Origin: a virus
Length of the DNA: 42,765 bases
IMG/VR virus record: IMGVR_UViG_3300045988_007228
Coordinates: 1-42,765 of that record
Reading direction: 5' to 3' (one strand)
Shown here: one piece after another, positions 1 through 42,765 of the stretch
Position numbering within the stretch: the first letter of the stretch is position 1
Layout of the letters: each line of letters starts with the position of its first letter
The notes under the pieces: generated by a model
What the model was told of the DNA's origin: nothing
Databases searched by the model: none
The model's input: the letters and a program-made list of their open reading frames with translations, nothing else
Translations under genes and position numbers: made by a program

Positions 1-55
1 AGCGGACCCGGCCATCTGGGACGCATCGCGCGGCGAGAGCATCGCGGACACGGCG
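1..55. repeat. 55-bp terminal direct repeat, copy 1 (identical to 42711..42765); overlap of a circular assembly
   Basis: Bases 1-55 (agcggacccggccatctggg...atcgcggacacggcg) recur exactly as the last 55 bases. The terminase reading frame is continuous across the junction. Confidence 0.9.
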
Positions 56-391
56 GCGCGGTATCGCGTGTACTTCACGCCGGGCGACAACAAGCGCGTG
101 CCGGGATGGATGCAGTGCCATTACAGGCTGCAGTTCGATGCGCAGGGATATGCGCGGATGTACGTCTTTGATACGTGCGAGGCGTTCATCCGCACGGTGC
201 CGCTGATGATGTACAGCCGGACAAATCCTGAGGATCTGGACACGACGCTGGAGGACCACGTCAGCGACGAGTGGCGGTATCTGTGTATGTCGCGGCCGAT
301 AAAGCCGATGCTGGCGGCGGAGGAGGAGCCGGTGCTGTCCGACCCGCTGAATCAAATGCAGAAACCGGGGCGCTACGGCGCGATCTGGTGA
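2..391 (+). CDS. terL: Terminase large subunit, C-terminal part (continuation of 41665..42765 across the circular junction)
   Basis: Frame is open from base 2 and in phase with the ORF that runs off the window end. Joined length is 478 aa. Stop at 389-391. Confidence 0.9.
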   Translation, partial: ADPAIWDASRGESIADTAARYRVYFTPGDNKRVPGWMQCHYRLQFDAQGYARMYVFDTCEAFIRTVPLMMYSRTNPEDLDTTLEDHVSDEWRYLCMSRPIKPMLAAEEEPVLSDPLNQMQKPGRYGAIW

Positions 392-409
392 TAAAAACGG
401 GAGGTAAGT

Positions 410-2347
410 ATGGACAATATCGCTATCAGCGGCGCGCAGCCGGGCACGGAGGCGCAGGCGCTCGGCGGCCAGGTGATGCCGCCGGAGGACGTGATCACGC
501 GCGAGCAGCTGCAGGAATTTTCCCGCGTGCTGCACGAGTACAAGGTGGGCAAGGCCAGCACCGAGAGACGCACGATCGCAGCGGAGCAGTGGTGGAAGCT
601 GCACAACCAGCCGGAAGAAGAGAAGGCCGGAAACCAGATGTACAGGGGCTTCCGCAGCCGGAGCTCGTGGCTGCACAACGTGATCGTGAACAAGCACGCG
701 GACGCGGTGGAATCGTACCCCGAACCGAACATCCTGCCGCGCGAGGAAGGCGACAAGCAGGAGGCTAAGATGCTGTCGGCGATCGTGCCGTGCGTGCTGG
801 AGCAGAACGCATTCGATGCGACCTGGAGCGACGCGATGTGGGCCAAAATGAAGTACGGCACGTGCGTGTACAAGATCACGTGGGACAGCGGCAAGCTCGG
901 CGGCCTCGGCGATATCAGCATCGAGCGCGTGAACGTGCTGAATCTGTTCTGGGAGCCGGGCATCACGGACATCCAGAAGAGCCGGTATGTGTACCACACG
1001 GAGCTGATGGACAACGATGCGCTCGAGGAGCAGTACCCCCAGCTGCGTGGGCAGCTCAAGGGCAACGACTTTTATGCGTCGAAGTTTTTGTACGACGACA
1101 ACGTGCCGACGGACCGGAAGAGCACGGTGATCGACGTGTACTACCATCGCGGCGGCGTGCTGCACTACTGCAAGTATATCGGCGACATCGTGCTGTACGC
1201 GACGGAAAACGATCCAGAGTACCGCGAGCGGGGGCTGTACGATCACGGGCTGTACCCGTATGTGTTCGACGCGCTGTTCCCGGTCGAGGGCTCGCCGTGC
1301 GGGTACGGTTACGTGGATATCTGCCGAAATCCTCAGACGGCCATCGACAGCCTCGGCACGAGCCTCGTGCGCAACGCCGTGGTGGGTGCGACGCCGCGAT
1401 ATTTTATGCGCGAGGACGGCAGCGTGAACGAGCAGGAGCTGCTGGACACGGAGAAACCGCTGGTGCACGTGGACGGAAACCTCGGGCAGGACAGCATCCG
1501 CCCGATCGACTACAACGCGCTGCCCGGAAACTACATCAACGTCTGGTCGACCATGGTCAACGAGCTGCGCGAGACCAGCGGAAACACCGACACGGCGACC
1601 GGCAACGTGACCTCCGGCGTGACGGCGGCGAGCGCCATCGCCGCGCTGCAGGAGGCAAGCGGCAAGGGCAGCCGGGACAGCACGCTCGCGGCATACCGCG
1701 CGTACAGCAAGATCGTGAATCTGTGCATCGAGCTGATCCGGCAGTTTTACGATCTGCCGAGATCCTTCCGGATCGTGGGCGAGCTGGGCATGGAGCAGTT
1801 CGTGTCCTACAGCAACCAGGGGCTGCAGCCGCAGGCGCAGGGCATGGCCTTCGGCGCGGACATGGGGATGCGGCTGCCGGTGTTCGACATCAAGGTGTCG
1901 GCGCAGAAGAAAAACGTGTACACCCGCGTGAGCCAGAACGAGCTGGCGCTGCAGTTTTTCCAGATGGGCTTCTTCAACCCGAGCATGACGGACCAGGCGC
2001 TGGCGTGCCTGGACATGATGGACTTTGACGGCAAGGACGGCGTGATGCAGAAGATCCAGCTCAACGGTGTGCTGGCGCAGCGGCTGCAGCAGTACCAGCA
2101 GCTGGCGCTGTCGCTGGCACAGATCGCGCGGCCGGACATGGTGCAGGGTATCGCTGCGGACATGGGCATCGCCATGCCGGTACAGGCGGGCGCAGGCGCA
2201 AACGCCGCGCCGAAGATGCAGGAAAGCGATGAGATCTCCGGCATCAAGGCCGACGAGCACCCGGTCGCCGCGAAGGCACGGGAGGCGAGCGCGAACGCTG
2301 CCCAGCCGGGCGGCGGAGCCGTGGCCAAGGGGGGCAGCAAGGCATGA
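410..2347 (+). CDS. Portal protein
   Basis: 645 aa, immediately after terL. GGGAGG RBS 6 nt upstream of the ATG. Size and position are typical of a portal, and it is followed by Prp, scaffold and capsid genes. Confidence 0.8.
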   Translation: MDNIAISGAQPGTEAQALGGQVMPPEDVITREQLQEFSRVLHEYKVGKASTERRTIAAEQWWKLHNQPEEEKAGNQMYRGFRSRSSWLHNVIVNKHADAVESYPEPNILPREEGDKQEAKMLSAIVPCVLEQNAFDATWSDAMWAKMKYGTCVYKITWDSGKLGGLGDISIERVNVLNLFWEPGITDIQKSRYVYHTELMDNDALEEQYPQLRGQLKGNDFYASKFLYDDNVPTDRKSTVIDVYYHRGGVLHYCKYIGDIVLYATENDPEYRERGLYDHGLYPYVFDALFPVEGSPCGYGYVDICRNPQTAIDSLGTSLVRNAVVGATPRYFMREDGSVNEQELLDTEKPLVHVDGNLGQDSIRPIDYNALPGNYINVWSTMVNELRETSGNTDTATGNVTSGVTAASAIAALQEASGKGSRDSTLAAYRAYSKIVNLCIELIRQFYDLPRSFRIVGELGMEQFVSYSNQGLQPQAQGMAFGADMGMRLPVFDIKVSAQKKNVYTRVSQNELALQFFQMGFFNPSMTDQALACLDMMDFDGKDGVMQKIQLNGVLAQRLQQYQQLALSLAQIARPDMVQGIAADMGIAMPVQAGAGANAAPKMQESDEISGIKADEHPVAAKAREASANAAQPGGGAVAKGGSKA

Positions 2348-2667
2348 TCGAGATTGTATACGACCGGATGAGGCTTCGGCTGACGGCTGACGGGCACGCG
2401 GGCTTCGCCGAGGCGGGGCAGGACATCGTATGCGCGGCGGTGACGATCCTTGTGTACACGCTGGCGGCCGCCGTGGGCAACATGGACGCCGCCGGGCAGG
2501 CGCGCGGCTCGAGCGTGGAGCTGGGCAGCGGGCACGCAGAGATCGTGTGCGCTGCATCGCCGCGATGGCGCGCGTGCGCGAAGATGATCTGCGACCAGAT
2601 TTGCGCAGGATTCGATATCCTGCGGCAGATGTACCCGGAGCGCGTGCGCTACGATGTGCGCGGATAA
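2344..2667 (+). CDS. prp: Prp-like cysteine protease (ribosomal-processing protease family; phage capsid/scaffold N-terminal trimming)
   Basis: 107 aa. ATGA overlap with the portal stop. Motif TADGHAGFAEAGQDIVCAAVT matches the His/Cys dyad context (GHA...DIVCAAVS) of Prp/YsxB proteins. Confidence 0.75.
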   Translation: MIEIVYDRMRLRLTADGHAGFAEAGQDIVCAAVTILVYTLAAAVGNMDAAGQARGSSVELGSGHAEIVCAASPRWRACAKMICDQICAGFDILRQMYPERVRYDVRG

Positions 2668-2684
2668 AAAATTTTCAGAGATCC

Positions 2685-2720
2685 GAGGCCGAGGGATAGA
2701 GAAAGCCCTCGGCCTTTTTG
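2685..2720 (+). terminator. Rho-independent terminator after prp
   Basis: 9-bp GC stem ggccgaggg (2687-2695) / ccctcggcc (2706-2714), 10-nt loop, then TTTTT (2715-2719). Confidence 0.7.
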
Positions 2721-2804
2721 TATGCTGGAAGTGCGAGGGTGCAGGGGCTTTCGCGTGTGTACCTCCTTTCTTTTCCCATTTTCCCATCTCCTTTTCTCTT
2801 GGCG

Positions 2805-2832
2805 CCCACGCAGCGGGGGGCTGCTGCGTGGG
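2805..2832 (+). promoter_or_regulatory. Perfect 10-bp GC-rich hairpin in the prp-scaffold gap (function unknown)
   Basis: cccacgcagc (2805-2814) / gctgcgtggg (2823-2832) with an 8-nt G-rich loop and no T-run. Preceded by a CT-only tract around 2762-2800. Confidence 0.4.
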
Positions 2833-2944
2833 TATCTATGCCGCCGCGAGGCGCACTGCAGCGATGGACTGCAAGTGCCGGTGCAACTCCGGCTGACGGC
2901 GACAGGGTCGTGGCCTACCACAGATTTTTGACGGAGGCATCCTT

Positions 2945-3991
2945 ATGCGATTTGACATCAAGGCACTGGCTATGCTGCATGGCCTGCAGGTGTTCGGCGG
3001 CGAAGGCGGCGCGGGTGGCGCGGCCGGAGGCTCTACCGGAGCGGGCGCAGGTGCAGATGGCGCAGGCGCTGCGGGCGTAACGGCTCCCGACGCCGGGGAG
3101 CGCATCCTGACCGGGCTTGGTGTCCCGGCGGACAAGATCAGCAAGCGGTCGAGAGCGCGCGTATCGGCCATGCACCGTGACGACGGGGCAGCGGCAGAGG
3201 CGGCGCAGACGCAGGACGACGCTGCAAATGGCACCGATGACGGGCAGGAAATGCCGAAGCGCCTGACGTGGGACGAGATCATGGCAGATCCCGAGTACAA
3301 CGAGCAGGCGCAGAAGATGATGCAGAAGCGGCTGGCAAAGTCGAAGAAGTCCGAGCAGGCGCTCAAGGACCTGGCGCCGGCATTGGAGCTGATGGCGCGC
3401 AAGTACGGCATCGAAGCAGAGGATATCTCCAAGCTGGACGTGCAGGCGCTGAACAAAGCTGTGACCGAGGATAAGGCGTACTACGAGGAGCGGGCGGACG
3501 AGCTCGGAATCCCCGTCGAGGAGGCCATGCGTATCGACCAGCTGGAGCGGCGCAACAAACTGCTGGAGCACCAGAACGAGCAGACGCTTGAGCAGCGCAG
3601 ACTGCAGGAGCATTTCGACGGGCTGGTGCAGCAGGCGGCGAAGCTGCAGGAGATGTATCCGGACTTTGACCTGCAGACGGAGCTGGAGAATCCGGTCTTC
3701 GCGCGGCTGACCGCGCCGGGCAGCCTGGTCAGCGTGGAGGACGCCTACTTTGCCGTGCACCGCAAGGAGATGCAGACGGCGGCGATGCAGGTGGCAGCGC
3801 AGAAGACCGCGCAGCAGATCAGCAACAGCATCCAGGCCGGGCAGCGCAGGCCGGCAGAGAACGGCAGCGCATCCCAGGCGGCATCCATTTCTGCCCCGAC
3901 GACGATGTCGCGCGCGAGACGCGACGAGATCAAGCGCCGCATGCGCAGCGCAGCGGCGAACGGGGAGAAGCTCTATCCCGGCACGTTCTGA
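2945..3991 (+). CDS. Scaffolding protein (putative)
   Basis: 348 aa between prp and the capsid gene. Gly/Ala-rich N-terminus followed by a long charged, coiled-coil-like sequence. N-terminal GLQVF/G motif resembles a Prp cleavage site. GGAGG RBS. Confidence 0.65.
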   Translation: MRFDIKALAMLHGLQVFGGEGGAGGAAGGSTGAGAGADGAGAAGVTAPDAGERILTGLGVPADKISKRSRARVSAMHRDDGAAAEAAQTQDDAANGTDDGQEMPKRLTWDEIMADPEYNEQAQKMMQKRLAKSKKSEQALKDLAPALELMARKYGIEAEDISKLDVQALNKAVTEDKAYYEERADELGIPVEEAMRIDQLERRNKLLEHQNEQTLEQRRLQEHFDGLVQQAAKLQEMYPDFDLQTELENPVFARLTAPGSLVSVEDAYFAVHRKEMQTAAMQVAAQKTAQQISNSIQAGQRRPAENGSASQAASISAPTTMSRARRDEIKRRMRSAAANGEKLYPGTF

Positions 3992-4048
3992 CGACGTGCG
4001 GCGGCTCCTCCCGGACGAACGACATTTTCTGAAAGGGGAAGCTATTTT

Positions 4049-5155
4049 ATGAAGACCATTCTTTATTCCATGCTCGGCCTGCAGCTTTTCGCGGACGCGG
4101 GCACGCTGGTCAATGCGACCGGCAACTACGTCAACGCCTCGACCGGCACGACGACTGCGTTCGACGCAACGCACACGCTCGCGCCGGAGCTCAAGACCTT
4201 CTACGACACGGAGCTGCTGGAAAATGCCCGCGCCGAGATGTTTTATGCCCAGTTCGGCAAAAAGCAGGCGCTGCCGAAAAACCACGGCGGCACGGTCGAA
4301 TGGCGCAAGTGGAACACCTTCGAGAAGGCAGGTAAGCTGACCGAAGGCGTGATCCCGACCGGCCAGAAGTTTGGCGTGACCAAGCTCGAGGGAAGCATCA
4401 CCCAGCACGGCACGTACACCAGCATCACCGACCGCCTGGAGCTGCGCGCCTACGACGACGTGATCCTCGGCGCGACCGAGGAGATGGGCGCGAGCGCGGC
4501 CGAAACGCAGGAGACGCTCATCCGCGACGCGCTGCTGACCAACACGAACGTGCTCTACTGCGACAACATCAGCGCGGCCGGCGCGTATATCTCCACGCCG
4601 ACCTCCTGCGCCGAGATGGGCGCCGGCGGCGGCACGAGCGCTGCTGACGGCTACGCCTACCTGACGCCGGACATGATCGCCAAGGCGGTCACGAAGATGA
4701 AGAAGGACCGCGTGCCGACCATCAACGGCAAGTATTACGCCGTGATCCATCCGTCCGTCGCCTACGACCTGCGCAAGTCCAACGAGTGGATCGAGGCGCA
4801 CAAGTATGCCCAGCCGGACGAGATCTATAACGGCGAGATCGGCGAGCTGCACGGCGTGCGCTTCATCGAGAACACCTTCGCGCCCGTCCTGACCGGCACG
4901 GGCTACAAGAATAAGAGCGAAGGCGCGACCTACGCGACCTACTTCTTCGGCAAGGAGGCCTTCGGCATCATTGATCCGGAGGGCGGCGCGCTGGAGATGA
5001 TCGTGCACGACAAGTCCGAGATCGGCGGCCCGCTGAACCAGTTCAGCACCATCGGCTACAAGTTCGAGACCAATGGCGCGACCGTGCTCTACCCCGAGCG
5101 CCTGCTGCGCGTGATGAGCACGTCTGCTTACAGCGCCACGGACGAAGCCAACTGA
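4049..5155 (+). CDS. Major capsid protein (HK97-fold type)
   Basis: 368 aa directly after the scaffold gene. N-terminus MKTILYSMLGLQLF/ADAG carries a Prp-type LQxF/A site. The sequence resembles phage major capsid proteins (by eye). Confidence 0.8.
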   Translation: MKTILYSMLGLQLFADAGTLVNATGNYVNASTGTTTAFDATHTLAPELKTFYDTELLENARAEMFYAQFGKKQALPKNHGGTVEWRKWNTFEKAGKLTEGVIPTGQKFGVTKLEGSITQHGTYTSITDRLELRAYDDVILGATEEMGASAAETQETLIRDALLTNTNVLYCDNISAAGAYISTPTSCAEMGAGGGTSAADGYAYLTPDMIAKAVTKMKKDRVPTINGKYYAVIHPSVAYDLRKSNEWIEAHKYAQPDEIYNGEIGELHGVRFIENTFAPVLTGTGYKNKSEGATYATYFFGKEAFGIIDPEGGALEMIVHDKSEIGGPLNQFSTIGYKFETNGATVLYPERLLRVMSTSAYSATDEAN

Positions 5156-5170
5156 GGCGAAACCAATACG

Positions 5171-5196
5171 GCCGGAGGCGCTTCGGCGTCTCCGGC
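5171..5196 (+). promoter_or_regulatory. Stable stem-loop with UUCG tetraloop just after the capsid stop (mRNA stabiliser or partial terminator)
   Basis: gccggaggcgc-ttcg-gcgtctccggc: an 11-bp stem (one G-U pair), no T-run. Confidence 0.5.
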
Positions 5197-5219
5197 TGAT
5201 GTGAGAAAGGAGCGTACCC

Positions 5220-5468
5220 ATGGCAACCGAAAAAAAGACTGAGGCTGCGGCTGAAAAGCTGCCGGATCCGTATGAGCTGGAGGAGATCTTCATCCCGCGC
5301 GCCGGCGCGAGGGAAGACCCGAACCTGTTCGTGAGCGTAAACGGCAAGAATTTTCTGATCCCGAAGGGCAAGAAGTCCAAGGTGCCGCGCTACATCGCCG
5401 ACGAGATCCGCCGGTCTGAGCGCGCGCGCGACGCCTTCGAGACGGCGGCCGCGCGGCAGGCAGAGTAA
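5220..5468 (+). CDS. Small head-associated protein, function unknown
   Basis: 82 aa. AAAGGAG RBS. Position immediately after the capsid gene. Protein-like composition. Confidence 0.6.
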   Translation: MATEKKTEAAAEKLPDPYELEEIFIPRAGAREDPNLFVSVNGKNFLIPKGKKSKVPRYIADEIRRSERARDAFETAAARQAE

Positions 5469-5473
5469 ACCAA

Positions 5474-5503
5474 AGGGAGGCGGCAATCACGCCTCCCTTT
5501 TTC
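5474..5503 (+). terminator. Rho-independent terminator
   Basis: gggaggcg (5475-5482) / cgcctccc (5490-5497), 7-nt loop, then TTTTT. Confidence 0.75.
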
Positions 5504-5522
5504 AGTACAAGGAGCAGATACT

Positions 5523-5894
5523 ATGACGATTTCGGACGCGATCACGATGGTGGACGCCCTGCGGCCAAACCAGTATTCGCGCGACATGAAGATCCGGTGG
5601 CTGTCGCGCCTTGACGGGATGATCTGGCAGGAAGTGATCCGCACGCACGAGGGCGGCACGGAGACGTTCGACGGCTACGACAGTTCGTCGATGTGCGACA
5701 CGGAGCTGCTCGTCGGCAGCCCGTATGACGAGGACGTGTACAACAACTACCTGCAGGCCATGATCGACCGCGAAAACGGCGAGGCGGGCAAATACAGCCA
5801 GAGCATCACGCTGTTCAACGCGGCGTTCGCGCGCTGGCGCAACTGGTATAACCGCGCGCACATGGCGGAGGACCCCGGAGCATTCCGGTTTTGA
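5523..5894 (+). CDS. Putative head-tail adaptor or head completion protein (unknown family)
   Basis: 123 aa. AAGGAG RBS. Position between the head and tail genes. Confidence 0.55.
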   Translation: MTISDAITMVDALRPNQYSRDMKIRWLSRLDGMIWQEVIRTHEGGTETFDGYDSSSMCDTELLVGSPYDEDVYNNYLQAMIDRENGEAGKYSQSITLFNAAFARWRNWYNRAHMAEDPGAFRF

Positions 5895-5908
5895 TGGAGG
5901 GATGACAG

Positions 5909-7894
5909 ATGCCGACATATCCGACGATTCAGGAAACGGCACGCTCGCAGCAGGTGACGGATACCTTCGGCGGCTACAACCACAACCTCAAGATCCCCGA
6001 AGGGGAGTTTTACGAGATGGAGAATCTGTGCGGCGACGATTACCCGCTGCTGGCAAACCGTGACCGGCGCGACACGGTGCTTGGCAACCTGAACAACCTG
6101 AACGCCATGACGGTGCAAAACGGATCGCTGTATTACATTGCCGGGGTGGACAGCGACCCCGGCAAGACGATGACTGGGCTGTACTGCGACGGAGAAAAGG
6201 TGATGGAGCTGGCATTCACGGGGCGGAAAAAGCTCGTGAACATGGGCGCATACCTGCTCATCTGGCCGGACAAGGTGTGGTACAACACGGCCGACGGCAC
6301 GCACGGGAACATGGAAAAGAAGTTTTCCGCTGCGGCCGGGACGTATCTTGACCACAGCCTGACATCCAGCTCAGGGCCGGATGGGCAGGAGGTCTACGAC
6401 ATCTATGTATTGTGGTATATTCACCCGTGCAGCCGGGACGGGAAAATCGTATACACGACAGGCGCGAACTATGGCGAGAAACGCGTCGTGGTTGTCGACG
6501 GAATCGAATACCACTATTTGAACTTCGTGAAGCCGAAAGAGCCCAAAAATGGCGATGCATACATCGACCGTGAGACGAGGACGCCCTACATATATAACGA
6601 CATTTCGAAAGACTGGAGCGCGCAGGATGTGCCGGTGATGCGGCTGGAATGCAAAGGCATCGGAAGCTCTTTTGCTCCCGGAGACTATATCAGGGTATCC
6701 GGCATTGACCCCGGCACGTACTCCGGCCTGAATGTCGGAGACAACCCGTCGGACGGCGTATACCGCGAGGTGCTCGTCACCGGAGAAAACTACATCGTTT
6801 TGGACGCTTACGCGCCCACGGAAGCGCATGGAATTATGAACGACACGCCGCCTGCCGAAGGGTATGTCAAGGCCGCGATGGATCTGCCGGATATGGACTA
6901 CGTCATCGAGGCGCAGAACCGCCTCTGGGGCTGCAAGTACGGCACGGTGAACGGGAAACTTGTCAACGAAATCTACGCGAGCGCGCTTGGGCGCTTCGAC
7001 GTATGGCGCAAATATGCAGGCGTGAGCACGGACAGTTACGCCGCGTCGATCGGGTCTGACGGCCGCTGGACGGGCGCCGTGAATTATCAGGGCTACCCGC
7101 TGTTTTTCAAAGAGGACCGGATGCACAAGGTGTATGTGTCCGCGAGCGGCGCGCACAGGATTCAGGAGTACACGATGCGCGGCGTGCAGCCGGGATGCGC
7201 AAGGAGCCTCGCGGTGGTCAACGGTGTGCTGTTTTACAAGGCGCGCGACGGCGTGTTCGCCTACGACGGAAGCGGCGCGCCGATTGACGTTAGCGAAAAG
7301 CTGAACCTGAAAGAGCTGCACTGGAGCGGGAACATGAGCGCAATCGCTTCGGCGTGGCGCGACAAATACTACCTGTATCTGCAGATGAGCACGCCTCCGG
7401 GAAACCGGCTGCTGGTGCTGGACACGAGCCGGGGCACATGGTATCGGGAGAGCCTACCAGTAGGCGGTGTTGTGGACTTTGCAGAGCTGGAAGGAACGCT
7501 GCTGTGCGCGACGAGCGGAGACGTGCTGGAGATCGCGCGCGACCAAACGCTGGCCTTTCGAGCGAGCGGCACGACGGAGGACACGGTGGCATGGAGCTGT
7601 GAGACGGGGCTGATCGGTTACAGCACGGTGGAGCAGAAATACGTCAGCCGGTTCAATATCCGCATGAGCCTCGCGCGTGATGCGTACATGGATGTGCTCG
7701 TGCAGTATGACTCCGACGGTGTGTGGCACAACCAGGGCCGCATCCAGGGCGTGGGAACGCGCACGTTCATGCTGCCAGTGCGGCCGAGGCGCTGCGACCA
7801 CTTCCGCATCCGGCTCGAGGGCAGCGGGGACGTGCGCATCTACAGCTTCGCAAAGATATTCGAGGCGGGGAGCGATGTGTATGCTGACATTTGA
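5909..7894 (+). CDS. Large virion structural protein, putative tail hub/nozzle
   Basis: 661 aa. GGAGGG RBS. Beta-rich repetitive sequence. Position in the structural operon. No recognisable tube, sheath or tape-measure genes nearby. Confidence 0.55.
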   Translation: MPTYPTIQETARSQQVTDTFGGYNHNLKIPEGEFYEMENLCGDDYPLLANRDRRDTVLGNLNNLNAMTVQNGSLYYIAGVDSDPGKTMTGLYCDGEKVMELAFTGRKKLVNMGAYLLIWPDKVWYNTADGTHGNMEKKFSAAAGTYLDHSLTSSSGPDGQEVYDIYVLWYIHPCSRDGKIVYTTGANYGEKRVVVVDGIEYHYLNFVKPKEPKNGDAYIDRETRTPYIYNDISKDWSAQDVPVMRLECKGIGSSFAPGDYIRVSGIDPGTYSGLNVGDNPSDGVYREVLVTGENYIVLDAYAPTEAHGIMNDTPPAEGYVKAAMDLPDMDYVIEAQNRLWGCKYGTVNGKLVNEIYASALGRFDVWRKYAGVSTDSYAASIGSDGRWTGAVNYQGYPLFFKEDRMHKVYVSASGAHRIQEYTMRGVQPGCARSLAVVNGVLFYKARDGVFAYDGSGAPIDVSEKLNLKELHWSGNMSAIASAWRDKYYLYLQMSTPPGNRLLVLDTSRGTWYRESLPVGGVVDFAELEGTLLCATSGDVLEIARDQTLAFRASGTTEDTVAWSCETGLIGYSTVEQKYVSRFNIRMSLARDAYMDVLVQYDSDGVWHNQGRIQGVGTRTFMLPVRPRRCDHFRIRLEGSGDVRIYSFAKIFEAGSDVYADI

Positions 7895-8585
7895 TTACCC
7901 GCAGACGTATGCAGTGACCGGCAGCGCAGAGGAGCAGCTTGCCCAGCTGCGCTCGTACATCTGGCAGCTCGTGGACGTGCTCAATCAGGCAGACGACGGG
8001 AACGAGGCTGGAATCGGCGCTGCAGATACTGCCGCGCTCCGTACAGAGCTGGAAAAGCTGCGAAAGGCGTTGCGGGATCTGGAAGCAAAGAGCGGGCACG
8101 GCCTCCCGAGCGGCGGAACGGCCGGGCAGACGCTGACGAAACTATCCGAAAGCGACTATGACACGGGCTGGCGCACTCCGGCCGGCGGCGGAAGCGGCGG
8201 AGGCGTAGACTATGTAACCGAGCAAGGCTTGACCGGCAAGTGGACGTGGCGCAAATGGGCATCCGGCATCGCCGAGATGTGGGCAACGTTCGACGTGGGC
8301 GAGTTGGAGATGAAAACGCAGACATGGGGTGCACTGTATACCGCATCGTGGATGGGCCTCGCGGTAAATAAGGCAGCACGCCAATACCCGTTTGCTTTTG
8401 TCGCAAACCCGGTCGTGTCGGCGACGCCAACGGTTGGTAGTGGCAACATTTGGCTCGCCACAAACACGGAAAACGATACAGGTACGCGGCTTACGCATGC
8501 CCCGGCGTATCAGTGCGTGAGAGCATCTGACGCGACGGTTAATAGCCCGCAGATCAGCTACTACGTCGTGGGCAAGTACAAGTAA
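7875..8585 (+). CDS. Tail fibre-like protein
   Basis: Start ATG 7875 (or 7881) overlaps the upstream stop. Coiled-coil N-terminus. The string LPSGGTAGQTLTKLSESDYDTGW resembles a motif common in phage fibre proteins (recalled from memory). Confidence 0.55.
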   Translation: MCMLTFDYPQTYAVTGSAEEQLAQLRSYIWQLVDVLNQADDGNEAGIGAADTAALRTELEKLRKALRDLEAKSGHGLPSGGTAGQTLTKLSESDYDTGWRTPAGGGSGGGVDYVTEQGLTGKWTWRKWASGIAEMWATFDVGELEMKTQTWGALYTASWMGLAVNKAARQYPFAFVANPVVSATPTVGSGNIWLATNTENDTGTRLTHAPAYQCVRASDATVNSPQISYYVVGKYK

Positions 8586-8597
8586 AGGAGGCCACGC

Positions 8598-9956
8598 ATG
8601 GCAAAGAAAAATTACAACGGTGTCGAGTTCGACGACAGCGTGGATTATGCCGCGCTGATGGGGAAGGCTGCTGCTGCCGGGAACAACGAGAAGGCAGCCG
8701 TCCTGGAACGAAAGCGCAACGCGAAGATCCAGTCCGGCGGCATGGACTACGAGACGACAAACCAGTACGCGCAGTACCTGCCGAAGGTGGACACGCCGTA
8801 TGACACACAGACGGACTACGCCGCCCTGATGGAGAAGGCTGCGGCCTCAGGAGACTACACGAGCGCGGCCCGGTACGAAAAGCAGCGCAACGCGAAAATC
8901 AAGGGCGAGGGTCTGGACTATGAGACGAGCGATTACTACTCGAAGTACCTGCCCGAGAACCGGTATACCTACGACCCGAGCAAGAACGACGCATACCAGC
9001 GCGCGAACGATCAGGCGACTGAGATCTACGACAAGATCATGAACCGCGGCGAGTTCTCATATGACGTGAACAAGGACAAGCTCTACCAGCAGTACCGCGA
9101 TCTGTACGCGCAGATGGGGCGCGGCGCGATGGAGGACACCATGGGGCAGGCGGCGGCGCTGACCGGAGGCTACGGAAGCACCTACAGCCAGAACGCGGGG
9201 CAGCAGGCATACAACGCCTACCTGCAGAAGCTCAACGAGGTCGTGCCTGAGCTGTATACCGCAGCCTACAACCGCTACAACCAGGAAGGCCAGAACCTGA
9301 TGAACCTCTACACCATGGCGCGCAGTAACGCCGACAACGCTTACGAGCGAGACTACAACCAGTGGTACAACCGGCTGCAGCTCGAGCGCAGCGACGAGGA
9401 CACGATCTACAACCGCCAGCAAACCGAGGAGCAGAAGAAGCTCGTGCAGGATGAGACGGACTATGAGCGCAAGCAGAACGCATGGAGCCGTCTGTCGTCG
9501 CTCATCACAACGACCGGGTACCAGCCGTCGAACGATGAGCTGGCGGCGGCAGGTATGTCTGCCAACGAGGCGGCGTATCTGCGGCAGTATTACCAGCAGC
9601 AGAAGGCAGCAGCGTCAAATAAGAGTGGGGGGTCGGGCGGCGGAAGCAGAAGAAGCAGGAGCAGAAGCGGGAGCGGGAGCGGATACGGAGGCGGAGGAAC
9701 GCAGCCGGGGAAGACGGATTCACCGTCTCCGTATGCACACAAGCCCGGCAGCGGGATTACGCACAACGACATCGACATCACGGACGCGAGCGCAGTAGAA
9801 TCCGCTGCGGCCGTGGCGGGCAGAGTGAAAGAGATGATCAAGGAAGGCGTACCGATCGCGGACGTGAATGCATTCATCCGCAGCGCGTCGGAAAACGGCC
9901 TGATCTCGGACGACAGCGCCATCAGGCTGAGATACATGAATAACTCCAGGAAGTGA
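8598..9956 (+). CDS. Virion-associated protein with tandem N-terminal repeats and a Gly/Ser/Arg tract (possible ejection/internal protein)
   Basis: 452 aa. AAAGGAGG RBS. Two repeats of about 49 aa (DYAALM.KAAA.G...RNAKI..G.DYET..Y..YLP). Low-complexity SGGSGGGSRRSRSRSGSGSGYGGGG. Confidence 0.6.
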   Translation: MAKKNYNGVEFDDSVDYAALMGKAAAAGNNEKAAVLERKRNAKIQSGGMDYETTNQYAQYLPKVDTPYDTQTDYAALMEKAAASGDYTSAARYEKQRNAKIKGEGLDYETSDYYSKYLPENRYTYDPSKNDAYQRANDQATEIYDKIMNRGEFSYDVNKDKLYQQYRDLYAQMGRGAMEDTMGQAAALTGGYGSTYSQNAGQQAYNAYLQKLNEVVPELYTAAYNRYNQEGQNLMNLYTMARSNADNAYERDYNQWYNRLQLERSDEDTIYNRQQTEEQKKLVQDETDYERKQNAWSRLSSLITTTGYQPSNDELAAAGMSANEAAYLRQYYQQQKAAASNKSGGSGGGSRRSRSRSGSGSGYGGGGTQPGKTDSPSPYAHKPGSGITHNDIDITDASAVESAAAVAGRVKEMIKEGVPIADVNAFIRSASENGLISDDSAIRLRYMNNSRK

Positions 9957-9967
9957 GGGGCACATAG

Positions 9968-12900
9968 ATGACAGTCAAGAAAGCAGCAATCTCCATTGGC
10001 GATTGGCTCAAGAGCACGGGATTCTCCGCCGAGAAAACGCTTGCTTCGGCGCAGGAGCAGCGGAAAAACCTGCTGCAGCAGATGGACAACGCGAATGCAT
10101 CGTATCTAACCGGCGAGAATCGCGGCGCGCTGCAGAACGCATTCAGCAACTATCAGGCGACCATGAACGTGCTTCGCGGCGCCGGCTATGACACCGGAAA
10201 TGACGTCGACGTTCTGCGCAGAGCCGTGCACTCGTCCTTCGACTTCCAGAACCAGTTCAAGGATGAAAACGACTTCAACGTGTCGTATGCCTACCCGAAG
10301 AAATACAAGGGCAAGACCCGCACGGACGTGAATGCGGCGCTCGCGCAGCTCAAGAACACGCCGGGGGCCGAGGCGGAATATGACTGGCTGAACAAGAACC
10401 AGATGAATTACTGGTCTGCGGACGAGCTGAAGGCGCAGATCGGCGCGTGGCAGAACGAGATTTCCGGCATCGAACGGCAGCGCCGGAATATGCCGCGCAT
10501 GGCAGCTGGGAGCACAGACGCAGACTATGCCAAGCGGCAGCAGGAGGCGCTCGCGCTCTCGGGGCAGATCGATGAGCGAAAAGCGAAGATCGGGAAAGCG
10601 CAGAGCCTGCTCACGCGGAAGACCTACGATGACGAGATCAGCAAGTGGGACACGCAGATGCAGAGGGCGCTCTCCGACTACAGCAAGGCGCTGAGCGTGA
10701 GCGAGAGCGCGAACACGGAGATGGCGATGGCCGGGAACTCCGCATTTGTGGTGCAAAACAGTGACTATGCCACAAACGCGCGCAACACGGTGCGCAGCTT
10801 CGAGCAGCAGCTGCGTGATTACGGCTACAGTGACCAGCAGATTAACGGCATCCGCAACTACGCGCTCACGCAGCAGCACGCAAACGAGGCTTCGGAAATG
10901 GCACAGCAGGCAGCACAGGAGGCCAAGGAGCATCCGTGGCTTTTTTCCGCCATGTCTGTCGGCACGAATATGATGGCCGGAGCGGGTGCGCTCGACATTG
11001 CGGCACAGAATGCGCTGAACGGGACAGACCCGTTCACGGGCGAAAAAATGGCCGTCGACCGTTATACGAAATCCATGGTGCCGAGCACGGTGACGAACAC
11101 CATCCGCGGGAGCGTTTCCGAGGACATGAGCGGCATTGGGTCGTTCCTGTACAACACCGGCATGAGCATGGCAGACAGCCTGGCGACGCTGGCCGTCGGC
11201 GGCGCGACCGGCCTGCACGGCGCGGCGGACGTGATCCTCGGCGGCGCGGCGGCATCTCAGGCAATCACGGATGCGTATGACCGCGGTGCTTCTGACTCAC
11301 AGGCCATGTCGGTCGGCCTGCTCTACGGAACGGCCGAGGCGCTGTTTGAGCACATCAGCCTTGGTAAGCTGCGCACGTTCCATACGTCGGCGGCCGCCGG
11401 GAAGAAGACCGCGAAGACGCTGGTTAAGGATATGCTCAAGCAGAGCTTTGTGGAAGGCAGCGAGGAAGTCTGCACGGACATCGCAAACGTTATCTCCGAC
11501 GCGATCGTGATGGCCGACAAGAGCGAGATCAACCAGACGATCGCCGCCTATCAGGCAGACGGCATGAGCGAGGACGAGGCAACGCGCAGGGCGTGGCTTG
11601 ACTGGCTCGGACATACGGCGCAGGACTTTGCCGGAGGCATGATCTCCGGCGGCGTGATGACCGGCGGCGACATGGCGCTCAACGCCGGGATGCGAAGCGC
11701 GAATTACCGCGAGACCGGCCGACAGATCACGGCCAACGACTACGCGGACATCCTCCGCCACGCTGCAGAGGAAAGCGGCGACGAAAACCTCCGGAAGCTG
11801 GCCGGGAAGAAGCAGACGAACCGCAACACCGGCAAGCTCTACGAGGCGACACAGGAAGCAAATCTCACACAGGCAGTCTCTGACCGTCTGGGTGCGCTCG
11901 GCACGCCAGAAAACGACGTGCAGGAGCTGACCGGCCTCGTGGTCAAGCAAATCAAGGGGCAGGAGCTGACGGGCAAGGAACAGCGAAAATTTGACGCCAG
12001 CAAGCAGGCACAGCGCGCAGCGAGCGAGTATGCGTCCCTGTTCACGCGGGATGCAGACCGGACCACGAACGCATGGGCGCGCAGCCATATGCGTGACGCA
12101 GCCGAGCTGGAGCGCAACGCGATCTATGGCGGGGCGCGCAAGACTGACGCAGGGCAGACGCAGATGCATCATGCGGAGAAGAACGCCGAGGTGCAGGTAA
12201 ACGGTGAGGCCGCGCAGGTGCAGGCGCTTCGATATGACCAGGAGAGCGGCAGCGTGGAGCTGTCCGTGAAGGCCAAAAACGGCGATGTGCAGCGCGTTTC
12301 CGTGAAGGACGCCAAGCTGCCGGAGGGCACGCGCCTGCTCGCCGAGAGCGCGGAAAAATACGGCGAGACCGCGCCGCAGATGTACGCCAACTACCAGAAC
12401 GGGCAGGACGTGGAGCGCTACGCCAGCGCCTACGAGGTGGCATACTCTTACGGCCGTGCGGGCGTGAAAAACTACGCTGTGCTCGAGAACAGCGGCGCAG
12501 CATCGTATCTGACACCGGAGCAGCGGAAATTTGCCTACGAGACCGGCCTTGCCGCGGCACGCAGGGAATCGGACGCAAAGAGCGCGGCGGCCAAGAGCAG
12601 CGAAATTCAGGCCGGCAGCGTGACGCTGGAAGGCGGAAAGCTCGGAAACGTGACGCTCGCCGCCGTGAACACGGCCGGCCTGACGCGCAAGCAGACGGCG
12701 TCGATCGACGTGGCGCGCAAGGTGGCCGAGGCGACCGGCGTGAACGTCGTGTTCTTTGAATCGCAGACCGGAGAGGACGGCAAATACCTCGGCATGAACG
12801 GCGCATACCGCGATGGCACGATCTATCTGGACGTGAACGCAGGGAAGAACAACGTGGACACTGGCGAGACGGCCATCCTGAAGACGATGTCGCACGAGCT

Positions 12901-15900
12901 GACGCACTTTATCCAGCAGAACAGCGGCCAGTATGAGGCGCTGAAGGAATTTGTGACGAACCATGTGCTCGAGAGCGGCGACAGCATCGAGCGCCTTGCC
13001 CGGCAGAAGCTCGACAACGACTCGACCGGCGAGCTGACGATGGACGGCGCGATGGACGAGGTCGTGGCCGATGCGTGCGAGATGATGCTGCGCAACACCG
13101 AGGCCGTGCAGCGGCTGGCGAATGAGAACCGCAGCCTTGCCGAGAAGATCCGCGACTGGATCGGCGACTTCGTCAAGAAACTGCGTGCTGCGTTTAAGGG
13201 CGACCACGCGACGCACGACGAGGCGAGAGCCATGCTCGACCGCATGGTGGAGCTGCAGAAGATCTGGGACGATGCGCTGGTGGACGCGGCGAAGGTGAAT
13301 GCGGGGCGCGCCGGGGAGATTGCAAGCAACGGCGTGCAGGAATCGTCTCGCGGGAAGTACTGGCGGCCTGACCTGAATCAGCAGGAATGGTCGCTTTTGA
13401 ACCGGCGAATGGAAAAAGAACTCGACAGCGGCAAACAATATCTTGACGAATCCACAAAGTGGCTGTACGCTGAAGAAAAGGGTGTGAAGGTGTTCGCCTT
13501 GTACGGGGTGGGAGATGGTACTGAGGCGACCACACTGTATGCGGTCGGCGGAAAACAAGCCGCGCTGCAGAATGCGAATATTGCAGAATATGTTGAGAGG
13601 AGCAGAGAATATGACAGAGATGGACGATCTGTTGATTCGTGGGTTGAGTTGCTTCGGCGTAAGAAAGGGAGCAGGGGCAGAAATCTATCTCAGGGTCAAG
13701 GGCCAACCGGAGCTTCAGGAACGGCTCATGGACTATATGGCGGATCACCGCGAGGCAACGGCGGAAGAACTTCTGGACGTGGCTCGGAGAATCAGCGCAA
13801 AGTAAAAGAGCAGTTCTCCCTCCGCGAACCGGTGGAGCAGGTGCGTGATCTTGTCGCCGTGCATGGCCTGACGGAGCAGAACCTGCGTGGCGCACTCGCG
13901 CTCGGCGGATTGCCGATGCCAAGTATCGCGGTCGTAAAAGCTGCGCAAGGGCACAGCAAGTACGGCCCGATTTCCATGGTGTTCGGCAGGGAGAGTATTG
14001 ACCCGCAGGTTGACCCCAGGAACAAAATCTACGGCGGGGATGCCTACACGCCGACGGCACCGGCAGTGGAATATCCGGTGAACTACGACCGGATGCGCGC
14101 CGTGGAAAACCGAATCTCTGAGCTGAGCAAAAGCGTCGCCGGCGGTGTGTTCTGGAACAGCACCGCGCTTCAGCGCGCCGGTGCCGGCGAAGAGAGCAGT
14201 ATAAGCGCCGAAGAGATGGCACAGAAACTTGCCAGAGACGACAGCGTGCGCGCGGCCTATCTGGCCGATCATGGGGAAACGCTCGAGCCGGTCATGCAGA
14301 CAAAGGAATTCAACCGATACGGCAATGACGCGCTGGCGAAACTGGTGCAGAAAATCGGCGTGCAGGAGCTCGCCCACGTTGAAGCGGACATGGAAACCGG
14401 GGACTATCAGTCTGCGCGAGAGATCGAAGACACGGTGCGCCAGATTATCCGCGACAGCTACGAGGAACAGCACCGCAGATTTCTGGACCGAAAGCCGGAA
14501 CTGAAGGAAAAGCGGCTTGACCACTTCATGGATAACAATGTCCATACTTCCACGGTTGAGGATTTCATCCAAGATGCGTGGGCATTTTACGAAGATCAGG
14601 GCGCTACAGCGGACGAAGTAGACCGATTGGCTACCAGCGACAAATTGCACGAGGCGACGGATACTGAGGACGTGAAGGCGTGGCTGCTGCCACAGCTGAA
14701 ATCTGTTTTTGGCGAGCCCGGCATTTACAACGGGAAGGAGCGCTATACCGCTTCTGGAGACAGACGCAGCTTTTCGCAGCTTCATTGGGAATACACGCTC
14801 GAGAACATTGTGAGTGCGATGGCGGAAACCCAGAAGGAGCGCGGCGGCCAGACGTGGGGGACGTCGGCCGGAGCTATGCAGGCTGTCAGCGCCGAGGACT
14901 TTTCCAGCATTGATGAAGTGAAGGCTGCGAGCGGCAGACTCGGCAAAGTGGAAGGTGAGCAGTATGAAGCGGCGAAGAATGCTGTTGAAAATCTGATCGA
15001 TCAGGCGACACGCGCCGTTATGCGAGAGACGCGGCCGCACGCCGACAATTCGTTCGATGAAAGAGAAATTATCGGCGATGTTATGATGGAAGCGGCGAAG
15101 GGCAAGCGGACGGCGCGGGCCATTCAGCAGGCTTTTGCGAAAGAGGGATATTCGGTCAGTGAAGAAACTGCTCGCCGGATTCAAGAAGTGTATCAGGCGG
15201 CGGCTGCACTTTCGACGGAATATTTTGAGGCGAAGCCGCAGAGAGCGGTCGGCTTTGACGAGGTGAAAGTGGCCATTGTGCCGGACAACATCAACGCAGA
15301 GCTGAAACAGCAGCTTGAGGCCGCCGGTGTGCCCGTGCAGGAATACCGCGCCGGTGACGAGGGGCAGCGTCTTCGGATTCTGAACTCGGATAAATCGTGG
15401 CAGTTTTCCGAGCGCGACTATTCCTACGAGATACTGACAGCAAAGCCGGATATGCGTGTGACGAACGTGGAAGACCGTGTGTCATACCGGCCGGCACGCG
15501 AGGCACGCAAGGAAATCGTCGCGCGCGCGATCGCAAATGCGAAGAAAATCGGCCGGACGAACGAAAACGGCAATGCCGTGGTGCGCGTGGCAGACACGGG
15601 CGACGAGGTGATCTTGAGCGCGAAAGGGCTGCGGCACGGGCTGGACAGGCGGTTCTCTGTGAATGCGCCGGTGACGCTGAAAGCCGGTGAAATCATCCGG
15701 AATGCCATCCGCATCAACGAATTCACGCCGGAAAACGCGCAGGTGGATGCAAGCTATGCGCTGATCGGTGCAGCCAAAAACGCAAAAAACGAACCGTACA
15801 TCGTACAGTTCGTTGTAAACCGCATTTCCAATGAGGTGACAGACGTGGACGTGCTGTATGCAGTGAATGCAAAAAAAGAGCCGGGTGCATTGCTGCCAGA

Positions 15901-18900
15901 CGTCACCGGCACGGATGTGCCAGCTATTCTTACCGACTCTGCTATCAGTATACGCTCGCTCCTGGACTATGTCAATCGGTATTTCCCGGATGTTCTGCCG
16001 GAAAGTGTGCTCCGGCATTATAGCTACGAGCGCAGACCTGCTGGGAAACTCGGAGAGAGTGCGCTTTATCAGCACCGCGACGACACGCGGACAGACCGCG
16101 ACGTGCTCTCCGATGCTGCGGACGGCGACGCGGCCAACGTGCGCGAGATGGAGATGCTGCGCGATTACCGGGAGAAACTGCAGAAATACAGCTCGCTCAC
16201 ACGGAGGCTGGAGCAGCAGCGCGAGCTTGCGCAGAACGCGGAAAGCAAGGAGGAGCGCCTGAAGGCGAGAAACCGCGCGGACAACCTGGCTGCGCAGGTG
16301 AGCCGAGCGGACGCGCAGCTCACGCGGATGCAGAACGCGAAACCGCTGCGCGAGCTGGTGGCGCGCGAGCTGAAGACGCGCGACAGCCTGGCTAAGGAAA
16401 ACGCCATGCTGCGCGACCGCGTGGAGTATTTGCGTGGGCAGATGCAGCGCACGAAAGAGGCAACCACAGACCCGAAAGCCGTGCGGGAAGCCGCAAAGGA
16501 TATCATTGAGCGGACCGGCAGCAGCATCGGCGTGGACGAGGTGATGAGCCAGCTGCAGGAGCTGTACGACGGCATTGCCCGCGCGACCGGAGACAACGGG
16601 CTTACCTACGCGGAGATTCAGCAGCGCGCGGACGATCTCGCACACGACATTTTGAACGACGTGACTGCCGTTGACGACACGATGTACCGCGAGTATGAAG
16701 ACCTGCGGAGGTATTTCAAGGGTCAGCAGCTCGTCGTGTCCGCGGCTGACCGCGGGGAAATTCCGGACTTCGGAGATTTCCGACGGAGAAACATGGGCCG
16801 AATGCGGCTGAAAAACGGCGAGCGGACGAACGTTGACCAGGTTTACGCAGAGCTGAGTGAGCTGTACCCAGAATTCTTTGACCAGAACCGCGAGAGCCAG
16901 CCGAGCGACCAGCTATACCGCATTGCCGATGTGCTGGACGCGGTGTACTCCGTGAACGAGTACAACCCAAACGCGCAGTATATGCGCGAAGCGACGCAGA
17001 GTGTGAGCAACGAGATCCTTGAGCAGTTTTTCGACCTGCCGCAGCAGAGAACGTTTGCCGACCGGCAGGCGAAGAAGGACGAACAGCAGAAGACGCACTA
17101 CCTCAACCAGATCAACGAGCTGCGCAAGGCCAATGACACGCGCATCGCGGAGTTGCGGGCGCAGAACCGCAAACGGCTGCAGGAAGCCATAGCAAGAGAG
17201 CGCGAGAAACGCGACGAGCAGATTGCGCGGCTGAAAGACAGGAACGCGGCAGATAAGGCGCGCCGCGAGGAAAGCGCGGCCGTGGCGAAATACCGCCCAC
17301 GCATCGAGCAGAAGGCGAAGCGCCTGAGCGATTGGCTGCTGAAAAACAGCGATAAGGAGCACATCCCGGAGCCGTTGAAGCTGGCAGTGGGCGAGTTCCT
17401 GGAATCCATTGACTTTACAAGCAAACGTGCGCTGGACGGCGGCGCGCTGACGAAAAAGGACATTCAGCGTTCGCTCCGGTATACTGACCGGATGCAGAAG
17501 CTGCTGGACAGCCTGCGTGGGCAGAACGAGGACGGCACGAGCGACCTCGGGCTGTATCTGGACATTCCGGACGGCTTCCTCGAGGAGATGCAGACGCATA
17601 TCAGCATTGCTGCCGATATCATCAGTCAGAACCCAGGAGAGAGCGTTGTCAGCAAGATGAAACTGGAGCAGCTGCAGCAGCTCGACCGGATGCTCACGAT
17701 CCTGACGCGCAGCATCCAGAACGCGAACAAACTCAAGGCAAATGCGCACTTTGAGACTGCACGGCAGGCGGCGCAGGCGACGGTGCTGGAGCTCGACCGG
17801 CTGGGGCAGGCCAAAGGAAGATCGCAGCGCGGAGAGAAAGTGGCTGGTTTCTTCAGCTGGGAGAACACGACACCGTACTACGCTTTCCAGCGCTTCGGTG
17901 AGGGCGGCAAGGCGATCTTCGAGGCACTGTCGGCCGGCTGGGATCAGATGGCCTTCAACACGAAGTCGGTCATGAGATTCACGGAGCAGACATACAAGCC
18001 GGAAGAAGTAAAGGCGTGGTCGAAGGAAACGCACACGATCGAGCTCGAAAGCGGAAAGACCGTGAAGATGACGACTGCGCAGATGATGGCGTTTTACTGC
18101 CTGTCGAAGCGCGAGCAGGCCGTCGGCCATCTCCTTGGCGGCGGTATGCGCGTGGAGGACATCCAAAACAGTGGGCGCAAGGGGAACATCAAGCAGGCGA
18201 AGCCGTTCCTGCTGACGCAGGAGGACATCATCAAGATCAACGGCGCGCTCACAAAGCGGCAGCGTGAGGTGGCGGACAAGCTGCAGAAGTACATGACGCA
18301 GCAGGGCAGCGAGTGGGGCAACCGCGTGTCGATGGAACGCTTTGGATATCGCGCGTTCACTGAGGAGAACTACTTCCCCATCGAGACGATGGACTCCGAC
18401 CGCGACGAGAGGGGCGTCCCGCAGAAAGAGAACGATATGTTCCGCCTACTCAATATGTCCGCGACGAAGAGCCTCGTCTACAAGGCGAACAACGCGCTCG
18501 TCGTTCACGACATCTTCGATGTGTTTGCAAACCACATGACGGACATGGCAAAGTATGACGCGCTGGCGCTGCCGATCCTCGACGCGATGAAGTGGTACAA
18601 CTACCGCGAGAAGCAGAAGCTTGAAAACGGTCACGTGCTCACGACGACGGTGCAGCGGTCGCTCGAACAGGCATACGGCACGGACGCCAACAAGTATTTC
18701 ACGACGTTCATCAAGGACCTGAACGGCGTGAACGAAGGCGGCCGCGGGGAGGGCTTTGCGAAGAAGATGCTCTCCAACTACAAGGTGGCGGCCGTGGCTG
18801 CGAACCTGCGTGTGGCGCTGCTGCAGCCGACAGCGTATGTGCGCGCGGTCGGCGTGATGGACCCGAAGTATCTCGTAAAGGCGTTCGCGGAGGGAAAAAG

Positions 18901-20755
18901 CGCATACAAAGAGGCAGAGGCGAACAGCGGCATCGCTCTGTGGAAGCAGATGGGCTTTTACGACACGAACATCGGCCGGGGTGTCCGCGACCAGATCAAG
19001 AACGCCGGGACGTGGAAGGACTCGACGGTCGAATTCCTTATGATGGGCGCAGAATGGGCAGACCGGCTGACGTGGGGACGCTTGTGGAACGCCTGCAAAG
19101 CGGAGGTGCGTGACAAGCAGAAGCTGACCGGCGACGCGCTGCTAAAGGCGACGGCCGAACGCTTCCGGGAGGTCATCTACTCGACGCAGGTGGTGGACAG
19201 CACGATGACACGCAGCCAGGCGATGCGCGCGACCGGCGTGTACGGTGCTGTATCTACGGCCTTTATGTCGGAACCGACGCTGTCGTACAATCTGCTGCTC
19301 AAGGCGTATACGGACTACACGGCGGAGCTGCGCGCGACCGGCGACAAAAAAGAAGCGTGGAGAAACGCAAGCGGGAAAATCGCAAGAGCGCTGGCGACCT
19401 ATCTTGTGTCGGCGACTGCTTCGGGGCTTGCCGAATCAATCGTGGACGCCTGCAGAGACGACGACGAGTACGCCACGTGGTTGGAGAAGTACCTGAGCGC
19501 GCTGATCGGCGCGAAATACAAAGACGGAAAGTTTTCCGGCGTGAACCCGCTTGAAAGCAACCTGTTCATGGACGTGGATATCCTCTCGAAGCTCCCGATC
19601 CTCAAGGATTTCATGTCGATGATCTCCGGGTACGAAAACGACCGGATGGACACGGAATGGATCAGCAACCTGATCGACGCATATCGGATCTGGGACGAGA
19701 CGATCAAGCTGGAGACAGGTGAGCTGGACGAGCCGACGGACGTGACGTACAACGGCAACATGACGCTGTACGGAAAGATCTACAAGACACTCAAGGCCGT
19801 TTCGCAGGCGACCGGCCTGCCGATCAGCGCGGCGAGCCGCGAGGTTGTAACGCTCTGGAACACCATCGCCGGAGCTGTCGGCAAGGGCGACGAGTGGACG
19901 ATCCATACCTATGACTCCGGGCCGGAGAGCCAGATCAAGTACGGCCTGATGGACGGTTACCTCACGCGCGAAGAGGCGCAGCAGCTGCTGGTCGAAAAAG
20001 GGCTCGCGGACAACGAGGATGATGCGTACTGGAAGGTTGACAAGTGGGCGACCGGCGAAGGAAAGTACGACGAGGCGCTCGCTGCGGTGCTCAGCGGCGA
20101 CAAGACCGCCTTCGATGCGCAGGCCAAGGAGTTGAAAGAGCACGGCATCGGCGAGAAGCAGCTGCAGTCTGCGGTGCGCTCGCAGGCAAAGGAGTGGTAC
20201 GTCGGCGACGACGACGGAAAGCGCTCGATCACGAAGGAACAGGCGCTGAAGATCCTGCAGCAGTACGGAGGAAAAGACGCCGACGAGGCGCAGAAACTGG
20301 TGCAGAAGTGGACGTGCGAGGTCGTGACCGGCACGGACTACGACGACATCAAGGATCTGTATCTCGACGGGAAGCTCACGCGGTCTCGCGCGGTAGACAT
20401 GCTGACGCGCTACGGCGGGATGAAGCAGGAGGATGCGCAGAACAAGATCGACACGGCGGACTTTGTGAAGGCACATCCGGAATGCGACGGCATCAGCGTT
20501 GAGGCCGTGCAGAAGTACAACGAGCAGGCGAAAGCGGCCGGCCTGGACGCGGGGACGTTCTGGCAAGCATATCAGTTTAAAAACGACGCAAGGACTACGC
20601 GCGACAGCAACGGCAAGGCCATCAGCGGTCAGGGAGCAATGGACAAGGTCGCTGCGTACATCGACGGGCTGGACATCAGTTCGGCGCAGAAAAACGCTCT
20701 GTTTTTGTGCTTCTACAGCCAAAAATCGCTCGGGAAGATCCGCTGGAGCAATTAA
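9968..20755 (+). CDS. Giant 3,595-aa multidomain protein; polyvalent-protein-like, probable virion-packaged/ejected protein
   Basis: Single uninterrupted ORF of 10.8 kb. Gly-rich hydrophobic segments around aa 325-480. HExxH (SHELTHF, nt 12893-12907) in a zincin-like context. Several blocks resemble LPD-type modules of polyvalent proteins (by memory). Long coiled coils. C-terminal helical repeats. Confidence 0.8.
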   Translation: MTVKKAAISIGDWLKSTGFSAEKTLASAQEQRKNLLQQMDNANASYLTGENRGALQNAFSNYQATMNVLRGAGYDTGNDVDVLRRAVHSSFDFQNQFKDENDFNVSYAYPKKYKGKTRTDVNAALAQLKNTPGAEAEYDWLNKNQMNYWSADELKAQIGAWQNEISGIERQRRNMPRMAAGSTDADYAKRQQEALALSGQIDERKAKIGKAQSLLTRKTYDDEISKWDTQMQRALSDYSKALSVSESANTEMAMAGNSAFVVQNSDYATNARNTVRSFEQQLRDYGYSDQQINGIRNYALTQQHANEASEMAQQAAQEAKEHPWLFSAMSVGTNMMAGAGALDIAAQNALNGTDPFTGEKMAVDRYTKSMVPSTVTNTIRGSVSEDMSGIGSFLYNTGMSMADSLATLAVGGATGLHGAADVILGGAAASQAITDAYDRGASDSQAMSVGLLYGTAEALFEHISLGKLRTFHTSAAAGKKTAKTLVKDMLKQSFVEGSEEVCTDIANVISDAIVMADKSEINQTIAAYQADGMSEDEATRRAWLDWLGHTAQDFAGGMISGGVMTGGDMALNAGMRSANYRETGRQITANDYADILRHAAEESGDENLRKLAGKKQTNRNTGKLYEATQEANLTQAVSDRLGALGTPENDVQELTGLVVKQIKGQELTGKEQRKFDASKQAQRAASEYASLFTRDADRTTNAWARSHMRDAAELERNAIYGGARKTDAGQTQMHHAEKNAEVQVNGEAAQVQALRYDQESGSVELSVKAKNGDVQRVSVKDAKLPEGTRLLAESAEKYGETAPQMYANYQNGQDVERYASAYEVAYSYGRAGVKNYAVLENSGAASYLTPEQRKFAYETGLAAARRESDAKSAAAKSSEIQAGSVTLEGGKLGNVTLAAVNTAGLTRKQTASIDVARKVAEATGVNVVFFESQTGEDGKYLGMNGAYRDGTIYLDVNAGKNNVDTGETAILKTMSHELTHFIQQNSGQYEALKEFVTNHVLESGDSIERLARQKLDNDSTGELTMDGAMDEVVADACEMMLRNTEAVQRLANENRSLAEKIRDWIGDFVKKLRAAFKGDHATHDEARAMLDRMVELQKIWDDALVDAAKVNAGRAGEIASNGVQESSRGKYWRPDLNQQEWSLLNRRMEKELDSGKQYLDESTKWLYAEEKGVKVFALYGVGDGTEATTLYAVGGKQAALQNANIAEYVERSREYDRDGRSVDSWVELLRRKKGSRGRNLSQGQGPTGASGTAHGLYGGSPRGNGGRTSGRGSENQRKVKEQFSLREPVEQVRDLVAVHGLTEQNLRGALALGGLPMPSIAVVKAAQGHSKYGPISMVFGRESIDPQVDPRNKIYGGDAYTPTAPAVEYPVNYDRMRAVENRISELSKSVAGGVFWNSTALQRAGAGEESSISAEEMAQKLARDDSVRAAYLADHGETLEPVMQTKEFNRYGNDALAKLVQKIGVQELAHVEADMETGDYQSAREIEDTVRQIIRDSYEEQHRRFLDRKPELKEKRLDHFMDNNVHTSTVEDFIQDAWAFYEDQGATADEVDRLATSDKLHEATDTEDVKAWLLPQLKSVFGEPGIYNGKERYTASGDRRSFSQLHWEYTLENIVSAMAETQKERGGQTWGTSAGAMQAVSAEDFSSIDEVKAASGRLGKVEGEQYEAAKNAVENLIDQATRAVMRETRPHADNSFDEREIIGDVMMEAAKGKRTARAIQQAFAKEGYSVSEETARRIQEVYQAAAALSTEYFEAKPQRAVGFDEVKVAIVPDNINAELKQQLEAAGVPVQEYRAGDEGQRLRILNSDKSWQFSERDYSYEILTAKPDMRVTNVEDRVSYRPAREARKEIVARAIANAKKIGRTNENGNAVVRVADTGDEVILSAKGLRHGLDRRFSVNAPVTLKAGEIIRNAIRINEFTPENAQVDASYALIGAAKNAKNEPYIVQFVVNRISNEVTDVDVLYAVNAKKEPGALLPDVTGTDVPAILTDSAISIRSLLDYVNRYFPDVLPESVLRHYSYERRPAGKLGESALYQHRDDTRTDRDVLSDAADGDAANVREMEMLRDYREKLQKYSSLTRRLEQQRELAQNAESKEERLKARNRADNLAAQVSRADAQLTRMQNAKPLRELVARELKTRDSLAKENAMLRDRVEYLRGQMQRTKEATTDPKAVREAAKDIIERTGSSIGVDEVMSQLQELYDGIARATGDNGLTYAEIQQRADDLAHDILNDVTAVDDTMYREYEDLRRYFKGQQLVVSAADRGEIPDFGDFRRRNMGRMRLKNGERTNVDQVYAELSELYPEFFDQNRESQPSDQLYRIADVLDAVYSVNEYNPNAQYMREATQSVSNEILEQFFDLPQQRTFADRQAKKDEQQKTHYLNQINELRKANDTRIAELRAQNRKRLQEAIAREREKRDEQIARLKDRNAADKARREESAAVAKYRPRIEQKAKRLSDWLLKNSDKEHIPEPLKLAVGEFLESIDFTSKRALDGGALTKKDIQRSLRYTDRMQKLLDSLRGQNEDGTSDLGLYLDIPDGFLEEMQTHISIAADIISQNPGESVVSKMKLEQLQQLDRMLTILTRSIQNANKLKANAHFETARQAAQATVLELDRLGQAKGRSQRGEKVAGFFSWENTTPYYAFQRFGEGGKAIFEALSAGWDQMAFNTKSVMRFTEQTYKPEEVKAWSKETHTIELESGKTVKMTTAQMMAFYCLSKREQAVGHLLGGGMRVEDIQNSGRKGNIKQAKPFLLTQEDIIKINGALTKRQREVADKLQKYMTQQGSEWGNRVSMERFGYRAFTEENYFPIETMDSDRDERGVPQKENDMFRLLNMSATKSLVYKANNALVVHDIFDVFANHMTDMAKYDALALPILDAMKWYNYREKQKLENGHVLTTTVQRSLEQAYGTDANKYFTTFIKDLNGVNEGGRGEGFAKKMLSNYKVAAVAANLRVALLQPTAYVRAVGVMDPKYLVKAFAEGKSAYKEAEANSGIALWKQMGFYDTNIGRGVRDQIKNAGTWKDSTVEFLMMGAEWADRLTWGRLWNACKAEVRDKQKLTGDALLKATAERFREVIYSTQVVDSTMTRSQAMRATGVYGAVSTAFMSEPTLSYNLLLKAYTDYTAELRATGDKKEAWRNASGKIARALATYLVSATASGLAESIVDACRDDDEYATWLEKYLSALIGAKYKDGKFSGVNPLESNLFMDVDILSKLPILKDFMSMISGYENDRMDTEWISNLIDAYRIWDETIKLETGELDEPTDVTYNGNMTLYGKIYKTLKAVSQATGLPISAASREVVTLWNTIAGAVGKGDEWTIHTYDSGPESQIKYGLMDGYLTREEAQQLLVEKGLADNEDDAYWKVDKWATGEGKYDEALAAVLSGDKTAFDAQAKELKEHGIGEKQLQSAVRSQAKEWYVGDDDGKRSITKEQALKILQQYGGKDADEAQKLVQKWTCEVVTGTDYDDIKDLYLDGKLTRSRAVDMLTRYGGMKQEDAQNKIDTADFVKAHPECDGISVEAVQKYNEQAKAAGLDAGTFWQAYQFKNDARTTRDSNGKAISGQGAMDKVAAYIDGLDISSAQKNALFLCFYSQKSLGKIRWSN
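13611..13805 (+). CDS. Nested out-of-frame 64-codon ORF inside the giant gene (candidate overlapping gene)
   Basis: GAGGAG 8 nt upstream of ATG 13611. Translation MTEMDDLLIRGLSCFGVRKGAGAEIYLRVKGQPELQERLMDYMADHREATAEELLDVARRISAK is globular-looking. The codon-position GC pattern favours this frame over the giant frame here. Confidence 0.5.
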   Translation: MTEMDDLLIRGLSCFGVRKGAGAEIYLRVKGQPELQERLMDYMADHREATAEELLDVARRISAK

Positions 20756-20761
20756 ATCTGC

Positions 20762-20792
20762 GGGAGGGATAGAAATATACCTCCCATTTTTA
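20762..20792 (+). terminator. Weak rho-independent terminator after the giant gene
   Basis: gggagg / cctccc 6-bp stem, 12-nt loop, then ATTTTTA. Confidence 0.45.
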
Positions 20793-20823
20793 TATTGTAG
20801 AATCAATGGAAGGAGGCCACCAC

Positions 20824-22779
20824 ATGACTATCACAATCGCAGACGGCCGCGGGGCGCTGTGGCAGTGGGACACCGGGCGGCGCTTGCGCGTGGGCAGCGG
20901 CGTGGAGCAGGTCCACTATCAAAATAGGTGCTTTGGCCGCAGCGTGGACGTGAACGTCGGCACAGACGGCACGGCCATCATCCCGGACGAGTTGCTGCAG
21001 GACTGCCACACGCTGACGGCCTACGCCTACGTCACCGACGACACCGGCGCGTACACGATGGTGCAGCAGGACTTTGCAGTGCACAAGCGCGCGAAGCCCG
21101 CCGGGTATACATACACCCCGACAGACCAGATGACGTTGCGGACGATCCAGCACCAGATCGGCGACCTTGCTGACCTGACAACGGAGGCAAAGGAAAATCT
21201 TGTTGCGGCCATCAATGAGGTGGCACGGATGGGCGGACGCATGAGCTTGCGCGTAGCGGACGACTACATCCAGTACAGCACAGATAGCGGAAGCGCGTGG
21301 CAAAATCTCATCGCCGTGGCCGAGCTCAAGGGTGCGGACGGTTCGCAAGGCCCAAGAGGCGAGCCCGGCGCGAAGGGTGACCCCGGCGAGAAAGGCGACC
21401 CCGGCGCAAAGGGCGATACGGGCGCAACAGGCCCGGCGGGTCCGCAAGGCCCAGTTGGCGCTCCGGGCAAGAATGGCGCGGATGGCAAACCGGGAGCGGC
21501 TGGTGCTGACGGTGCAGCAGGTGCTGACGGAAAAAGTGCCTATGAATATGCGGCTGAAGGCGGATACGGCGGAACTGAAGAAGAATTTGCTTCTGAACTT
21601 GGCAGACTTTTCGGCGGAAGCACTGCAACGGTTCTTTCGGATAACCTTTTTGATAAAAGTATCGCAACTACAGGCAAGATTTTTTATCATTCCTCTTCTG
21701 GACCGTCTTTGGTTGACGTTAGTAATGGCTTTTATGCTTATGTTCCCCTTCGTGGAGCGGGTACTTATACAGCAATGATTTGTTGGGTTAATCATGGCGA
21801 ATCGTATGCAAAGAGAGTACCGATTTTGAAAGCAGATAAAACTTTCCTGCAAAATGTCACAGGTACTCTTACTAAAATAGATTCAAATTTCGGGTATATC
21901 GAATTTACAATTACAGAAACAATGATATCCAACGGAGCGGCTCTTTATGCTTTTGACGGTTCAACCAATGTTTCACCCACACTTGATGAAGTAATGATTG
22001 TAAAGGACAGAGAATATCCGAGCAAATATATCCCTTACGGCTATATAGAAGTGGAGGTCGAAGGCGCTGACCCAGTGAACATACTTAGCGGAAAGACCGC
22101 CGTATTTCTTGGCGACAGCATTTGTGCAGGAACGACAACTCTTGAGAGTGCGGCGGAATATGGCTATGGCTGGGGCGGACTTATCGGTGAAGCAAACAAA
22201 ATGAAATGGAAAAACTTTGGCAGAAACGGCGGAACTATTGCACCGATTTCTTCTGTTGAAGAAGCAAGGCGGGTTCCGGTACAGGTCGATTTGGCGCTTG
22301 CACAATACCCTGACGCCGATTATGTAATTTTTGAGGGAGGGTGCAACGATGCGGACACCCTTGGAGAAAGCAATCTCGGAACATTTTCTGCGAGCGGATA
22401 TGCTCCCGAAGACACTTCGACTTTCACGGGAGCTTTTGAGGTTCTTGTTCTTAAAATACTCAATTCCTTCCCTAACGCCAAAATCGGATATATCGTTGCA
22501 CAGAAAATGGGGGTTTCGGATGATTACGGTTCTGCAAACAACCGTTATCGAAAATTTTTCGACAGAGCTGTTGAAATCTGCCAAAAGTGGGGAATCCCCG
22601 TTATAGACCTTTGGAACGAAACTCCGCTAAACCCAAAACTTGCGATTCATTACGACAGCTCTCTTACCGCAGACCAAGCAAACGAAAACGAAAAATGCTA
22701 TACGGACGGACAGCACCTTACTCTTACAGGTTACAAAAAACTGCAAAACCCTGTTGAAGAATTTATGAGGAAACTGTAA
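20824..22779 (+). CDS. Tail fibre/spike with collagen-like stalk and C-terminal SGNH/GDSL hydrolase domain
   Basis: Start ATG 20824 has GGAAGGAGG 7 nt upstream (the track start 20806 is less likely). About 23 G-X-Y triplets. SGNH blocks FLGDSICAG, GGCNDA and DGQHLT in the C-terminal part. Confidence 0.75.
   Translation: MTITIADGRGALWQWDTGRRLRVGSGVEQVHYQNRCFGRSVDVNVGTDGTAIIPDELLQDCHTLTAYAYVTDDTGAYTMVQQDFAVHKRAKPAGYTYTPTDQMTLRTIQHQIGDLADLTTEAKENLVAAINEVARMGGRMSLRVADDYIQYSTDSGSAWQNLIAVAELKGADGSQGPRGEPGAKGDPGEKGDPGAKGDTGATGPAGPQGPVGAPGKNGADGKPGAAGADGAAGADGKSAYEYAAEGGYGGTEEEFASELGRLFGGSTATVLSDNLFDKSIATTGKIFYHSSSGPSLVDVSNGFYAYVPLRGAGTYTAMICWVNHGESYAKRVPILKADKTFLQNVTGTLTKIDSNFGYIEFTITETMISNGAALYAFDGSTNVSPTLDEVMIVKDREYPSKYIPYGYIEVEVEGADPVNILSGKTAVFLGDSICAGTTTLESAAEYGYGWGGLIGEANKMKWKNFGRNGGTIAPISSVEEARRVPVQVDLALAQYPDADYVIFEGGCNDADTLGESNLGTFSASGYAPEDTSTFTGAFEVLVLKILNSFPNAKIGYIVAQKMGVSDDYGSANNRYRKFFDRAVEICQKWGIPVIDLWNETPLNPKLAIHYDSSLTADQANENEKCYTDGQHLTLTGYKKLQNPVEEFMRKL
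21331..21536 (+). repeat. Collagen-like G-X-Y triplet repeat region within the fibre gene
   Basis: GADGSQGPRGEPGAKGDPGEKGDPGAKGDTGATGPAGPQGPVGAPGKNGADGKPGAAGADGAAGADGKS. Confidence 0.85.
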
Positions 22780-22871
22780 TGATAAGTATTTTTCATTTAC
22801 TTTGGATAGTTCCCCTTGCAGGTTCTATCGGATTTATGACGGCGGCAATGCTTGCTGTAAGCAGCAAATAA
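22779..22871 (+). CDS. 30-aa hydrophobic peptide (candidate membrane peptide)
   Basis: TAATG overlap with the fibre stop. MISIFHLLWIVPLAGSIGFMTAAMLAVSSK has one predicted TM span. Below the ORF-track size cut-off. AT-rich context. Confidence 0.35.
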   Translation: MISIFHLLWIVPLAGSIGFMTAAMLAVSSK

Positions 22872-22919
22872 CAAAAGCCATGCCTTTCGGTGGGGCGGTA
22901 TGTGGAGAAAGGAGCATAA

Positions 22920-23048
22920 ATGGCCACATTTGAAGAGCAGTACAGGAAATACAGCACCAACGCATATTCAAAGGGCGATAAAGTCACACACAGTGGGAAA
23001 ACATGGATATCTGATGTTGAAAACAACGTGTGGGAGGCGGAGAGCTGA
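22920..23048 (+). CDS. 42-aa protein with a short carbohydrate-binding-like motif
   Basis: GGAGAAAGGAG RBS. MATFEEQYRKYSTNAYSKGDKVTHSGKTWISDVENNVWEAES resembles CBM5/12-type short beta-hairpin modules (by eye). The stop overlaps the endolysin start (TGATG). Confidence 0.45.
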   Translation: MATFEEQYRKYSTNAYSKGDKVTHSGKTWISDVENNVWEAES

Positions 23049-23908
23049 TGGAATTTGTTTCTTGCAACAAGGCCAATTACCGCGCCGGGCGCACGCAGCC
23101 GGTGCGGTACATCGTGATGCACTACACGGCAAACAACGGCGACACGGCAAAAAACAACTGCGACTACTACCACCGCGTGGGCGGCCTGCAGGCAAGCGCA
23201 CACTATTTCGTGGACGAGCACGGCGCGATGCAGTCCGTGCGCGAGGGCGACACGGCGTGGCACTGCGGCGCGCGGGCGTACTGGCACCCCGAGTGCCGCA
23301 ACGGCAACAGCATCGGCATCGAGATGTGCAGCCGCAAGCGCGCCGACGGCAGCTACTACATCAAGCCGGAGACCGTGGCAAACGCCGCGGCGCTGGCGCG
23401 GGAGATCATGCAGCGCTATGGCATCGACACGGAGCACGTTGTGCGGCACTACGACGTGACGGGCAAGCGCTGCCCCATGCCGTGGGTGGATGACCCGGCG
23501 CAGTGGACGGCATTTCTGGCCATGCTGACGCCGGAACACCCGAACGAAGAGGAGGATGAAAACATGGTAAAGTACAAGACGATTGATGACGTCCCTGAAT
23601 GGTACAGAAGTGAGGTTCAGGAATTGATGGATGCTGGCGCTCTGAAAGGCACTGGCAATGGAGCCATCGACATCTCTGAAGATGTCGTGCGCGGCGCGAT
23701 TATCGGCATGCGCTATGGCGAGGCACGCAATCCGCGCTACTACAGCCTGGACGACGTGCCCACATGGGCGCGCGAGGAGACGCAGAAGCTGATCGCCCGC
23801 GGCGCGCTGCAGGGCGACGGCAAGCACGCAATCAACGTCACGTATGACGCGCTGCAGGCGATGATCGTCTGTCAGCGGATGATTGACGCCGCTGGCGGCG
23901 GGAAGTGA
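23048..23908 (+). CDS. Endolysin: N-acetylmuramoyl-L-alanine amidase (Amidase_2/PGRP type) with two C-terminal wall-binding-like repeats
   Basis: YIVMHYTANNGDTAKNNCDYY...ASAHYFVD...SIGIEMC is typical of Amidase_2. Two repeats of about 45 aa (DDVPEWYRSEVQELMDAGALKG / DDVPTWAREETQKLIARGALQG). Confidence 0.85.
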   Translation: MEFVSCNKANYRAGRTQPVRYIVMHYTANNGDTAKNNCDYYHRVGGLQASAHYFVDEHGAMQSVREGDTAWHCGARAYWHPECRNGNSIGIEMCSRKRADGSYYIKPETVANAAALAREIMQRYGIDTEHVVRHYDVTGKRCPMPWVDDPAQWTAFLAMLTPEHPNEEEDENMVKYKTIDDVPEWYRSEVQELMDAGALKGTGNGAIDISEDVVRGAIIGMRYGEARNPRYYSLDDVPTWAREETQKLIARGALQGDGKHAINVTYDALQAMIVCQRMIDAAGGGK

Positions 23909-23915
23909 GGCGCGG

Positions 23916-24188
23916 ATGTCGGAGGTTATCATTGCCGCGCTGGTCAGCGCAGCGGCCGCCATTGTGGTCGGCCTCATCAACAGCCGCGCGCAGCACAACA
24001 AGCTGATCGCGGAGCTGGACAAGCGCGACGAGCTGCAGGCGTATCGCATTGAGCAGCTCGAGCGCAAGGTGGACAAGCACAATCAGGTCATCGCGCGTAC
24101 ATATAAACTGGAGGAGTGCACCGAGCTCCTCGGCGAGCGCATCAAGGTGGCCAATCACCGGATCGATGATCTGGAGCACAAAAATTAA
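23916..24188 (+). CDS. N-terminally membrane-anchored coiled-coil protein, putative lysis accessory factor
   Basis: 90 aa. TM segment VIIAALVSAAAAIVVGLI followed by a heptad-like coiled coil. Sits between the endolysin and holin genes. Confidence 0.5.
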   Translation: MSEVIIAALVSAAAAIVVGLINSRAQHNKLIAELDKRDELQAYRIEQLERKVDKHNQVIARTYKLEECTELLGERIKVANHRIDDLEHKN

Positions 24189-24203
24189 GAGGAGGACATC
24201 ATT

Positions 24204-24467
24204 ATGGAACTTGGTATTGCATCTGTGGCGGCGATCACTGCCATCGCGTATCTGCTGGGCATGGCCGTCAAGGCCACCAGCGTGGCCGATAAATGGATCC
24301 CCATCATCTGCGGCGCGGCCGGCCTGATCCTCGGCGTCGTCGCCTGGGCGATGGGCGTGCCGGACTTTCCGGCGCACGACTGGCTCAACGCTGCCGCCGT
24401 CGGCATCGTGTCCGGCTGGGCGGCGACGGGGCTTAACCAGAGCGTCAAGCAGCTGACCGAGAAATAA
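24204..24467 (+). CDS. Holin
   Basis: 87 aa. AAGAGGAGG RBS. Three hydrophobic segments and a charged C-terminus (KQLTEK). Adjacent to the endolysin gene. Confidence 0.7.
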   Translation: MELGIASVAAITAIAYLLGMAVKATSVADKWIPIICGAAGLILGVVAWAMGVPDFPAHDWLNAAAVGIVSGWAATGLNQSVKQLTEK

Positions 24468-24477
24468 TAATTAAGAA

Positions 24478-24513
24478 ACGCCTGGGAGAACCAATGTTTT
24501 CCCAGACGTTTTT
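24478..24513 (+). terminator. Rho-independent terminator ending the late operon
   Basis: acgcctggga / tcccagacgt 10-bp stem (one mismatch), 12-nt loop, then TTTTT. Confidence 0.65.
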
Positions 24514-24600
24514 CATCAAATAAGAGTATGAAACAGAGTTTGAAATAGGGCTAAATTTGTCTGTATTTCACTGCATTTTTCATTTTTGGGGCAAAAATCA

Positions 24601-24644
24601 GAGAACCGGAAAACACTGATTTATCAGCATATTCCGGCTCTCTT
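24601..24644 (-). terminator. Terminator hairpin downstream of the tRNA (minus strand)
   Basis: gagaaccggaa ... ttccggctctc inverted repeat directly 3' of the tRNA, followed on the minus strand by GATTTTTG. Confidence 0.5.
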
Positions 24645-24720
24645 TGGTCCGAGTGAGAAGATTCGAACTTCCGGCCTCTTGAACCCCATTCAAGCACGCT
24701 ACCAACTGCGCTACACCCGG
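24645..24720 (-). tRNA. tRNA-Pro, anticodon GGG, CCA encoded
   Basis: Hand-folded cloverleaf. Acceptor CCGGGTG/CACTCGG (one G-U pair), D arm GCGC/GCGT, anticodon stem CTTGA/TCAAG, loop AUGGGGU (U33, G37), T arm GGAAG-TTCGAAT-CTTCT, discriminator A plus CCA. 76 nt. Confidence 0.85.
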
Positions 24721-24739
24721 ATATCACATTTACTCAAAT

Positions 24740-24768
24740 AATATAGCACACCGCGCAAAAAAATGCAA
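24740..24768 (-). promoter_or_regulatory. Promoter for tRNA-Pro
   Basis: On the minus strand: TTGCAT (24768-24763), 17-nt spacer, TGcTATATT extended -10 (TATATT = 24745-24740). About 19 nt before the tRNA 5' end. Confidence 0.6.
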
Positions 24769-25000
24769 GAGGGAAATGCGGCTTTCGGGCAGAAAGTTTT
24801 TCGTTACATTTCTTTACGATTGTATCAGAATTTCGAATAGACAGGTTTCAAAATAATCATAAATTTTTTAAATAAATAAATTGAAATTTTTTGGGCGATT
24901 TGTTAACGTGTTCTTAACACCTATGTGGGATGATAAAGTCCCATGCATGCGGTGGCATGCAAGATCCACTTGGCGAAATAGAAACAAAGGAGGAAATATC

Positions 25001-27286
25001 ATGACAGGTAAAAAACTGCAGCGTCTGCTGGCATGCCTGCTGGCGGTCCTGCTTCTGTCGCAGGTCGGCGCGTTCTCGCCGGCTGTGTTCGCGGCGGATG
25101 ACAGTGGCTACACGCTGCATGACGGTACGGCGATTATCCCGGAGGGAGCGTCCGAAGAAAAAGTAAATCAAATCCTCACGCGGACATTGGTGGCTGGATT
25201 TGATGAGATGAGCAAAGAAGATCAGAATACGCTTCTGAGCACTTGCAAGTGGGAGTATTACTGCAAAGGCGAGACTCCCCTCACGCACAAAACAAAAGAT
25301 GCATGGGTCTCTGTTGGCGGATTCAAAATCAAGGAAGGAATTTCCACATATCACTTCCTTGCTCTGTCTGATGCGAAAACGGAATGCAAAGCATATTCTG
25401 TGCGCCTGACCACTGCCACAGACAAGACAGTACAGTTCACCAAGGCAGCGATGCGCGATTCGTCCATCACGCTCAAGCAGGACGCCAGCGTGAAGCTGCC
25501 GTATAAGGAAGACGGCACGCTGGATTTTGACGCGCTGCGTGCAGCCATTCTTCAGCAGGTCGTGGACGAGGGGACTACCCCGTCTCTGACGACGGAGAAT
25601 ACGGAGATCAAGTACTATGCGACGTCTTCAACGGGATGGACTCAGGAATGGGTGAAACTGGATGGCGATAAGGTCAATCTTGCAACTTACCCCGCCATTT
25701 CTGCGGGTGAGCAGCAGATCCAGATCAGCTTCAAGGGCGACGATACTTACAAGGCTGACACTGTGAAAACGACTGTGAACTTCCTTGACCGCGCGGCAAC
25801 TCCGTTCCAGCTCAAGCAGGGCGTGACCGAAGTCTCGATGGTCTACAACAAGGATCAGAGCATCAACTACGAGGCGACCGCGCAGGCTCTGCGCGAGGCG
25901 CTGCTCGTGAGCGCTGATCCGAACGTCTCCATCAACGACGTGACGGTGGAGTATAACGCCGGCACAGATCTTGCCAAGAATTTCCAGCCGCTCAACTTTG
26001 ACGGTTTTGGCTTCAAGTTCGGCCTGAACGAGCAGACCATCCGCTTCACCTGGCGCGGCAACGCAGACTACAAGGCTTATGCGGAGAATGTCGACGTCAA
26101 GATGATCGACAACCGTGAAGACAGCGCCATTGTGCTCAAGCCGAGCATCTCTCTCATCTACAATAAGGACGCCGCTGCCATGACGCAGCAGATTTTTGAA
26201 TATGTCATTGATTGGGACGATTCCACGCTGCCCGACAAGAGCACGCTGAGCGCGGACGACTTTACGATCGAGTATTACGCAACGGCTAAGGTCGTGGCCG
26301 GTGATCTTGGCGGCGACGTAGGACTCCAAAAGTGGGTTCCGATCGAAGGAGAAGAGGGAATCAGTGTTGGCAAACTCCAGTATTTCTACCCCCAGATGGG
26401 CGCTGGTGAGCAGCAGATCCGCGTGACCTTCAACGGCAGCGAGACCTATCGTCCCAGCGAGGCTGAGGAAGGCTCGCTCACGGTCAAGAAGGCAAATGTC
26501 TCCGTCAAGGTGCACTCGACGAGCATCTACGCCGATGAAGTGCCGGGCGAGGGCTTCGTCACCACCGATCCCGTGGACGATTTTGACATCTTCACGGTCT
26601 ATACCGGCGTGTCCAGCGTGTTCGTGCAGCTGCCCGAGCGCTACACAGACAACGCGTTTATCAAGGCTGTTGATCCTGTGCTCGAAAAAGTCGGTCTGCG
26701 GACGATCCAGGATATCATGGACAAGGGCATCACCGTCGGCGAACTCAAGCAGAATCTGGACAAGATCGCCAATGGCAGCGAGTATGCCGTAGTGCGTGAA
26801 GCGCTCAAGCTGATGGGTGTTGACGTCACTACGCTGCAGCAGATCATCAACGTGTTCAACAAGATCACCCTGCTGGACAATGTCCGCATTGCCCTGCGTA
26901 CGCCGGATCAGGTGGGTATCTACACCGTTTACGCGATCACGAACAACGATAACTACAACACCGGCTTCGGTATGGGTGCACTCGTTGTGAAAAAGCACTA
27001 CTCCGGTGTGAAGCTCGACTGGAATCAGAACTTCACCAACGGCAAGCTCTCCGCTGCGGACGTGAAGAACTTCGACTTCGGTGCGACGCTGAGCTATAAC
27101 GGGGAACAAGTCGAGGATCAGTCCTCTGTGCACTACCTGTACTCCGGCTTCACCAGCAGGTGGCGCCCGTATTCGAGCACCACGACGCCCCCGACTGAGC
27201 CCGGCCGCTATGTTGTGACGGTCGTGACTCTGGGCGGCAACTATCAGGCAGCGCCCATCACGCGCGCTTTCCAGATCACCAAGTAA
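25001..27286 (+). CDS. Secreted 761-aa repeat protein (Ig-like/MBG-like domains); cargo (moron) gene
   Basis: AAGGAGG RBS 6 nt before ATG 25001. Sec signal peptide MTGKKLQRLLACLLAVLLLSQVGAFSPAVFA/AD. About four repeats of roughly 115 aa (GEQQIQISFKGDDTYKAD / GEQQIRVTFNGSETYRPS). Two C-terminal MBG-like ends (GIYTVYAITNNDNYNTGF..., PGRYVVTVVTLGGNYQAAPITRAFQITK). No LPXTG. Confidence 0.8.
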   Translation: MTGKKLQRLLACLLAVLLLSQVGAFSPAVFAADDSGYTLHDGTAIIPEGASEEKVNQILTRTLVAGFDEMSKEDQNTLLSTCKWEYYCKGETPLTHKTKDAWVSVGGFKIKEGISTYHFLALSDAKTECKAYSVRLTTATDKTVQFTKAAMRDSSITLKQDASVKLPYKEDGTLDFDALRAAILQQVVDEGTTPSLTTENTEIKYYATSSTGWTQEWVKLDGDKVNLATYPAISAGEQQIQISFKGDDTYKADTVKTTVNFLDRAATPFQLKQGVTEVSMVYNKDQSINYEATAQALREALLVSADPNVSINDVTVEYNAGTDLAKNFQPLNFDGFGFKFGLNEQTIRFTWRGNADYKAYAENVDVKMIDNREDSAIVLKPSISLIYNKDAAAMTQQIFEYVIDWDDSTLPDKSTLSADDFTIEYYATAKVVAGDLGGDVGLQKWVPIEGEEGISVGKLQYFYPQMGAGEQQIRVTFNGSETYRPSEAEEGSLTVKKANVSVKVHSTSIYADEVPGEGFVTTDPVDDFDIFTVYTGVSSVFVQLPERYTDNAFIKAVDPVLEKVGLRTIQDIMDKGITVGELKQNLDKIANGSEYAVVREALKLMGVDVTTLQQIINVFNKITLLDNVRIALRTPDQVGIYTVYAITNNDNYNTGFGMGALVVKKHYSGVKLDWNQNFTNGKLSAADVKNFDFGATLSYNGEQVEDQSSVHYLYSGFTSRWRPYSSTTTPPTEPGRYVVTVVTLGGNYQAAPITRAFQITK

Positions 27287-27299
27287 TTTTCTCGCGTGT

Positions 27300-27333
27300 G
27301 TCTCCCGGGCTTTTTTGCCCGGGAGACATTTTT
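27300..27333. terminator. Strong terminator hairpin after the secreted-protein gene; also faces the leftward switch transcript
   Basis: Perfect 11-bp stem gtctcccgggc / gcccgggagac, TTTTTT loop, then ATTTTT. Confidence 0.8.
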
Positions 27334-27395
27334 GCGCCGGAGGAGACCGGCCGGAGCGGAAAATGAAAATCGCCGAAAATTTTTTCAAAAATAAC

Positions 27396-27424
27396 TTGAC
27401 AGCAGTCGAATCGTCTGGTATATT
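27396..27424 (+). promoter_or_regulatory. Near-consensus promoter pointing rightward, antisense to the repressor stump
   Basis: TTGACA (27396-27401), 17-nt spacer, TATATT (27419-27424), with an A/T-rich UP-like tract upstream. No ORF with an RBS follows within about 200 nt. Confidence 0.55.
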
Positions 27425-27485
27425 AAACAAGCGCTGAGGCGACGAGGCCGAGAGCGGTCCGGACTGCTTTGATGCGTTCGTTCAT
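27423..27485 (-). pseudogene. 20-codon stump of an XRE-family (CI-like) repressor
   Basis: GGAGTG RBS. MNERIKAVRTALGL matches the usual first helix of XRE/HTH_3 phage repressors (MNERIK.LR.ALGL[ST]Q...), then diverges (VASALV) and stops. Sits divergently from the early promoter. Confidence 0.5.
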
Positions 27486-27506
27486 TCGTATCACTCCTCG
27501 CCTAAG

Positions 27507-27535
27507 AGAATAGCGCAACATTGTGAGAATGTCAA
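27507..27535 (-). promoter_or_regulatory. Leftward switch promoter (drives the repressor stump)
   Basis: On the minus strand: TTGACA (27535-27530), 17-nt spacer, TATTCT (27512-27507). Confidence 0.5.
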
Positions 27536-27539
27536 TGTT
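27517..27539. repeat. Inverted repeat AACATTG-N9-CAATGTT in the switch region (operator candidate, or weak terminator for the 27396 promoter)
   Basis: Arms at 27517-27523 and 27533-27539, followed by a T-run on the + strand. Flanked by direct GCGCAACA / TCGCAACA copies. Confidence 0.6.
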
Positions 27540-27566
27540 TTTTCGCAACAAAAGCACAAAATTCTC

Positions 27567-27595
27567 TTGACATCAGTAACAACGTGACGTATTAT
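27567..27595 (+). promoter_or_regulatory. Early rightward promoter
   Basis: TTGACA (27567-27572), 17-nt spacer, TATTAT (27590-27595). Confidence 0.65.
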
Positions 27596-27662
27596 AGTAA
27601 CGAACTCACAAACAACCGTAACAAAAAGACGATTCGCGTGGAACAGAAAGGAGATGAACAAA

Positions 27663-27803
27663 ATGCTGACGAACAACGAGCAGAAAACCATCGAGCGGTT
27701 GGCGACGGTCATGCAGAGCATGGACGATCTGCAGAAGGCGCAGCTTTGCGCTTTTGCGGAAGGGCTGGCGATGGCGCTGGAGCACAGCAAGCGCGCGTCC
27801 TGA
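27663..27803 (+). CDS. 46-aa early protein, unknown function
   Basis: GGAG 9 nt upstream of the ATG. First ORF after the early promoter. Below the ORF-track size cut-off. Confidence 0.5.
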   Translation: MLTNNEQKTIERLATVMQSMDDLQKAQLCAFAEGLAMALEHSKRAS

Positions 27804-27842
27804 GCGCGCCTGCCTGACACAATATAAAAGGAGGAAGGCACG

Positions 27843-28073
27843 ATGGAGCGAAAGCACACGAAGCGTGCGGCCGTGACGGACGAGGAAGTCGAGGCCGAGA
27901 TTGCCGAGCTGAAGCAGGACGAGTATGTGAAGCTGGCGCAGCGGTACGACCAGTACCGCGCACGGCGGCGGACGTATCTGTACCAGCTGCGGATCAAGCA
28001 GCGCAAGGGCATCGAGCTGGCCGCCAGAGGCGTGACGCTGGAAAATCTCGAGGAAATGGGGGACGAGCCGTGA
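27843..28073 (+). CDS. 76-aa basic, helical early protein, unknown function
   Basis: AAAGGAGGAAGG RBS. Protein-like composition. Confidence 0.6.
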   Translation: MERKHTKRAAVTDEEVEAEIAELKQDEYVKLAQRYDQYRARRRTYLYQLRIKQRKGIELAARGVTLENLEEMGDEP

Positions 28074-28288
28074 CACTGGAAGAACTGGCCGCGAAGCCGT
28101 CGGAGATCCTGACGTGCGCGGACGTGGCCCCGCTGCTGGCCTGCAGCCCGTGGACGCTGCACGAGCAGGCAATGGAAGACCCATACGCGCTTGGCTTCCC
28201 GGTGATCGTCGCAAAGCGGCGAGTGAAGATCCCGAAGCGGGCGTTCATCCGCTTTATGCGCGGAGAAATAGAGGGAGAGAGAACATGA
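28070..28288 (+). CDS. Excisionase-family/MerR-like HTH DNA-binding protein
   Basis: GTG start overlapping the upstream stop (GTGA). ILTCADVAPLLACSPWTL...RRVKIPKRAFIRFMRG fits the HTH_17-type pattern (by eye). Confidence 0.5.
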   Translation: MTLEELAAKPSEILTCADVAPLLACSPWTLHEQAMEDPYALGFPVIVAKRRVKIPKRAFIRFMRGEIEGERT

Positions 28289-28440
28289 AGGTATTCGGAG
28301 ATCCGCGCGCGCGGGCAAAGGCACGCCGCTACATCGTCTGGGGCATCGAGGACGGCATCGTCTGTGCGAGCTTCCTCGGCGGCATCGCGCTGGCCGGATG
28401 GGTGTTCCACGTGATTTTCACGGCACTGGGGGTGGCATGA
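28285..28440 (+). CDS. 51-aa membrane protein
   Basis: ATGA overlaps on both sides. One TM span (IVCASFLGGIALAGWVFHVIFTALGV). Confidence 0.45.
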   Translation: MKVFGDPRARAKARRYIVWGIEDGIVCASFLGGIALAGWVFHVIFTALGVA

Positions 28441-29987
28441 TGCAACACCTCGGCGACATCACGAAAATCGACGGCGCGGCAATCGAGCCGGTGTGGTGCG
28501 TGACGGGCGGAAGCCCGTGTCAGGACCTGAGCATCGCGGGCAAGCGTGCCGGTCTCGTAGGCGCGCGAAGCGGCCTGTTTATGGAACAGATTAGAGTGAT
28601 AAAGGAGATGAGGGCACATGACAAGCAGCTTGGCTGGGCAGGAGAGCTTATTCGCCCCAGATACATGGTCTGGGAAAACGTCCCCGGAGCGCTCAGCAGC
28701 AACAATGGCCGAGACTTTGCGGCCGTGCTCGAAGAAACGATCCGCCTCGTCGAACCGGAAGCCCCCGGTATTGAAGTGCCTGCAAAAGGCTGGCCTACCT
28801 GGGGGGGATACCGGGACGTGGACGGACGATGGAGCGTGGCTTGGCGAGTACACGACGCGCAATACTGGGGAGTGCCCCAACGTCGTCGTAGAATCGCGCT
28901 TGTCGCAGATTTTGGAGGCGACACCGCACACGAAATACTGTTTGAGCGCACGGGCGTGTCAGGGGATCCTGAATCGCGCGGCGAGACGCGGGAAAGACTT
29001 GCCGGATATGCTGAAGCAGGCGCTTCGTATGCAGTCCGAATCAGGGGGGGCTGTGAAGGCGGCGGAAAAGGCGCGCTGATCCAGACGGAGAAATCCGGAA
29101 CGCTTGGGACGGGAAACGACCAGACGATTTTCTGCTATGGAATCTCTGCTTACGAAAGCAACGCCATGAAATCCAGCAATCCGAAAAGCGGTGTGTATGT
29201 GGCGGACACCAGCCGGACGCTTGACCTGAATGGCGGGAATCCGGCTTGCAATCAGGGTGGCATTGCCGTGGTGCAAAGGGCGTATCAGATGCAGGGCTTT
29301 GGCGATTACCGCGAAGCTGACGTCGCCAGCTCCTGCAAACAGCGAGACTACAAGGACAGCACAGATCTGGTTATCGGAATTGACGGAGAATGCAATGCCT
29401 ATATAGAACAATATGGCACACTGCGAGCGCACGCGAGCGGCGGTGCGGAAGAAACGCTTATGCATCGCATGGTCGTGCGGCGTCTGACCCCGCTGGAATG
29501 TGAACGGCTTCAGGGATTTCCGGATGGCTGGACGGACATCGGCGACTATACCGACAGCACCGGCAAAAAGCGCAAGACATCCGACAGCGCACGGTACAAG
29601 GCGCTCGGCAACAGCATCGCGCTTCCGTTCTGGCGATGGATGTTCGGGCGCATGGCGGCCTATCTGCCGGAAGGTGCGACACTCGGCAGCCTGTTTGACG
29701 GCATCGGAGGCTTCCCGCTGTGCTGGGAAGACGTGCACGGCGCTGGAACGGCAGTATGGGCAAGCGAGATCGAAGAGTTCCCGATCGCCGTGACCAAGAA
29801 AAGATTTGGAAGTGAAAACATGATTCACTACACGTTGAATATTGAACCGCCGATTGAACCTCCGGCCTACACCTGCCCGATTTGCCCGGTGTGCGGTGCG
29901 GAGACGGACACGGTGTACAAGAACGTTTATGGCGATCCGGTTGGTTGCCCAGGATGTGTCACGGAGGTGGACGCATGGGCGGAATGA
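28437..29987 (+). CDS. DNA (cytosine-5)-methyltransferase with circularly permuted motif order and a C-terminal zinc ribbon
   Basis: Motif IV GGSPCQDLS (PCQ at 28515-28523). Motif VI ENVPG (from 28674). Motif VIII QRRRR (28878-28892). Motif IX RRLTPLECERLQGFPDGWT. Motif X YKALGNSIALP (GNS at 29607-29615). Only then motif I LFDGIGGF (29694-29714) and motif II SEIEEF (29763-29780). Tail is CPICPVC...CPGC. Confidence 0.85.
   Translation: MMQHLGDITKIDGAAIEPVWCVTGGSPCQDLSIAGKRAGLVGARSGLFMEQIRVIKEMRAHDKQLGWAGELIRPRYMVWENVPGALSSNNGRDFAAVLEETIRLVEPEAPGIEVPAKGWPTWGGYRDVDGRWSVAWRVHDAQYWGVPQRRRRIALVADFGGDTAHEILFERTGVSGDPESRGETRERLAGYAEAGASYAVRIRGGCEGGGKGALIQTEKSGTLGTGNDQTIFCYGISAYESNAMKSSNPKSGVYVADTSRTLDLNGGNPACNQGGIAVVQRAYQMQGFGDYREADVASSCKQRDYKDSTDLVIGIDGECNAYIEQYGTLRAHASGGAEETLMHRMVVRRLTPLECERLQGFPDGWTDIGDYTDSTGKKRKTSDSARYKALGNSIALPFWRWMFGRMAAYLPEGATLGSLFDGIGGFPLCWEDVHGAGTAVWASEIEEFPIAVTKKRFGSENMIHYTLNIEPPIEPPAYTCPICPVCGAETDTVYKNVYGDPVGCPGCVTEVDAWAE
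28618..29079 (+). other. 153-codon alternative-frame ORF inside the methyltransferase gene (candidate overlapping ORF; unproven)
   Basis: AAGGAG 10 nt upstream of ATG 28618. Non-junk amino-acid composition. G7 tracts at 28801-28807 and 29044-29050. Confidence 0.25.
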
Positions 29988-30271
29988 CGGACACCTACAT
30001 CAAAGGCGGGATGCTGCAAAGCCATCACTGCGACGGCTGCGCGCACTACCGGCCGCTGTACGAATCCACGCCGAAGACAAGCCCGAGGGTGTGCCTATAC
30101 ATTTTAAATTTTAAGCGCTCGCGCGGATGCCCGGCCGGAGCCGGATGCCCGCACCGGATCACGCCGGAGGACTGGGCGAAAGAAAAAAGCGGCATGGAAG
30201 CCATGCGCGCCCGGATGCGCAGCAGCCGGGGCGGGGCGAAAAACCGCGGGAGAAAGAAGGAAAGCACATGA
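29975..30271 (+). CDS. Small Cys-rich protein (about 98 aa), unknown function
   Basis: Start overlaps the methyltransferase stop. HHCDGCAHY...CLY...RGCPAGAGCPH cysteine/histidine pattern. Basic tail. Confidence 0.5.
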   Translation: MGGMTDTYIKGGMLQSHHCDGCAHYRPLYESTPKTSPRVCLYILNFKRSRGCPAGAGCPHRITPEDWAKEKSGMEAMRARMRSSRGGAKNRGRKKEST

Positions 30272-31203
30272 TCACGAAGACGACGACCGTCGGCATGACG
30301 GAGGAACAATGGCACGCCGAGCGGCGCAAGAGCATCGGCGGCAGCGACGCCGGGACGATCCTGGGGCTGAACAAATACAGCTCGCCCTATGCGCTGTGGG
30401 CCGAGAAGACCGGGCGCGTGACGCCGGAGGACATCAGCGACCGCGAGGCGGTGCGGCTGGGACACGATCTGGAGGACTATGTGGCAAAGCGTTTCGCCGA
30501 GGCGACCGGAAAGCGGGTGCGGCGGGAAAACCACTTTCTCGTCAACAGCGACTATCCCTTCGCGCACGCGCTGCCGGACCGCATGGTGATTGGCGAGGAT
30601 GCCGGGCTGGAATGCAAGACGACGTCCAGCTTCGAGATTCCGAAGCAGTGCGCAGAGGGCGAATTTCCGGCGGTGTGGTACTGCCAGATCATGCACTACA
30701 TGATGGTGACGGGCGCGCCGGTATGGTATCTCGCGGTGCTGTGCTTCGGGCGTGGATTTTACTGGTTTCGCGTGGAGCGCGACGAGGGCGAAATTTCGGC
30801 TCTGGCGGCTGCCGAGCAGGAGTTTTGGGATTATGTACGGAGCGGGACAGAACCGCCTGTGGACGGAACGGACGCGACAGCGGAGGCGCTGCGCACGATC
30901 TACCCCGACAGCAGGGACGGCGAGACGTGCGACCTTGGCGCGGTGCAGTCCGCAGTGCGCAGCTACACGGCGCTGGGCGAGCAGATCGATGAGCTCAAGC
31001 GGCTGCAGGCGGAGCAGGCGGCGGCTATCCAGCAGTTTATGGGCACGGCGGAAAAGGGACTGTGCGGCGACGTTTCGATCACGTGGAAGACGCAGCAGCG
31101 CAGCACCTTCGACCGCAAGAAATGGGAAGCGGCGCACGGTGCGATCCCAAAGGAATACTTCAAGACGTCGCAGGCGCGGCCGTTCCGGGTGACGAGCCGA
31201 TGA
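30268..31203 (+). CDS. YqaJ-type (lambda Exo-like, PD-(D/E)XK) recombination exonuclease
   Basis: EEQWHAERRKSIGGSDAGTILGLNKYSSPYALWAEKTG... and ...GLECKTT... are typical YqaJ motifs. ATGA coupling. Sits upstream of recT. Confidence 0.8.
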   Translation: MITKTTTVGMTEEQWHAERRKSIGGSDAGTILGLNKYSSPYALWAEKTGRVTPEDISDREAVRLGHDLEDYVAKRFAEATGKRVRRENHFLVNSDYPFAHALPDRMVIGEDAGLECKTTSSFEIPKQCAEGEFPAVWYCQIMHYMMVTGAPVWYLAVLCFGRGFYWFRVERDEGEISALAAAEQEFWDYVRSGTEPPVDGTDATAEALRTIYPDSRDGETCDLGAVQSAVRSYTALGEQIDELKRLQAEQAAAIQQFMGTAEKGLCGDVSITWKTQQRSTFDRKKWEAAHGAIPKEYFKTSQARPFRVTSR

Positions 31204-31388
31204 CGCCGTCGACACCATGCAGGGACTGTCCGGGAAGATATCCCGGCTGCCACGCGAAATGCGGACACTACGCCGAATTCCGGCGCGGAATGGACGCGGC
31301 AAGGCTCGCGCGGCAGCGCGACAGCAACGTCATGCGCTACGTCCGGGACAGCCACGAAAAACGCGCACACACGAAAAAACAACCTTGA
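31200..31388 (+). CDS. 62-aa zinc-finger-like protein
   Basis: ATGA overlap. CRDCPGRYPGCHAKCGHY motif. Confidence 0.5.
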   Translation: MTPSTPCRDCPGRYPGCHAKCGHYAEFRRGMDAARLARQRDSNVMRYVRDSHEKRAHTKKQP

Positions 31389-31404
31389 AAAGGAGAAGAA
31401 GAAA

Positions 31405-31860
31405 ATGGGATACTCCCCGAACATGATGAACATCGACCCCGAGCGGCTGCGAAACTTCGCGGCGAAGAACGGCGGCCTCAAGCATATCTCGCTCCAGCTC
31501 GGCTACAGTAGGAACTATCTTTCAAATGTGGCGGACTATGGGCGGATGCGCTTGTCCGTGGCCAGGCAGCTGAGCGCCATGTACGGCGTACCGGAGGATT
31601 TCTTCCGGGCACGGGAGCCGGAAAAGCCGAAGGCGGCTGCGCCGCAGGCGGGACAGACGGGATACGCACTGCGGCTGCAGGCGACGGACAAGCAGGTATT
31701 CCTGCTGCTGGAGCACGACGGCGAGAAGGTCGGCAGCGCATACTCGAAGCGCAAAGACAGCAGCGAGCTGGCGCTGACGCAGGCGATCAGCTACGCGGCA
31801 CACATGATCTACAAATTCTGCGAGCAGAAGACGCTGCAGGAATCTATGGAGGGTAAGTAA
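31405..31860 (+). CDS. HTH-like DNA-binding protein (151 aa)
   Basis: AAGGAGAAG RBS. N-terminal segment ISLQLGYSRNYLSNVADYGRMRLSVARQLSAMYGV resembles an XRE-like HTH. Confidence 0.5.
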   Translation: MGYSPNMMNIDPERLRNFAAKNGGLKHISLQLGYSRNYLSNVADYGRMRLSVARQLSAMYGVPEDFFRAREPEKPKAAAPQAGQTGYALRLQATDKQVFLLLEHDGEKVGSAYSKRKDSSELALTQAISYAAHMIYKFCEQKTLQESMEGK

Positions 31861-31862
31861 AC

Positions 31863-32747
31863 ATGGAAAAGAATCTGATCCAGAAGCAGAAGACGGCCAT
31901 GGGTGCGAAGGGCGCAGCTGGTCAAAGCATCAACGCTATTTTAAATAGTGTCTTGGACGGCGAAAAAATGCGCGGCCGTTTTCAGGAATTGCTTGGCGCA
32001 CGCACGCCGCAGTTCTTGTCGTCAATCGTTTCGCTGGTAAACGCCGACGTGAATCTGCAGAAGGCAATGTATGAAGCGCCGATGACGGTCGTTCAGGCCG
32101 CGCTGAAAGCTGCGACCTACGATCTCCCGATTGAGCCGTCGCTTGGCTATGCCTATGTGGTGCCGTTCCACAACAAAGTTAAAACTGAAAACGGAAGCTG
32201 GAGCAAGCGCTGGGAAGGCGCGTTCATCATCGGCTACAAGGGCATGGAACAACTGTGCCTGCGCACCGGCGCCTATGCCCGCGTGCCGGATGCCGTGGAC
32301 GTCCGCGAAGGAGAGCTGATCCGCTACGACCGTCTGACCGGCGACGCGGAATTCGCGTGGATCGAAGATGAAGATGAACGCGAAAAGCTGCCGGTCATCG
32401 GATACGCCGGTTATTTCCGCCTGAAAAATGGCGCGGAAAAGACCATCTACATGACGGTGAAGCAGATTGAAAACCACGAAAAAAAGAACCGCAAGGGCGA
32501 ATACATGACCAAGGGTTGGCGCGACGATTTCGACGCAATGGCCCGAAAGACTGTCCTGCGCCGTCTGATCGGCAAGTACGGCCTGATGTCCATTGACTAT
32601 CGCAACGGCGATGCCAGCACAATGCGGCTGGCAGAAGCTGTCGCGGCGGATGAAGCACCTACGGATATGGGCGGCGACGTAATCGACCTGCCAGATTCCG
32701 AAATGGTCGACACGGAAACGGGCGAGGTGATCGGCGATGCTGAATAA
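31863..32747 (+). CDS. recT: RecT-family single-strand annealing protein
   Basis: 294 aa. Sequence resembles RecT (…PMTVVQAALKAATYDLPIEPSLGYAYVVPF…IIGYKGMEQL…). Neighbours are the exonuclease and SSB genes. Confidence 0.85.
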   Translation: MEKNLIQKQKTAMGAKGAAGQSINAILNSVLDGEKMRGRFQELLGARTPQFLSSIVSLVNADVNLQKAMYEAPMTVVQAALKAATYDLPIEPSLGYAYVVPFHNKVKTENGSWSKRWEGAFIIGYKGMEQLCLRTGAYARVPDAVDVREGELIRYDRLTGDAEFAWIEDEDEREKLPVIGYAGYFRLKNGAEKTIYMTVKQIENHEKKNRKGEYMTKGWRDDFDAMARKTVLRRLIGKYGLMSIDYRNGDASTMRLAEAVAADEAPTDMGGDVIDLPDSEMVDTETGEVIGDAE

Positions 32748-33213
32748 GATCGTGATCATGGGCCGCCTGACGCACGACCCAGAGATGCGCCAGACCGGGA
32801 GCGGGACGTCGGTGACGTCCTTCTCCCTCGCGGTCGAGCGGGACTACAGCGGCAGGGACGGTGGCGAGAAGCAGACGGATTTTATCGACGTTGTGGCATG
32901 GCGGCACACGGCGGAGTTTGTCAGCAAATACTTCGCCAAGGGCGATATGGCTGCTGTGAGCGGCCGCCTGCAAATCCGCGGCTGGACGGACAAAGACGGC
33001 AACAAGCGCCGCAGCGCCGAGGTCGTGGCGGACAGCGTATACTTCGGCGGGAGCAAGCGCAGAGAGGCGGACGCAGCGCCTGCTGCATACGACGCGCGTC
33101 CGGTCGCCGCGCAGCCGACGGAGGCAGACATGGAGCGGATCGACGCGCTGGTGAGCGCATACGACAACGTCGCATACGCGGGCGATGACGGTGGCGGAGA
33201 CCTGCCGTTTTAA
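32737..33213 (+). CDS. ssb: Single-stranded DNA-binding protein
   Basis: MLNKIVIMGRLTHDPEMRQTGSGTSVTSFSLAV...DFIDVVAWR... is an OB fold. Acidic tail ends in DLPF. Confidence 0.9.
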   Translation: MLNKIVIMGRLTHDPEMRQTGSGTSVTSFSLAVERDYSGRDGGEKQTDFIDVVAWRHTAEFVSKYFAKGDMAAVSGRLQIRGWTDKDGNKRRSAEVVADSVYFGGSKRREADAAPAAYDARPVAAQPTEADMERIDALVSAYDNVAYAGDDGGGDLPF

Positions 33214-33227
33214 GGAGGGCGGAGCAC

Positions 33228-34073
33228 ATGGCATGGATCGAACTGCATCAGACGCTGCCGACGAATCGCAAGACGATGCGGTTCAAGCGCCTGCTGAAAA
33301 TCAAGACGCCGCAGGCCGTCGGCCATATGTGTATGCTGTGGCTCTGGGCGATCGACAACGCGCCGGACGGGGATCTGTCTCCGTTCGGCGCGGACGAGAT
33401 CGCGGAGGCCGGCGGATACACGGGCAAAGACCCGCACGCATTTGTGGACGCACTGGTCGGAGCAGGGTTCGTGGACGACGACGGCACATCCCTGATGATC
33501 CACGAGTGGTATGACTACGTCGGGAATCTGGTGGACAAGCGCGCGATCACAAAGGCGCAGAACCGGGAGCGCGCGCAGAGATACCGCGACAAGCGCAAGC
33601 AAATGTGCGTGACGGAAAGCGTGACGGAGCGTGACGATGTAACGCAGCGTAACGCTGACGTAACGCGTGACGCGAGCGAACGCGCAGCGTTACGTAACGC
33701 TGACGTAACGACCCTATACAGTACAGTACCGTACAGTACCTATACAGTACCCTGTATTTCTGAAGAAAGAAAGGTAAAAGAAAGAACCCCGGAGGTGCAG
33801 CCTGTGACCGACGTGACGCCTCCGGAAGCTGTCCGGCCTGACGTGCTGGAGACGAAAAACAGATTGATCGTGCAGGCGGATATGCCGAAGGGCCGGAAGC
33901 TGGACGAACTGCCGGAGGGGATGCGCCTTGCAGACCTGCCGTTTATCCGGCTCTGGCGCAGCAAGGGACGCGACGTGCGCACGGACACGGTAACGCTGGC
34001 AATTGATACGTACCTGCGGGAGCGGCCTGCACAGCCGGACGAAAAGGCGGGTGGGGCGCGTGCCGAGCGGTAG
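33228..34073 (+). CDS. Putative replication initiator / replisome-organiser-like protein carrying internal iterons
   Basis: 281 aa. AAGGAGGGCGGAG RBS. Conserved-looking N-terminal domain (MAWIELHQTLPTNRKT...LWLWAIDNAPDGDL...). The middle of the gene is a dense array of DNA repeats. Confidence 0.45.
   Translation: MAWIELHQTLPTNRKTMRFKRLLKIKTPQAVGHMCMLWLWAIDNAPDGDLSPFGADEIAEAGGYTGKDPHAFVDALVGAGFVDDDGTSLMIHEWYDYVGNLVDKRAITKAQNRERAQRYRDKRKQMCVTESVTERDDVTQRNADVTRDASERAALRNADVTTLYSTVPYSTYTVPCISEERKVKERTPEVQPVTDVTPPEAVRPDVLETKNRLIVQADMPKGRKLDELPEGMRLADLPFIRLWRSKGRDVRTDTVTLAIDTYLRERPAQPDEKAGGARAER
33607..33756. repeat. Iteron cluster, candidate replication origin
   Basis: GCGTGACGGA x3 in tandem (33607-33637). 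An 18-bp perfect direct repeat CGTAACGCTGACGTAACG at 33648-33665 and 33693-33710. Inverted ACGTAACGC/GCGTTACGT. GTACAGTACC x2 in tandem (33721-33740), plus TATACAGTAC x2. Confidence 0.7.
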
Positions 34074-34299
34074 CTACCGGCAGGTGTATGTTAAGTGCCC
34101 TTTTTACCTGTATGACGACGGCGCGGGGCGCATCTGCTGCGAAGGGATCGCGCCGGAGACGACGGTGGCGACGATGTTTCGCCACCGAAACCAGCTGCAG
34201 CAGCATATGCGGATCTTCTGCGAGGACGCATTCACCTGCTGTGAGCTGTACAGAGCGGTAATGGCCGCAAAATACGAAGACGAGGAAGGAGACCAATGA
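34060..34299 (+). CDS. Small Cys-rich protein (about 79 aa)
   Basis: GTG start (34060 or 34051), uncertain. YRQVYVKCPFY...ICCEG...FCEDAFTCCELY. Confidence 0.45.
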   Translation: MPSGSYRQVYVKCPFYLYDDGAGRICCEGIAPETTVATMFRHRNQLQQHMRIFCEDAFTCCELYRAVMAAKYEDEEGDQ

Positions 34300-34607
34300 T
34301 GGAAGGGAAAGAACAAAAGCGCGCGGACGATCTTCCGGCCGGCGCTGTGGAGCAGGTAAGAGCGCTGCTGAACCGGCCGCGCTCGAGCGCAGATTTCTCG
34401 CCGGCAGCGCGCTACGCGGTGCAGCGGCTGGCGGATTATGCCGAGCAGGAGCACGAGCTTCGGGGCAAGGCAGAGGAGCGGTGCGTGAAGATGAACGGGC
34501 AAGTGACGGATGCTCGCCTCATGGTAGAGGCTCAGGCGCGCACGGTCGACGACCTGCGGCAGCAACTGTCTTTCCTGCGGCAGGCGATGCAGGACGTGGG
34601 GGTGTAA
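34296..34607 (+). CDS. Coiled-coil protein, unknown function
   Basis: 103 aa. ATGA overlap with the upstream gene. Confidence 0.5.
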   Translation: MMEGKEQKRADDLPAGAVEQVRALLNRPRSSADFSPAARYAVQRLADYAEQEHELRGKAEERCVKMNGQVTDARLMVEAQARTVDDLRQQLSFLRQAMQDVGV

Positions 34608-34610
34608 GGC

Positions 34611-34934
34611 ATGGACGTGGTAGAATTTTTGAGCGAGTTCCGGCGGATGTGTAAATCGACCAGCGATTGCACAAAGTGTCAGTATCACGGCGATAGATGT
34701 GATAACGCCATTGAGTTTTTTAAAAAAACCGTTGCGGTGGTTGAGCAGTGGTCTCTGGAGCATCCGCGCAAGACACGGCAGGACGTGTTTTTGGAACAGT
34801 GGCCGGAAGCGAAATTATTTGATGGCATCATAGATATTAAGCCGTGCAGTCTCGTAGCGTCTCTTCTGTCAGAGTGCCCCAAGACTTTTTGCTACGATTG
34901 CCGCCACAAGTTCTGGATGCAGGAGGTGGAGTGA
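34611..34934 (+). CDS. Cys-rich protein, unknown function
   Basis: 107 aa. CTKCQYHGDRC ... CYDCRHKFW. Confidence 0.5.
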   Translation: MDVVEFLSEFRRMCKSTSDCTKCQYHGDRCDNAIEFFKKTVAVVEQWSLEHPRKTRQDVFLEQWPEAKLFDGIIDIKPCSLVASLLSECPKTFCYDCRHKFWMQEVE

Positions 34935-35428
34935 TGGAGAGACTGACGTTTGACGGCAATTTCTGCGACATCTCGCAGTGCCGGGAGCTGCCGTGCCCGC
35001 ACGGTGGCAGCTGCACACAGCGCAAGGTGTGGGAAAAGCTCAAGGCTTACGAGGACACGGGGCTGACACCTAAACTTGCGCAAGAAACCGCAGAATTTGC
35101 AATATGGGTACACGAGAATGGCCTTGAAAAGATTAAAGAATGGATTAAGGCCGACAAGGCGGGACGGCTGGTGGTGCTGCCGTGCAAGGTTGGAGACACG
35201 CTATGGTATGTTGGCCGTGATAATGTGCCACGAGAAATGGAGCTTGAAGCCCCGGACATCAGAGTTGTTTGCACGGATGAGGATAATCTGTGTATGGCAA
35301 CGTGCAATCGCAAGCCGGACGGAGCCCGCGTGTATCGTCTGCGTAATGATGGCACGGACATAGGCAAGAAAGTATTCCTGACCCGCGAGGAGGCGGAGAA
35401 AGCATTGGAGGCGATGAAGGATGAGTAA
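34934..35428 (+). CDS. Hypothetical phage protein (164 aa)
   Basis: TGATG overlap. MERLTFDGNFCDISQCRELPCPHGGSC...YEDTGLTP is a pattern recalled from Clostridia phage proteins. Confidence 0.5.
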   Translation: MERLTFDGNFCDISQCRELPCPHGGSCTQRKVWEKLKAYEDTGLTPKLAQETAEFAIWVHENGLEKIKEWIKADKAGRLVVLPCKVGDTLWYVGRDNVPREMELEAPDIRVVCTDEDNLCMATCNRKPDGARVYRLRNDGTDIGKKVFLTREEAEKALEAMKDE

Positions 35429-36026
35429 GGCTGTCATGCTGAGCATCCGCCCAAAGTGGTGCGAAAAGATTGCCAGCGGTGAAAAGACGATTGAGGTGCG
35501 AAAGACACGCCCGAAACTGGAGACGCCGTTCAAGTGCTATATCTACTGCGCCAGCGTTAAAAGCATGAATTTGCAAGATTATGTTGATGCGATTTCAAGC
35601 GCCGCCGCTGTCGATGATTGGAGCGGCAAAGTTATCGGCGAATTTATGTGCTGTGCGACCATCCCAATAAGTGTTGAGTATTCTGGCCCCAGTCATCGGA
35701 TCGCTGGCATGACAGACAAGCAAATAATTGATTATCTCGGCAATGGGAAAATGGGCTACGGCTGGCTCATACTTGACTTAAAAATCTACGACAATCCGCA
35801 GGAGCTGAGCAAGTTCCGCGTAGAGGACAAGCCAGCAATCAAAGCGTGCAAGCATAGGTTCCGCGCCGGACAGCCGGAATATGTTGCAAGGCACGGAGGA
35901 TGGCTGCAAGGCGGTTGGGGTTGCATGAAAAACGGAGAACCTGAATGGTGCGAAAACTGTTTGACTAAGCCGCTTACCCGCCCGCCTCAAAGCTGGTGTT
36001 ATGTGGAGGCGATGCAGGATGGCTGA
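35421..36026 (+). CDS. ASCH (PUA-like) domain protein
   Basis: N-terminus MSKAVMLSIRPKWCEKIASGEKTIEVRKTRPK is the characteristic ASCH opening. Confidence 0.6.
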   Translation: MSKAVMLSIRPKWCEKIASGEKTIEVRKTRPKLETPFKCYIYCASVKSMNLQDYVDAISSAAAVDDWSGKVIGEFMCCATIPISVEYSGPSHRIAGMTDKQIIDYLGNGKMGYGWLILDLKIYDNPQELSKFRVEDKPAIKACKHRFRAGQPEYVARHGGWLQGGWGCMKNGEPEWCENCLTKPLTRPPQSWCYVEAMQDG

Positions 36027-36255
36027 ATACATCGAGCGGGATTTAGCGATTGAATTTTTGCCCGTCGCGTATGACAGCGCGATCAATGCGCTTCGCAATG
36101 TTCCCGCCGCCGACGTTGCGCAGGTGGTGCGCTGTTATCAATGCCGATCGTACAATAAGCCGCGGCTTGGATGGTGCTCATTCCACATGGACAGAGAAAA
36201 CTATGACGACTTTTGTAGCTATGGCGTAAGAATGGACGGTGACGACGATGGATGA
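36019..36255 (+). CDS. Small Cys-containing protein (78 aa)
   Basis: ATG 36019 overlaps the upstream stop. MAEYIERD...VPAADVAQVVRCYQC... Confidence 0.5.
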   Translation: MAEYIERDLAIEFLPVAYDSAINALRNVPAADVAQVVRCYQCRSYNKPRLGWCSFHMDRENYDDFCSYGVRMDGDDDG

Positions 36256-36718
36256 ACATATCGAACGGCAGGCGGCCATTGACGCAGTGACGGCTGTTTA
36301 TGTCCGCACTGCAGGGTACAAGACACGGGAACGTGTTTGGGAAACGAGGGAAGCTATACAAAAGCTCCCCGCTGCCGAGGAGCCGATGGACTGGATCAGC
36401 GTCAAAGATAGGCTGCCGAAGCCGGAAACCGAAGTTCTGGCGGTATGTGTGAGGAACGGCTACCGCTTCATCTGCCCCGTGATTTATGAGAATGGAACCA
36501 CACTAACGCAAGACAGCATATGGAACTGGTACGAGTTGGACAATTACGGGACGTACAGCGAAGAAAACGATGATTACTTTGTCCCCGAAGGCTGGTGGGA
36601 AGCTCGGCAGTTTACGCCGGATGACGTATACAATAATCCCGTGGACTGCGCCGTCACGCACTGGATGCCGCTGCCGGAACCGCCAAAGGGGGTGCTCGAC
36701 GATGCCAAAGCGGATTAA
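36248..36718 (+). CDS. DUF551-like protein
   Basis: WISVKDRLPKPETEVLAV... is typical of DUF551 (by memory). Start is ATG 36248 or GTG 36239. Confidence 0.45.
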   Translation: MDEHIERQAAIDAVTAVYVRTAGYKTRERVWETREAIQKLPAAEEPMDWISVKDRLPKPETEVLAVCVRNGYRFICPVIYENGTTLTQDSIWNWYELDNYGTYSEENDDYFVPEGWWEARQFTPDDVYNNPVDCAVTHWMPLPEPPKGVLDDAKAD

Positions 36719-36974
36719 CCCGCGCCGGAGACCGGCGACGATGGCAGACGTGCAGCGCGCAAAGGACGCGGCGACGGCGGATGCCTGCCGCGTGACGCTG
36801 GCGATCTTTTTTACCGCCCTGCTGGACAAAGAGGGCATGGATGCCGAGCAGCTCCAGCGCATCTGGAGAGAGGTCGAGGCGCTGAGCGAGAGCGTGCGGG
36901 ACGGATACGTCTCCGCGCCCGACCTGATTCGCGTGCTGCGCGAGGAGTACGAGATCGACATCATAGGAGGATAA
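36702..36974 (+). CDS. Hypothetical protein (90 aa)
   Basis: AAGGGGGTG RBS. Overlaps the upstream gene by 17 nt. Confidence 0.5.
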   Translation: MPKRINPRRRPATMADVQRAKDAATADACRVTLAIFFTALLDKEGMDAEQLQRIWREVEALSESVRDGYVSAPDLIRVLREEYEIDIIGG

Positions 36975-36978
36975 AACG

Positions 36979-37437
36979 ATGAACAGATTGGACACACTGA
37001 AGGCCGCCGCCGAATGCGTGTGCGGCAGCCGTGAAGAAGACTACGGCAGCCCGGAGGATAACTTCGCGGTGATCGCGGGGCTGTGGACGGCATATACAGG
37101 CACGGACGTCACGCCGAAGGACGTGGCCATGATGATGGCGCTGCTTAAGATCGCCCGCGCGAAAGCTGGCAGCAAGCCGGACGCCTACGTCGATCTGGCT
37201 GGCTACGCAGCGTGTGGGGCGGAAATTTCTGCGCGTGAGCCGAAGCAAACCACGAAGCGCACAGCCAACACGTCTGACGTGGCCGGAGGCGCAGAGACCG
37301 GAAAAACGGCATCCTGCGTGAAGCTGCAGCGGATGGACGGCTACTATCTGGTGGACGTAGACGGGAATCCGCATCGCTTTACACTGTGGGAAACCGCGAT
37401 GCAGTTTATCCGCGAGCACGCCGGTGAGCTGACGTGA
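36979..37437 (+). CDS. Conserved phage protein (DUF6378-like N-terminus)
   Basis: AGGAGG RBS. REEDYGSPEDNFAVIAGLWTAY...DVAMMMALLKIARA...DAYVDLAGYAA pattern, recalled from memory. Confidence 0.45.
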   Translation: MNRLDTLKAAAECVCGSREEDYGSPEDNFAVIAGLWTAYTGTDVTPKDVAMMMALLKIARAKAGSKPDAYVDLAGYAACGAEISAREPKQTTKRTANTSDVAGGAETGKTASCVKLQRMDGYYLVDVDGNPHRFTLWETAMQFIREHAGELT

Positions 37438-37814
37438 CGGCGGAGTTTGTGATCCCGACGAGGCTGCCTGGAATGAACGAATACACGGACGCCTGCCGGC
37501 GGCACGCGCAGGTGGGCGCGAAGATGAAGCACAACAACCAGGAGATCGCCGCGTGGGCGATCCGGTCGCAGATGCGCGGGGTGAAGTTCACGAAGCCGGT
37601 GGAGATCACCTACACGTTCTACGAACCGAACCGGCGGCGGGACAAATCGAACGTCGCGGCGTTTGGCGTCAAGGTAATCGAGGACGCGCTGGTGATGTGC
37701 GGGGTGCTGAAGGACGACGGCTGGCAGTACATACAGGCGTTTACGTCGCGCTTTGCGCTGGACAAGGAAAAACCGCGCATCGTGGTGCGGATCACGGACG
37801 AAGGCGCGGAATAA
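37434..37814 (+). CDS. rusA: RusA-like Holliday junction resolvase
   Basis: GTGA-coupled start. ...YEPNRRRDKSNVAAFGVKVIEDALVMCGVLKDDGW... fits the RusA acidic motif context. Confidence 0.7.
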   Translation: MTAEFVIPTRLPGMNEYTDACRRHAQVGAKMKHNNQEIAAWAIRSQMRGVKFTKPVEITYTFYEPNRRRDKSNVAAFGVKVIEDALVMCGVLKDDGWQYIQAFTSRFALDKEKPRIVVRITDEGAE

Positions 37815-37818
37815 AGGG

Positions 37819-37849
37819 AAAGCTCCGGGGCGGAAGCCTCGGAGCTTTT
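37819..37849. terminator. Bidirectional terminator between the convergent early operon and the antisense operon
   Basis: aaagctccggg...cctcggagcttt stem of about 12 bp. T-run on the + strand and a T-rich tail on the - strand. Confidence 0.7.
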
Positions 37850-37860
37850 GCCGTATTTTG

Positions 37861-38091
37861 TTACTGCATGGCTTTGGCCATCTCGGCGATCGCGGTCTCG
37901 GCAGCGGCACGCGCCTGATCCAGATGAATGCAGGCCCAGTCCATGCGGATGTACTGCGGCGATTCGATCAGGTTCTCCGGCATGCTTGCCTGCGCGCGGT
38001 CTTCTTCGGCGGACAGATCTGCAAGCTGGTCGCGCAGAGACTCGCACGCAGCGATCAAGGCGCGAAGCCGACGGCGGCGGGTGTTATTCAT
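37861..38091 (-). CDS. Antisense-operon gene E: 76-aa helical protein, unknown function
   Basis: ATG 38091 with GGGAGG 8 nt upstream. Overlaps the stop of gene D by 8 nt (ATGAATAA). MNNTRRRRLRALIAACESLRDQLADLSAEEDRAQASMPENLIESPQY... Confidence 0.6.
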   Translation of the reverse strand: MNNTRRRRLRALIAACESLRDQLADLSAEEDRAQASMPENLIESPQYIRMDWACIHLDQARAAAETAIAEMAKAMQ

Positions 38092-39121
38092 GGGGCGTAC
38101 CTCCCTTCGGTGGCTTGCGCACGGGGTAGATGACGGTCTCACCGCCCGGCGGCATATCGTCCGCGTGGACGTAGGTGGGCGCCGTCCACTTGAGGATCAG
38201 TCGGCGGTCGTCCTGCGGTCCGGCCCAGTAGTGATGCCAATGGCCGCGGCGGGCGTGCGGCCGCTTTTTGCCGCCGGGCGTGCTGCCGTTGGCGTCGGCC
38301 TCGTCTGCCTCCGCGCGCGCTCTTGCACCACGGATGGCCGCGCCCATGCGCACGCCGACATACTGCAGATCGACGGTGCTGGCCTTGCCGACGTCGTCGG
38401 GCTTGCGCGGGATCTTTTGCGTGTGCTTGTGGTCCGGCGCAGCGGCGATGTCCGCGCCGTCGGAGATGATGTACAGGATGATCTGGATGACGCCAAGGAT
38501 GATGCGGCCGAGGGAAGCGACGTCCGAGACGGTGCTGATGTCGACGCCGACATTTTCGCGCGTGCGATCCAGCGTGGCCAGCACACAGTCGCCGATCGTG
38601 CCGGACGGCACAAGGTGCAGCACCTGCGGGACGGTGCCCTGCATATCGTCGTACAGCCACTGCACGCGCAGCTCCGCGGTCGCGCAGTTTACATCGTAGT
38701 CGATCCACGCAAAAAAGCCATCGACGCCTGGCAGCTCCGGGTGGTGGGCCTTGACATAGATACAGGGGTACGGCAGGTGCAGCAGCAGGTCGACCGGCAG
38801 GACGTCGGTGTCCGTCATGTCCTCCGCCTGGGCAAAAAGCATCTCGGCCATGTCGTCATCGACGGCATAGATGATGCGGCTGCGCCGCCACGCCCAGCAG
38901 GCCGTCAGCTCCGCCGACATGGCTGCGGCATCCAGGTCGCTCCGGCCGCGGGCGTAGGTAAGGTAGGTGTAGGCGGCATTGATCGGCAGCGGGCAGTAGT
39001 CCGGCCACGCGAAGCCGTCCTCCCCGTTGGCGGTCGCGCAGCTGTCAAGCTGCCGATAGGCATCCGGGCAGCTGCGCAGCCACTTGCGCAGCAGCGGCAG
39101 CGGGGTTTCGCGGTCACGCAT
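38084..39121 (-). CDS. Antisense-operon gene D: 345-aa protein, unknown function
   Basis: GGAGG RBS. Normal protein composition, whereas the + strand frames here translate as Arg/Val/Gly/Asp junk. Basic, His-rich C-terminal motif RRGHWHHYWAGP. Confidence 0.65.
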   Translation of the reverse strand: MRDRETPLPLLRKWLRSCPDAYRQLDSCATANGEDGFAWPDYCPLPINAAYTYLTYARGRSDLDAAAMSAELTACWAWRRSRIIYAVDDDMAEMLFAQAEDMTDTDVLPVDLLLHLPYPCIYVKAHHPELPGVDGFFAWIDYDVNCATAELRVQWLYDDMQGTVPQVLHLVPSGTIGDCVLATLDRTRENVGVDISTVSDVASLGRIILGVIQIILYIISDGADIAAAPDHKHTQKIPRKPDDVGKASTVDLQYVGVRMGAAIRGARARAEADEADANGSTPGGKKRPHARRGHWHHYWAGPQDDRRLILKWTAPTYVHADDMPPGGETVIYPVRKPPKGGTPHE

Positions 39122-39139
39122 CTGTATCGCCTCCCCCCA

Positions 39140-39781
39140 TCACAGTCCGCACTGCTTGGCCAGCAGCAGGCGCACATACGGTGGACACTCGCGGCTCCCG
39201 GAGATCCACCCCTGCAGCGTGCGCAAAGGGATGGCAAAACGCGCCGCAAAGTCCGTCTGCGACAGGCCGGTGTGCTGCACGATCTCGTTGACGGTCAGGT
39301 GCGCGTAGCTCCAGATGGGCCGCAGTTCTGCGGCCAAGGCCGGGAGCTCGTCCTCGCTGGCGCCAAAGATGTCTGACGTCGCAACGTCGGACACGAACGC
39401 ATCCGGGTCATCGTAGGCAGCGGCCTCCTGCAGCGCTGCCGAAAACTGCTTATCCGTGAGATCGTAGTGCTCATCCAGATCGTCTGCGCTGGCATAGATC
39501 CAGGCGTGCGCGACATCGGTTGCCGGGTGTCCGCGCTTGGGGTCGCGGCGCAGCGTGATCGCCACATCTACGCCGCCCTTTCCGCCGAGGATGCCTGGCT
39601 TGTACTCGGCACGGTAGCCGACGATGGCGGTGTATGACCCACGGATACCGGCGCTCGAGACGAGGCGCTGGAGGCTCCCGTTGATCGCGTCTGTGAGTGT
39701 GGTGCCGCTGATCGTGTCCGGCCACTGGCTGCCGGACACGTACACTTCGTATTCGTTTGCAGTGATGCCTTTGCTTTTCAT
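39140..39781 (-). CDS. Antisense-operon gene C: 213-aa protein with C-terminal XRE-type HTH
   Basis: C-terminus LTVNEIVQHTGLSQTDFAARFAIPLRTLQGWISGSRECPPYVRLLL is an antitoxin/regulator-like HTH. The N-terminal 130 aa are unknown. Confidence 0.65.
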   Translation of the reverse strand: MKSKGITANEYEVYVSGSQWPDTISGTTLTDAINGSLQRLVSSAGIRGSYTAIVGYRAEYKPGILGGKGGVDVAITLRRDPKRGHPATDVAHAWIYASADDLDEHYDLTDKQFSAALQEAAAYDDPDAFVSDVATSDIFGASEDELPALAAELRPIWSYAHLTVNEIVQHTGLSQTDFAARFAIPLRTLQGWISGSRECPPYVRLLLAKQCGL

Positions 39782-40503
39782 TGCGTTTTTCCTCCTTGGG
39801 TAGCCTCACGCCAGGCTGCCAGAGCCTTGGCATAGTTTTTGAGCGCGTCGGCGTCATCGTTGCTGATGCGGACCTCCGCATTGTCAACGTAGATGCGGTA
39901 GCCATAATCCGCCGTGCCGTAGACCTTGCCGTTCCAGCGGCCGGCCGGGCAGCATACCGGCTTGACCGGCTCCGTGATGCCGGATGCCTCAGCGGCCGCG
40001 ATGCGCTCGCGCTTGGCGGCGGCTTGTTTGGCAAGATACTCCGTGTCTACAATGCTATCGTCGATCACGGCACCGAGCGCCTTCGCACGCTCGATCTCGT
40101 CGTAGGCGTCCTCCTGCGGGACGACCTTGATCCATTTTTGCTCTCCGCGCTGGACGCTATAGCCGTAGGTGATGTAGTCATCCGCAAAGACCCAGCGGTA
40201 CCCGAGCGCCTTAATGTCGTCCTTGCGCGGCATGGTGCCGCCGCCGAAAAACAGGACGACCGGCGTGTTGTCTTTGTACGGATAGCCGGTCATATGCAGC
40301 GTCAGGGGCAGCTCAGCATCCACTGCGGCGGAAGCCTCGCGCTCGGATGCCTTGCGCGCAGTGTAGCAAGCATTGCACTCATCAAAGTTTGCGGCTGCCC
40401 ACGCCTCCCAGCCATCCGCCTCGCGGCGATTGCGGCAGATTTTGGTGCGCGTAAACGTTGCGCCGCAGGTGGCGCAGGTGCAGGTTGCAGTTGCTTTTGA
40501 CAT
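39778..40503 (-). CDS. Antisense-operon gene B: 241-aa protein with N-terminal zinc ribbon
   Basis: AAGGAG RBS. CTCATCG...DECNACY. ATGA-coupled to gene C. Confidence 0.65.
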   Translation of the reverse strand: MSKATATCTCATCGATFTRTKICRNRREADGWEAWAAANFDECNACYTARKASEREASAAVDAELPLTLHMTGYPYKDNTPVVLFFGGGTMPRKDDIKALGYRWVFADDYITYGYSVQRGEQKWIKVVPQEDAYDEIERAKALGAVIDDSIVDTEYLAKQAAAKRERIAAAEASGITEPVKPVCCPAGRWNGKVYGTADYGYRIYVDNAEVRISNDDADALKNYAKALAAWREATQGGKTQ

Positions 40504-40550
40504 GATGATTTATCTCCTTTGTTGTGTACCAAATGTGTATCCGCACGAGA

Positions 40551-40826
40551 TTACTTGCCGACCCAGCCACAGAGGTCAAACCATGTGGTCGGGCAGCTCA
40601 GCTTGTACGTGACGCCGGAGCCGGTAGCGTTATACACCTCGTAGTTGGCCTCCATGTAGCACGGCGCGCAGCCGTTGGAGCGGCGAGAGATGTCCGCGAG
40701 ATCATCGAGCTCCGAGATCGGCTGCTCGGTCTCGAGATACAGTGCGTGTGCCTCGCTTGTGATGGGATCGCGGAGGATCTCCATGCTGTGCTTTGCCTGC
40801 AGTGCTTTTGCCTCGTTGCGTGTCAT
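40551..40826 (-). CDS. Antisense-operon gene A: 91-aa protein, unknown function
   Basis: First ORF after the consensus promoter. AAGGA RBS. Four Cys in the C-terminal half. Confidence 0.55.
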   Translation of the reverse strand: MTRNEAKALQAKHSMEILRDPITSEAHALYLETEQPISELDDLADISRRSNGCAPCYMEANYEVYNATGSGVTYKLSCPTTWFDLCGWVGK

Positions 40827-40879
40827 AGTTTTCGTCCTTTCCGGCCGGCGGCCTGTCGTGTTGTCCTCTTGATGGTTTA

Positions 40880-40908
40880 ATTATAACGCTCATTGAGCGC
40901 AATGTCAA
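40880..40908 (-). promoter_or_regulatory. Consensus sigma-A-type promoter of the antisense operon
   Basis: On the minus strand: TTGACA (40908-40903), exactly 17 nt, TATAAT (40885-40880). Confidence 0.7.
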
Positions 40909-40925
40909 TAGTTTTTGCGCTCAAT
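40887..40925. repeat. Operator-like palindromes overlapping that promoter
   Basis: CGCTCA-t-TGAGCG (40887-40899) lies in the promoter spacer. An 11-bp inverted repeat ATTGAGCGCAA (40892-40902) / TTGCGCTCAAT (40915-40925) brackets the -35 element. Confidence 0.7.
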
Positions 40926-40935
40926 CGGCGTAAAA

Positions 40936-40982
40936 AGATGCACAAAAAATGGTTCGGAAGTTGTGCAAGATGCAGAAAATGC
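40936..40982 (+). repeat. Direct repeat AGATGCA(C/G)AAAA(AA)TG x2 upstream of terS (late-promoter/activator site or pac-related candidate)
   Basis: Copies at 40936-40952 and 40968-40982, 32 bp apart. No good -10/-35 pair for terS is nearby. Confidence 0.4.
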
Positions 40983-41035
40983 TGGGATAGATAAGTGCGG
41001 GCGGCCTGGTGTACGATGGACGCGGAGGTGCAGGG

Positions 41036-41668
41036 ATGGTGTACCAGGACTGGGATGCTTTAAAAATGGAATATGTTACCACGAAGACGACCTATGCGAA
41101 GCTGGCCGAAAAGTACGGCATCAGCATCAGCCAGATCAAAATCGTGGCTGCACGTGATGGGTGGACAAATGAGCGAAAAAAGTTCACCGCACGCGTACAA
41201 CAAAAGGCGTACCGGAAGGCGTGTAACCACGAGGCCGACCGGCTCGCGCGTCTGATCACAGCCACCACGGGCGCGATCGACGTGGCGATGCGCGCGATCG
41301 GCGACGACGAGCAGTTTAACCGCTACCTGGTTGAGCGGCGGGAGAAGTATGCCGTGCCGGTGACGGACGAGGCCGCCGAAGACGGCGAGCTGCCGCCGGA
41401 CGGGAAGCTGCTGCTGGAGCGGCAGTGGACGGAGGAGCAGACATACCAGAAGGTGGACACGAAGGCGCTGAAGGACCTGACGGGCGTGCTGAAGGACCTG
41501 ACGGGGCTGGTGCGCGATCTGTACGGCATCCCGACGCAGGCGCAGGCCGAGGCGCAGCGCATCGCGGCTGAGCGGCTGGAGCTTGATCGCAAAAAGGCCG
41601 AGGACGGCAGCACGGACACGCACGCGGAGCTGGAGATCGTGGGTCTGCCGGAGGAGTACAAGCGATGA
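41036..41668 (+). CDS. terS: Terminase small subunit
   Basis: GGAGGTG 5 nt before ATG 41036. N-terminal HTH-like YVTTKTTYAKLAEKYGISISQIKIVAARDGW. ATGA-coupled to terL. Confidence 0.75.
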   Translation: MVYQDWDALKMEYVTTKTTYAKLAEKYGISISQIKIVAARDGWTNERKKFTARVQQKAYRKACNHEADRLARLITATTGAIDVAMRAIGDDEQFNRYLVERREKYAVPVTDEAAEDGELPPDGKLLLERQWTEEQTYQKVDTKALKDLTGVLKDLTGLVRDLYGIPTQAQAEAQRIAAERLELDRKKAEDGSTDTHAELEIVGLPEEYKR

Positions 41669-42765
41669 TACTGATCGATGCAAGCAAGATCAGCGACAAG
41701 CAGGACGCATTTTTGCGCGACGAGCACCGGCACGTGGCCTATGGCGGCGCGCGCGGCGGTGGCAAGAGCTGGGCCGTGCGCACCAAGGCCAAGATCCTGG
41801 GCTGCACGTACCCTGGCATCAAGATGCTGATCGTCCGGCGCACGCTCGATGAGCTGCGCAACAACCACGTAAAATTTCTGACGCCGGAGCTCGCGGGCGT
41901 GGCGAAGTACAATCAGTCGACGAAGGAGTATAAATTCGTCAACGGGAGCACGCTGACGCTGGGATACTGCGACGCCGAGAAGGATCTGGGCCACTATCAG
42001 GGCGCGGAGTACGACGTGGCATTTTTGGATGAAGCCGGGCAGCTGCTGCCGGAGTGGATCCGCGAGATCAACGCGTGCGTGCGAGGCACGAACGGATACC
42101 CGAAGCGGACATACTACACGCTCAACCCAGGCGGGCCGGCGCACGGATACTTCAAGCGCCTGTTCGTCGACCGGCGCTTCGAGGATGCCGAGCGGCCGGA
42201 GGACTACAGCTTCATCCAGGCTCTGGTGACGGACAACCGCGCGCTGATGGAGGCGCAGCCGGAGTACATCGCCGAGCTGCGCAAGCTGCCGCCGAAGCTG
42301 CGCGCGGCATGGCTGGAGGGCTCGTGGGATATTTTCGAGGGGCAGTTTTTTGAGGACTTCCGCACGGTGCCGGATCTGATGGCGGCGCACGAGGCGGGCG
42401 TGGACGCGGACCCGGAGGAGCTGCGGGCGCAGCACAGGTGGTGCCACGTGATCAAGCCCTTCGACCTCGCGGCCGGAGCGTGCCGGGGATGGCACATCCT
42501 GCGCAGCTACGACTTCGGCTACGGCAAGCCGTTTTCCTGCGCGTGGTGGGCGATGGACTACGACGGCGTGCTGTACCGCATCCTGGAGCTGTACGGCTGC
42601 ACGGAGACACCGAACGAAGGCGTGAAGTGGTCGCCGGACGAGCAGTTTAAGCGCATCGCGGAGATTGAGGATACGCACCCATGGCTGAAGGGCCGGAAGA
42701 TCACGGGCGTAGCGGACCCGGCCATCTGGGACGCATCGCGCGGCGAGAGCATCGCGGACACGGCG
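41665..42765 (+). CDS. terL: Terminase large subunit, N-terminal part (runs off the window end; continues at base 2)
   Basis: My translation: MILIDASKISDKQDAFLRDEHRHVAYGGARGGGKSWAVR... (Walker A) ...YDVAFLDEAG (Walker B). No stop before the window end, so it is absent from the ORF track. Confidence 0.9.
   Translation, partial: MILIDASKISDKQDAFLRDEHRHVAYGGARGGGKSWAVRTKAKILGCTYPGIKMLIVRRTLDELRNNHVKFLTPELAGVAKYNQSTKEYKFVNGSTLTLGYCDAEKDLGHYQGAEYDVAFLDEAGQLLPEWIREINACVRGTNGYPKRTYYTLNPGGPAHGYFKRLFVDRRFEDAERPEDYSFIQALVTDNRALMEAQPEYIAELRKLPPKLRAAWLEGSWDIFEGQFFEDFRTVPDLMAAHEAGVDADPEELRAQHRWCHVIKPFDLAAGACRGWHILRSYDFGYGKPFSCAWWAMDYDGVLYRILELYGCTETPNEGVKWSPDEQFKRIAEIEDTHPWLKGRKITGVADPAIWDASRGESIADTA
42711..42765. 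repeat. 55-bp terminal direct repeat, copy 2
   Basis: Identical to bases 1-55. Confidence 0.9.

What the first reader, a model, noticed from the sequence alone, without database searches (positions are those of the whole stretch)
9968..20755. One 3,595-aa ORF occupies a quarter of the genome: a polyvalent-protein-like virion/ejection protein
A single 10.8-kb ORF sits in the tail/ejection position of a 42.7-kb phage. By eye it contains:
- Coiled-coil regions.
- Gly-rich hydrophobic, membrane-like segments (about nt 10940-11410).
- A zincin-type HExxH (SHELTHF, nt 12893-12907) in a context resembling the MPTase domain of polyvalent proteins.
- Blocks resembling LPD-type modules (LVAVHGLTEQNLRGALALGGLPMPSIAVVKA..., ...YFEAKPQRAVGFDEVKVAIVPD...).
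- A block around nt 15560-15850 (VILSAKGLRHGLDRR...YIVQFVV...) that recalls Barnase/EndoU/RelE-like (PBECR) modules.
- A large uncharacterised C-terminal region.

Polyvalent proteins (Iyer, Aravind and colleagues) are proposed to be injected with the DNA to counter host defences. The combination seen here, in a small podovirus-like genome, would be worth dissecting domain by domain.
Basis: partly seen in the sequence, partly recalled or inferred. Interest (0 to 1): 0.7.

Follow-up and report, generated by a model that had tools for sequence, protein, structure and literature searches.

The report
Giant modular polyvalent phage protein
A quarter of this 42.7-kb gut Clostridia phage genome is one real 3,595-aa gene for a "polyvalent" protein, a known class, built as a conserved scaffold with a metalloprotease motif that carries swappable effector modules (a predicted RNase and an LPD3-like domain) and is probably packed in the virion and ejected into the host.

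Summary
The ORF (9968-20755, +, 3,595 aa) is real, and the polyvalent-protein reading holds. Two module labels were swapped.

- **PBECR5:** the block called "LPD-type" is a strong Pfam PBECR5 RNase domain (aa 1281-1509, E=3e-66).
- **LPD3:** the block called "PBECR-like" is a divergent LPD3 (below Pfam's cut-off in this protein; a homologue passes it).
- **HExxH:** H976/E977/H980 are invariant in 145 homologues, and E1031 is 99% conserved. This is a gluzincin signature, but Pfam's MPTase-PolyVal model is not matched and Foldseek found no fold match.
- **"Membrane-like" segments:** they are too weakly hydrophobic for transmembrane helices.

New findings:
- About 1,900 cluster representatives, many of 2,500-4,300 aa, share the HExxH region. 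The giants have a common chassis: Gly-rich domain, HExxH, variable cassettes, a ~900-aa C-terminal module with no Pfam or PDB match, then helical repeats.
- Cassettes are delimited by a [KQR][YF]SxR[DE] motif. It is 13-fold enriched, and 57 of 58 copies lie in the variable region.
- A 452-aa partner gene nearly always precedes the giant gene. The pair sits either before the tail fibre or in the portal-to-scaffold slot.

Packaging and ejection are inferred from synteny and from phi24B gp47 proteomics. This is a new member of a known kind, of moderate interest.

The parts
9968..20755 (+). Giant polyvalent-protein gene, 3,595 aa plus stop codon
   Evidence: ORF list and translation. Hundreds of homologues exist for every region.
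9968..10837 (+). M1, N-terminal region (aa 1-290), helical or coiled-coil-like
   Evidence: Conserved only in close relatives: 1 of 96 giant relatives. No family match.
10835..11827 (+).
   Evidence: Present in 59 of 96 giant relatives. Invariant or near-invariant residues are E457, E461, E496, E499, E500 and several Gly. Hydropathy maximum is 1.24, so this is not a classical transmembrane region. No Pfam match in this protein or in divergent homologues.
12425..13312 (+). M4, zincin-like HExxH domain (aa 820-1115)
   Evidence: Present in 94 of 96 giant relatives. H976, E977 and H980 are 100% conserved and E1031 is 99% conserved in 145 sequences, and these four are invariant in the trimmed alignment A3. 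AlphaFold secondary-structure order is helix, three strands, HExxH helix, then a later helix carrying E1031. Only sub-threshold hits to zincin families.
12893..12907 (+). HELTH motif (H976, E977, H980)
   Evidence: Located; invariance shown.
13058..13060 (+). E1031, candidate third zinc ligand in the conserved AxxExxAD helix
   Evidence: 99% conserved; invariant in A3.
13313..13807 (+). M5, small alpha+beta domain (aa ~1116-1224) followed by a Gly/Ser/Arg-rich disordered linker (aa ~1225-1280)
   Evidence: A variable slot. The close relative P0001 has a Pfam MuF_C domain here instead. This version does not match MuF_C. AlphaFold confidence is low and the linker has pLDDT below 50.
13811..13828 (+). 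Junction motif 1 (QFSLRE, aa 1282-1287)
   Evidence: Motif scan. High-identity homology breakpoints occur at aa 1270-1280.
13808..14494 (+). M6, PBECR5 predicted RNase domain (aa 1281-1509)
   Evidence: Pfam PF18814, E=3.4e-66, 224 bits against a 25-bit cut-off. Conserved H1299, H1329, D1345, N1352, D1358 and T1361 are retained.
14495..15397 (+). M6b, conserved extension that always accompanies PBECR5 (aa 1510-1810); contains the FEAKPxR motif
   Evidence: Co-occurs with PBECR5 in 9 of 9 giant relatives that have it. E1754, K1756, R1759, E1765, Y1793, R1801 and N1806 are 100% conserved. No Pfam match.
15401..16081 (+). M7, divergent LPD3 module (aa 1812-2038). It starts with junction motif 2 (QFSERD, nt 15401-15418) and ends with junction motif 3 (YQHRD, nt 16067-16081).
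   Evidence: LPD3 is the top Pfam hit: E=0.006 for this protein's segment and 31.4 bits for a homologue's segment. The module is tandemly duplicated in some homologues. H1890 and N1917 are invariant. Breakpoints cluster at aa 1800-1819 and 2030-2039.
16085..17167 (+). M8, charged helical, coiled-coil-like spacer (aa 2040-2400)
   Evidence: Weak coiled-coil family hits, composition and heptad periodicity.
17168..19867 (+). M9, conserved ~900-aa alpha-helical C-terminal module (aa 2401-3300), function unknown
   Evidence: More than 120 homologues, fused to many different effector domains. Present in 66 of 96 giant relatives. 19 invariant columns. AlphaFold pLDDT 79.5 and pTM 0.67. No PDB match by sequence or fold. 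82 BFVD matches, all fragments of giant phage polyvalent proteins.
19868..20752 (+). M10, C-terminal helical-hairpin array (aa 3301-3595)
   Evidence: Tandemly amplified in many giant relatives. Helical array in the AlphaFold model. Self-BLAST found no internal repeat in this protein.
8598..9956 (+). Conserved 452-aa partner gene immediately upstream (Q/N/Y-rich, with a Gly/Ser/Arg linker)
   Evidence: A homologue directly precedes the giant gene in 36 related loci, in both synteny arrangements. Some homologues carry PG_binding_1 (E=3e-17) or a DUF3597 segment. No Pfam, PHROG or PDB match for this copy.

Best explanation
The gene encodes a phage-type polyvalent protein built as a delivery chassis.

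**Architecture.** Conserved N-terminal parts (a Gly-rich domain and a zincin-like HExxH domain) and a conserved C-terminal ~900-aa helical module plus helical repeats flank a variable region. That region holds interchangeable effector cassettes. Here they are a small unassigned domain, a PBECR5 RNase with its extension, and an LPD3-like domain.

**Proposed mechanism (inferred).**
1. The protein is made late, together with its 452-aa partner, and is packaged inside the capsid near the portal.
2. It is expelled through the short tail ahead of, or with, the DNA.
3. The chassis mediates packaging, exit and possibly envelope crossing.
4. The zincin domain cuts the polyprotein at or near the exposed [KQR][YF]SxR[DE] junctions.
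5. The freed PBECR5 RNase and LPD3 module act on host or defence RNAs and proteins in the first minutes of infection.

**Shown here:** gene reality, module identities, chassis conservation, cassette mosaicism at the junction motifs, and synteny.

**Inferred:** packaging, ejection, autoprocessing and RNase activity.
For: **Module identity**
- PBECR5 at 224 bits, with conserved His, Asp, Asn and Thr residues retained.
- The HExxH...E signature is invariant over 145 homologues of 35-50% identity, with zincin-like secondary-structure order.
- LPD3 is the top hit for M7.

**Polyvalent family**
- Homologues of each region carry ART-PolyVal, PBECR3, MuF_C, LPD23, SprT-like, SNF2 helicase, DHH and M23 modules.
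- BFVD fold matches of the C-module are all giant polyvalent phage proteins.

**Chassis**
- The order M2, M4, variable region, M9, M10 recurs in 96 giant representatives.
- These were drawn from 1,943 hits at E<=1e-3.

**Cassette exchange**
- Relatives 89-96% identical in the N-terminal region carry different middle modules.
- Breakpoints cluster at aa ~1280, ~1810 and ~2034, exactly where the only three relaxed-motif copies lie.
- The motif is 13-fold enriched. 57 of 58 copies lie in the variable region, which is 28% of protein length (p=5e-31).

**Virion context**
- The gene lies among portal, capsid, 'internal virion protein' and tail-fibre genes on one strand.
- In six related loci the partner-plus-giant pair sits between the portal and scaffold genes. 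That is the slot of MuF/SPP1 gp7-type minor head proteins (established knowledge; the MuF role is described in PMC5512222).
- Some partner homologues carry a peptidoglycan-binding domain.

**Precedent**
- phi24B gp47, a 2,811-aa polyvalent protein of a podovirus, is abundant in virions by proteomics and was proposed as an ejection protein (bioRxiv 10.64898/2026.04.10.717836).
- N4 vRNAP carries an MPTase domain and is packaged (PMC5512222).
Against: - There is no direct evidence of packaging, ejection or cleavage for this protein or any member of its chassis lineage.
- No MuF N-terminal, portal-binding or other known encapsidation domain was detected.
- The HExxH domain matches no curated peptidase model at threshold and no PDB fold, so peptidase activity rests on motif conservation.
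- phi24B gp47 is not detectably homologous to the chassis, so it is only an analogy.
- The junction motif could be a structural cap shared by cassette N-termini, or a linker. F1283 and Y1818/Y1820 are conserved within their own modules. It need not be a cleavage site.
- LPD3 assignment is below Pfam's cut-off in this protein.
- The sequences used for the motif statistics are related, so the p-value overstates independence.
Confidence: 0.6

Rival explanations
1. It is primarily a structural ejectosome or cell-wall-penetration protein, a fused equivalent of the T7 gp14-16 or P22 gp7/16/20 internal core. Its job would be to build the conduit across the Gram-positive envelope. The HExxH domain would attack peptidoglycan or wall proteins, and the 'effector' cassettes would be accessory.
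For: - It sits just upstream of the tail fibre, where T7-like phages encode internal core proteins (T7 gene order is established knowledge).
- The conserved parts (M2, M4, M9, M10) far outweigh the cassettes and are present even when the cassettes differ.
- Partner homologues carry PG_binding_1.
- The phi24B authors propose a conduit role and wall degradation by the metallopeptidase of gp47.
Against: - No fold similarity to any solved ejection protein (T7, N4, DEV and others are in the PDB library).
- M2 lacks transmembrane-grade hydrophobic helices.
- No lysozyme, transglycosylase or amidase domain in this protein.
- Rapid cassette turnover among near-identical phages points to arms-race effectors rather than pure structure.
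- This reading overlaps with the best explanation rather than excluding it.
Confidence: 0.2
2. It is not packaged. It would be a late-expressed cytoplasmic or released polymorphic-toxin-like protein, used for superinfection exclusion, inter-phage or inter-bacterial competition after lysis, or defence of the lysogen.
For: - Many homologues lie in probable prophages on large contigs.
- Cassette swapping at a conserved junction motif resembles polymorphic toxins (established knowledge).
- MuF-anchored toxin systems are discussed in PMC5512222.
Against: - No signal peptide or secretion-system genes were seen in the window.
- No small immunity-like ORF follows the gene; the next gene is the tail fibre.
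- The gene is embedded in the virion module in all loci examined.
- The conserved 2,000+ aa chassis is unexplained by a simple toxin role.
Confidence: 0.1
3. It is a giant enzyme of the N4 type (a virion RNA polymerase), or a tape-measure or tail-length protein mis-read as polyvalent.
For: - Its size (3,595 aa) is close to N4 vRNAP (~3,500 aa), and N4-type vRNAPs are fused to MPTase domains (PMC5512222).
- Gly-rich, moderately hydrophobic stretches also occur in tape-measure proteins (own knowledge).
Against: - No match to any RNA polymerase in Pfam, NCBIfam, PHROGs or PDB sequences.
- No PDB fold match for aa 800-1290 or aa 2401-3595.
- No tail tube, sheath or tape-measure chaperone genes in the window; the portal is P22-like.
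- aa 1-800 and 1290-2400 were not folded, so a cryptic polymerase there is not formally excluded. However, aa 1281-2038 is accounted for by PBECR5 and LPD3.
Confidence: 0.03

Closest known systems
Phage-type polyvalent proteins (Iyer, Burroughs, Anand, de Souza, Aravind 2017, PMC5512222)
   Same: - Several unrelated conflict domains in one giant polypeptide encoded among virion genes.
- A zincin-like HExxH hub domain.
- PBECR RNase and LPD modules.
- Extensive mosaicism between relatives.
   Different: - No MuF N-terminal, portal, DarA-N or vRNAP anchor was detected.
- The HExxH domain is not recognised by Pfam MPTase-PolyVal.
- About 60% of the length (M1-M3, M6b, M8-M10) matches no Pfam LPD or other model.
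- I found no mention of the conserved N- and C-terminal chassis or the junction motif in the passages I read.
Stx phage phi24B gp47 (vb_24B_48, ~2,810 aa)
   Same: - A giant polyvalent protein of a temperate podovirus.
- It carries LPD domains plus a metallopeptidase.
- It was detected in virions by proteomics and proposed to be an encapsidated ejection protein.
   Different: - No significant profile similarity to the C-module (probability 0.9%) or the HExxH domain (probability 4%).
- Different LPD set (LPD1, LPD5, LPD38).
- Gram-negative host.
- The gene lies at the far end of the genome rather than inside the head/tail block.
Coliphage N4 gp50 virion RNA polymerase and relatives
   Same: - A ~3,500-aa protein of a podovirus that is packaged and ejected.
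- It contains an MPTase domain and is sometimes fused to ART, PBECR or lysozyme domains.
   Different: No RNA polymerase module was detected here. The genome is 42.7 kb rather than ~70 kb.
Large ORFs of Clostridium clostridioforme LM41 prophages phi1 and phi4 (PMC11318856)
   Same: - 8-kb ORFs making up ~20% of a gut Clostridia prophage genome.
[quoted passage not shown].
- Probably the same broad family.
   Different: Those were noted only in passing and not dissected. I did not test direct homology to this protein.
MuF / SPP1 gp7 minor head proteins fused to effector or toxin domains
   Same: - The portal-adjacent gene slot used by the partner-plus-giant pair in six related loci.
- The concept of a head-internal carrier with a variable effector.
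- MuF_C occupies the M5 slot in the close relative P0001.
   Different: No Phage_Mu_F domain was found in the giant protein or its partner. The variable part is internal rather than C-terminal.
Polymorphic and multi-effector toxins with conserved pre-toxin junctions or autoprocessing (CdiA VENN, Rhs, MARTX); resemblance from own knowledge, not tested
   Same: - A conserved delivery scaffold with swappable payloads delimited by a short conserved motif.
- A built-in protease is proposed to release the payloads.
   Different: - Phage-virion context.
- The payloads are internal.
- Cleavage at the motif is unproven.

Membership tests
Polyvalent proteins (Iyer et al. 2017) | Two or more (2-15) distinct conflict-related domains in one polypeptide | tested here: met
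   HExxH zincin-like domain, PBECR5 and LPD3-like domain, plus further conserved modules.
Polyvalent proteins (Iyer et al. 2017) | Encoded in a phage or prophage next to virion or packaging (late) genes | tested here: met
   Portal, major head, internal-virion-protein and tail-fibre genes flank it. The synteny is conserved in related loci.
Polyvalent proteins (Iyer et al. 2017) | Delivered into the host together with the DNA | not testable with these tools
   Only an analogy is available: phi24B gp47 proteomics and N4 vRNAP.
PBECR5 (Pfam PF18814) | Score above the curated gathering threshold over most of the model | tested here: met
   224 bits against a 25-bit cut-off; model positions 2-223 of 239; aa 1281-1509.
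PBECR5 (Pfam PF18814) | BECR-type active site (conserved His, plus Thr/Ser) retained | tested here: inconclusive
   H1299, H1329 and T1361 are 95-100% conserved and present in this protein. Which of them is catalytic was not mapped onto a BECR structure.
LPD3 (Pfam PF18798) | Score above the gathering threshold (27 bits) | tested here: not met
   This protein's segment scores 17.1 bits (E=0.006). LPD3 is the top hit for 5 of the 10 segments scanned, and one homologue segment scores 31.4 bits. The module is therefore LPD3-related but divergent.
MPTase-PolyVal (Pfam PF18818) | Significant match to the family model | tested here: not met
   No hit for this protein even at E<=10. Only 2 of the 43 HExxH-domain segments scanned hit it, with a best E of 0.088.
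Zincin-like (gluzincin) metallopeptidases | HExxH on a helix plus a downstream Glu ligand on a later helix, conserved across the family | tested here: met
   H976, E977, H980 and E1031 are invariant. AlphaFold places them on helices that follow a three-stranded sheet.
Zincin-like (gluzincin) metallopeptidases | Zincin fold confirmed by structure comparison | tested here: inconclusive
   Foldseek of the whole 491-residue model found nothing at E<0.5. The PDB profile search gave only Wss1p at E=0.3. Sub-threshold Pfam hits are enriched for zincin families. A trimmed-core search could not be run.
MuF_C (Pfam PF18819) | Match to the family model | tested here: not met
   No hit in this protein or in four M5 homologue segments. 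The close relative P0001 has MuF_C in this slot.
N4-like virion RNA polymerase | Single-subunit RNA polymerase module | tested here: not met
   No sequence match in Pfam, NCBIfam, PHROGs or PDB. No fold match for the two modelled regions.
Integral membrane or pore-forming ejection protein | Hydrophobic transmembrane helices | tested here: not met
   The maximum 19-residue Kyte-Doolittle mean in M2 is 1.24, and no stretch of 18 or more residues lacks D, E, K, R, H, Q and N.

The most novel reading that the evidence does not exclude
The conserved chassis (Gly-rich domain, HExxH domain, ~900-aa C-module, helical repeats and the obligate 452-aa partner) would be a previously undescribed, very widespread effector-delivery platform of phages of gut Clostridia, with remote structural relatives in environmental phages. 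Effector cassettes would be swapped at a dedicated [KQR][YF]SxR[DE] junction, which would also be the cis-cleavage site of the built-in zincin. That would make it a virion-borne analogue of MARTX or polymorphic toxins.
Probability: 0.3. Interest if true: 0.65.

Novelty: new member of a known kind. Interest (0 to 1): 0.42.

Why it matters
- **Scale.** Phages of abundant gut Clostridia (Oscillospiraceae, Faecousia, Lachnospiraceae) spend about a quarter of a small genome on one protein. The family is very large in metagenomes yet has no experimental study.
- **Cassette turnover.** Near-identical phages differ in which effector cassettes they carry. The variable region is therefore a natural catalogue of candidate anti-defence or host-takeover activities (RNases, ADP-ribosyltransferases, helicases, unknown LPDs).
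- **Practical handles.** The conserved junction motif and scaffold give ways to mine and excise cassettes and to test how a ~400-kDa protein is packaged and ejected by a short-tailed phage.
- **Unknown fold.** The ~900-aa C-module has no Pfam, PDB-sequence or PDB-fold match, despite 19 invariant alignment columns.

Tried and rejected
- The whole-protein homologue search timed out, so I searched thirds of the protein instead.
- No match for the whole protein in NCBIfam or PDB sequences.
- No near-identical DNA in GenBank phages. Only four weak protein-level matches for the middle region and one for the C-module, so no cultured relative was available.
- Foldseek against the PDB gave only noise for both AlphaFold models. 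PDB profile searches gave only helical or designed-protein noise.
- phi24B gp47 was tested as a possible homologue of the chassis and rejected.
- MuF_C identity of M5 was rejected.
- The transmembrane interpretation of the Gly-rich region was rejected on hydropathy and on the conserved acidic residues.
- The N4-type RNA polymerase and tape-measure readings were rejected (see rival explanations).
- Self-BLAST found no internal repeat in the C-terminal tail of this protein, although the unit is tandemly amplified in relatives.
- The partner gene g8598 was tested as a possible MuF-like protein. No support from Pfam, PHROGs or PDB.
- The 451-aa minus-strand ORF at 41323-42678 overlaps the TerL frame and is treated as a shadow ORF of GC-rich DNA.
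Full report
**1. The observation**

The window contains one uninterrupted ORF at 9968-20755 on the + strand, 3,595 aa. Chance cannot produce this even in 60% GC DNA, and every part of it has homologues.

The window is a complete circular phage genome. Its first ~55 nt recur at its end, and a terminase-large-subunit-like ORF with a Walker A motif crosses the junction. The gene is therefore 25% of a genome of about 42.7 kb.

All large genes around it are on the same strand:
- P22-type portal (410-2347)
- a scaffold-position gene (2945-3991)
- HK97-type major head protein (4049-5155)
- a protein matching PHROG 'internal virion protein' (5909-7894)
- a 452-aa unknown (8598-9956)
- the giant gene
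- a collagen-repeat/GDSL-esterase tail fibre (20806-22779)

No tail tube, sheath or tape-measure genes were found. The 'podovirus-like, ejection-protein position' description is therefore fair.

**2.

(a) *HExxH.* There is exactly one, at H976/E977/H980, nt 12893-12907.
- In an alignment of 145 homologous segments, mostly 35-50% identical, the three residues are 100% conserved, T979 is 98% conserved, and a downstream Glu (E1031, in an AxxExxAD helix) is 99% conserved.
- In a trimmed 43-sequence alignment the only invariant columns are one Gly, H976, E977, H980 and E1031.
- AlphaFold models aa 800-1110 confidently. The order is helix, three strands, HExxH helix, then a later helix carrying E1031. 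This matches the zincin core described in PMC5512222.
- Curated models do not recognise it. The best hit for this protein is eCIS_core/DUF4157 at E=0.006-0.04.
- Across the 43 aligned HExxH-domain segments the sub-threshold hits are enriched for zincin families: eCIS_core 7, DUF6782 4, DUF5700 2, MPTase-PolyVal 2, YgjP-like 1, M9 1.
- The PDB profile search touches Wss1p at E=0.3. Foldseek with the whole 491-residue model finds nothing.
- Conclusion: it is a zincin-like metallopeptidase by signature, probably a separate clade. It is not a demonstrated member of Pfam MPTase-PolyVal.

(b) *The 'LPD-type' block* beginning LVAVHGLTEQNL is in fact PBECR5 (PF18814): aa 1281-1509, 224 bits, E=3.4e-66.
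- Conserved polar residues of the family (H1299, H1329, D1345, N1352, D1358, T1361) are all present. The predicted metal-independent RNase therefore looks intact.
- The second 'LPD' block (YFEAKPQRAVGFDEVKVAIVPD) lies in a 300-aa extension (aa 1510-1810). This extension accompanies PBECR5 in every giant relative that has it and has its own invariant residues, but no Pfam match.

(c) *The 'PBECR-like' block* (VILSAKGLRHGLDRR...YIVQFVV) belongs to a 230-aa module, aa 1812-2038.
- Its best Pfam hit is LPD3: E=0.006 and 17 bits for this protein's segment, and 31.4 bits for one homologue's segment. LPD3 is the top hit for 5 of the 10 segments scanned.
- The module is tandemly duplicated in some homologues, and a weak paralogous copy overlaps an above-threshold LPD3 hit.
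- H1890 and N1917 are invariant.
- The two labels were therefore swapped.

(d) *'Membrane-like' segments (aa ~325-480).* The 19-residue hydropathy maximum is 1.0-1.24, below transmembrane-helix values. The invariant residues of this conserved domain (aa 290-620) are five glutamates and several glycines. It is a conserved soluble-looking domain rich in small residues, not a set of transmembrane helices.

(e) *Coiled coil.* This is plausible for aa ~2040-2400.

**3. What the comparison with relatives adds**

*Family size and architecture.* An exhaustive HMMER search with aa 800-1290 found 1,943 cluster representatives at E<=1e-3. Of the best 150, 96 are 2,500-4,300 aa long. Mapping this protein's modules onto those 96 shows a recurrent order:

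| Module | Giants with it (of 96) |
|---|---|
| Gly-rich domain (M2) | 59 |
| HExxH domain (M4) | 94 |
| C-module (M9) | 66 |
| C-terminal helical units (M10), often tandemly amplified | 60 |
| PBECR5 | 9 |
| LPD3 | 8 |
| M5 | 4 |

A variable stretch lies between M4 and M9. PBECR5, LPD3 and M5 are occasional occupants of it. Other occupants seen in homologues are ART-PolyVal, PBECR3, MuF_C, LPD23, SprT-like, SNF2 helicase, DHH, M23 and ADP-ribosyl exotoxin domains.

*The C-module (aa 2401-3300).*
- It has 19 invariant columns over sequences 28-50% identical.
- AlphaFold gives a confident, mostly helical model (pLDDT 79.5, pTM 0.67).
- It has no PDB match by sequence or by fold.
- It has 82 significant matches in the viral predicted-structure library. 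All are pieces of giant proteins of uncultured phages, labelled MuF-C, 'Nuclease', PolyVal ART, LPD or N-acetyltransferase. Freshwater and marine phages match at 12-14% identity with TM-scores of 0.4-0.6.

*Cassette exchange.*
- Relatives 89-96% identical in the N-terminal 1,100 aa differ downstream. P0001 has MuF_C where this protein has M5, P0003 lacks M5, and P0004 carries ART-PolyVal instead of PBECR5.
- Internal breakpoints of high-identity alignments cluster at aa 1270-1280, 1800-1819 and 2030-2039.
- At exactly these places, and nowhere else in the protein, lies a short motif: QFSLRE (1282), QFSERD (1812) and YQHRD (2034).
- The stricter pattern [KQRE][YF]SxR[DETA] occurs 143 times in family members of 1,500 aa or more, against 11 in shuffles with a maximum of 20.
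- In 64 giants that have both M4 and M9, 57 of 58 copies fall between them, a region that is 28% of the length (binomial p=5e-31; the sequences are related, so this is indicative only).
- The residues upstream of the motif are polar or Gly-rich. In this protein, motif 1 follows a 55-aa Gly/Ser/Arg linker that AlphaFold leaves disordered.

*Neighbourhood.*
- A scan of one genome per species found 77 loci. Nearly all are in MAGs of gut or rumen Clostridia (Oscillospiraceae, Faecousia, Lachnospiraceae, Acutalibacteraceae, Limivicinus), and one is in the isolate Waltera intestinalis. About 16 contigs are 38-47 kb, which is phage-genome size.
- A homologue of the 452-aa gene at 8598-9956 directly precedes the giant gene in 36 loci.
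- The pair occupies one of two slots. One is MCP, small ORF, phrog_511 protein, partner, giant, as in this window. The other is portal, partner, giant, scaffold, MCP (L009, L014, L016, L021, L026, L037).
- The second slot is where SPP1-type phages encode the MuF/gp7 minor head protein (established knowledge; the MuF role is summarised in PMC5512222).
- The partner has no family match here. Two divergent homologues start with PG_binding_1 (E=3e-17) or a DUF3597 segment.

**4. Mechanism**

*Shown:* a real gene; a polyvalent composition; an invariant gluzincin signature; an apparently intact PBECR5; a conserved two-ended chassis; cassette exchange at a conserved junction motif; obligatory linkage to a partner gene inside the virion module.

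*Inferred (overall confidence about 0.6):*
- The protein is packaged in the head and ejected. The basis is synteny, the MuF-like slot, the phi24B gp47 virion proteomics and the N4 vRNAP precedent.
- From my own knowledge, P22-size heads carry well over 1 MDa of ejection proteins, so a few copies of a ~400-kDa protein are physically plausible.
- The zincin processes the polyprotein, as Iyer et al. propose for MPTase hubs, and may do so at the junction motifs. I put that specific step at about 0.3-0.4.
- The released RNase and LPD3 module then act on host or defence targets.

*Rivals:* a mainly structural conduit or wall-penetration role (0.2, not exclusive of the above), a non-packaged toxin or exclusion protein (0.1), and a virion RNA polymerase or tape measure (0.03).

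**5. Comparison with what is known, and novelty**

The class was defined in 2017 (PMC5512222). PBECR5 and LPD3 are Pfam families derived from that work.

UniProt already auto-labels relatives as 'Nuclease', 'PolyVal ART' or 'MuF C-terminal domain-containing' proteins. A 2024 paper noted 8-kb LPD3-like ORFs making up ~20% of two C. clostridioforme prophages. A 2026 preprint shows a non-homologous giant polyvalent protein inside phi24B virions.

The finding is therefore a new member of a known kind.

I found no mention of the following in the papers and passages I read:
- the conserved chassis
- the unnamed C-module
- the junction motif that coincides with the recombination breakpoints
- the partner gene and its two alternative slots

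I could not check these against the supplementary LPD1-40 alignments of Iyer et al.

Interest is moderate (0.42). A specialist would not be surprised by a polyvalent protein here. The scale of the family, the lack of any experimental member, and the tractable junction and cassette organisation make it a reasonable target.

Noticed in passing
window 1-55 and 42710-42765: The first ~55 nt of the window are repeated at its end, which looks like an assembler overlap. The sequence is therefore a complete circular or permuted genome of about 42.7 kb. A TerL-like ORF with Walker A motif GGARGGGKSW starts near 41.6 kb and continues across the junction to just before the portal gene.
   Followed up: partly
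window 8598-9956: The 452-aa partner protein has a duplicated N-terminal unit (DYAALMxKAAAxG...RNAKI..G.DYET..Y..YLP, two copies), a Q/N/Y-rich helical middle and a Gly/Ser/Arg linker. Homologues in L054 and L025 start with PG_binding_1 or a DUF3597 segment. Its function is unknown, but it is always linked to the giant gene.
   Followed up: partly
window 20806-22779: The tail fibre combines collagen triple-helix repeats (aa ~182-235) with a C-terminal GDSL/SGNH esterase domain. This suggests a deacetylase or esterase activity on a cell-surface polysaccharide receptor.
   Followed up: no
window 22000-28000: GC content drops to 0.515-0.55, against about 0.60 elsewhere. The region holds an 801-aa ORF (24881-27286) with only a weak Ig-like hit, and a tRNA-Pro(GGG) on the minus strand at 24645-24720. 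It may be a recently acquired or host-range region.
   Followed up: no
window 28398-32747: A C5-cytosine DNA methyltransferase (28398-29987) is followed by a RecE-like exonuclease (30127-31203) and a RecT-like annealing protein (31863-32747). Together these suggest an anti-restriction plus recombination module.
   Followed up: no
window 41323-42678 (minus strand): A 451-aa minus-strand ORF overlaps the TerL reading frame and has no family match. It is probably a shadow ORF of GC-rich DNA. Many other long overlapping ORFs in the ORF list are of the same kind.
   Followed up: no
L001 (CAKTNQ010000005.1, 71-kb contig of an Oscillospiraceae MAG): This is a near-identical phage (87-96% protein identity across the neighbouring genes). 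The spacing between its HExxH domain and C-module is ~770 nt shorter, so it has a different cassette complement. The contig is longer than the phage, so it may be an integrated copy that gives the host.
   Followed up: partly
proteins P0152-P0160, on contigs up to 986 kb: Proteins of 650-750 aa on chromosomal-size contigs share a 250-aa segment 95-96% identical to aa 1812-2060 of the giant protein. They also carry a second, divergent LPD3 copy and a weak methyltransferase hit. This suggests very recent exchange of the LPD3 cassette between this phage lineage and other elements.
   Followed up: partly
giant protein aa 3300-3595 (window 19868-20752): By eye the C-terminal tail contains ~30-aa helical-hairpin units (LTREEAQQLLVEKGLADNEDDAYWKVDKW / ITKEQALKILQQYGGKDADEAQKLVQKW / LTRSRAVDMLTRYGGMKQEDAQNKID). 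From memory they are reminiscent of Ltp-type lipoprotein repeats. Pfam did not match them, and I did not test the resemblance.
   Followed up: no

Follow-up and report, generated by a model that had tools for sequence, protein, structure and literature searches.

The window, i.e., the whole stretch of viral DNA analysed here, is 42.8 kb in length and apparently comprises most of a phage genome. Within its structural module lies, on the plus strand, a giant open reading frame (ORF) of 3,595 codons (positions 9968 to 20755), whose neighbours encode a P22/SU10-like portal, a capsid protein, a GDSL-lipase/collagen protein and an amidase. The giant ORF encodes a phage polyvalent protein, in that effector or adaptor domains of several unrelated kinds are combined in a single phage polypeptide. 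A PBECR5 nuclease domain (PF18814; residues 1281 to 1509 of the giant protein, E = 3e-66; positions 13808 to 14494, plus strand) was recognized by Pfam, and an HExxH motif (HELTH) is present in the translation. Relatives of the giant protein carry MuF_C, LPD3 and Methyltransf_23 domains at neighbouring positions, and the homologous ORFs in viral contigs extend past both ends of every locus (>1000–2750 codons). The giant polyvalent protein is a multi-effector protein, probably packaged in the virion. Two further segments of the giant frame precede the PBECR5 domain. The first of them, the U1 domain (13364 to 13609, plus strand), is predicted by AF2 to form a helix, three strands and a helix (pLDDT 67–86 for residues 12–93 of the modelled giant-frame segment), and in an alignment of 20 homologues 14 columns are invariant and another 16 nearly so. 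U1 has no match in Pfam, and a RelE-like assignment based on 2kc8, its best suggestive PDB match in Foldseek (E = 0.14, rank 7), was not accepted as evidence. The second segment is a Gly/Arg/Ser-rich spacer (13610 to 13807, plus strand) that is predicted to be disordered, with a pLDDT of about 30 over residues 112–159 of the same modelled segment.

A second ORF (13611 to 13805, plus strand) is fully nested within this spacer on the same strand, in the +1 frame of the giant ORF, and possesses its own start, ribosome-binding site and stop. Reading of the sequence places a Shine-Dalgarno (SD) motif, GAGGAG (13597 to 13602, plus strand), 8 nt before the ATG at 13611; the ORF ends with TAA at 13803–13805, and the PBECR5 domain begins one codon past this stop. 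The product is an acidic protein of 64 residues, for which AF2 predicts four helices with a pLDDT of 92.8. The original prediction, made by a model from the letters alone, had described a 64-codon ORF starting with GAGGAG-N8-ATG and a "helical-looking" product, and both descriptions were reproduced. The nested ATG, SD and stop are kept across all variants compared, and every divergent variant carries an SD-like purine run 4–9 nt 5′ of the ATG (GAGAGGAG, GGAAGGAG, AAAGGAG, AAGGAGG or AAAGGAAG). Only a single copy of the nested family is found within the window. A sigma-70 consensus scan of positions 13100–14000 revealed no promoter site. Note also, as a promoter lead, the sequence TTGACG-N17-TACGCT at 13444–13472, which agrees at 8/12 positions only and is kept in one of the minimal fragments described below (L007).

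The two overlapping frames differ strikingly in how they evolve. The frame-specific dN/dS comparison suggested together with the original prediction was carried out by the NG86 method. For three close pairs, it gave values of 0.11, 0.13 and 0.09 for the nested frame as opposed to 1.16, 1.12 and 1.97 when these codons were read in the giant frame, while the giant frame directly upstream, in U1, gave 0.12–0.40. The same close pairs retain 81–83% amino acid identity in the nested frame versus 54–65% in the giant frame, and most substitutions (22/37, 19/33 and 23/42) fall on the third codon position of the nested frame. Among 12 variants, 33 pairs could be scored, and their nested dN/dS values all fall within 0.09–0.55; the signal persists in pairs consisting only of phages (0.11 for the window and L026; 0.23 for L041 and L042), so that purifying selection is observed on the nested frame. 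These sequence comparisons mark the small ORF as a real gene under purifying selection, and we infer that it is initiated independently, from its internal start. The sequence of the nested protein is selected, and the giant frame would be selected here only to lack stops and to stay in register. Nucleotide diversity (pi) among close phages is 0.007 over 13400–13800 versus 0.059; this low value could result from a recent sweep or from exchange with host copies instead of dual-coding constraint.

The nested gene and U1 are parts of a swappable cassette of 491 nt (13307 to 13797, plus strand) with a GC content of 0.51–0.555, compared with 0.60–0.65 in the flanks, and this dip coincides with borders (13307 and 13797) that were set independently by comparison with related phages. 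The flanks (12500–13306 and 13798–15000) are 94–98% identical among 17 viral loci around unrelated inserts, which bears out the earlier suspicion that a low-GC module of about 480 bp had been inserted here. All IMG/VR loci derive from dataset 3300045988. Loci L019-25 carry the same cassette as the window between the conserved flanks; others carry, at the same site, an unrelated cassette of 467 nt (L028/33/35), a MuF_C cassette of 671 nt (L029/30/31/34) or an 89-nt remnant that represents a deletion variant (L032), and in some phages the unrelated cassette at the site contains a homologous nested gene. The length differences between cassettes (24, 180 and 402 nt) are all multiples of three, that of the L032 deletion included, and every cassette variant shares a 'KEQFSLREP' module boundary. 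The nested family follows two upstream domain types, between which hhalign detected no homology (probability 0.1). The domain that lies 3′ of the nested family varies too, being PBECR5 in the window, methyltransferase-like in L041, another sequence in L042 and LPD3 in L001; conversely, PBECR5 is found without an intact nested gene in phages of the L029 type and in L032. Judging from these alignments, the cassette appears to be exchanged between polyvalent genes via its conserved flanks. In the giant frame, the part of the cassette upstream of the nested gene (13307–13609) has GC values of 0.60/0.42/0.60 at codon positions 1/2/3. With the nested ORF at 0.64/0.39/0.62 in its own frame, the whole cassette is seen as one lower-GC3 module containing two coding units in two frames.

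This mobility raises the question of whether the cassette might simply be a selfish or neutral hitch-hiker of no benefit to the phage, which recombination (e.g., by the phage RecT/YqaJ) spreads among polyvalent genes and into chromosomes, the giant frame staying open since its breakage is lethal to the carrier. The genome indeed encodes YqaJ, RecT and SSB, and the cassette is better conserved than its carriers: the nested proteins of L056 and L062 are 80% and 72% identical, versus 27–37% for the giant proteins that carry them. In addition, the low-diversity tract of the phages (about 13400–13800) matches the extent of one chromosomal copy, which spans 13434–13850, and the nested gene is absent at the site in some phages (L029 type, L032). 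However, selfish DNA requires neither purifying selection at the protein level, which is detected here even in the phage-only pairs (0.11; 0.23), nor a kept SD and ATG, nor a well-folded product. Moreover, the cassette encodes neither a recombinase nor a nuclease, and the ends of the fragments vary. We therefore consider a mere hitch-hiker distinctly improbable.

Related genes also occur outside phages. Among 1.84e9 representatives, the 64-residue family forms 122 clusters at 50% identity, of which about 110 are stand-alone proteins of 63–75 amino acids; 30 homologues with 54–98% identity are each called as stand-alone genes, and the exact 64-residue sequence is present in 398 collection blocks. 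One homologue, P0010, bears the NCBI label 'Oscillospiraceae bacterium'. Gene callers forbid nested genes on the same strand; the family is therefore invisible in phage genomes and becomes apparent only once the large gene is disrupted. The family is undescribed: the profile and structure searches proposed with the original prediction matched no described family, as nothing credible was retrieved from Pfam, PHROGs, NCBIfam or PADLOC, and the best PDB matches were insignificant (E = 0.24 for sequence profiles and E = 2.9 for Foldseek). The only real fold match is A0A8S5NB41, an uncharacterised phage protein of 64 amino acids (TM 0.91). GenBank phages gave no match by tblastn with two family members and a single weak, irrelevant match by blastn with the region; viral contigs searched with a distant family member gave no match, and GTDB species genomes gave no true match to a protein pattern or to a 33-nt conserved DNA pattern.

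In bacterial chromosomes, fragments enclosing the small gene, with differing ends, were found in at least 10 intergenic contexts, among them an SbcD|FeoB locus. Some of them (L007 and L045/46) are trimmed to the SD and the ORF, with unrelated sequence upstream, and the sequence shared by L045 and L046 starts precisely at the SD. In one lineage (L049 and L050) a stop interrupts the giant frame, but the small ORF has stayed intact. As the nested protein served as the search query, ascertainment accounts in part for the abundance of these fragments. Long direct repeats with terminator hairpins accompany the fragments in two loci and are absent in five others; a common insertion mechanism was therefore rejected, and no general insertion rule follows. 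Gut bacteria appear to have acquired the small gene repeatedly, as chromosomal copies.

These stand-alone copies also bear on the manner in which the small protein is made. It might lack an independent start, if a +1 frameshift near 13600 appended the nested domain to what precedes it in the giant protein, yielding a truncated N-terminal polyprotein that ends at the TAA at 13803. An SD-like GAGAGGAG and several rare codons (AGA/CGA/GGA) just upstream would suit such an event, and two homologues, P0057 (131 aa) and P0035 (178 aa), do carry the four-helix domain fused in frame to a U-like one. Against this stand the ATG with a properly spaced SD in every variant, the minimal chromosomal fragments consisting of SD and ORF only, and the predominance of stand-alone clusters. 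No full-length in-frame copy of the family occurs in proteins longer than 200 aa, where three long matches span only 20–30 profile positions. Furthermore, no slippery motif was seen on reading positions 13590–13615, RNA folding at the nested start is nothing unusual (z = 0.46) and no Rfam element matches this region, which leaves frameshifting a very improbable source of the protein.

Spurious ORFs in alternate frames are common in high-GC genomes, and one could thus propose that only the giant frame is functional and that the nested ORF yields no working protein, having arisen incidentally from a conserved low-complexity linker, in which giant-frame motifs such as LYGGS and GRG..NQRGVKE recur. 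Base composition argues otherwise. The giant frame has GC1/2/3 values of 0.61/0.62/0.38 over the nested ORF, whereas the nested frame has the coding pattern of about 0.63–0.64/0.38–0.39/0.62 (13611–13805), and the codon-position pattern changes frame at about 13600. Earlier hand counts of 64/38/62 percent for the nested frame and of about 38 percent for the third positions of the giant frame agree with these computed values. Across 66-codon windows of the giant gene, the mean GC3 is 0.77 (sd 0.10), and its whole-gene minimum, 0.35, falls at 13577–13583; the 40 windows with the lowest GC3 all lie at 13508–13625. The possibility raised at the outset, that the pattern might be no different from that of other linkers of the gene, was checked, and it is unique within the giant gene: among all alternate-frame ORFs, the one at 13611–13805 is the sole one with a coding GC signature. 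The recurring giant-frame motifs overlie the most conserved nested residues (DYMADHREATAEELL), and the nested ORF is intact where the giant frame is broken (L049/50). As the frame-specific substitutions (dN/dS of at least 1.1 in the giant frame versus about 0.1 in the nested one) and the predicted structures (pLDDT 30 versus 93) also contradict a function of the giant frame alone, we regard it as extremely improbable.

The giant frame is nevertheless kept open. It is open across the nested gene in all phage copies, representing eight lineages, in 43/45 loci of the first set (every phage locus included) and in 15/15 further metagenome loci. When the codons of the 64-residue protein of the window were resampled synonymously 20,000 times, the chance of an open giant frame was 0.068; the openness noted in the original prediction thus stands, with this figure replacing its estimate of roughly 0.04. 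Given each of the proteins considered, the chances are 0.068, 0.116, 0.044, 0.017, 0.029 and 0.027, and their product for the four most distantly related lineages is about 1.4e-6. The initial impression that both frames are maintained is accordingly supported, by low dN/dS for the nested frame and by openness in eight lineages for the giant frame, the constraint on the latter being limited to absence of stops and to register. That the 3,595-codon ORF is really two genes with the small gene between them, the through-frame being open by chance or assembly error, is scarcely credible: the single-sequence chance of 0.068 is not negligible, but the frame is open in eight independent phage lineages, on numerous separately assembled contigs (about 1e-6 as the joint chance), the giant frame at the cassette boundary has no stop in its upstream part and no start or SD in its downstream part, and the frame is preserved by the cassette swaps and by the L032 deletion.

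We thus consider it highly likely that this is a true dual-coding stretch inside a phage polyvalent-protein gene. One late mRNA would then give rise to two products. Ribosomes translating the 3,595-codon frame would read through and synthesize a disordered Gly/Arg/Ser spacer of about 65 residues that leads from U1 to PBECR5, while other ribosomes would start at the internal SD (13597–13602) and the ATG at 13611 to produce the acidic four-helix protein, terminating at the TAA at 13803–13805, one codon 5′ of the next module. Together with U1, the small gene would constitute the lower-GC cassette that has moved between polyvalent genes. The small gene is the constrained and probably the older unit, and the giant-frame stretch an unconstrained disordered linker threaded through it. 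Since the small frame is constrained and the giant stretch is disordered, engulfment of a small gene by a fused ORF fits better than de novo overprinting. The options offered in the original prediction, namely overprinting, capture between fused ORFs and an internal translation unit, are not mutually exclusive, and their common core is supported by dN/dS, the open frame and the swappable module. Polyvalent proteins can consequently hide a second, better-conserved gene in what appears to be a junk linker, and the locus offers a natural case of a long frame apparently overprinted on a short older gene, with many independent lineages to study.

What the small protein does can be addressed only tentatively. 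Our favoured guess, though a doubtful one, is that it acts in trans as a partner of polyvalent proteins, for instance an antidote, a chaperone or a neutraliser synthesized in the producing cell, a role akin to the chaperone or immunity-like partner suggested in the original prediction; were this so, bacteria may have retained the orphan copies since they blunt incoming phage effectors. Retention by hosts and cassette exchange between phages and hosts lead to the testable hypothesis that the small protein interacts with, or protects from, injected phage effectors. An immunity protein specific to PBECR5 was ruled out in that form, as the nested family adjoins varied domains. The nested type does not co-vary with the adjacent effector type, and because of this, and of the PBECR5 phages lacking an intact nested gene, the simplest form of the immunity idea is weakened. 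A broader scenario appears rather unlikely: the family would be natively an out-of-frame tenant of polyvalent linkers serving as a phage antidote or handler for the injected protein, gut Clostridia would repeatedly have stolen the gene as a defence that disarms incoming effectors, and phages would swap cassettes back. If true, bacteria could gain immunity to phages in a new way, by capturing an antidote that the phage encodes, and overlapping genes hidden from standard annotation would form a class not recognized before.

Several known systems resemble this arrangement in part. Polymorphic toxin/immunity cassettes and orphan immunity genes have been described (Zhang et al., 2012, as relayed in PMC5512222). 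As far as that account goes, the likeness lies in cassettes exchanged via conserved flanks, in a small ORF linked to effector modules and in stand-alone copies of the small gene in genomes without the large gene. Differently from the toxin systems as relayed there, the small gene here overlaps out of frame, precedes the nuclease domain instead of following it and shows no co-variation with any one type of effector domain. A survey of polyvalent proteins, which are encoded by phages and conjugative elements and have many effector and adaptor domains per polypeptide, has already raised their cassette-like variability (Iyer et al., 2017; PMC5512222). The giant protein resembles them in being phage-borne, in belonging to a structural module and in its PBECR5 domain, with MuF_C, LPD3 and methyltransferase domains in relatives. 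In a term search of that survey, 'overlapping' was absent and the single 'reading frame' concerned separate cassette ORFs; by this search, a conserved out-of-frame gene in an inter-domain linker is outside the polyvalent architecture described there (PMC5512222).

Overprinted genes are found in small viruses, e.g., E in D and B in A of phiX174 (PMC8227390). Similarly, one frame here bears the marks of an older gene in its composition and selection, and a disordered product is encoded by the other. The 42.8-kb window, on the other hand, is under no obvious pressure for coding space, and the younger frame is apparently the long one, the reverse of the usual picture. In phage lambda and its relatives, the spanin gene Rz1 lies entirely within Rz, in the +1 frame, and both proteins are produced. 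Like Rz1, the nested gene has its own start and is contained completely in a larger phage gene of the same strand but another frame. Unlike in Rz/Rz1, conservation here falls on the embedded gene, and the frame around it encodes an unconstrained disordered linker in a multi-domain protein of 3,595 residues; the embedded gene's product has no lipoprotein signal or lysis context, and the gene resides in a swappable cassette and has orphan copies in host chromosomes.

Judged by its gene content, the DNA is that of a phage, encoding a P22/SU10-like portal (410-2347), a capsid protein (4049-5155), a GDSL-lipase/collagen protein (20806-22779), an amidase (23030-23908) and also a C5 methylase, YqaJ, RecT and SSB. 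A tRNA gene lies on the minus strand at 24648-24720 (Rfam RF00005, 61 bits), between lysis and tail-like genes. The giant ORF (9968-20755, plus strand, 3,595 codons) is located within the structural gene block, and its architecture, as read from sequence, is of the polyvalent protein type, a class described by Iyer et al. (2017; PMC5512222). A term search of that article shows no use of 'overlapping' and a single mention of 'reading frame', which refers to separate cassette ORFs. On the same strand, in the +1 frame of the giant ORF, lies the nested 64-aa ORF (13611-13805, stop at 13803-13805), preceded by a Shine-Dalgarno GAGGAG (13597-13602) with an 8-nt spacer. The PBECR5 nuclease domain (aa 1281-1509 of the giant protein) runs from nt 13808 onward, so that the nested stop lies one codon ahead of the next module.

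Across the nested ORF, the giant frame has a GC1/2/3 of 0.61/0.62/0.38 and the nested frame one of 0.63/0.38/0.62, in agreement with the hand counts of the original prediction; the whole giant gene gives 0.61/0.41/0.77. Giant-frame GC3 averages 0.77 (sd 0.10) in 66-codon windows over the whole gene, and the lowest value of the gene (0.35), like each of the 40 lowest windows, lies at 13508-13625. No other alternate-frame ORF of the giant gene was found to have a coding-like GC pattern. The low-GC patch noticed earlier is present (GC 0.51-0.555 over about 13300-13800), and the chance of an open giant frame, first put at roughly 4 percent, rises to 6.8% when computed (20,000 trials with the 64-aa protein fixed and synonymous codons resampled from the window's own codon usage).

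On comparative grounds, the small gene is real. Homologues of its product (n = 30, 54-98% identity, 49-72 aa) are annotated as stand-alone proteins in 30/30 cases, and searching 1.84 billion cluster representatives with a profile gave 122 matching clusters at E<=1e-3, nearly all of 63-75 aa; none of these 122 holds a full-length in-frame copy in a protein of >200 aa, and the three long protein matches span only 20-30 profile positions. All variants retain the ATG start, a TAA/TAG stop and, 4-9 nt ahead of the start, an SD-like run. AlphaFold2 predicts a four-helix fold (pLDDT 92.8; helices 3-14, 19-29, 33-45 and 51-63). The protein is acidic, with acidic conserved polar positions (EEQQ loop, AT.EE) and no conserved basic residues in the family, and looks more like a protein-binding than a DNA-binding module. 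A whole undescribed protein family living as nested out-of-frame genes is new. Rare family members carry a U-like and a four-helix domain in one frame, or tandem four-helix domains (P0057, 131 aa; P0035, 178 aa; P0090, 145 aa); they may have arisen by indels or represent another, in-frame, arrangement. Fusion of the nested domain to the upstream giant part by frameshifting is disfavoured: the ATG and SD are conserved, stand-alone copies exist, no slippery site was seen on reading and special RNA structure is absent.

Frame-specific Nei-Gojobori estimates were obtained for the window and two homologous loci (pairs window-L026, window-L001 and L026-L001, in this order). Over the overlap, dN/dS is 0.11, 0.13 and 0.09 in the nested frame (81-83% amino acid identity) and 1.16, 1.12 and 1.97 in the giant frame (54-65%), whereas in the 80 codons upstream the giant frame gives 0.12, 0.13 and 0.40 (65-73%). 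Together with the concentration of overlap substitutions at nested codon position 3, this indicates that constraint moves from the giant to the nested frame near 13600. Nested-frame dN/dS is 0.09-0.55 in all 33 scorable pairs (12 variants), and these substitution patterns show selection acting on the small protein.

All close relatives share the flanks 12500-13306 and 13798-15000 at 94-98% identity, and in several of them the intervening 491 nt (13307-13797) are replaced, which bears out the inserted module first supposed. L028/33/35 have an unrelated 467-nt cassette, with U2 in place of the window's upstream domain U1 and with a nested gene homologous to the small gene; L029/30/31/34 have a 671-nt MuF_C domain without nested gene; and L032 retains an 89-nt remnant, an in-frame deletion of the second cassette type. 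Cassette length differences are all divisible by three, and no relationship between U1 and U2 is detectable. The cassette also precedes a methyltransferase-like domain (L041), LPD3 (L001) and other sequence (L042), and the nested proteins of L056 and L062 are 80% and 72% identical to that of the window, against just 27-37% for the carrier protein. Comparison of these loci shows the cassette to be mobile. U1 in the giant frame (GC1/2/3 0.60/0.42/0.60) and the small gene in its own (0.64/0.39/0.62) match each other and not the left flank (0.63/0.41/0.86), so the cassette looks like a single imported module with two coding units in two frames. A purely selfish cassette would account for the mobility but leaves the protein-level selection unexplained, and we consider it improbable. 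Among phages otherwise 94-97% identical, hypervariable patches occur at 13300-13399 (pi 0.147), which is the left border of the cassette and has two alleles, and at 14100-14299 (pi 0.23), inside the PBECR5 domain near the end (14131) of the L018-type chromosomal fragment.

The recurrence of the small gene as orphan copies in host chromosomes is also new. Within the assembly collection, 398 blocks contain the exact 64-aa sequence. Where contigs are long, this sequence and its relatives stand alone in intergenic gaps between housekeeping genes, in at least 10 different contexts (SbcD/FeoB; GDSL lipase/flavodoxin; BirA/GreA; an element splitting a Mn-catalase gene; Big_2 protein/ornithine decarboxylase; adjoining a tRNA synthetase; SLH protein/DUF2344; IspF/adenine deaminase; enolase/LysM; HSP90/asparaginase). 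The copies are polyvalent-gene fragments with differing ends (window equivalents 13233-14131, 13434-13850, 13268-13838 and 13181-13828) that all enclose the small gene; they were collected with the small protein as query, and their tally says nothing on capture rate relative to other phage DNA. Minimal versions (L007, L045/46) hold scarcely more than SD and ORF, and in L049/L050 a stop has arisen in the giant frame but the small ORF is whole, which speaks for retention of the small gene in its own right. Among eight close phages, nucleotide diversity is 0.0025-0.016 over about 13400-13800 versus 0.059 in the flanks, and this tract is the stretch 97-98% identical to the SbcD/FeoB copy (13434-13850; L015 7824-8240), which suggests that phages and host copies have recently exchanged DNA, possibly via the phage RecT/YqaJ system.

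Several features of the insertion loci were also observed. The Mn-catalase (CotJC-like) gene is split at L004 2471-2791/8148-8537 (also in L005 and L006) by an element of about 5.3 kb. Besides the nested-gene fragment, this element encodes an ABC transporter and a large serine recombinase, and it recalls the intervening elements that are excised during sporulation. Long direct target repeats flank the insertions in L001 (5418-5523/6812-6901, 73+ nt) and L004 (5596-5635/6484-6523, 40 nt), each repeat holding the intrinsic-terminator hairpin of the upstream gene; they are absent at five other insertion loci. The right junction of L001 lies at an 8-nt microhomology (GCGCGAGA). In L015, the SbcD/FeoB locus, a second piece of the giant gene, matching window 15873-15977, itself within a stretch of unusually low giant-frame GC3 (15835-16023; 0.56), is tandemly duplicated directly upstream of the nested-gene fragment (7641-7695, 7756-7810), with a third partial copy downstream (8301-8323). 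L059, a 183-kb human-gut contig, has two tandem U1-type cassettes in one chromosomal fragment (2763-3224 and 3238-3753). Just upstream of the L047 fragment, a 24-nt inverted repeat (3483-3537, 96% complementary) centred on TGcgTATAAT looks like an operator over a promoter that could drive the orphan small gene.

That only the giant frame is functional is contradicted by the dN/dS values, by the intact small ORF of L049/L050 and by structure prediction. U1 is predicted to fold as helix, three strands, helix (pLDDT 67-86). What the giant frame encodes over the overlap is modelled as disordered (pLDDT about 30), so that modelling and substitution rates show a disordered, unconstrained linker. An IMG/VR scan gave 17 homologous giant genes and later scans added more. 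Eight lineages have the small-gene family inside ORFs of great length: the window type, L026 (76% nucleotide identity), L027 (nested protein beyond tblastn detection), the L035 type, L041 and L042 with the second cassette type (nested protein ~25% identical, alignable), L056 and L062. The -1 frame relative to the small gene is open across the whole locus in all eight. Openness by chance is contradicted by this count and by its probability: given each protein, the chance is 0.068, 0.116, 0.044, 0.017, 0.029 and 0.027, and for the four least related lineages alone the product is about 1.4e-6. The alignments thus show both frames to be maintained, as originally predicted.

The explanations first offered (overprinting, a small gene captured between ORFs that later fused, an internal translation unit) are compatible with one another, and the core they share is supported. 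We infer that the small gene is older than the through-reading frame, which fits capture better than de novo overprinting of the small gene, and that ribosomes starting internally on the giant mRNA make its protein. Nested out-of-frame phage genes are already known from Rz/Rz1. They are also known from phiX174 (review PMC8227390). New here are an enclosing frame that is a polyvalent-protein linker and a polarity that appears reversed, a long frame running over a shorter, older gene. Our favoured guess is that the small protein serves polyvalent proteins as a partner or antidote and that the host copies are protective, which chromosomal retention fits; specific pairing with PBECR5 is unsupported, as the same family precedes methyltransferase-like, LPD3 and other sequence. 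Within U1, a TTGACG-N17-TACGCT (13444-13472), under the consensus-scan threshold at 8/12, is a possible internal promoter of the small gene; it is invariant in 7/7 aligned copies, and L007, a minimal chromosomal fragment that lost most of U1, retains it.

Follow-up and report, generated by a model that had tools for sequence, protein, structure and literature searches.

We asked whether a single open reading frame in a viral sequence encodes a naturally circularly permuted DNA cytosine-5 methyltransferase (C5-MTase), and whether its rearranged motifs belong to a working enzyme. Canonical enzymes of this class carry their motifs in the order I-II-III-IV-VI-VIII-TRD-IX-X. The window analysed here is the whole 42.7-kb stretch given by positions 1-42,765 of IMG/VR record IMGVR_UViG_3300045988_007228, and an earlier note, made from its letters, had proposed that one of its genes places motifs I and II last. 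As that note had also stated, the frame is open and intact and is translationally coupled to the gene before it, since the stop of an upstream 51-aa ORF overlaps the MTase ATG as ATGA (GGCATGATGCAAC). The start codon is ATG 28437 or 28440, and the homologues start with M(M)QH or MKH. RecE-like and RecT genes follow the gene, which has no adjacent nuclease and is an orphan within this early RecE/RecT module. A megablast search of 22.8 kb against INPHARED for a closely related annotated phage returned two short fragment matches only. The gene and its motifs are laid out as follows (residue numbers are those of the 516-aa frame).

28285..28440, plus strand: upstream 51-aa ORF, overlapping the MTase start
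28437..29987, plus strand: permuted C5-MTase ORF, 516 aa with the stop included; the protein begins MMQHLGDITK
28452..28466, plus strand: motif III, GDITK, residues 6-10, the new N-terminus; G6 and D7 align to HhaI G59 and D60
28515..28523, plus strand: motif IV, PCQ (P27, C28, Q29), with the catalytic cysteine
28674..28682, plus strand: motif VI, ENV, residues 80-82
28878..28892, plus strand: motif VIII, QRRRR, residues 148-152, placed by the HhaI alignment
28946..29471, plus strand: variable region, residues about 170-345, with three TRD-like modules of the 'TL...GG' type (M1, residues 197-232; M2, 233-283; M3, 284-345)
29478..29531, plus strand: motif IX, RRLTPLECERLQGFPDGW, residues 348-365
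29607..29615, plus strand: motif X, GNS, residues 391-393, followed by a helix at 396-407
29658..29681, plus strand: linker AAYLPEGA, residues 408-415, from the old C-terminus (after X) to the old N-terminus (before I)
29694..29711, plus strand: motif I, FDGIGG, residues 420-425, the AdoMet-binding loop near the C-terminus, pLDDT about 96
29757..29774, plus strand: motif II, WASEIE, residues 441-446
29796..29807, plus strand: KKRF, residues 454-457, the end of MTase homology at the canonical ...RFP/xMKH junction
29874..29957, plus strand: C-terminal Cys cluster C480, C483, C486 ... C504, C507, a zinc-ribbon-like add-on, pLDDT about 75

Both family profiles recognised the protein, PF00145 with 117.1 bits (cut-off 22) spread over four stretches and TIGR00675 with 112.9 bits (threshold 100.65). 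All catalytic and AdoMet-binding features are present, namely motifs IV, VI, VIII, IX, X and I and the acidic residue of motif II. Among 61 permuted homologues of 48-97% identity, G6, PCQ, ENV, R149, R348 and R349, GNS, F420/G422/G424/G425 and E444 are invariant. The linear order I through X is replaced by III-IV-VI-VIII-TRD-IX-X-linker-I-II. The ORF had been described as opening with motif IV; this was wrong, as it opens with motif III and the cut falls between II and III.

The match to M.HhaI is non-collinear: residues 418-459 align to HhaI 16-55 (motifs I-II) and residues 6-59 to HhaI 59-112 (III-IV), with further pieces at 136-157 to 149-170 (VIII) and 346-366 to 270-290 (IX), and HhaI residues 55 to 59 bridge the permutation junction. 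Alignment to close canonical relatives, a check that the earlier note had proposed, gave two non-collinear HSPs, residues 2-396 to 46-523 and residues 415-457 to 3-43 (56-62% identity, E 1e-9 to 1e-12); the C-terminal FDGIGG segment and E444 align to canonical N-termini as well as to HhaI 16-55. When residues 415-457 were moved to the front in silico, a single HSP resulted (1-439 to 3-523), and the E value changed from 4e-130 to 2.5e-146. The breakpoints correspond to position 46 of the canonical relatives for residues 1-2 and to position 43 for residue 457. The protein starts at the internal Met of the canonical ...RFPxMKHLGDITK and the relocated piece terminates ...KKRF, an exact match to the canonical junction and to the ends originally read from the sequence. 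The window holds no second copy of motifs I-II and no other MTase core. The observation of a permuted C5-MTase is confirmed.

Structure prediction, also proposed earlier, was run with AF2 and modelled the relocated unit confidently: pLDDT was 86-97 for residues 1-170 and 90-97 for 345-457, with elements β416-419, α425-434, β439-443 and α447-457 in the relocated unit, and about 30 across the variable/TRD region. These confidence values, as distinct from contacts, suggest that the unit packs on the core. The best Foldseek matches were M.HhaI (E 1.8e-9, probability 1.00), M.MpeI, M.HaeIII and DRM; the alignment is sequential only, and the M.HhaI-like fold match covers the core, not the TRD. In structural terms, the AdoMet-binding β1-αA-β2-αB unit (motifs I and II) has been relocated from the N-terminus to the C-terminus, with the 8-residue linker tying it to the helix after motif X and the chain beginning at motif III.

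This layout is that of Type B, a topology defined for engineered circularly permuted MTases with the new N-terminus between II and III and motif X linked to I (PMC5944983). The engineered forms have in common with the window protein this N-terminus, termini joined directly or by a short linker, and the order III...X-I-II; they are laboratory constructs, whereas the form seen in the window occurs in nature and is abundant; its TRDs are multi-module, and some members add a Zn-ribbon tail. Two permutants cut between II and III, cp62M.MpeI and cp58M.SssI, were the most active, the M.MpeI version reaching about wild type (PMC5944983). A 2018 survey of REBASE did not find the Type B cut site in natural C5-MTases, and weaker SAM binding in vivo is one suggested reason for this absence (PMC5944983). 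Our literature searches found no natural Type B enzymes; Peisajovich et al. 2006, cited in PMC5944983 for directed-evolution M.HaeIII permutants starting between II and IV, may have noted examples.

The earlier note named M.BssHII as the only well-known permuted m5C enzyme. Its permutation does differ from that of the window protein, but others exist, as M.Alw26I, M2.Eco31I, M.Esp3I, M2.BsaI and the plant DRMs are natural permuted C5-MTases with other cut sites (PMC5944983). M.BssHII and the four enzymes named before the DRMs belong to the ζ class, also 'Type H' or topology F of Samokhina & Alexeevski. They share with the window protein a circular permutation in which motif X is joined to I, but their N-terminus lies in the variable region, giving (TRD)-IX-X-I...VIII, whereas the window protein keeps its variable region inside the chain, with IX-X after VIII and I-II at the very end. 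Plant DRM2/ntDRM likewise has a rearranged C5-MTase fold and gives weak sequence matches and good local structural ones; these eukaryotic enzymes place motifs VI-X before I-V through a different cut site, whereas motifs III and IV are N-terminal in the window protein. Canonical phage relatives (P0168, P0196, P0222, P0242, P0262, P0267, the Streptococcus phage Javan191 MTase and the C5 domain of phage P1 Dmt) are 41-53% identical in the core and share the TRD modules, the ...RFPxMKHxGDIT junction and the conserved ORF in the +1 frame, but carry motifs I-II at the N-terminus. The C5-MTases of Bacillus phages SPR, phi3T, rho11s and H2, known from the Trautner-lab literature, are multispecific with canonical motif order; like the window protein, they are orphan phage enzymes, and they carry several tandem TRDs between VIII and IX, where the window protein has its three TRD-like modules.

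Judged from sequence comparison, the permuted layout is a trait of a very large family and not a one-off. With architecture classes assigned by BLAST-piece ordering, the same permutation with the same exact boundaries was found in 134 of the best 150 cluster representatives at 50% identity, and nearly all recovered loci (80 IMG/VR and 80 GTDB species) were permuted. The family is found in phages and prophages of gut Clostridia, and independent assemblies contain one identical protein and proteins at 94-97% identity. In an NJ tree the permuted clade is near-monophyletic with canonical forms basal; the canonical P0168 nests within it, so a single origin is not strict. P0122, a sister form and a complete gene on three independent contigs, carries a second permutation and is closer to the ζ/Type H class than the window protein is. 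Its X-to-I linker and its canonical II-to-III junction are both preserved, in support of a duplication route to permutation. With this gene and the junction correspondence, the origin by duplication and subsequent truncation suggested in the earlier note holds up. First, a canonical phage gene would have been duplicated in tandem and in frame; the internal Met in ...RFPxMKHLGDITK would then have become the start, with a stop gained after ...KKRF, and one origin may have been followed by a large radiation in the phages and prophages of gut Clostridia.

M.AquI is a heterodimeric C5-MTase. M.EcoHK31I is a heterodimer as well, and its β chain, encoded in another frame, lies wholly inside the α gene and carries only motif IX (PMC2836561). 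Several relatives of the window protein (L148, L150, L138, L008 and others) are α/β enzymes whose β ORF begins inside the α ORF in the +1 frame, comparable to M.EcoHK31I; unlike the β chain of M.EcoHK31I, theirs combines a novel N-domain with TRDs and motifs IX and X, to which the permuted forms add I-II. In the window the gene occupies one frame, whereas the two-subunit overlapping arrangement occurs in L008, L070, L148 and L150. The overlapping frame within the window gene has the following elements.

28602..28607, plus strand: AAGGAG upstream of the +1 ORF ATG, inside main-frame K-E-M-R
28618..29079, plus strand: +1-frame ORF, 153 aa, with N-terminal QESLF, a disordered middle and a helical C-domain ...SRLSQILE..KYCLSARACQGILNRAARRGKDLP..L..AL
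28801..28807, plus strand: first G7 tract; where relatives have G9, the MTase N-half runs on into the +1 ORF
29044..29050, plus strand: second G7 tract; where relatives have G8, they take the two-ORF form, in which the +1 ORF continues into TRD-IX-X-I-II

Conserved from phage P1 dmt to gut phages, the +1 ORF equals, in split relatives, the N-terminal part of the β subunit; its QxSLF motif is sliding-clamp-like. The Arg codon of main-frame K-E-M-R is AGR in 128 of 137 loci. Against a codon-resampling null, the excess of +1-frame similarity (z 5-8 versus P1, Javan191, Lucky2013 and DMCA) is confined to main residues 126-200 and absent elsewhere; by this measure the +1 frame is under selection, and a mere by-product of main-frame conservation was rejected as the sole cause of the similarity. 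Sequence searches of Pfam, NCBIfam and the PDB with the +1 product gave no match, PHROGs gave one weak match (E 0.01), and AF2 modelled a 50-residue helical domain only, with which Foldseek found nothing significant. Motifs ENV, VIII and IX share one frame at 92 of 136 loci, in a frame-state table of which only the clear classes were used and some are mis-assigned, e.g. (2,1,0). Ten loci have a 4-nt TAGA/TAGC insertion after the catalytic Cys codon; TAG-to-Gln recoding was rejected as an explanation because it does not restore the frame. We suggest tentatively, at somewhat under even odds, that the locus is a dual-coding, switchable module: the +1 product would be made, its QxSLF would dock on the host β sliding clamp, its helical C-domain would contact the MTase or DNA, and the G7 tracts would switch between single-chain, split and truncated states.

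A frameshift or misassembly that conceals a normal N-terminal motif I would also yield such a gene. Read in frame from ATG 28398, the ORF gains 13 codons, and FHGTGG in this extension bears a superficial likeness to FxGxGG, but it was rejected as motif I for its wrong context, since it lies only 2 residues ahead of MMQH, where αA-β2 could not fit. A tblastn search of the whole window, in any frame, with the I-II piece recovered the C-terminal copy only, which rejects a hidden motif I; moreover, the homologues begin at residue 1-2 and the identical and near-identical proteins come from independent assemblies, and an artefact is close to inconceivable. Very improbable, too, is a decayed fusion, in which an N-truncated, dead MTase joined to a 5' piece from another MTase gene would be the inactive remnant of a tandem pair. 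Such a remnant would resemble this architecture, and the frame is disrupted in many relatives; however, the AdoMet-binding and catalytic residues stay invariant in homologues down to 48% identity, the identical boundaries recur across 134 clusters, the ORF is intact and coupled, and engineered equivalents are fully active (PMC5944983). The C-terminal I-II unit could instead complete the core of a partner chain in a domain-swapped oligomer, making the enzyme an obligate dimer. The linker is short (8 aa), split two-subunit relatives exist, and M.MpeI fragments [1-61] and [62-395] complement in trans (PMC5944983). Yet native C5-MTase termini are adjacent and engineered permutants fused directly are as active as versions with a GGGSG linker (PMC5944983), and AF2 models the unit in the monomer with very high confidence; we consider the swap improbable.

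A stronger contender, though still rather unlikely, is that the single chain is not what is chiefly made in vivo: slippage at the G7 tracts or independent translation of the +1 ORF would produce a truncated regulator or an enzyme of two subunits, leaving the 516-aa chain as one state among several. The two G7 tracts, the split or fused state of relatives that have G8 or G9 there, the stable split α/β genes in isolate genomes and the selection on the +1 frame all point this way. On the other side, both tracts leave the long frame open in the window, the one-frame state prevails at the 92 loci given above, and the tract-length differences may partly be homopolymer sequencing errors, because many loci come from one metagenome. 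We put the probability at roughly 85% that the ORF encodes a naturally circularly permuted DNA cytosine-5 methyltransferase that functions as a single chain, as its sequence and predicted structure suggest.

Such an enzyme probably has more than one methylation target, as indicated by its three TRD-like modules and by module shuffling: the modules reappear in relatives in other orders and numbers, within variable regions of 93-773 aa. The CxxCxxC...CxxC zinc ribbon described in the earlier note is present as cysteines, but it is not general and appears as a rare lineage-specific fusion; a tail of at least 40 aa after motif II occurs in 4 of the 134 permuted cluster representatives, and the Cys cluster is a separate upstream piece in L006 and absent from P0074. 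An anti-restriction role is plausible, in that the orphan early gene would shield the phage's DNA against restriction by the host.

Circularly permuted DNA methyltransferases are a textbook example of protein topology evolving through duplication and truncation, and for C5-MTases a single natural cut site, in the variable region, has been recognised until now. The window protein shows that the II/III cut, the best in the laboratory, is used in nature and on a large scale in gut phages. One family holds canonical, Type B and a second permuted form with both junctions, so natural sequences can be used to test the duplication pathway directly. Annotation pipelines, topology classifications and REBASE-style motif scans need to allow for the order III...X-I-II. 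DNMT1 couples methylation to the replication fork through its PCNA-binding region, and the +1 product, if the dual-coding reading is true, would do likewise. If the +1 ORF is translated, a common phage gene, P1 dmt included, would hold a dual-coding region of deep conservation, through which methylation might be linked to the replisome.

The methyltransferase gene was intact, as the earlier note had stated, and consisted of a single open frame.

28437-29987, + strand, methyltransferase ORF, 516 aa, N-terminus MMQHLGDITK

Its ATG at 28437 shares an ATGA with the stop of an upstream 51-aa ORF, which bears out the suggested coupling to the upstream gene. A longer in-frame ATG lies at 28398; homologues start with M(M)QH or MKH. 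The 13-codon extension (28398-28436, MGVPRDFHGTGGG) contains FHGTGG, which was rejected as motif I: it resembles the motif by chance, its context is wrong, and it lies over the upstream ORF. The protein matched PF00145 with 117 bits in four stretches (Pfam cut-off 22) and TIGR00675 with 113 bits. Comparison with M.HhaI by phmmer gave non-collinear matches.

Query 418-459, M.HhaI 16-55, motifs I and II
Query 6-59, M.HhaI 59-112, motifs III and IV
Query 136-157, M.HhaI 149-170, motif VIII
Query 346-366, M.HhaI 270-290, motif IX

Against six close relatives of canonical order (motifs I-II N-terminal), BLASTP returned two out-of-order HSPs (q2-396 to s46-523 and q415-457 to s3-43; 56-62% identity, E 1e-9 to 1e-12). 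When residues 415-457 were moved to the front in silico, a single collinear HSP resulted (1-439 to 3-523) and E improved from 4e-130 to 2.5e-146. The permutation is thus real and the first reading of it essentially right, except that the GDITK with which the ORF opens is motif III and not motif IV, G6 and D7 being HhaI G59 and D60. Canonical relatives read ...VTKxRFP[GNDE]MKH[LY]GDITK at the junction; the window protein begins at the internal Met of this junction and its methyltransferase homology stops at ...VTKKRF. The breakpoints KKRF and HLGDITK proposed earlier therefore correspond to the canonical ...RFPxMKH junction, and by alignment this start and end place the cut between motifs II and III. 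No second motif I-II copy or further methyltransferase core was found anywhere in the window, which disposes of a normal motif I separated by a frameshift.

The permuted chain carries a complete set of predicted functional residues. In an alignment of 61 permuted homologues (48-97% identity), G6, P27-C28-Q29, E80-N81-V82 and R149 were invariant in the N-terminal half, as were R348-R349, G391-N392-S393, F420, G422, G424, G425 and E444 in the C-terminal half, a set that spans all catalytic and AdoMet-contacting motifs, including the relocated ones. AlphaFold2, run with the same alignment, gave pLDDT of 86-97 for residues 1-170 and 90-97 for 345-457, whereas the variable region (172-343) had no usable model (about 30). 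The relocated unit was modelled as β416-419, α425-434, β439-443 and α447-457, a β1-αA-β2-αB pattern. In a Foldseek comparison with the PDB, the top match was M.HhaI (E 1.8e-9), ahead of M.MpeI, M.HaeIII and DRM; predicted fold and chemistry are those of the known enzyme class. Because these pLDDT values are high and the native termini of C5-methyltransferases are adjacent and functional when directly fused (PMC5944983), we infer that the relocated unit would close within its own chain.

This layout is a family trait and not the oddity of a single gene. At least 8000 homologous proteins matched, and in the best 120 of these (74-100% identity) the ends were identical to those of the window protein in 120 of 120. 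When cluster representatives at 50% identity were searched exhaustively, 30,025 matched; sorting the best 150 by how three BLAST pieces were ordered gave 134 of Type B (cut between motifs II and III, motif X joined to motif I), 7 canonical, 6 incomplete and 3 with a second permutation. In IMG/VR, 80 loci were recovered, almost all collinear from q2 to about 460, and GTDB species genomes also gave 80, in hosts including Oscillibacter, Dysosmobacter, Gemmiger, Acutalibacter, Lachnospiraceae, Intestinibacillus, Clostridium viride, Pelotomaculum, Faecalispora, Ruthenibacterium, Tissierellia and one Arcanobacterium. Relatives with about 49% identity occur in the Faecalibacterium phages Toutatis and Lelie.

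Among constructed permutants of M.MpeI and M.SssI, activity was by far the highest in those whose cut lay between motifs II and III ("Class B"; Slaska-Kiss et al. 2018, PMC5944983). The same study scanned 20,677 REBASE entries, with a motif I regex that would match SLFDGIG, and found 27 natural permuted C5-methyltransferases, every one cut in the variable region (PMC5944983). For m5C enzymes, a classification of topologies in its December 2025 update recognizes none beyond the canonical C and the M2.Eco31I-like F. No later report of a natural II/III-cut enzyme was found in the literature searched, which did not cover Peisajovich et al. 2006. As far as that literature shows, this is the first recognised natural C5-methyltransferase family permuted between motifs II and III.

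We further considered how the family arose. When the cores were re-ordered and placed in a rough NJ tree, canonical sequences were basal and the 72 permuted sequences formed essentially one clade, with canonical P0168 falling inside it. The relative P0122 (540 aa) is encoded by a complete gene that lies internally on each of three independent contigs (L166 1637-3259, L167 and L168), and its order is TRD'-IX-X-I-II-III-IV-VI-VIII-TRD''. It combines an X-to-I linker nearly identical to that of the window with a canonical II-to-III junction, TRFPGMKHLGDITK. P0206 and P0237 also have this second-permutation form. Judged by motif order, canonical, Type B and variable-region-permuted enzymes, the last with both junctions, all occur within one family, as the duplication-then-truncation origin put forward in the earlier note predicts.

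The zinc-ribbon tail is a lineage-specific fusion. Its cysteines (C480, C483, C486, C504 and C507) are ribbon-like and were modelled with pLDDT of about 75, and only 4 of the 134 permuted representatives extend at least 40 residues past motif II; P0074 ends at KKRFGGAIT. An internal Met (MIHYTLNIEPP...) opens the tail (29820-29987), and some relatives encode it as a piece of its own, such as L006, where its homologue lies upstream in another frame (460-609); the tail thus probably was a small gene, downstream or neighbouring, that became fused through stop loss.

A second reading frame is conserved within the gene, and two G7 tracts flank its conserved part.

28618-29079, + strand, +1 ORF, 153 aa, spanning motifs VI-VIII
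28801-28807, first G7 tract
29044-29050, second G7 tract

With its product, tblastn matched 129 phage records, including P1 dmt, P7 and Vibrio, Pectobacterium, Streptococcus (39% GC), Mycobacterium and Caulobacter phages; the match lay in the +1 frame of the annotated methyltransferase in 4 of 4 records checked. The ORF is present in canonical (P1 dmt, Javan191, Lucky2013, DMCA) and permuted genes alike (loci L002-L005, L006-L165). Under a codon-resampling null that kept the protein and codon usage of each gene, +1-frame identity to these four canonical genes over main-frame residues 126-200 was 0.38-0.55 versus 0.19-0.22 expected (z 5-8, 0/300 resamples), and no excess was found elsewhere in them. 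Across 148 loci the median open length of the +1 frame was 147 codons, compared with 34 for +2 and about 80 for shuffled codons. Its ATG lies 13-28 nt past the main-frame KEMR codons, in SD-like context, in 123 of 137 loci, and the KEMR Arg codon is AGR in 128 of 137, versus 34% gene-wide.

Split methyltransferases occur in isolate genomes (Anaerotignum sp. MB30-C6, Schnuerera, Anaerovorax and others), where α carries motifs I-VIII (220-230 aa) and an overlapping +1 β consists of the +1 ORF domain followed by TRDs, IX and X; the Anaerotignum pair (L148, NZ_CP133078.1) lies at 1995-2654 and 2302-3957. In L148, L150, L138, L008, L070, L072, L079 and L064, β starts inside α in the +1 frame with an overlap of about 115-150 codons, and in the permuted forms (the last five) β adds motifs I-II. 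Since the same domain opens β, the +1 ORF is, on sequence, the N-terminal region of a β subunit, which single-chain genes retain as an ORF of its own. The nearest precedent is M.EcoHK31I, whose β chain is encoded inside α in another frame (PMC2836561). In Lucky2013 (L002 1059-1898), the 'DNA methylase' gp113 has only 280 aa (motifs I-VIII) and is followed by overlapping small ORFs, and its +1 ORF starts MTFDQLDLF; it is possibly a further split or frame-switching enzyme.

AlphaFold2 modelled the +1 product with 90 disordered N-terminal residues and a helical C-terminal domain, and searches for a matching family or fold found none. Its N-terminus carries Q-x-[ST]-L-F (QESLF in the window, 28636-28650), with variants QLSLF (25 loci), QLTLF (14) and QVSLF (33 called proteins) across the relative loci and P0271-P0390. 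The bacterial β-clamp-binding pentapeptide is QL(S/D)LF (PMC9690074), a match that raises the possibility of the methyltransferase being tethered to the replisome.

G runs of at least 7 concentrate at the two tract sites across the family. Relatives with G8 at the second site (L008, L070, L097, L105) are split, and in those with G9 at the first (Toutatis, L140) the N-terminal half reads into the +1 ORF. Toutatis (L001, MG711466.1) is annotated with two 'DNA-cytosine methyltransferase' CDSs (3001-3606 and 3648-4412), the first comprising motifs III-VI, the G9 tract and then the alternative-frame peptide; the annotation does not mention permuted order. These length differences look like slippage-prone switching and may amount to phase variation, and some are possibly homopolymer sequencing errors. 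A 4-nt insertion (TAGA/TAGC) in ten loci (L014, L017, L018, L025, L062, L078 and L080, at about 3079-3086; L039, L045 and L046) places an in-frame TAG directly after the catalytic Cys codon of PCQ and the remainder in the +1 frame; TAG recoding was rejected as an explanation because the frame stays unrestored. In L071, PCQD is followed by a 26-nt insertion that contains a direct repeat, CAGGAT.

The window derives from a podovirus-like phage.

410-2344, portal
4049-5152, major head protein
Among the structural genes, internal virion protein
9968-20755, 3595-aa ORF of the structural module, matching phrog_22978 (unknown function) with 1330 bits
Before the methyltransferase gene, tail fibre
30268-31200, RecE-like exonuclease, after the methyltransferase
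31863-32744, RecT, after the exonuclease
After RecT, replication initiator

No nuclease partner lies adjacent to the methyltransferase gene, which makes the enzyme an orphan. Its variable region contains three "TL...GG" modules (M1-M3) like the HhaI TRD core. M2 recurs at other positions in canonical relatives (66-85% identity), P0262 has M1 and M2 in reversed order, and the variable region ranges from 93 to 773 aa across the family. P0149 and P0207 each have more than 10 TRD-like modules, and the permuted P0207 (1368 aa) also has an intein-like insertion (C...HNC, residues about 92-450) directly after ENV. The role of the enzyme would most likely be multispecific protection from host restriction.

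Follow-up and report, generated by a model that had tools for sequence, protein, structure and literature searches.

Between the recombination genes and terS of a gut phage, five genes form a swappable accessory cassette of 3.1 kb, and one of them, gene D, encodes a full-length member of the AcrVA2/FinQ family as judged by sequence. The cassette lies in a 42,765-nt stretch (IMG/VR record IMGVR_UViG_3300045988_007228, positions 1 to 42,765; hereafter, the window), a circular genome in which, in agreement with an earlier note on this DNA, neither an integrase nor CI was found. The best reading of its role would be counter-defense or inter-element conflict under Aca10-type autorepression; with a probability of roughly 65%, we consider it a mobile acr-aca-type cassette, in which a strong promoter and a self-encoded repressor govern changeable small "conflict" genes. 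Operons of this counter-defense kind are already known, and the cassette, with its homolog of the anti-CRISPR protein AcrVA2, is a further example.

The five minus-strand open reading frames were recovered where the earlier note had placed them (Table 1), together with the overlaps between B and C (4 nt, ATGA, indicative of translational coupling) and between D and E (8 nt, ATGAATAA, with the start codon of E over the stop codon of D). YqaJ, RecT, SSB, and RusA flank the block on one side and terS, TerL, and the portal gene on the other, which agrees with the position claimed for it between recombination/replication genes and terS. All other called genes within the surrounding 21 kb are encoded on the opposite strand, and the AT skew falls below zero only at 38 to 41 kb; both agree with the description of the block as the only one transcribed against the rest of the genome.

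Table 1. Features of the cassette and its regulatory region (window coordinates)
Feature	Position	Strand	Remarks
Whole accessory cassette	37861-40949 (right edge approximate)	-	~3.09 kb; delimited by comparison with the empty site of sibling prophages
Two-way intrinsic terminator	37818-37849	both	Common to the RusA-side early operon (+) and the cassette (-)
Gene E	37861-38091	-	76 aa, predicted helical, pI 5.3
Gene D	38084-39121	-	345 aa, AcrVA2/FinQ-family protein
Gene C	39140-39781	-	213 aa; N-domain plus putative C' repressor module
C' module (C residues 106-213)	39140-39466	-	Helical extension plus Xre-type HTH, 108 aa
C N-domain (C residues 1-105)	39467-39781	-	Predicted mostly beta, fused to C'
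Gene B	39778-40503	-	241 aa, Cys4 zinc ribbon at N terminus
Gene A	40551-40826	-	91 aa, 4 Cys, acidic (pI 4.8); first in operon
Predicted 5' untranslated leader	40827-40873	-	Putative transcription start
Sigma-70-type promoter TTGACA-17-TATAAT	40880-40908	-	Consensus match 12/12
Putative operator O2	40881-40902	.	In promoter spacer; perfect palindrome CGCTCA-N-TGAGCG at 40887-40899
Putative operator O1	40915-40936	.	Just upstream of -35; degenerate copy of O2

Comparison with sibling phages delimited the cassette. In two sibling prophages (L057 and L060), RusA is followed directly by terS with no gene in between, bearing out the proposal of an accessory cassette in a hotspot. The sequence of their empty site follows that of the window as far as 37860 and rejoins it at about 40950, and the stop codon of E forms the left edge of the insertion. 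The hairpin at the end of the operon (14-bp stem on the plus strand, 8-bp stem on the minus strand, each followed by a T-run) scored as a terminator on both strands, as had been predicted; since it is kept unchanged in the siblings without the cassette, it is part of the phage backbone. At the same site, other siblings hold different gene sets on a common regulatory scaffold, among them A-B-C'-D-E, B-C-D without A, 61aa-B-C'-HTH-D, and 97aa-233aa-C'-E with neither B nor D. Gene A is missing in L019 and other small genes take its place in L016 and L018, in L011 and L018 B is either truncated or substituted, and the N-domain of C is missing from the C' proteins of L011, L014, L016, and L045 to L048. 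C' occurs without B or D in L046 to L048 and L056, E occurs without D in these loci and in L059, and E is missing from some D-bearing loci. The members are thus gained and lost separately, and the five genes do not form an obligate unit; the swappable cargo comprises A, B, E, and the N-domain of C. A block that lies directly upstream of terS and encodes DNA-binding and zinc-ribbon proteins might consist of ordinary housekeeping or regulatory genes of the phage, such as late-gene or packaging regulators. We find this hardly credible, however: because the block is absent from same-family sibling prophages or differently filled in others, it cannot be essential, and searches matched no replication or packaging family.

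The regulatory region pointed to an anti-CRISPR operon layout. The perfect promoter reported in the earlier note was confirmed: an exact TTGACA-N16-18-TATAAT occurs a single time in the 42.7-kb window (40908 to 40880, minus strand, spacer of 17 nt) and in 0 of 100 shuffles. The inverted repeat around the -35 element, described as 11 bp, was confirmed as well, and its arms reach 22 nt (40881-40902 and 40915-40936) with 82% complementarity. The spacer palindrome was also present; its central base is A on the transcribed strand and T on the plus strand, from which it had been quoted. A 13-mer palindrome alone is not rare, being found in 31 of 100 shuffles with one mismatch allowed, so that its evidential weight rests on position and conservation. 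The Aca10 operator IR2, which was defined by EMSA as AATACGCTCATTGAGCGTATT and lies between the -35 and -10 elements (PMC9410881), has exactly this 13-bp palindrome, CGCTCATTGAGCG, as its core. In two related loci (L015 and L040), 18 of 19 operator bases match the Aca10 minimal site. Putative operator O1 contains a perfect TGAGCG half-site and a left half-site matching at 4 of 6 positions, and it changes in step with O2 in every variant. Downstream, the leader contains a short GGCC-loop-GGCC hairpin followed by a ribosome-binding site, GGAAAGGA; its sequence is kept across all cassette variants, with differences in the loop. Its fold was no more stable than that of shuffled sequences (z=0.47), and an Rfam search of the leader gave no match.

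Among related phages, recognition helix and operator vary jointly and fall into three classes, against a scaffold that is otherwise conserved. The helix TLQGWISGSRE goes with the half-sites CGCTCA/TGAGCG, TLQRW(V/I)(S/A)GDRD with TACGTCC../..GGCGTA (five loci), and TI(E/G)NWCTG(A/T)S with CACC-N5-GGTG (two loci). At one locus, a ribbon-helix-helix (RHH) protein replaces C and a fourth operator, TAAAC-N5-GTTTA, is present. The joint change of operator and helix makes it very probable that C acts on the promoter palindromes as autoregulator, the role that had been suggested for it. An additional HTH protein of 112 to 117 aa, encoded in some loci, showed no such co-variation.

The C' module was predicted with high confidence (AF2 pLDDT above 90) and belongs to a family that comprises, at 50% identity, 616 or more clusters; most members stand alone as proteins of 105 to 120 aa, but fusions to other domains are frequent. 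The HTH assignment is clear, with HTH_3 found in 19 of 53 family members. By sequence, the similarity of the HTH module to Aca10 is marginal, and the module may be a distant relative. C alone matched Aca10 weakly (E=0.054), and the family profile matched Aca10 (PDB 7XI5) at 1.3e-3, with an unrelated Xre protein (2ppx) scoring better at 2.6e-7. In the alignment, Q175, Q190, and R197 of C correspond to the Aca10 DNA-contact residues Q22, Q37, and R44 (the numbering of the Aca10 chain was checked via G49 of PMC9410881), while the dimer contact G49 is not kept, the aligned residue being Tyr. The architecture differs as well: Aca10 is a small single-domain dimer of 65 aa, encoded by the last gene of its operon, whereas C' is longer (108 aa, including an added helical part at its N terminus), lies mid-operon, and in the window forms a fusion with another domain of 105 aa. 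Nevertheless, the cassette shares with the acrIC7-acrIC6-aca10 operon of Pseudomonas citronellolis, whose host phylum differs from that of the cassette, a strong promoter, a palindromic operator between -35 and -10, a second repeat at -35, and a putative repressor encoded within the operon that it controls. In other phage contigs, distant relatives of C' follow small acidic proteins and lie near lysis genes or a recombinase gene.

The N-domain of C was modeled with low confidence (AF2 pLDDT 55 to 75); a fold search with it gave no match, and one free-standing homolog was found (P0199, 102 aa). The anti-CRISPR proteins AcrIIA1, AcrIIA13, AcrIIA15, and AcrIF24 likewise carry their own repressor domain in fusion. 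The fusion of C' is optional, as C' also exists alone, and a homology of C to these four proteins was not detected; an inhibitory role of the N-domain would be a guess. Some features might befit a toxin-antitoxin or addiction module in which B (or D) is the toxin and C both the Xre-type antitoxin and the promoter repressor: weak scores of the C HTH against HigA2 and an Xre-like antitoxin family, the translational coupling of B with C, and the recurrence in another locus (L034) of a B-like gene with an HTH gene behind it. We regard such a module as very improbable: toxin family searches gave no match for B or D, D already belongs to a known nontoxin family, and the occurrence of C' without B or D, with B exchanged elsewhere, is unlike a matched toxin-antitoxin pair.

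The family membership of D was established along nearly its entire length. In a phmmer comparison, residues 17 to 320 of D aligned with residues 18 to 318 of the 323 of AcrVA2 (PDB 7CI1; E=4.2e-10), the alignment accuracy of 0.60 marking the two as remote homologs. D also matched phrog_6160 (5.5e-36 over 308 of 322 profile positions) and, among precomputed Pfam matches, PF26125 (AcrVA2-like); our local Pfam copy, which may predate PF26125, returned nothing for D. Five AcrVA2 residues whose mutation impairs or abolishes activity, W79, D89, H286, R288, and H291 (bioRxiv 10.1101/2022.11.29.518452), are all kept in D as W78, D88, H289, R291, and H294, the last three lying in the C-terminal KRPHxRRGHWHxYW motif. 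The earlier note had pointed out a His-rich tail in D (RRGHWHHYW) and had recognized no family in any of the five products. The tail is indeed present, but it is the functional motif of the AcrVA2/FinQ family, and together with the Aca10-like HTH of C it contradicts the claim that no family is recognizable. AcrVA2 itself (7CI1/7CI2), from a Moraxella bovoculi prophage, resembles D in being homologous end to end (~300 residues) and in its accessory position on a prophage or phage. In contrast, the D locus lacks AcrVA1 and AcrVA3 and has an Aca10-like regulator instead, and its phage comes from a high-GC human-gut host (host taxon labels derive from metagenome bins only). D homologs are present on plasmids and other phages. 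The carrier of D is itself mobile, a phage genome whose siblings have or lack the cassette, and the D protein, indexed in 84 assembly-collection blocks, is an abundant human-gut phage version of the family.

AcrVA2 itself lowers the mRNA or protein of Cas12a via the N-terminal LSKT peptide of Cas12a. Its family is reported to diverge toward the N terminus, the half linked to target specificity; FinQ inhibits the transfer of rival F plasmids and lowers tra mRNA (bioRxiv 10.1101/2022.11.29.518452). Since most AcrVA2 homologs occur where Cas12a is absent (same source), an anti-CRISPR role of D is not established. FinQ, found on F-like and I-like enterobacterial plasmids as a fertility inhibitor, shows that the family can aim beyond Cas12a: its targets are the transfer genes of a rival plasmid, not host defense. 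Plasmid genes annotated "protein finQ" have the C-terminal motif in common with D; BLAST aligned only this C-terminal region, with 44% identity over 56 residues. Apart from AcrVA2, no bacterial protein has been reported to read a nascent peptide and then destroy a specific mRNA. Some 1,800 AcrVA2 homologs exist, and their targets are mostly not established.

The kinship with FinQ also bears on a different role, that of an exclusion or defense module serving a resident prophage, in which a FinQ-like D would silence competing plasmids or phages with the help of the other genes, at a low, autorepressed level of expression in lysogens. The cassette-bearing siblings are integrated prophages with integrase and CI/Cro, and D homologs in JCL1032, CFP3, and MT835573 lie at prophage ends, which are typical positions of lysogenic-conversion genes. 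We nonetheless consider this role unlikely. PADLOC defense models matched none of the five proteins (E≤0.1), this circular genome has neither integrase nor CI, and a perfect promoter with an Aca10-type operator corresponds to the layout of anti-CRISPR operons, in which Aca repressors act on the promoter (PMC9410881). Given this layout and the missing integrase and CI, the designation of the block as lysogen expressed is likewise unsupported; of the three options offered for it, anti-defense fits best and a maintenance/immunity module is without support. The molecular mechanism would be common to exclusion and counter-defense, the target alone being different.

Searches with A, B, the N-domain of C, and E gave no characterized relatives, while the features described for them (the cysteines of A, the zinc ribbon of B, and the predicted helical nature of E) were all found. 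For A, there was no match in Pfam, PHROG, NCBIfam, PADLOC, or PDB; an A-like domain (35% identical) is fused within a 233-aa protein in L047. B (AF2 pLDDT 91) combines the zinc ribbon (conserved cysteines C10, C13, C43, and C46) with a central alpha/beta domain and a C-terminal domain. Its homologs form 48 clusters only, none of them named. A PDB fold search with B was without match, and viral fold matches comprised "zinc-ribbon" proteins of ~150 aa and, weakly, a DUF5710 protein. One distant B homolog adjoins an HTH_3 gene in an integrative conjugative element (ICE)-like element (L034) with the same layout as the cassette, and another lies 1.8 kb from an AcrVA2-like gene (L037). E matched phrog_4068 (3e-9) and had close relatives only among 5.8 billion proteins.

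Under the acr-aca-type reading, entry of the phage genome would allow the promoter to drive one ~3-kb A-B-C-D-E transcript ending at the 37818-37849 hairpin. As C accumulates, its C-terminal Aca10-like HTH would bind O2 and the weaker O1, probably as a dimer, and thereby block RNA polymerase and shut down the operon; we infer this step from homology, operator identity, and co-variation. By virtue of its family membership, D would recognize a specific target protein, not necessarily Cas12a, by its nascent N-terminal peptide and trigger loss of the target's mRNA through the conserved HxR...H C-terminal motif. The remaining cargo (A, B, E, and the N-domain of C) comes and goes separately from D and would therefore most likely consist of independent inhibitors or helpers.

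Nothing in this analysis overturns present understanding. The assignment of repressor to operator is unusually clear for one made from sequence alone, because the Aca10 core recurs in a host of another phylum and three classes co-vary. An abundant gut-phage D in a cleanly delimited cassette, with siblings that have or lack it, makes a practical case for finding a second target of the AcrVA2 family. More tentatively, C' may represent a large unnamed branch of Aca10-like autorepressors that marks plug-in counter-defense cassettes whose cargo consists of new inhibitors and whose D has a target other than Cas12a. If so, conjugative elements and gut Bacillota phages would be where C' marks such cassettes; the new inhibitors would comprise the alternative cargo (61, 97, 233, and 164 aa) as well as A, B, E, and the N-domain of C; and D would silence a non-Cas12a target by nascent-chain-triggered mRNA decay. 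The three natural operator/helix pairs on one scaffold would then provide a ready-made orthogonal repressor-promoter set. Few anti-defense genes are known from Bacillota phages, and the C' family could serve as a gene-neighborhood marker for new inhibitors in them.

The earlier note had described a five-gene minus-strand operon (the cassette, genes A to E) between the recombination/replication genes and terS. This layout was recovered: the five consecutive ORFs were present, with ATGA and ATGAATAA as the B/C and D/E overlaps, and the cassette was flanked by YqaJ, RecT, SSB and RusA genes on one side and by terS, TerL and portal genes on the other. Its opposite orientation was reflected in the AT skew, which was negative at 38-41 kb only, and within the 21 kb around the cassette every remaining called gene lay on the opposite strand. 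The promoter was the sole exact consensus promoter in the window, and none appeared in 100 shuffled sequences. The spacer palindrome, the inverted repeat around the -35 element and the bidirectional terminator were likewise found; the repeat consists of two putative operator copies, O2 in the spacer and O1 upstream of the -35 element. All five encoded proteins are acidic (pI 4.8-5.7).

Coordinates of the cassette genes and their expression signals in the window
Feature	Position	Strand	Remark
Gene A	40551-40826	-	ORF
Gene B	39778-40503	-	ORF
Gene C	39140-39781	-	ORF
Gene D	38084-39121	-	ORF
Gene E	37861-38091	-	ORF
Promoter TTGACA-17-TATAAT	40908..40880	-	12/12 consensus match
Palindrome CGCTCA-N-TGAGCG	40887-40899		perfect; within promoter spacer
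O2	40881-40902		22-nt segment holding the palindrome
O1	40915-40936		inverted repeat of the 22 nt of O2; far side of -35
Hairpin	37818-37849		scores as terminator on both strands

In all cassette variants a conserved leader (..ACGACAGGCC-loop-GGCCGGAAAGGA.., 40827-40873, minus strand) stands ahead of the first gene, and it recurs 5' of gene B in the related locus L016 (L016:4560-4612). The 4-bp stem of its hairpin is invariant, and the 3- to 4-nt loop varies. A structured RNA element found no support, as the stability did not exceed that of shuffled sequences (z=0.47) and no Rfam family matched; the leader may simply be a portable ribosome-binding unit.

The statement that none of the products belongs to a recognizable family failed for D and C. 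D aligned over its whole length with the structure of the anti-CRISPR protein AcrVA2 (PDB 7CI1; E=4.2e-10), matched phrog_6160 at 5.5e-36 and carried the precomputed Pfam label PF26125 (AcrVA2-like). The basic His-rich tail of D is real, but it is not family-less, being the KRPHxRRGHWHxYW motif of the AcrVA2 family. When AcrVA2 binds the N-terminal peptide of nascent Cas12a, Cas12a mRNA is lost; AcrVA2 activity is impaired by mutation of W79 or D89 and abolished by mutation of H286, R288 or H291 (Marino et al., bioRxiv 10.1101/2022.11.29.518452). All five residues are kept in D, as W78, D88, H289, R291 and H294. D homologues were found at the prophage ends of Lactobacillus phage JCL1032, Pasteurella phage CFP3 and a human-gut phage contig, in each case with different neighbors. 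On a 200-kb Bacillota contig (L033:8001-13100), a 43%-identical homologue precedes a 186-aa gene, a ribbon-helix-helix (RHH) gene of 118 aa and a 1,024-aa ORF whose product, on visual inspection, looks like an HsdR-type subunit of a type I restriction enzyme; this AcrVA2-like gene may thus lie beside a restriction system.

Some 1,800 AcrVA2 homologues are known from mobile elements, mostly where Cas12a is absent, and FinQ of enterobacterial plasmids is one such homologue (bioRxiv 10.1101/2022.11.29.518452). Plasmid genes annotated "protein finQ" also match the C terminus of D. The cassette could accordingly be read as a FinQ-like exclusion module serving the prophage, with the same chemistry applied to a different target, which we consider rather unlikely. 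We favor a cassette of the acr-aca type. Each of the two recognizable components falls within a described family, and the operon is laid out like acr-aca loci.

The second of these components is the C-terminal module of C (C', residues 106-213), an Xre-type helix-turn-helix (HTH). The C' family comprises 616 clusters at 50% identity; most members stand alone, with lengths of 105-120 aa, and some are fused to other domains. Its profile matches PDB 2ppx and 7XI5. The latter is Aca10, the repressor of the acrIC7-acrIC6-aca10 operon (PMC9410881). By sequence the match to Aca10 is weak (E=1.3e-3 for the profile and 0.054 for the single sequence), but the link is strengthened by three independent lines: contact residues, operator sequence and position, and co-variation. 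In the alignment with C, the experimentally important Aca10 residues Q22, Q37 and R44 fall on Q175, Q190 and R197. A word-based homologue search with C returned close relatives only, and in a model-based structure search the only credible match was that of the HTH to HigA2. The N-domain of C (residues 1-105) is optional among loci, has a single free-standing homologue (P0199, 102 aa), was poorly modeled and gave no fold match.

The EMSA-defined site of Aca10, AATACGCTCATTGAGCGTATT, lies between the -35 and -10 elements of a strong promoter whose -35 coincides with a second repeat (PMC9410881). Its 13-bp core is identical in O2, which has the same position in the cassette promoter, and the operator variant of two related loci (L015 and L040) matches the minimal site in 18/19 bases. 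Among loci, both operators change jointly with the recognition helix on an otherwise conserved scaffold: TLQGWISGSRE pairs with CGCTCA/TGAGCG in 20 or more loci, TLQRW..GDRD with TACGTCC../..GGCGTA in five (one of which still carries D), and TI(E/G)NWCTG.S with CACC-N5-GGTG in two. Where an RHH protein takes C's place, the operators read TAAAC-N5-GTTTA. From this co-variation, the Aca10-like site and the contact residues we infer that C' is the autorepressor of the cassette, in agreement with the earlier proposal that C regulates the promoter palindromes. An extra 112- to 117-aa double-HTH protein was rejected as the operator binder, since it is nearly the same across loci with differing operators.

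Comparison with related phages delimited the cassette as an optional insertion. In two siblings (prophages of the same phage family; L057 and L060), RusA is followed by the terminator of the window and, ∼130 bp further, by terS, with no genes between; against this empty site the insertion extends from 37861 (the E stop codon) to ∼40949. Since these siblings lack the whole block, a housekeeping role of its genes is excluded in practice. Other gene sets at the site were A-B-C'-D-E (with only the C-terminal half of C), B-C-D without A, 61aa-B-C'-112aa HTH-D, 164aa-263aa-C'-HTH-D, 61aa-B'(148 aa)-149aa RHH-D, 97aa-233aa-C'-E (neither B nor D) and one ending in C'-HTH-E. Genes A to E, whose co-occurrence the earlier note had proposed to check, thus do not form an obligate unit. 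What the variants have in common is a regulatory scaffold, made up of the promoter position, two operators, the leader and one gene for a DNA-binding protein. A toxin-antitoxin module is very unlikely: C' is also encoded in loci that lack B or D, and no match to a toxin family emerged. Searched by blastn against 50,697 phage records, the whole block gave no match. The right edge is spanned by the inverted repeat TGCACAA-N15-TTGTGCA (40939-40967), one arm of which belongs to the cassette and the second to the phage backbone 5' of terS, and AGATGCACAAAAAATG (cassette) and AGATGCAGAAAATG (backbone) resemble an imperfect direct repeat; these repeats may be a trace of the cassette recombining in.

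For A, B, D and E, Pfam, NCBIfam and PADLOC yielded nothing useful, and PHROGs only families of "unknown function." The N-terminal zinc ribbon claimed for B was confirmed as a Cys4 ribbon, followed by a central alpha/beta domain and a C-terminal domain. Its confident AlphaFold model (pLDDT 91) had no significant fold match in the PDB, and viral fold matches were limited to unnamed zinc-ribbon proteins and, weakly, a DUF5710 protein. Distant B homologues lie beside an HTH gene in an integrative conjugative element (ICE)-like element (L034), where promoter palindromes, a hairpin in the leader and small genes are arranged in the same way; a further homologue is located 1.8 kb from a different AcrVA2-like gene. 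A had no PDB match, and neither A nor E had informative relatives; E matched nothing in phage records, and a word-based search returned close relatives only. E was rejected as a fixed partner of D: D is followed by a membrane protein in JCL1032 and by an unrelated 71-aa protein in MT835573, and other loci have E but not D. A small acidic protein is common to L034:4213-4443 and L050:3699-3983 (51% identity, E=6e-28), lying ∼0.5 kb upstream of the B-like/HTH cassette and ahead of its promoter in the former, and immediately upstream of a C'-family gene in the latter, an unrelated phage contig. Its presence in two elements suggests that cargo genes are drawn from a common pool circulating among cassettes.

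The window corresponds to ENA contig ERZ28585921 scaffold_32. An exact 55-bp direct repeat at the contig ends (1-55 and 42711-42765) indicates a circular assembly, with a real genome of ∼42,710 bp and terL spanning the junction. A protein identical to D was indexed in 84 blocks of the assembly collection and an early 76-aa protein of the phage family in 1,950, so the family is common in the human gut. In siblings, which are integrated beside proBA-proC, the interval between lysis and early genes contains CI/Cro-like HTH genes, a tyrosine integrase gene and a 222-aa gene. In the window, neither integrase nor CI was found in that interval (24468-27842), the sole ORF there encoding 801 aa; the phage may be a lysogeny-defective or differently organized relative. 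This ORF has a lower G+C content and a weak Ig-like (Big_3_5) match, and its hydrophobic stretch ∼50 residues past the listed TTG start may be a signal peptide, should translation in fact begin at the internal Met. In the tail region, a single 3,595-aa ORF (9968-20755, plus strand) occupies a quarter of the genome. A 657-aa protein (20806-22779, plus strand) has a long collagen-like Gly-X-Y run, and its C-terminal part is encoded where the G+C content of the window is lowest (0.45 at 22-23 kb). This protein probably represents a tail fiber with a swapped receptor-binding or enzymatic end. The early region encodes a cytosine-C5 DNA methylase (515-529 aa; 28398-29987, plus strand), which among siblings is split, absent or replaced by Dam or D12-class methylases; the phage family thus has a second position at which counter-restriction genes vary.

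Upon phage entry, the strong cassette promoter would fire, and the polycistronic mRNA would yield the cargo proteins together with C, which would then shut the promoter by acting at O1 and O2, in the manner published for Aca1, Aca2 and Aca10 (PMC9410881). D would act as AcrVA2 does, reducing the expression of a specific target. The cassette presents an AcrVA2 homologue of an abundant gut phage in a cleanly delimited setting, and an Aca10-type operator that is conserved, with natural specificity switches, in a phage whose host belongs to another phylum. The large unnamed family of C'-like regulators may mark further anti-defense loci.
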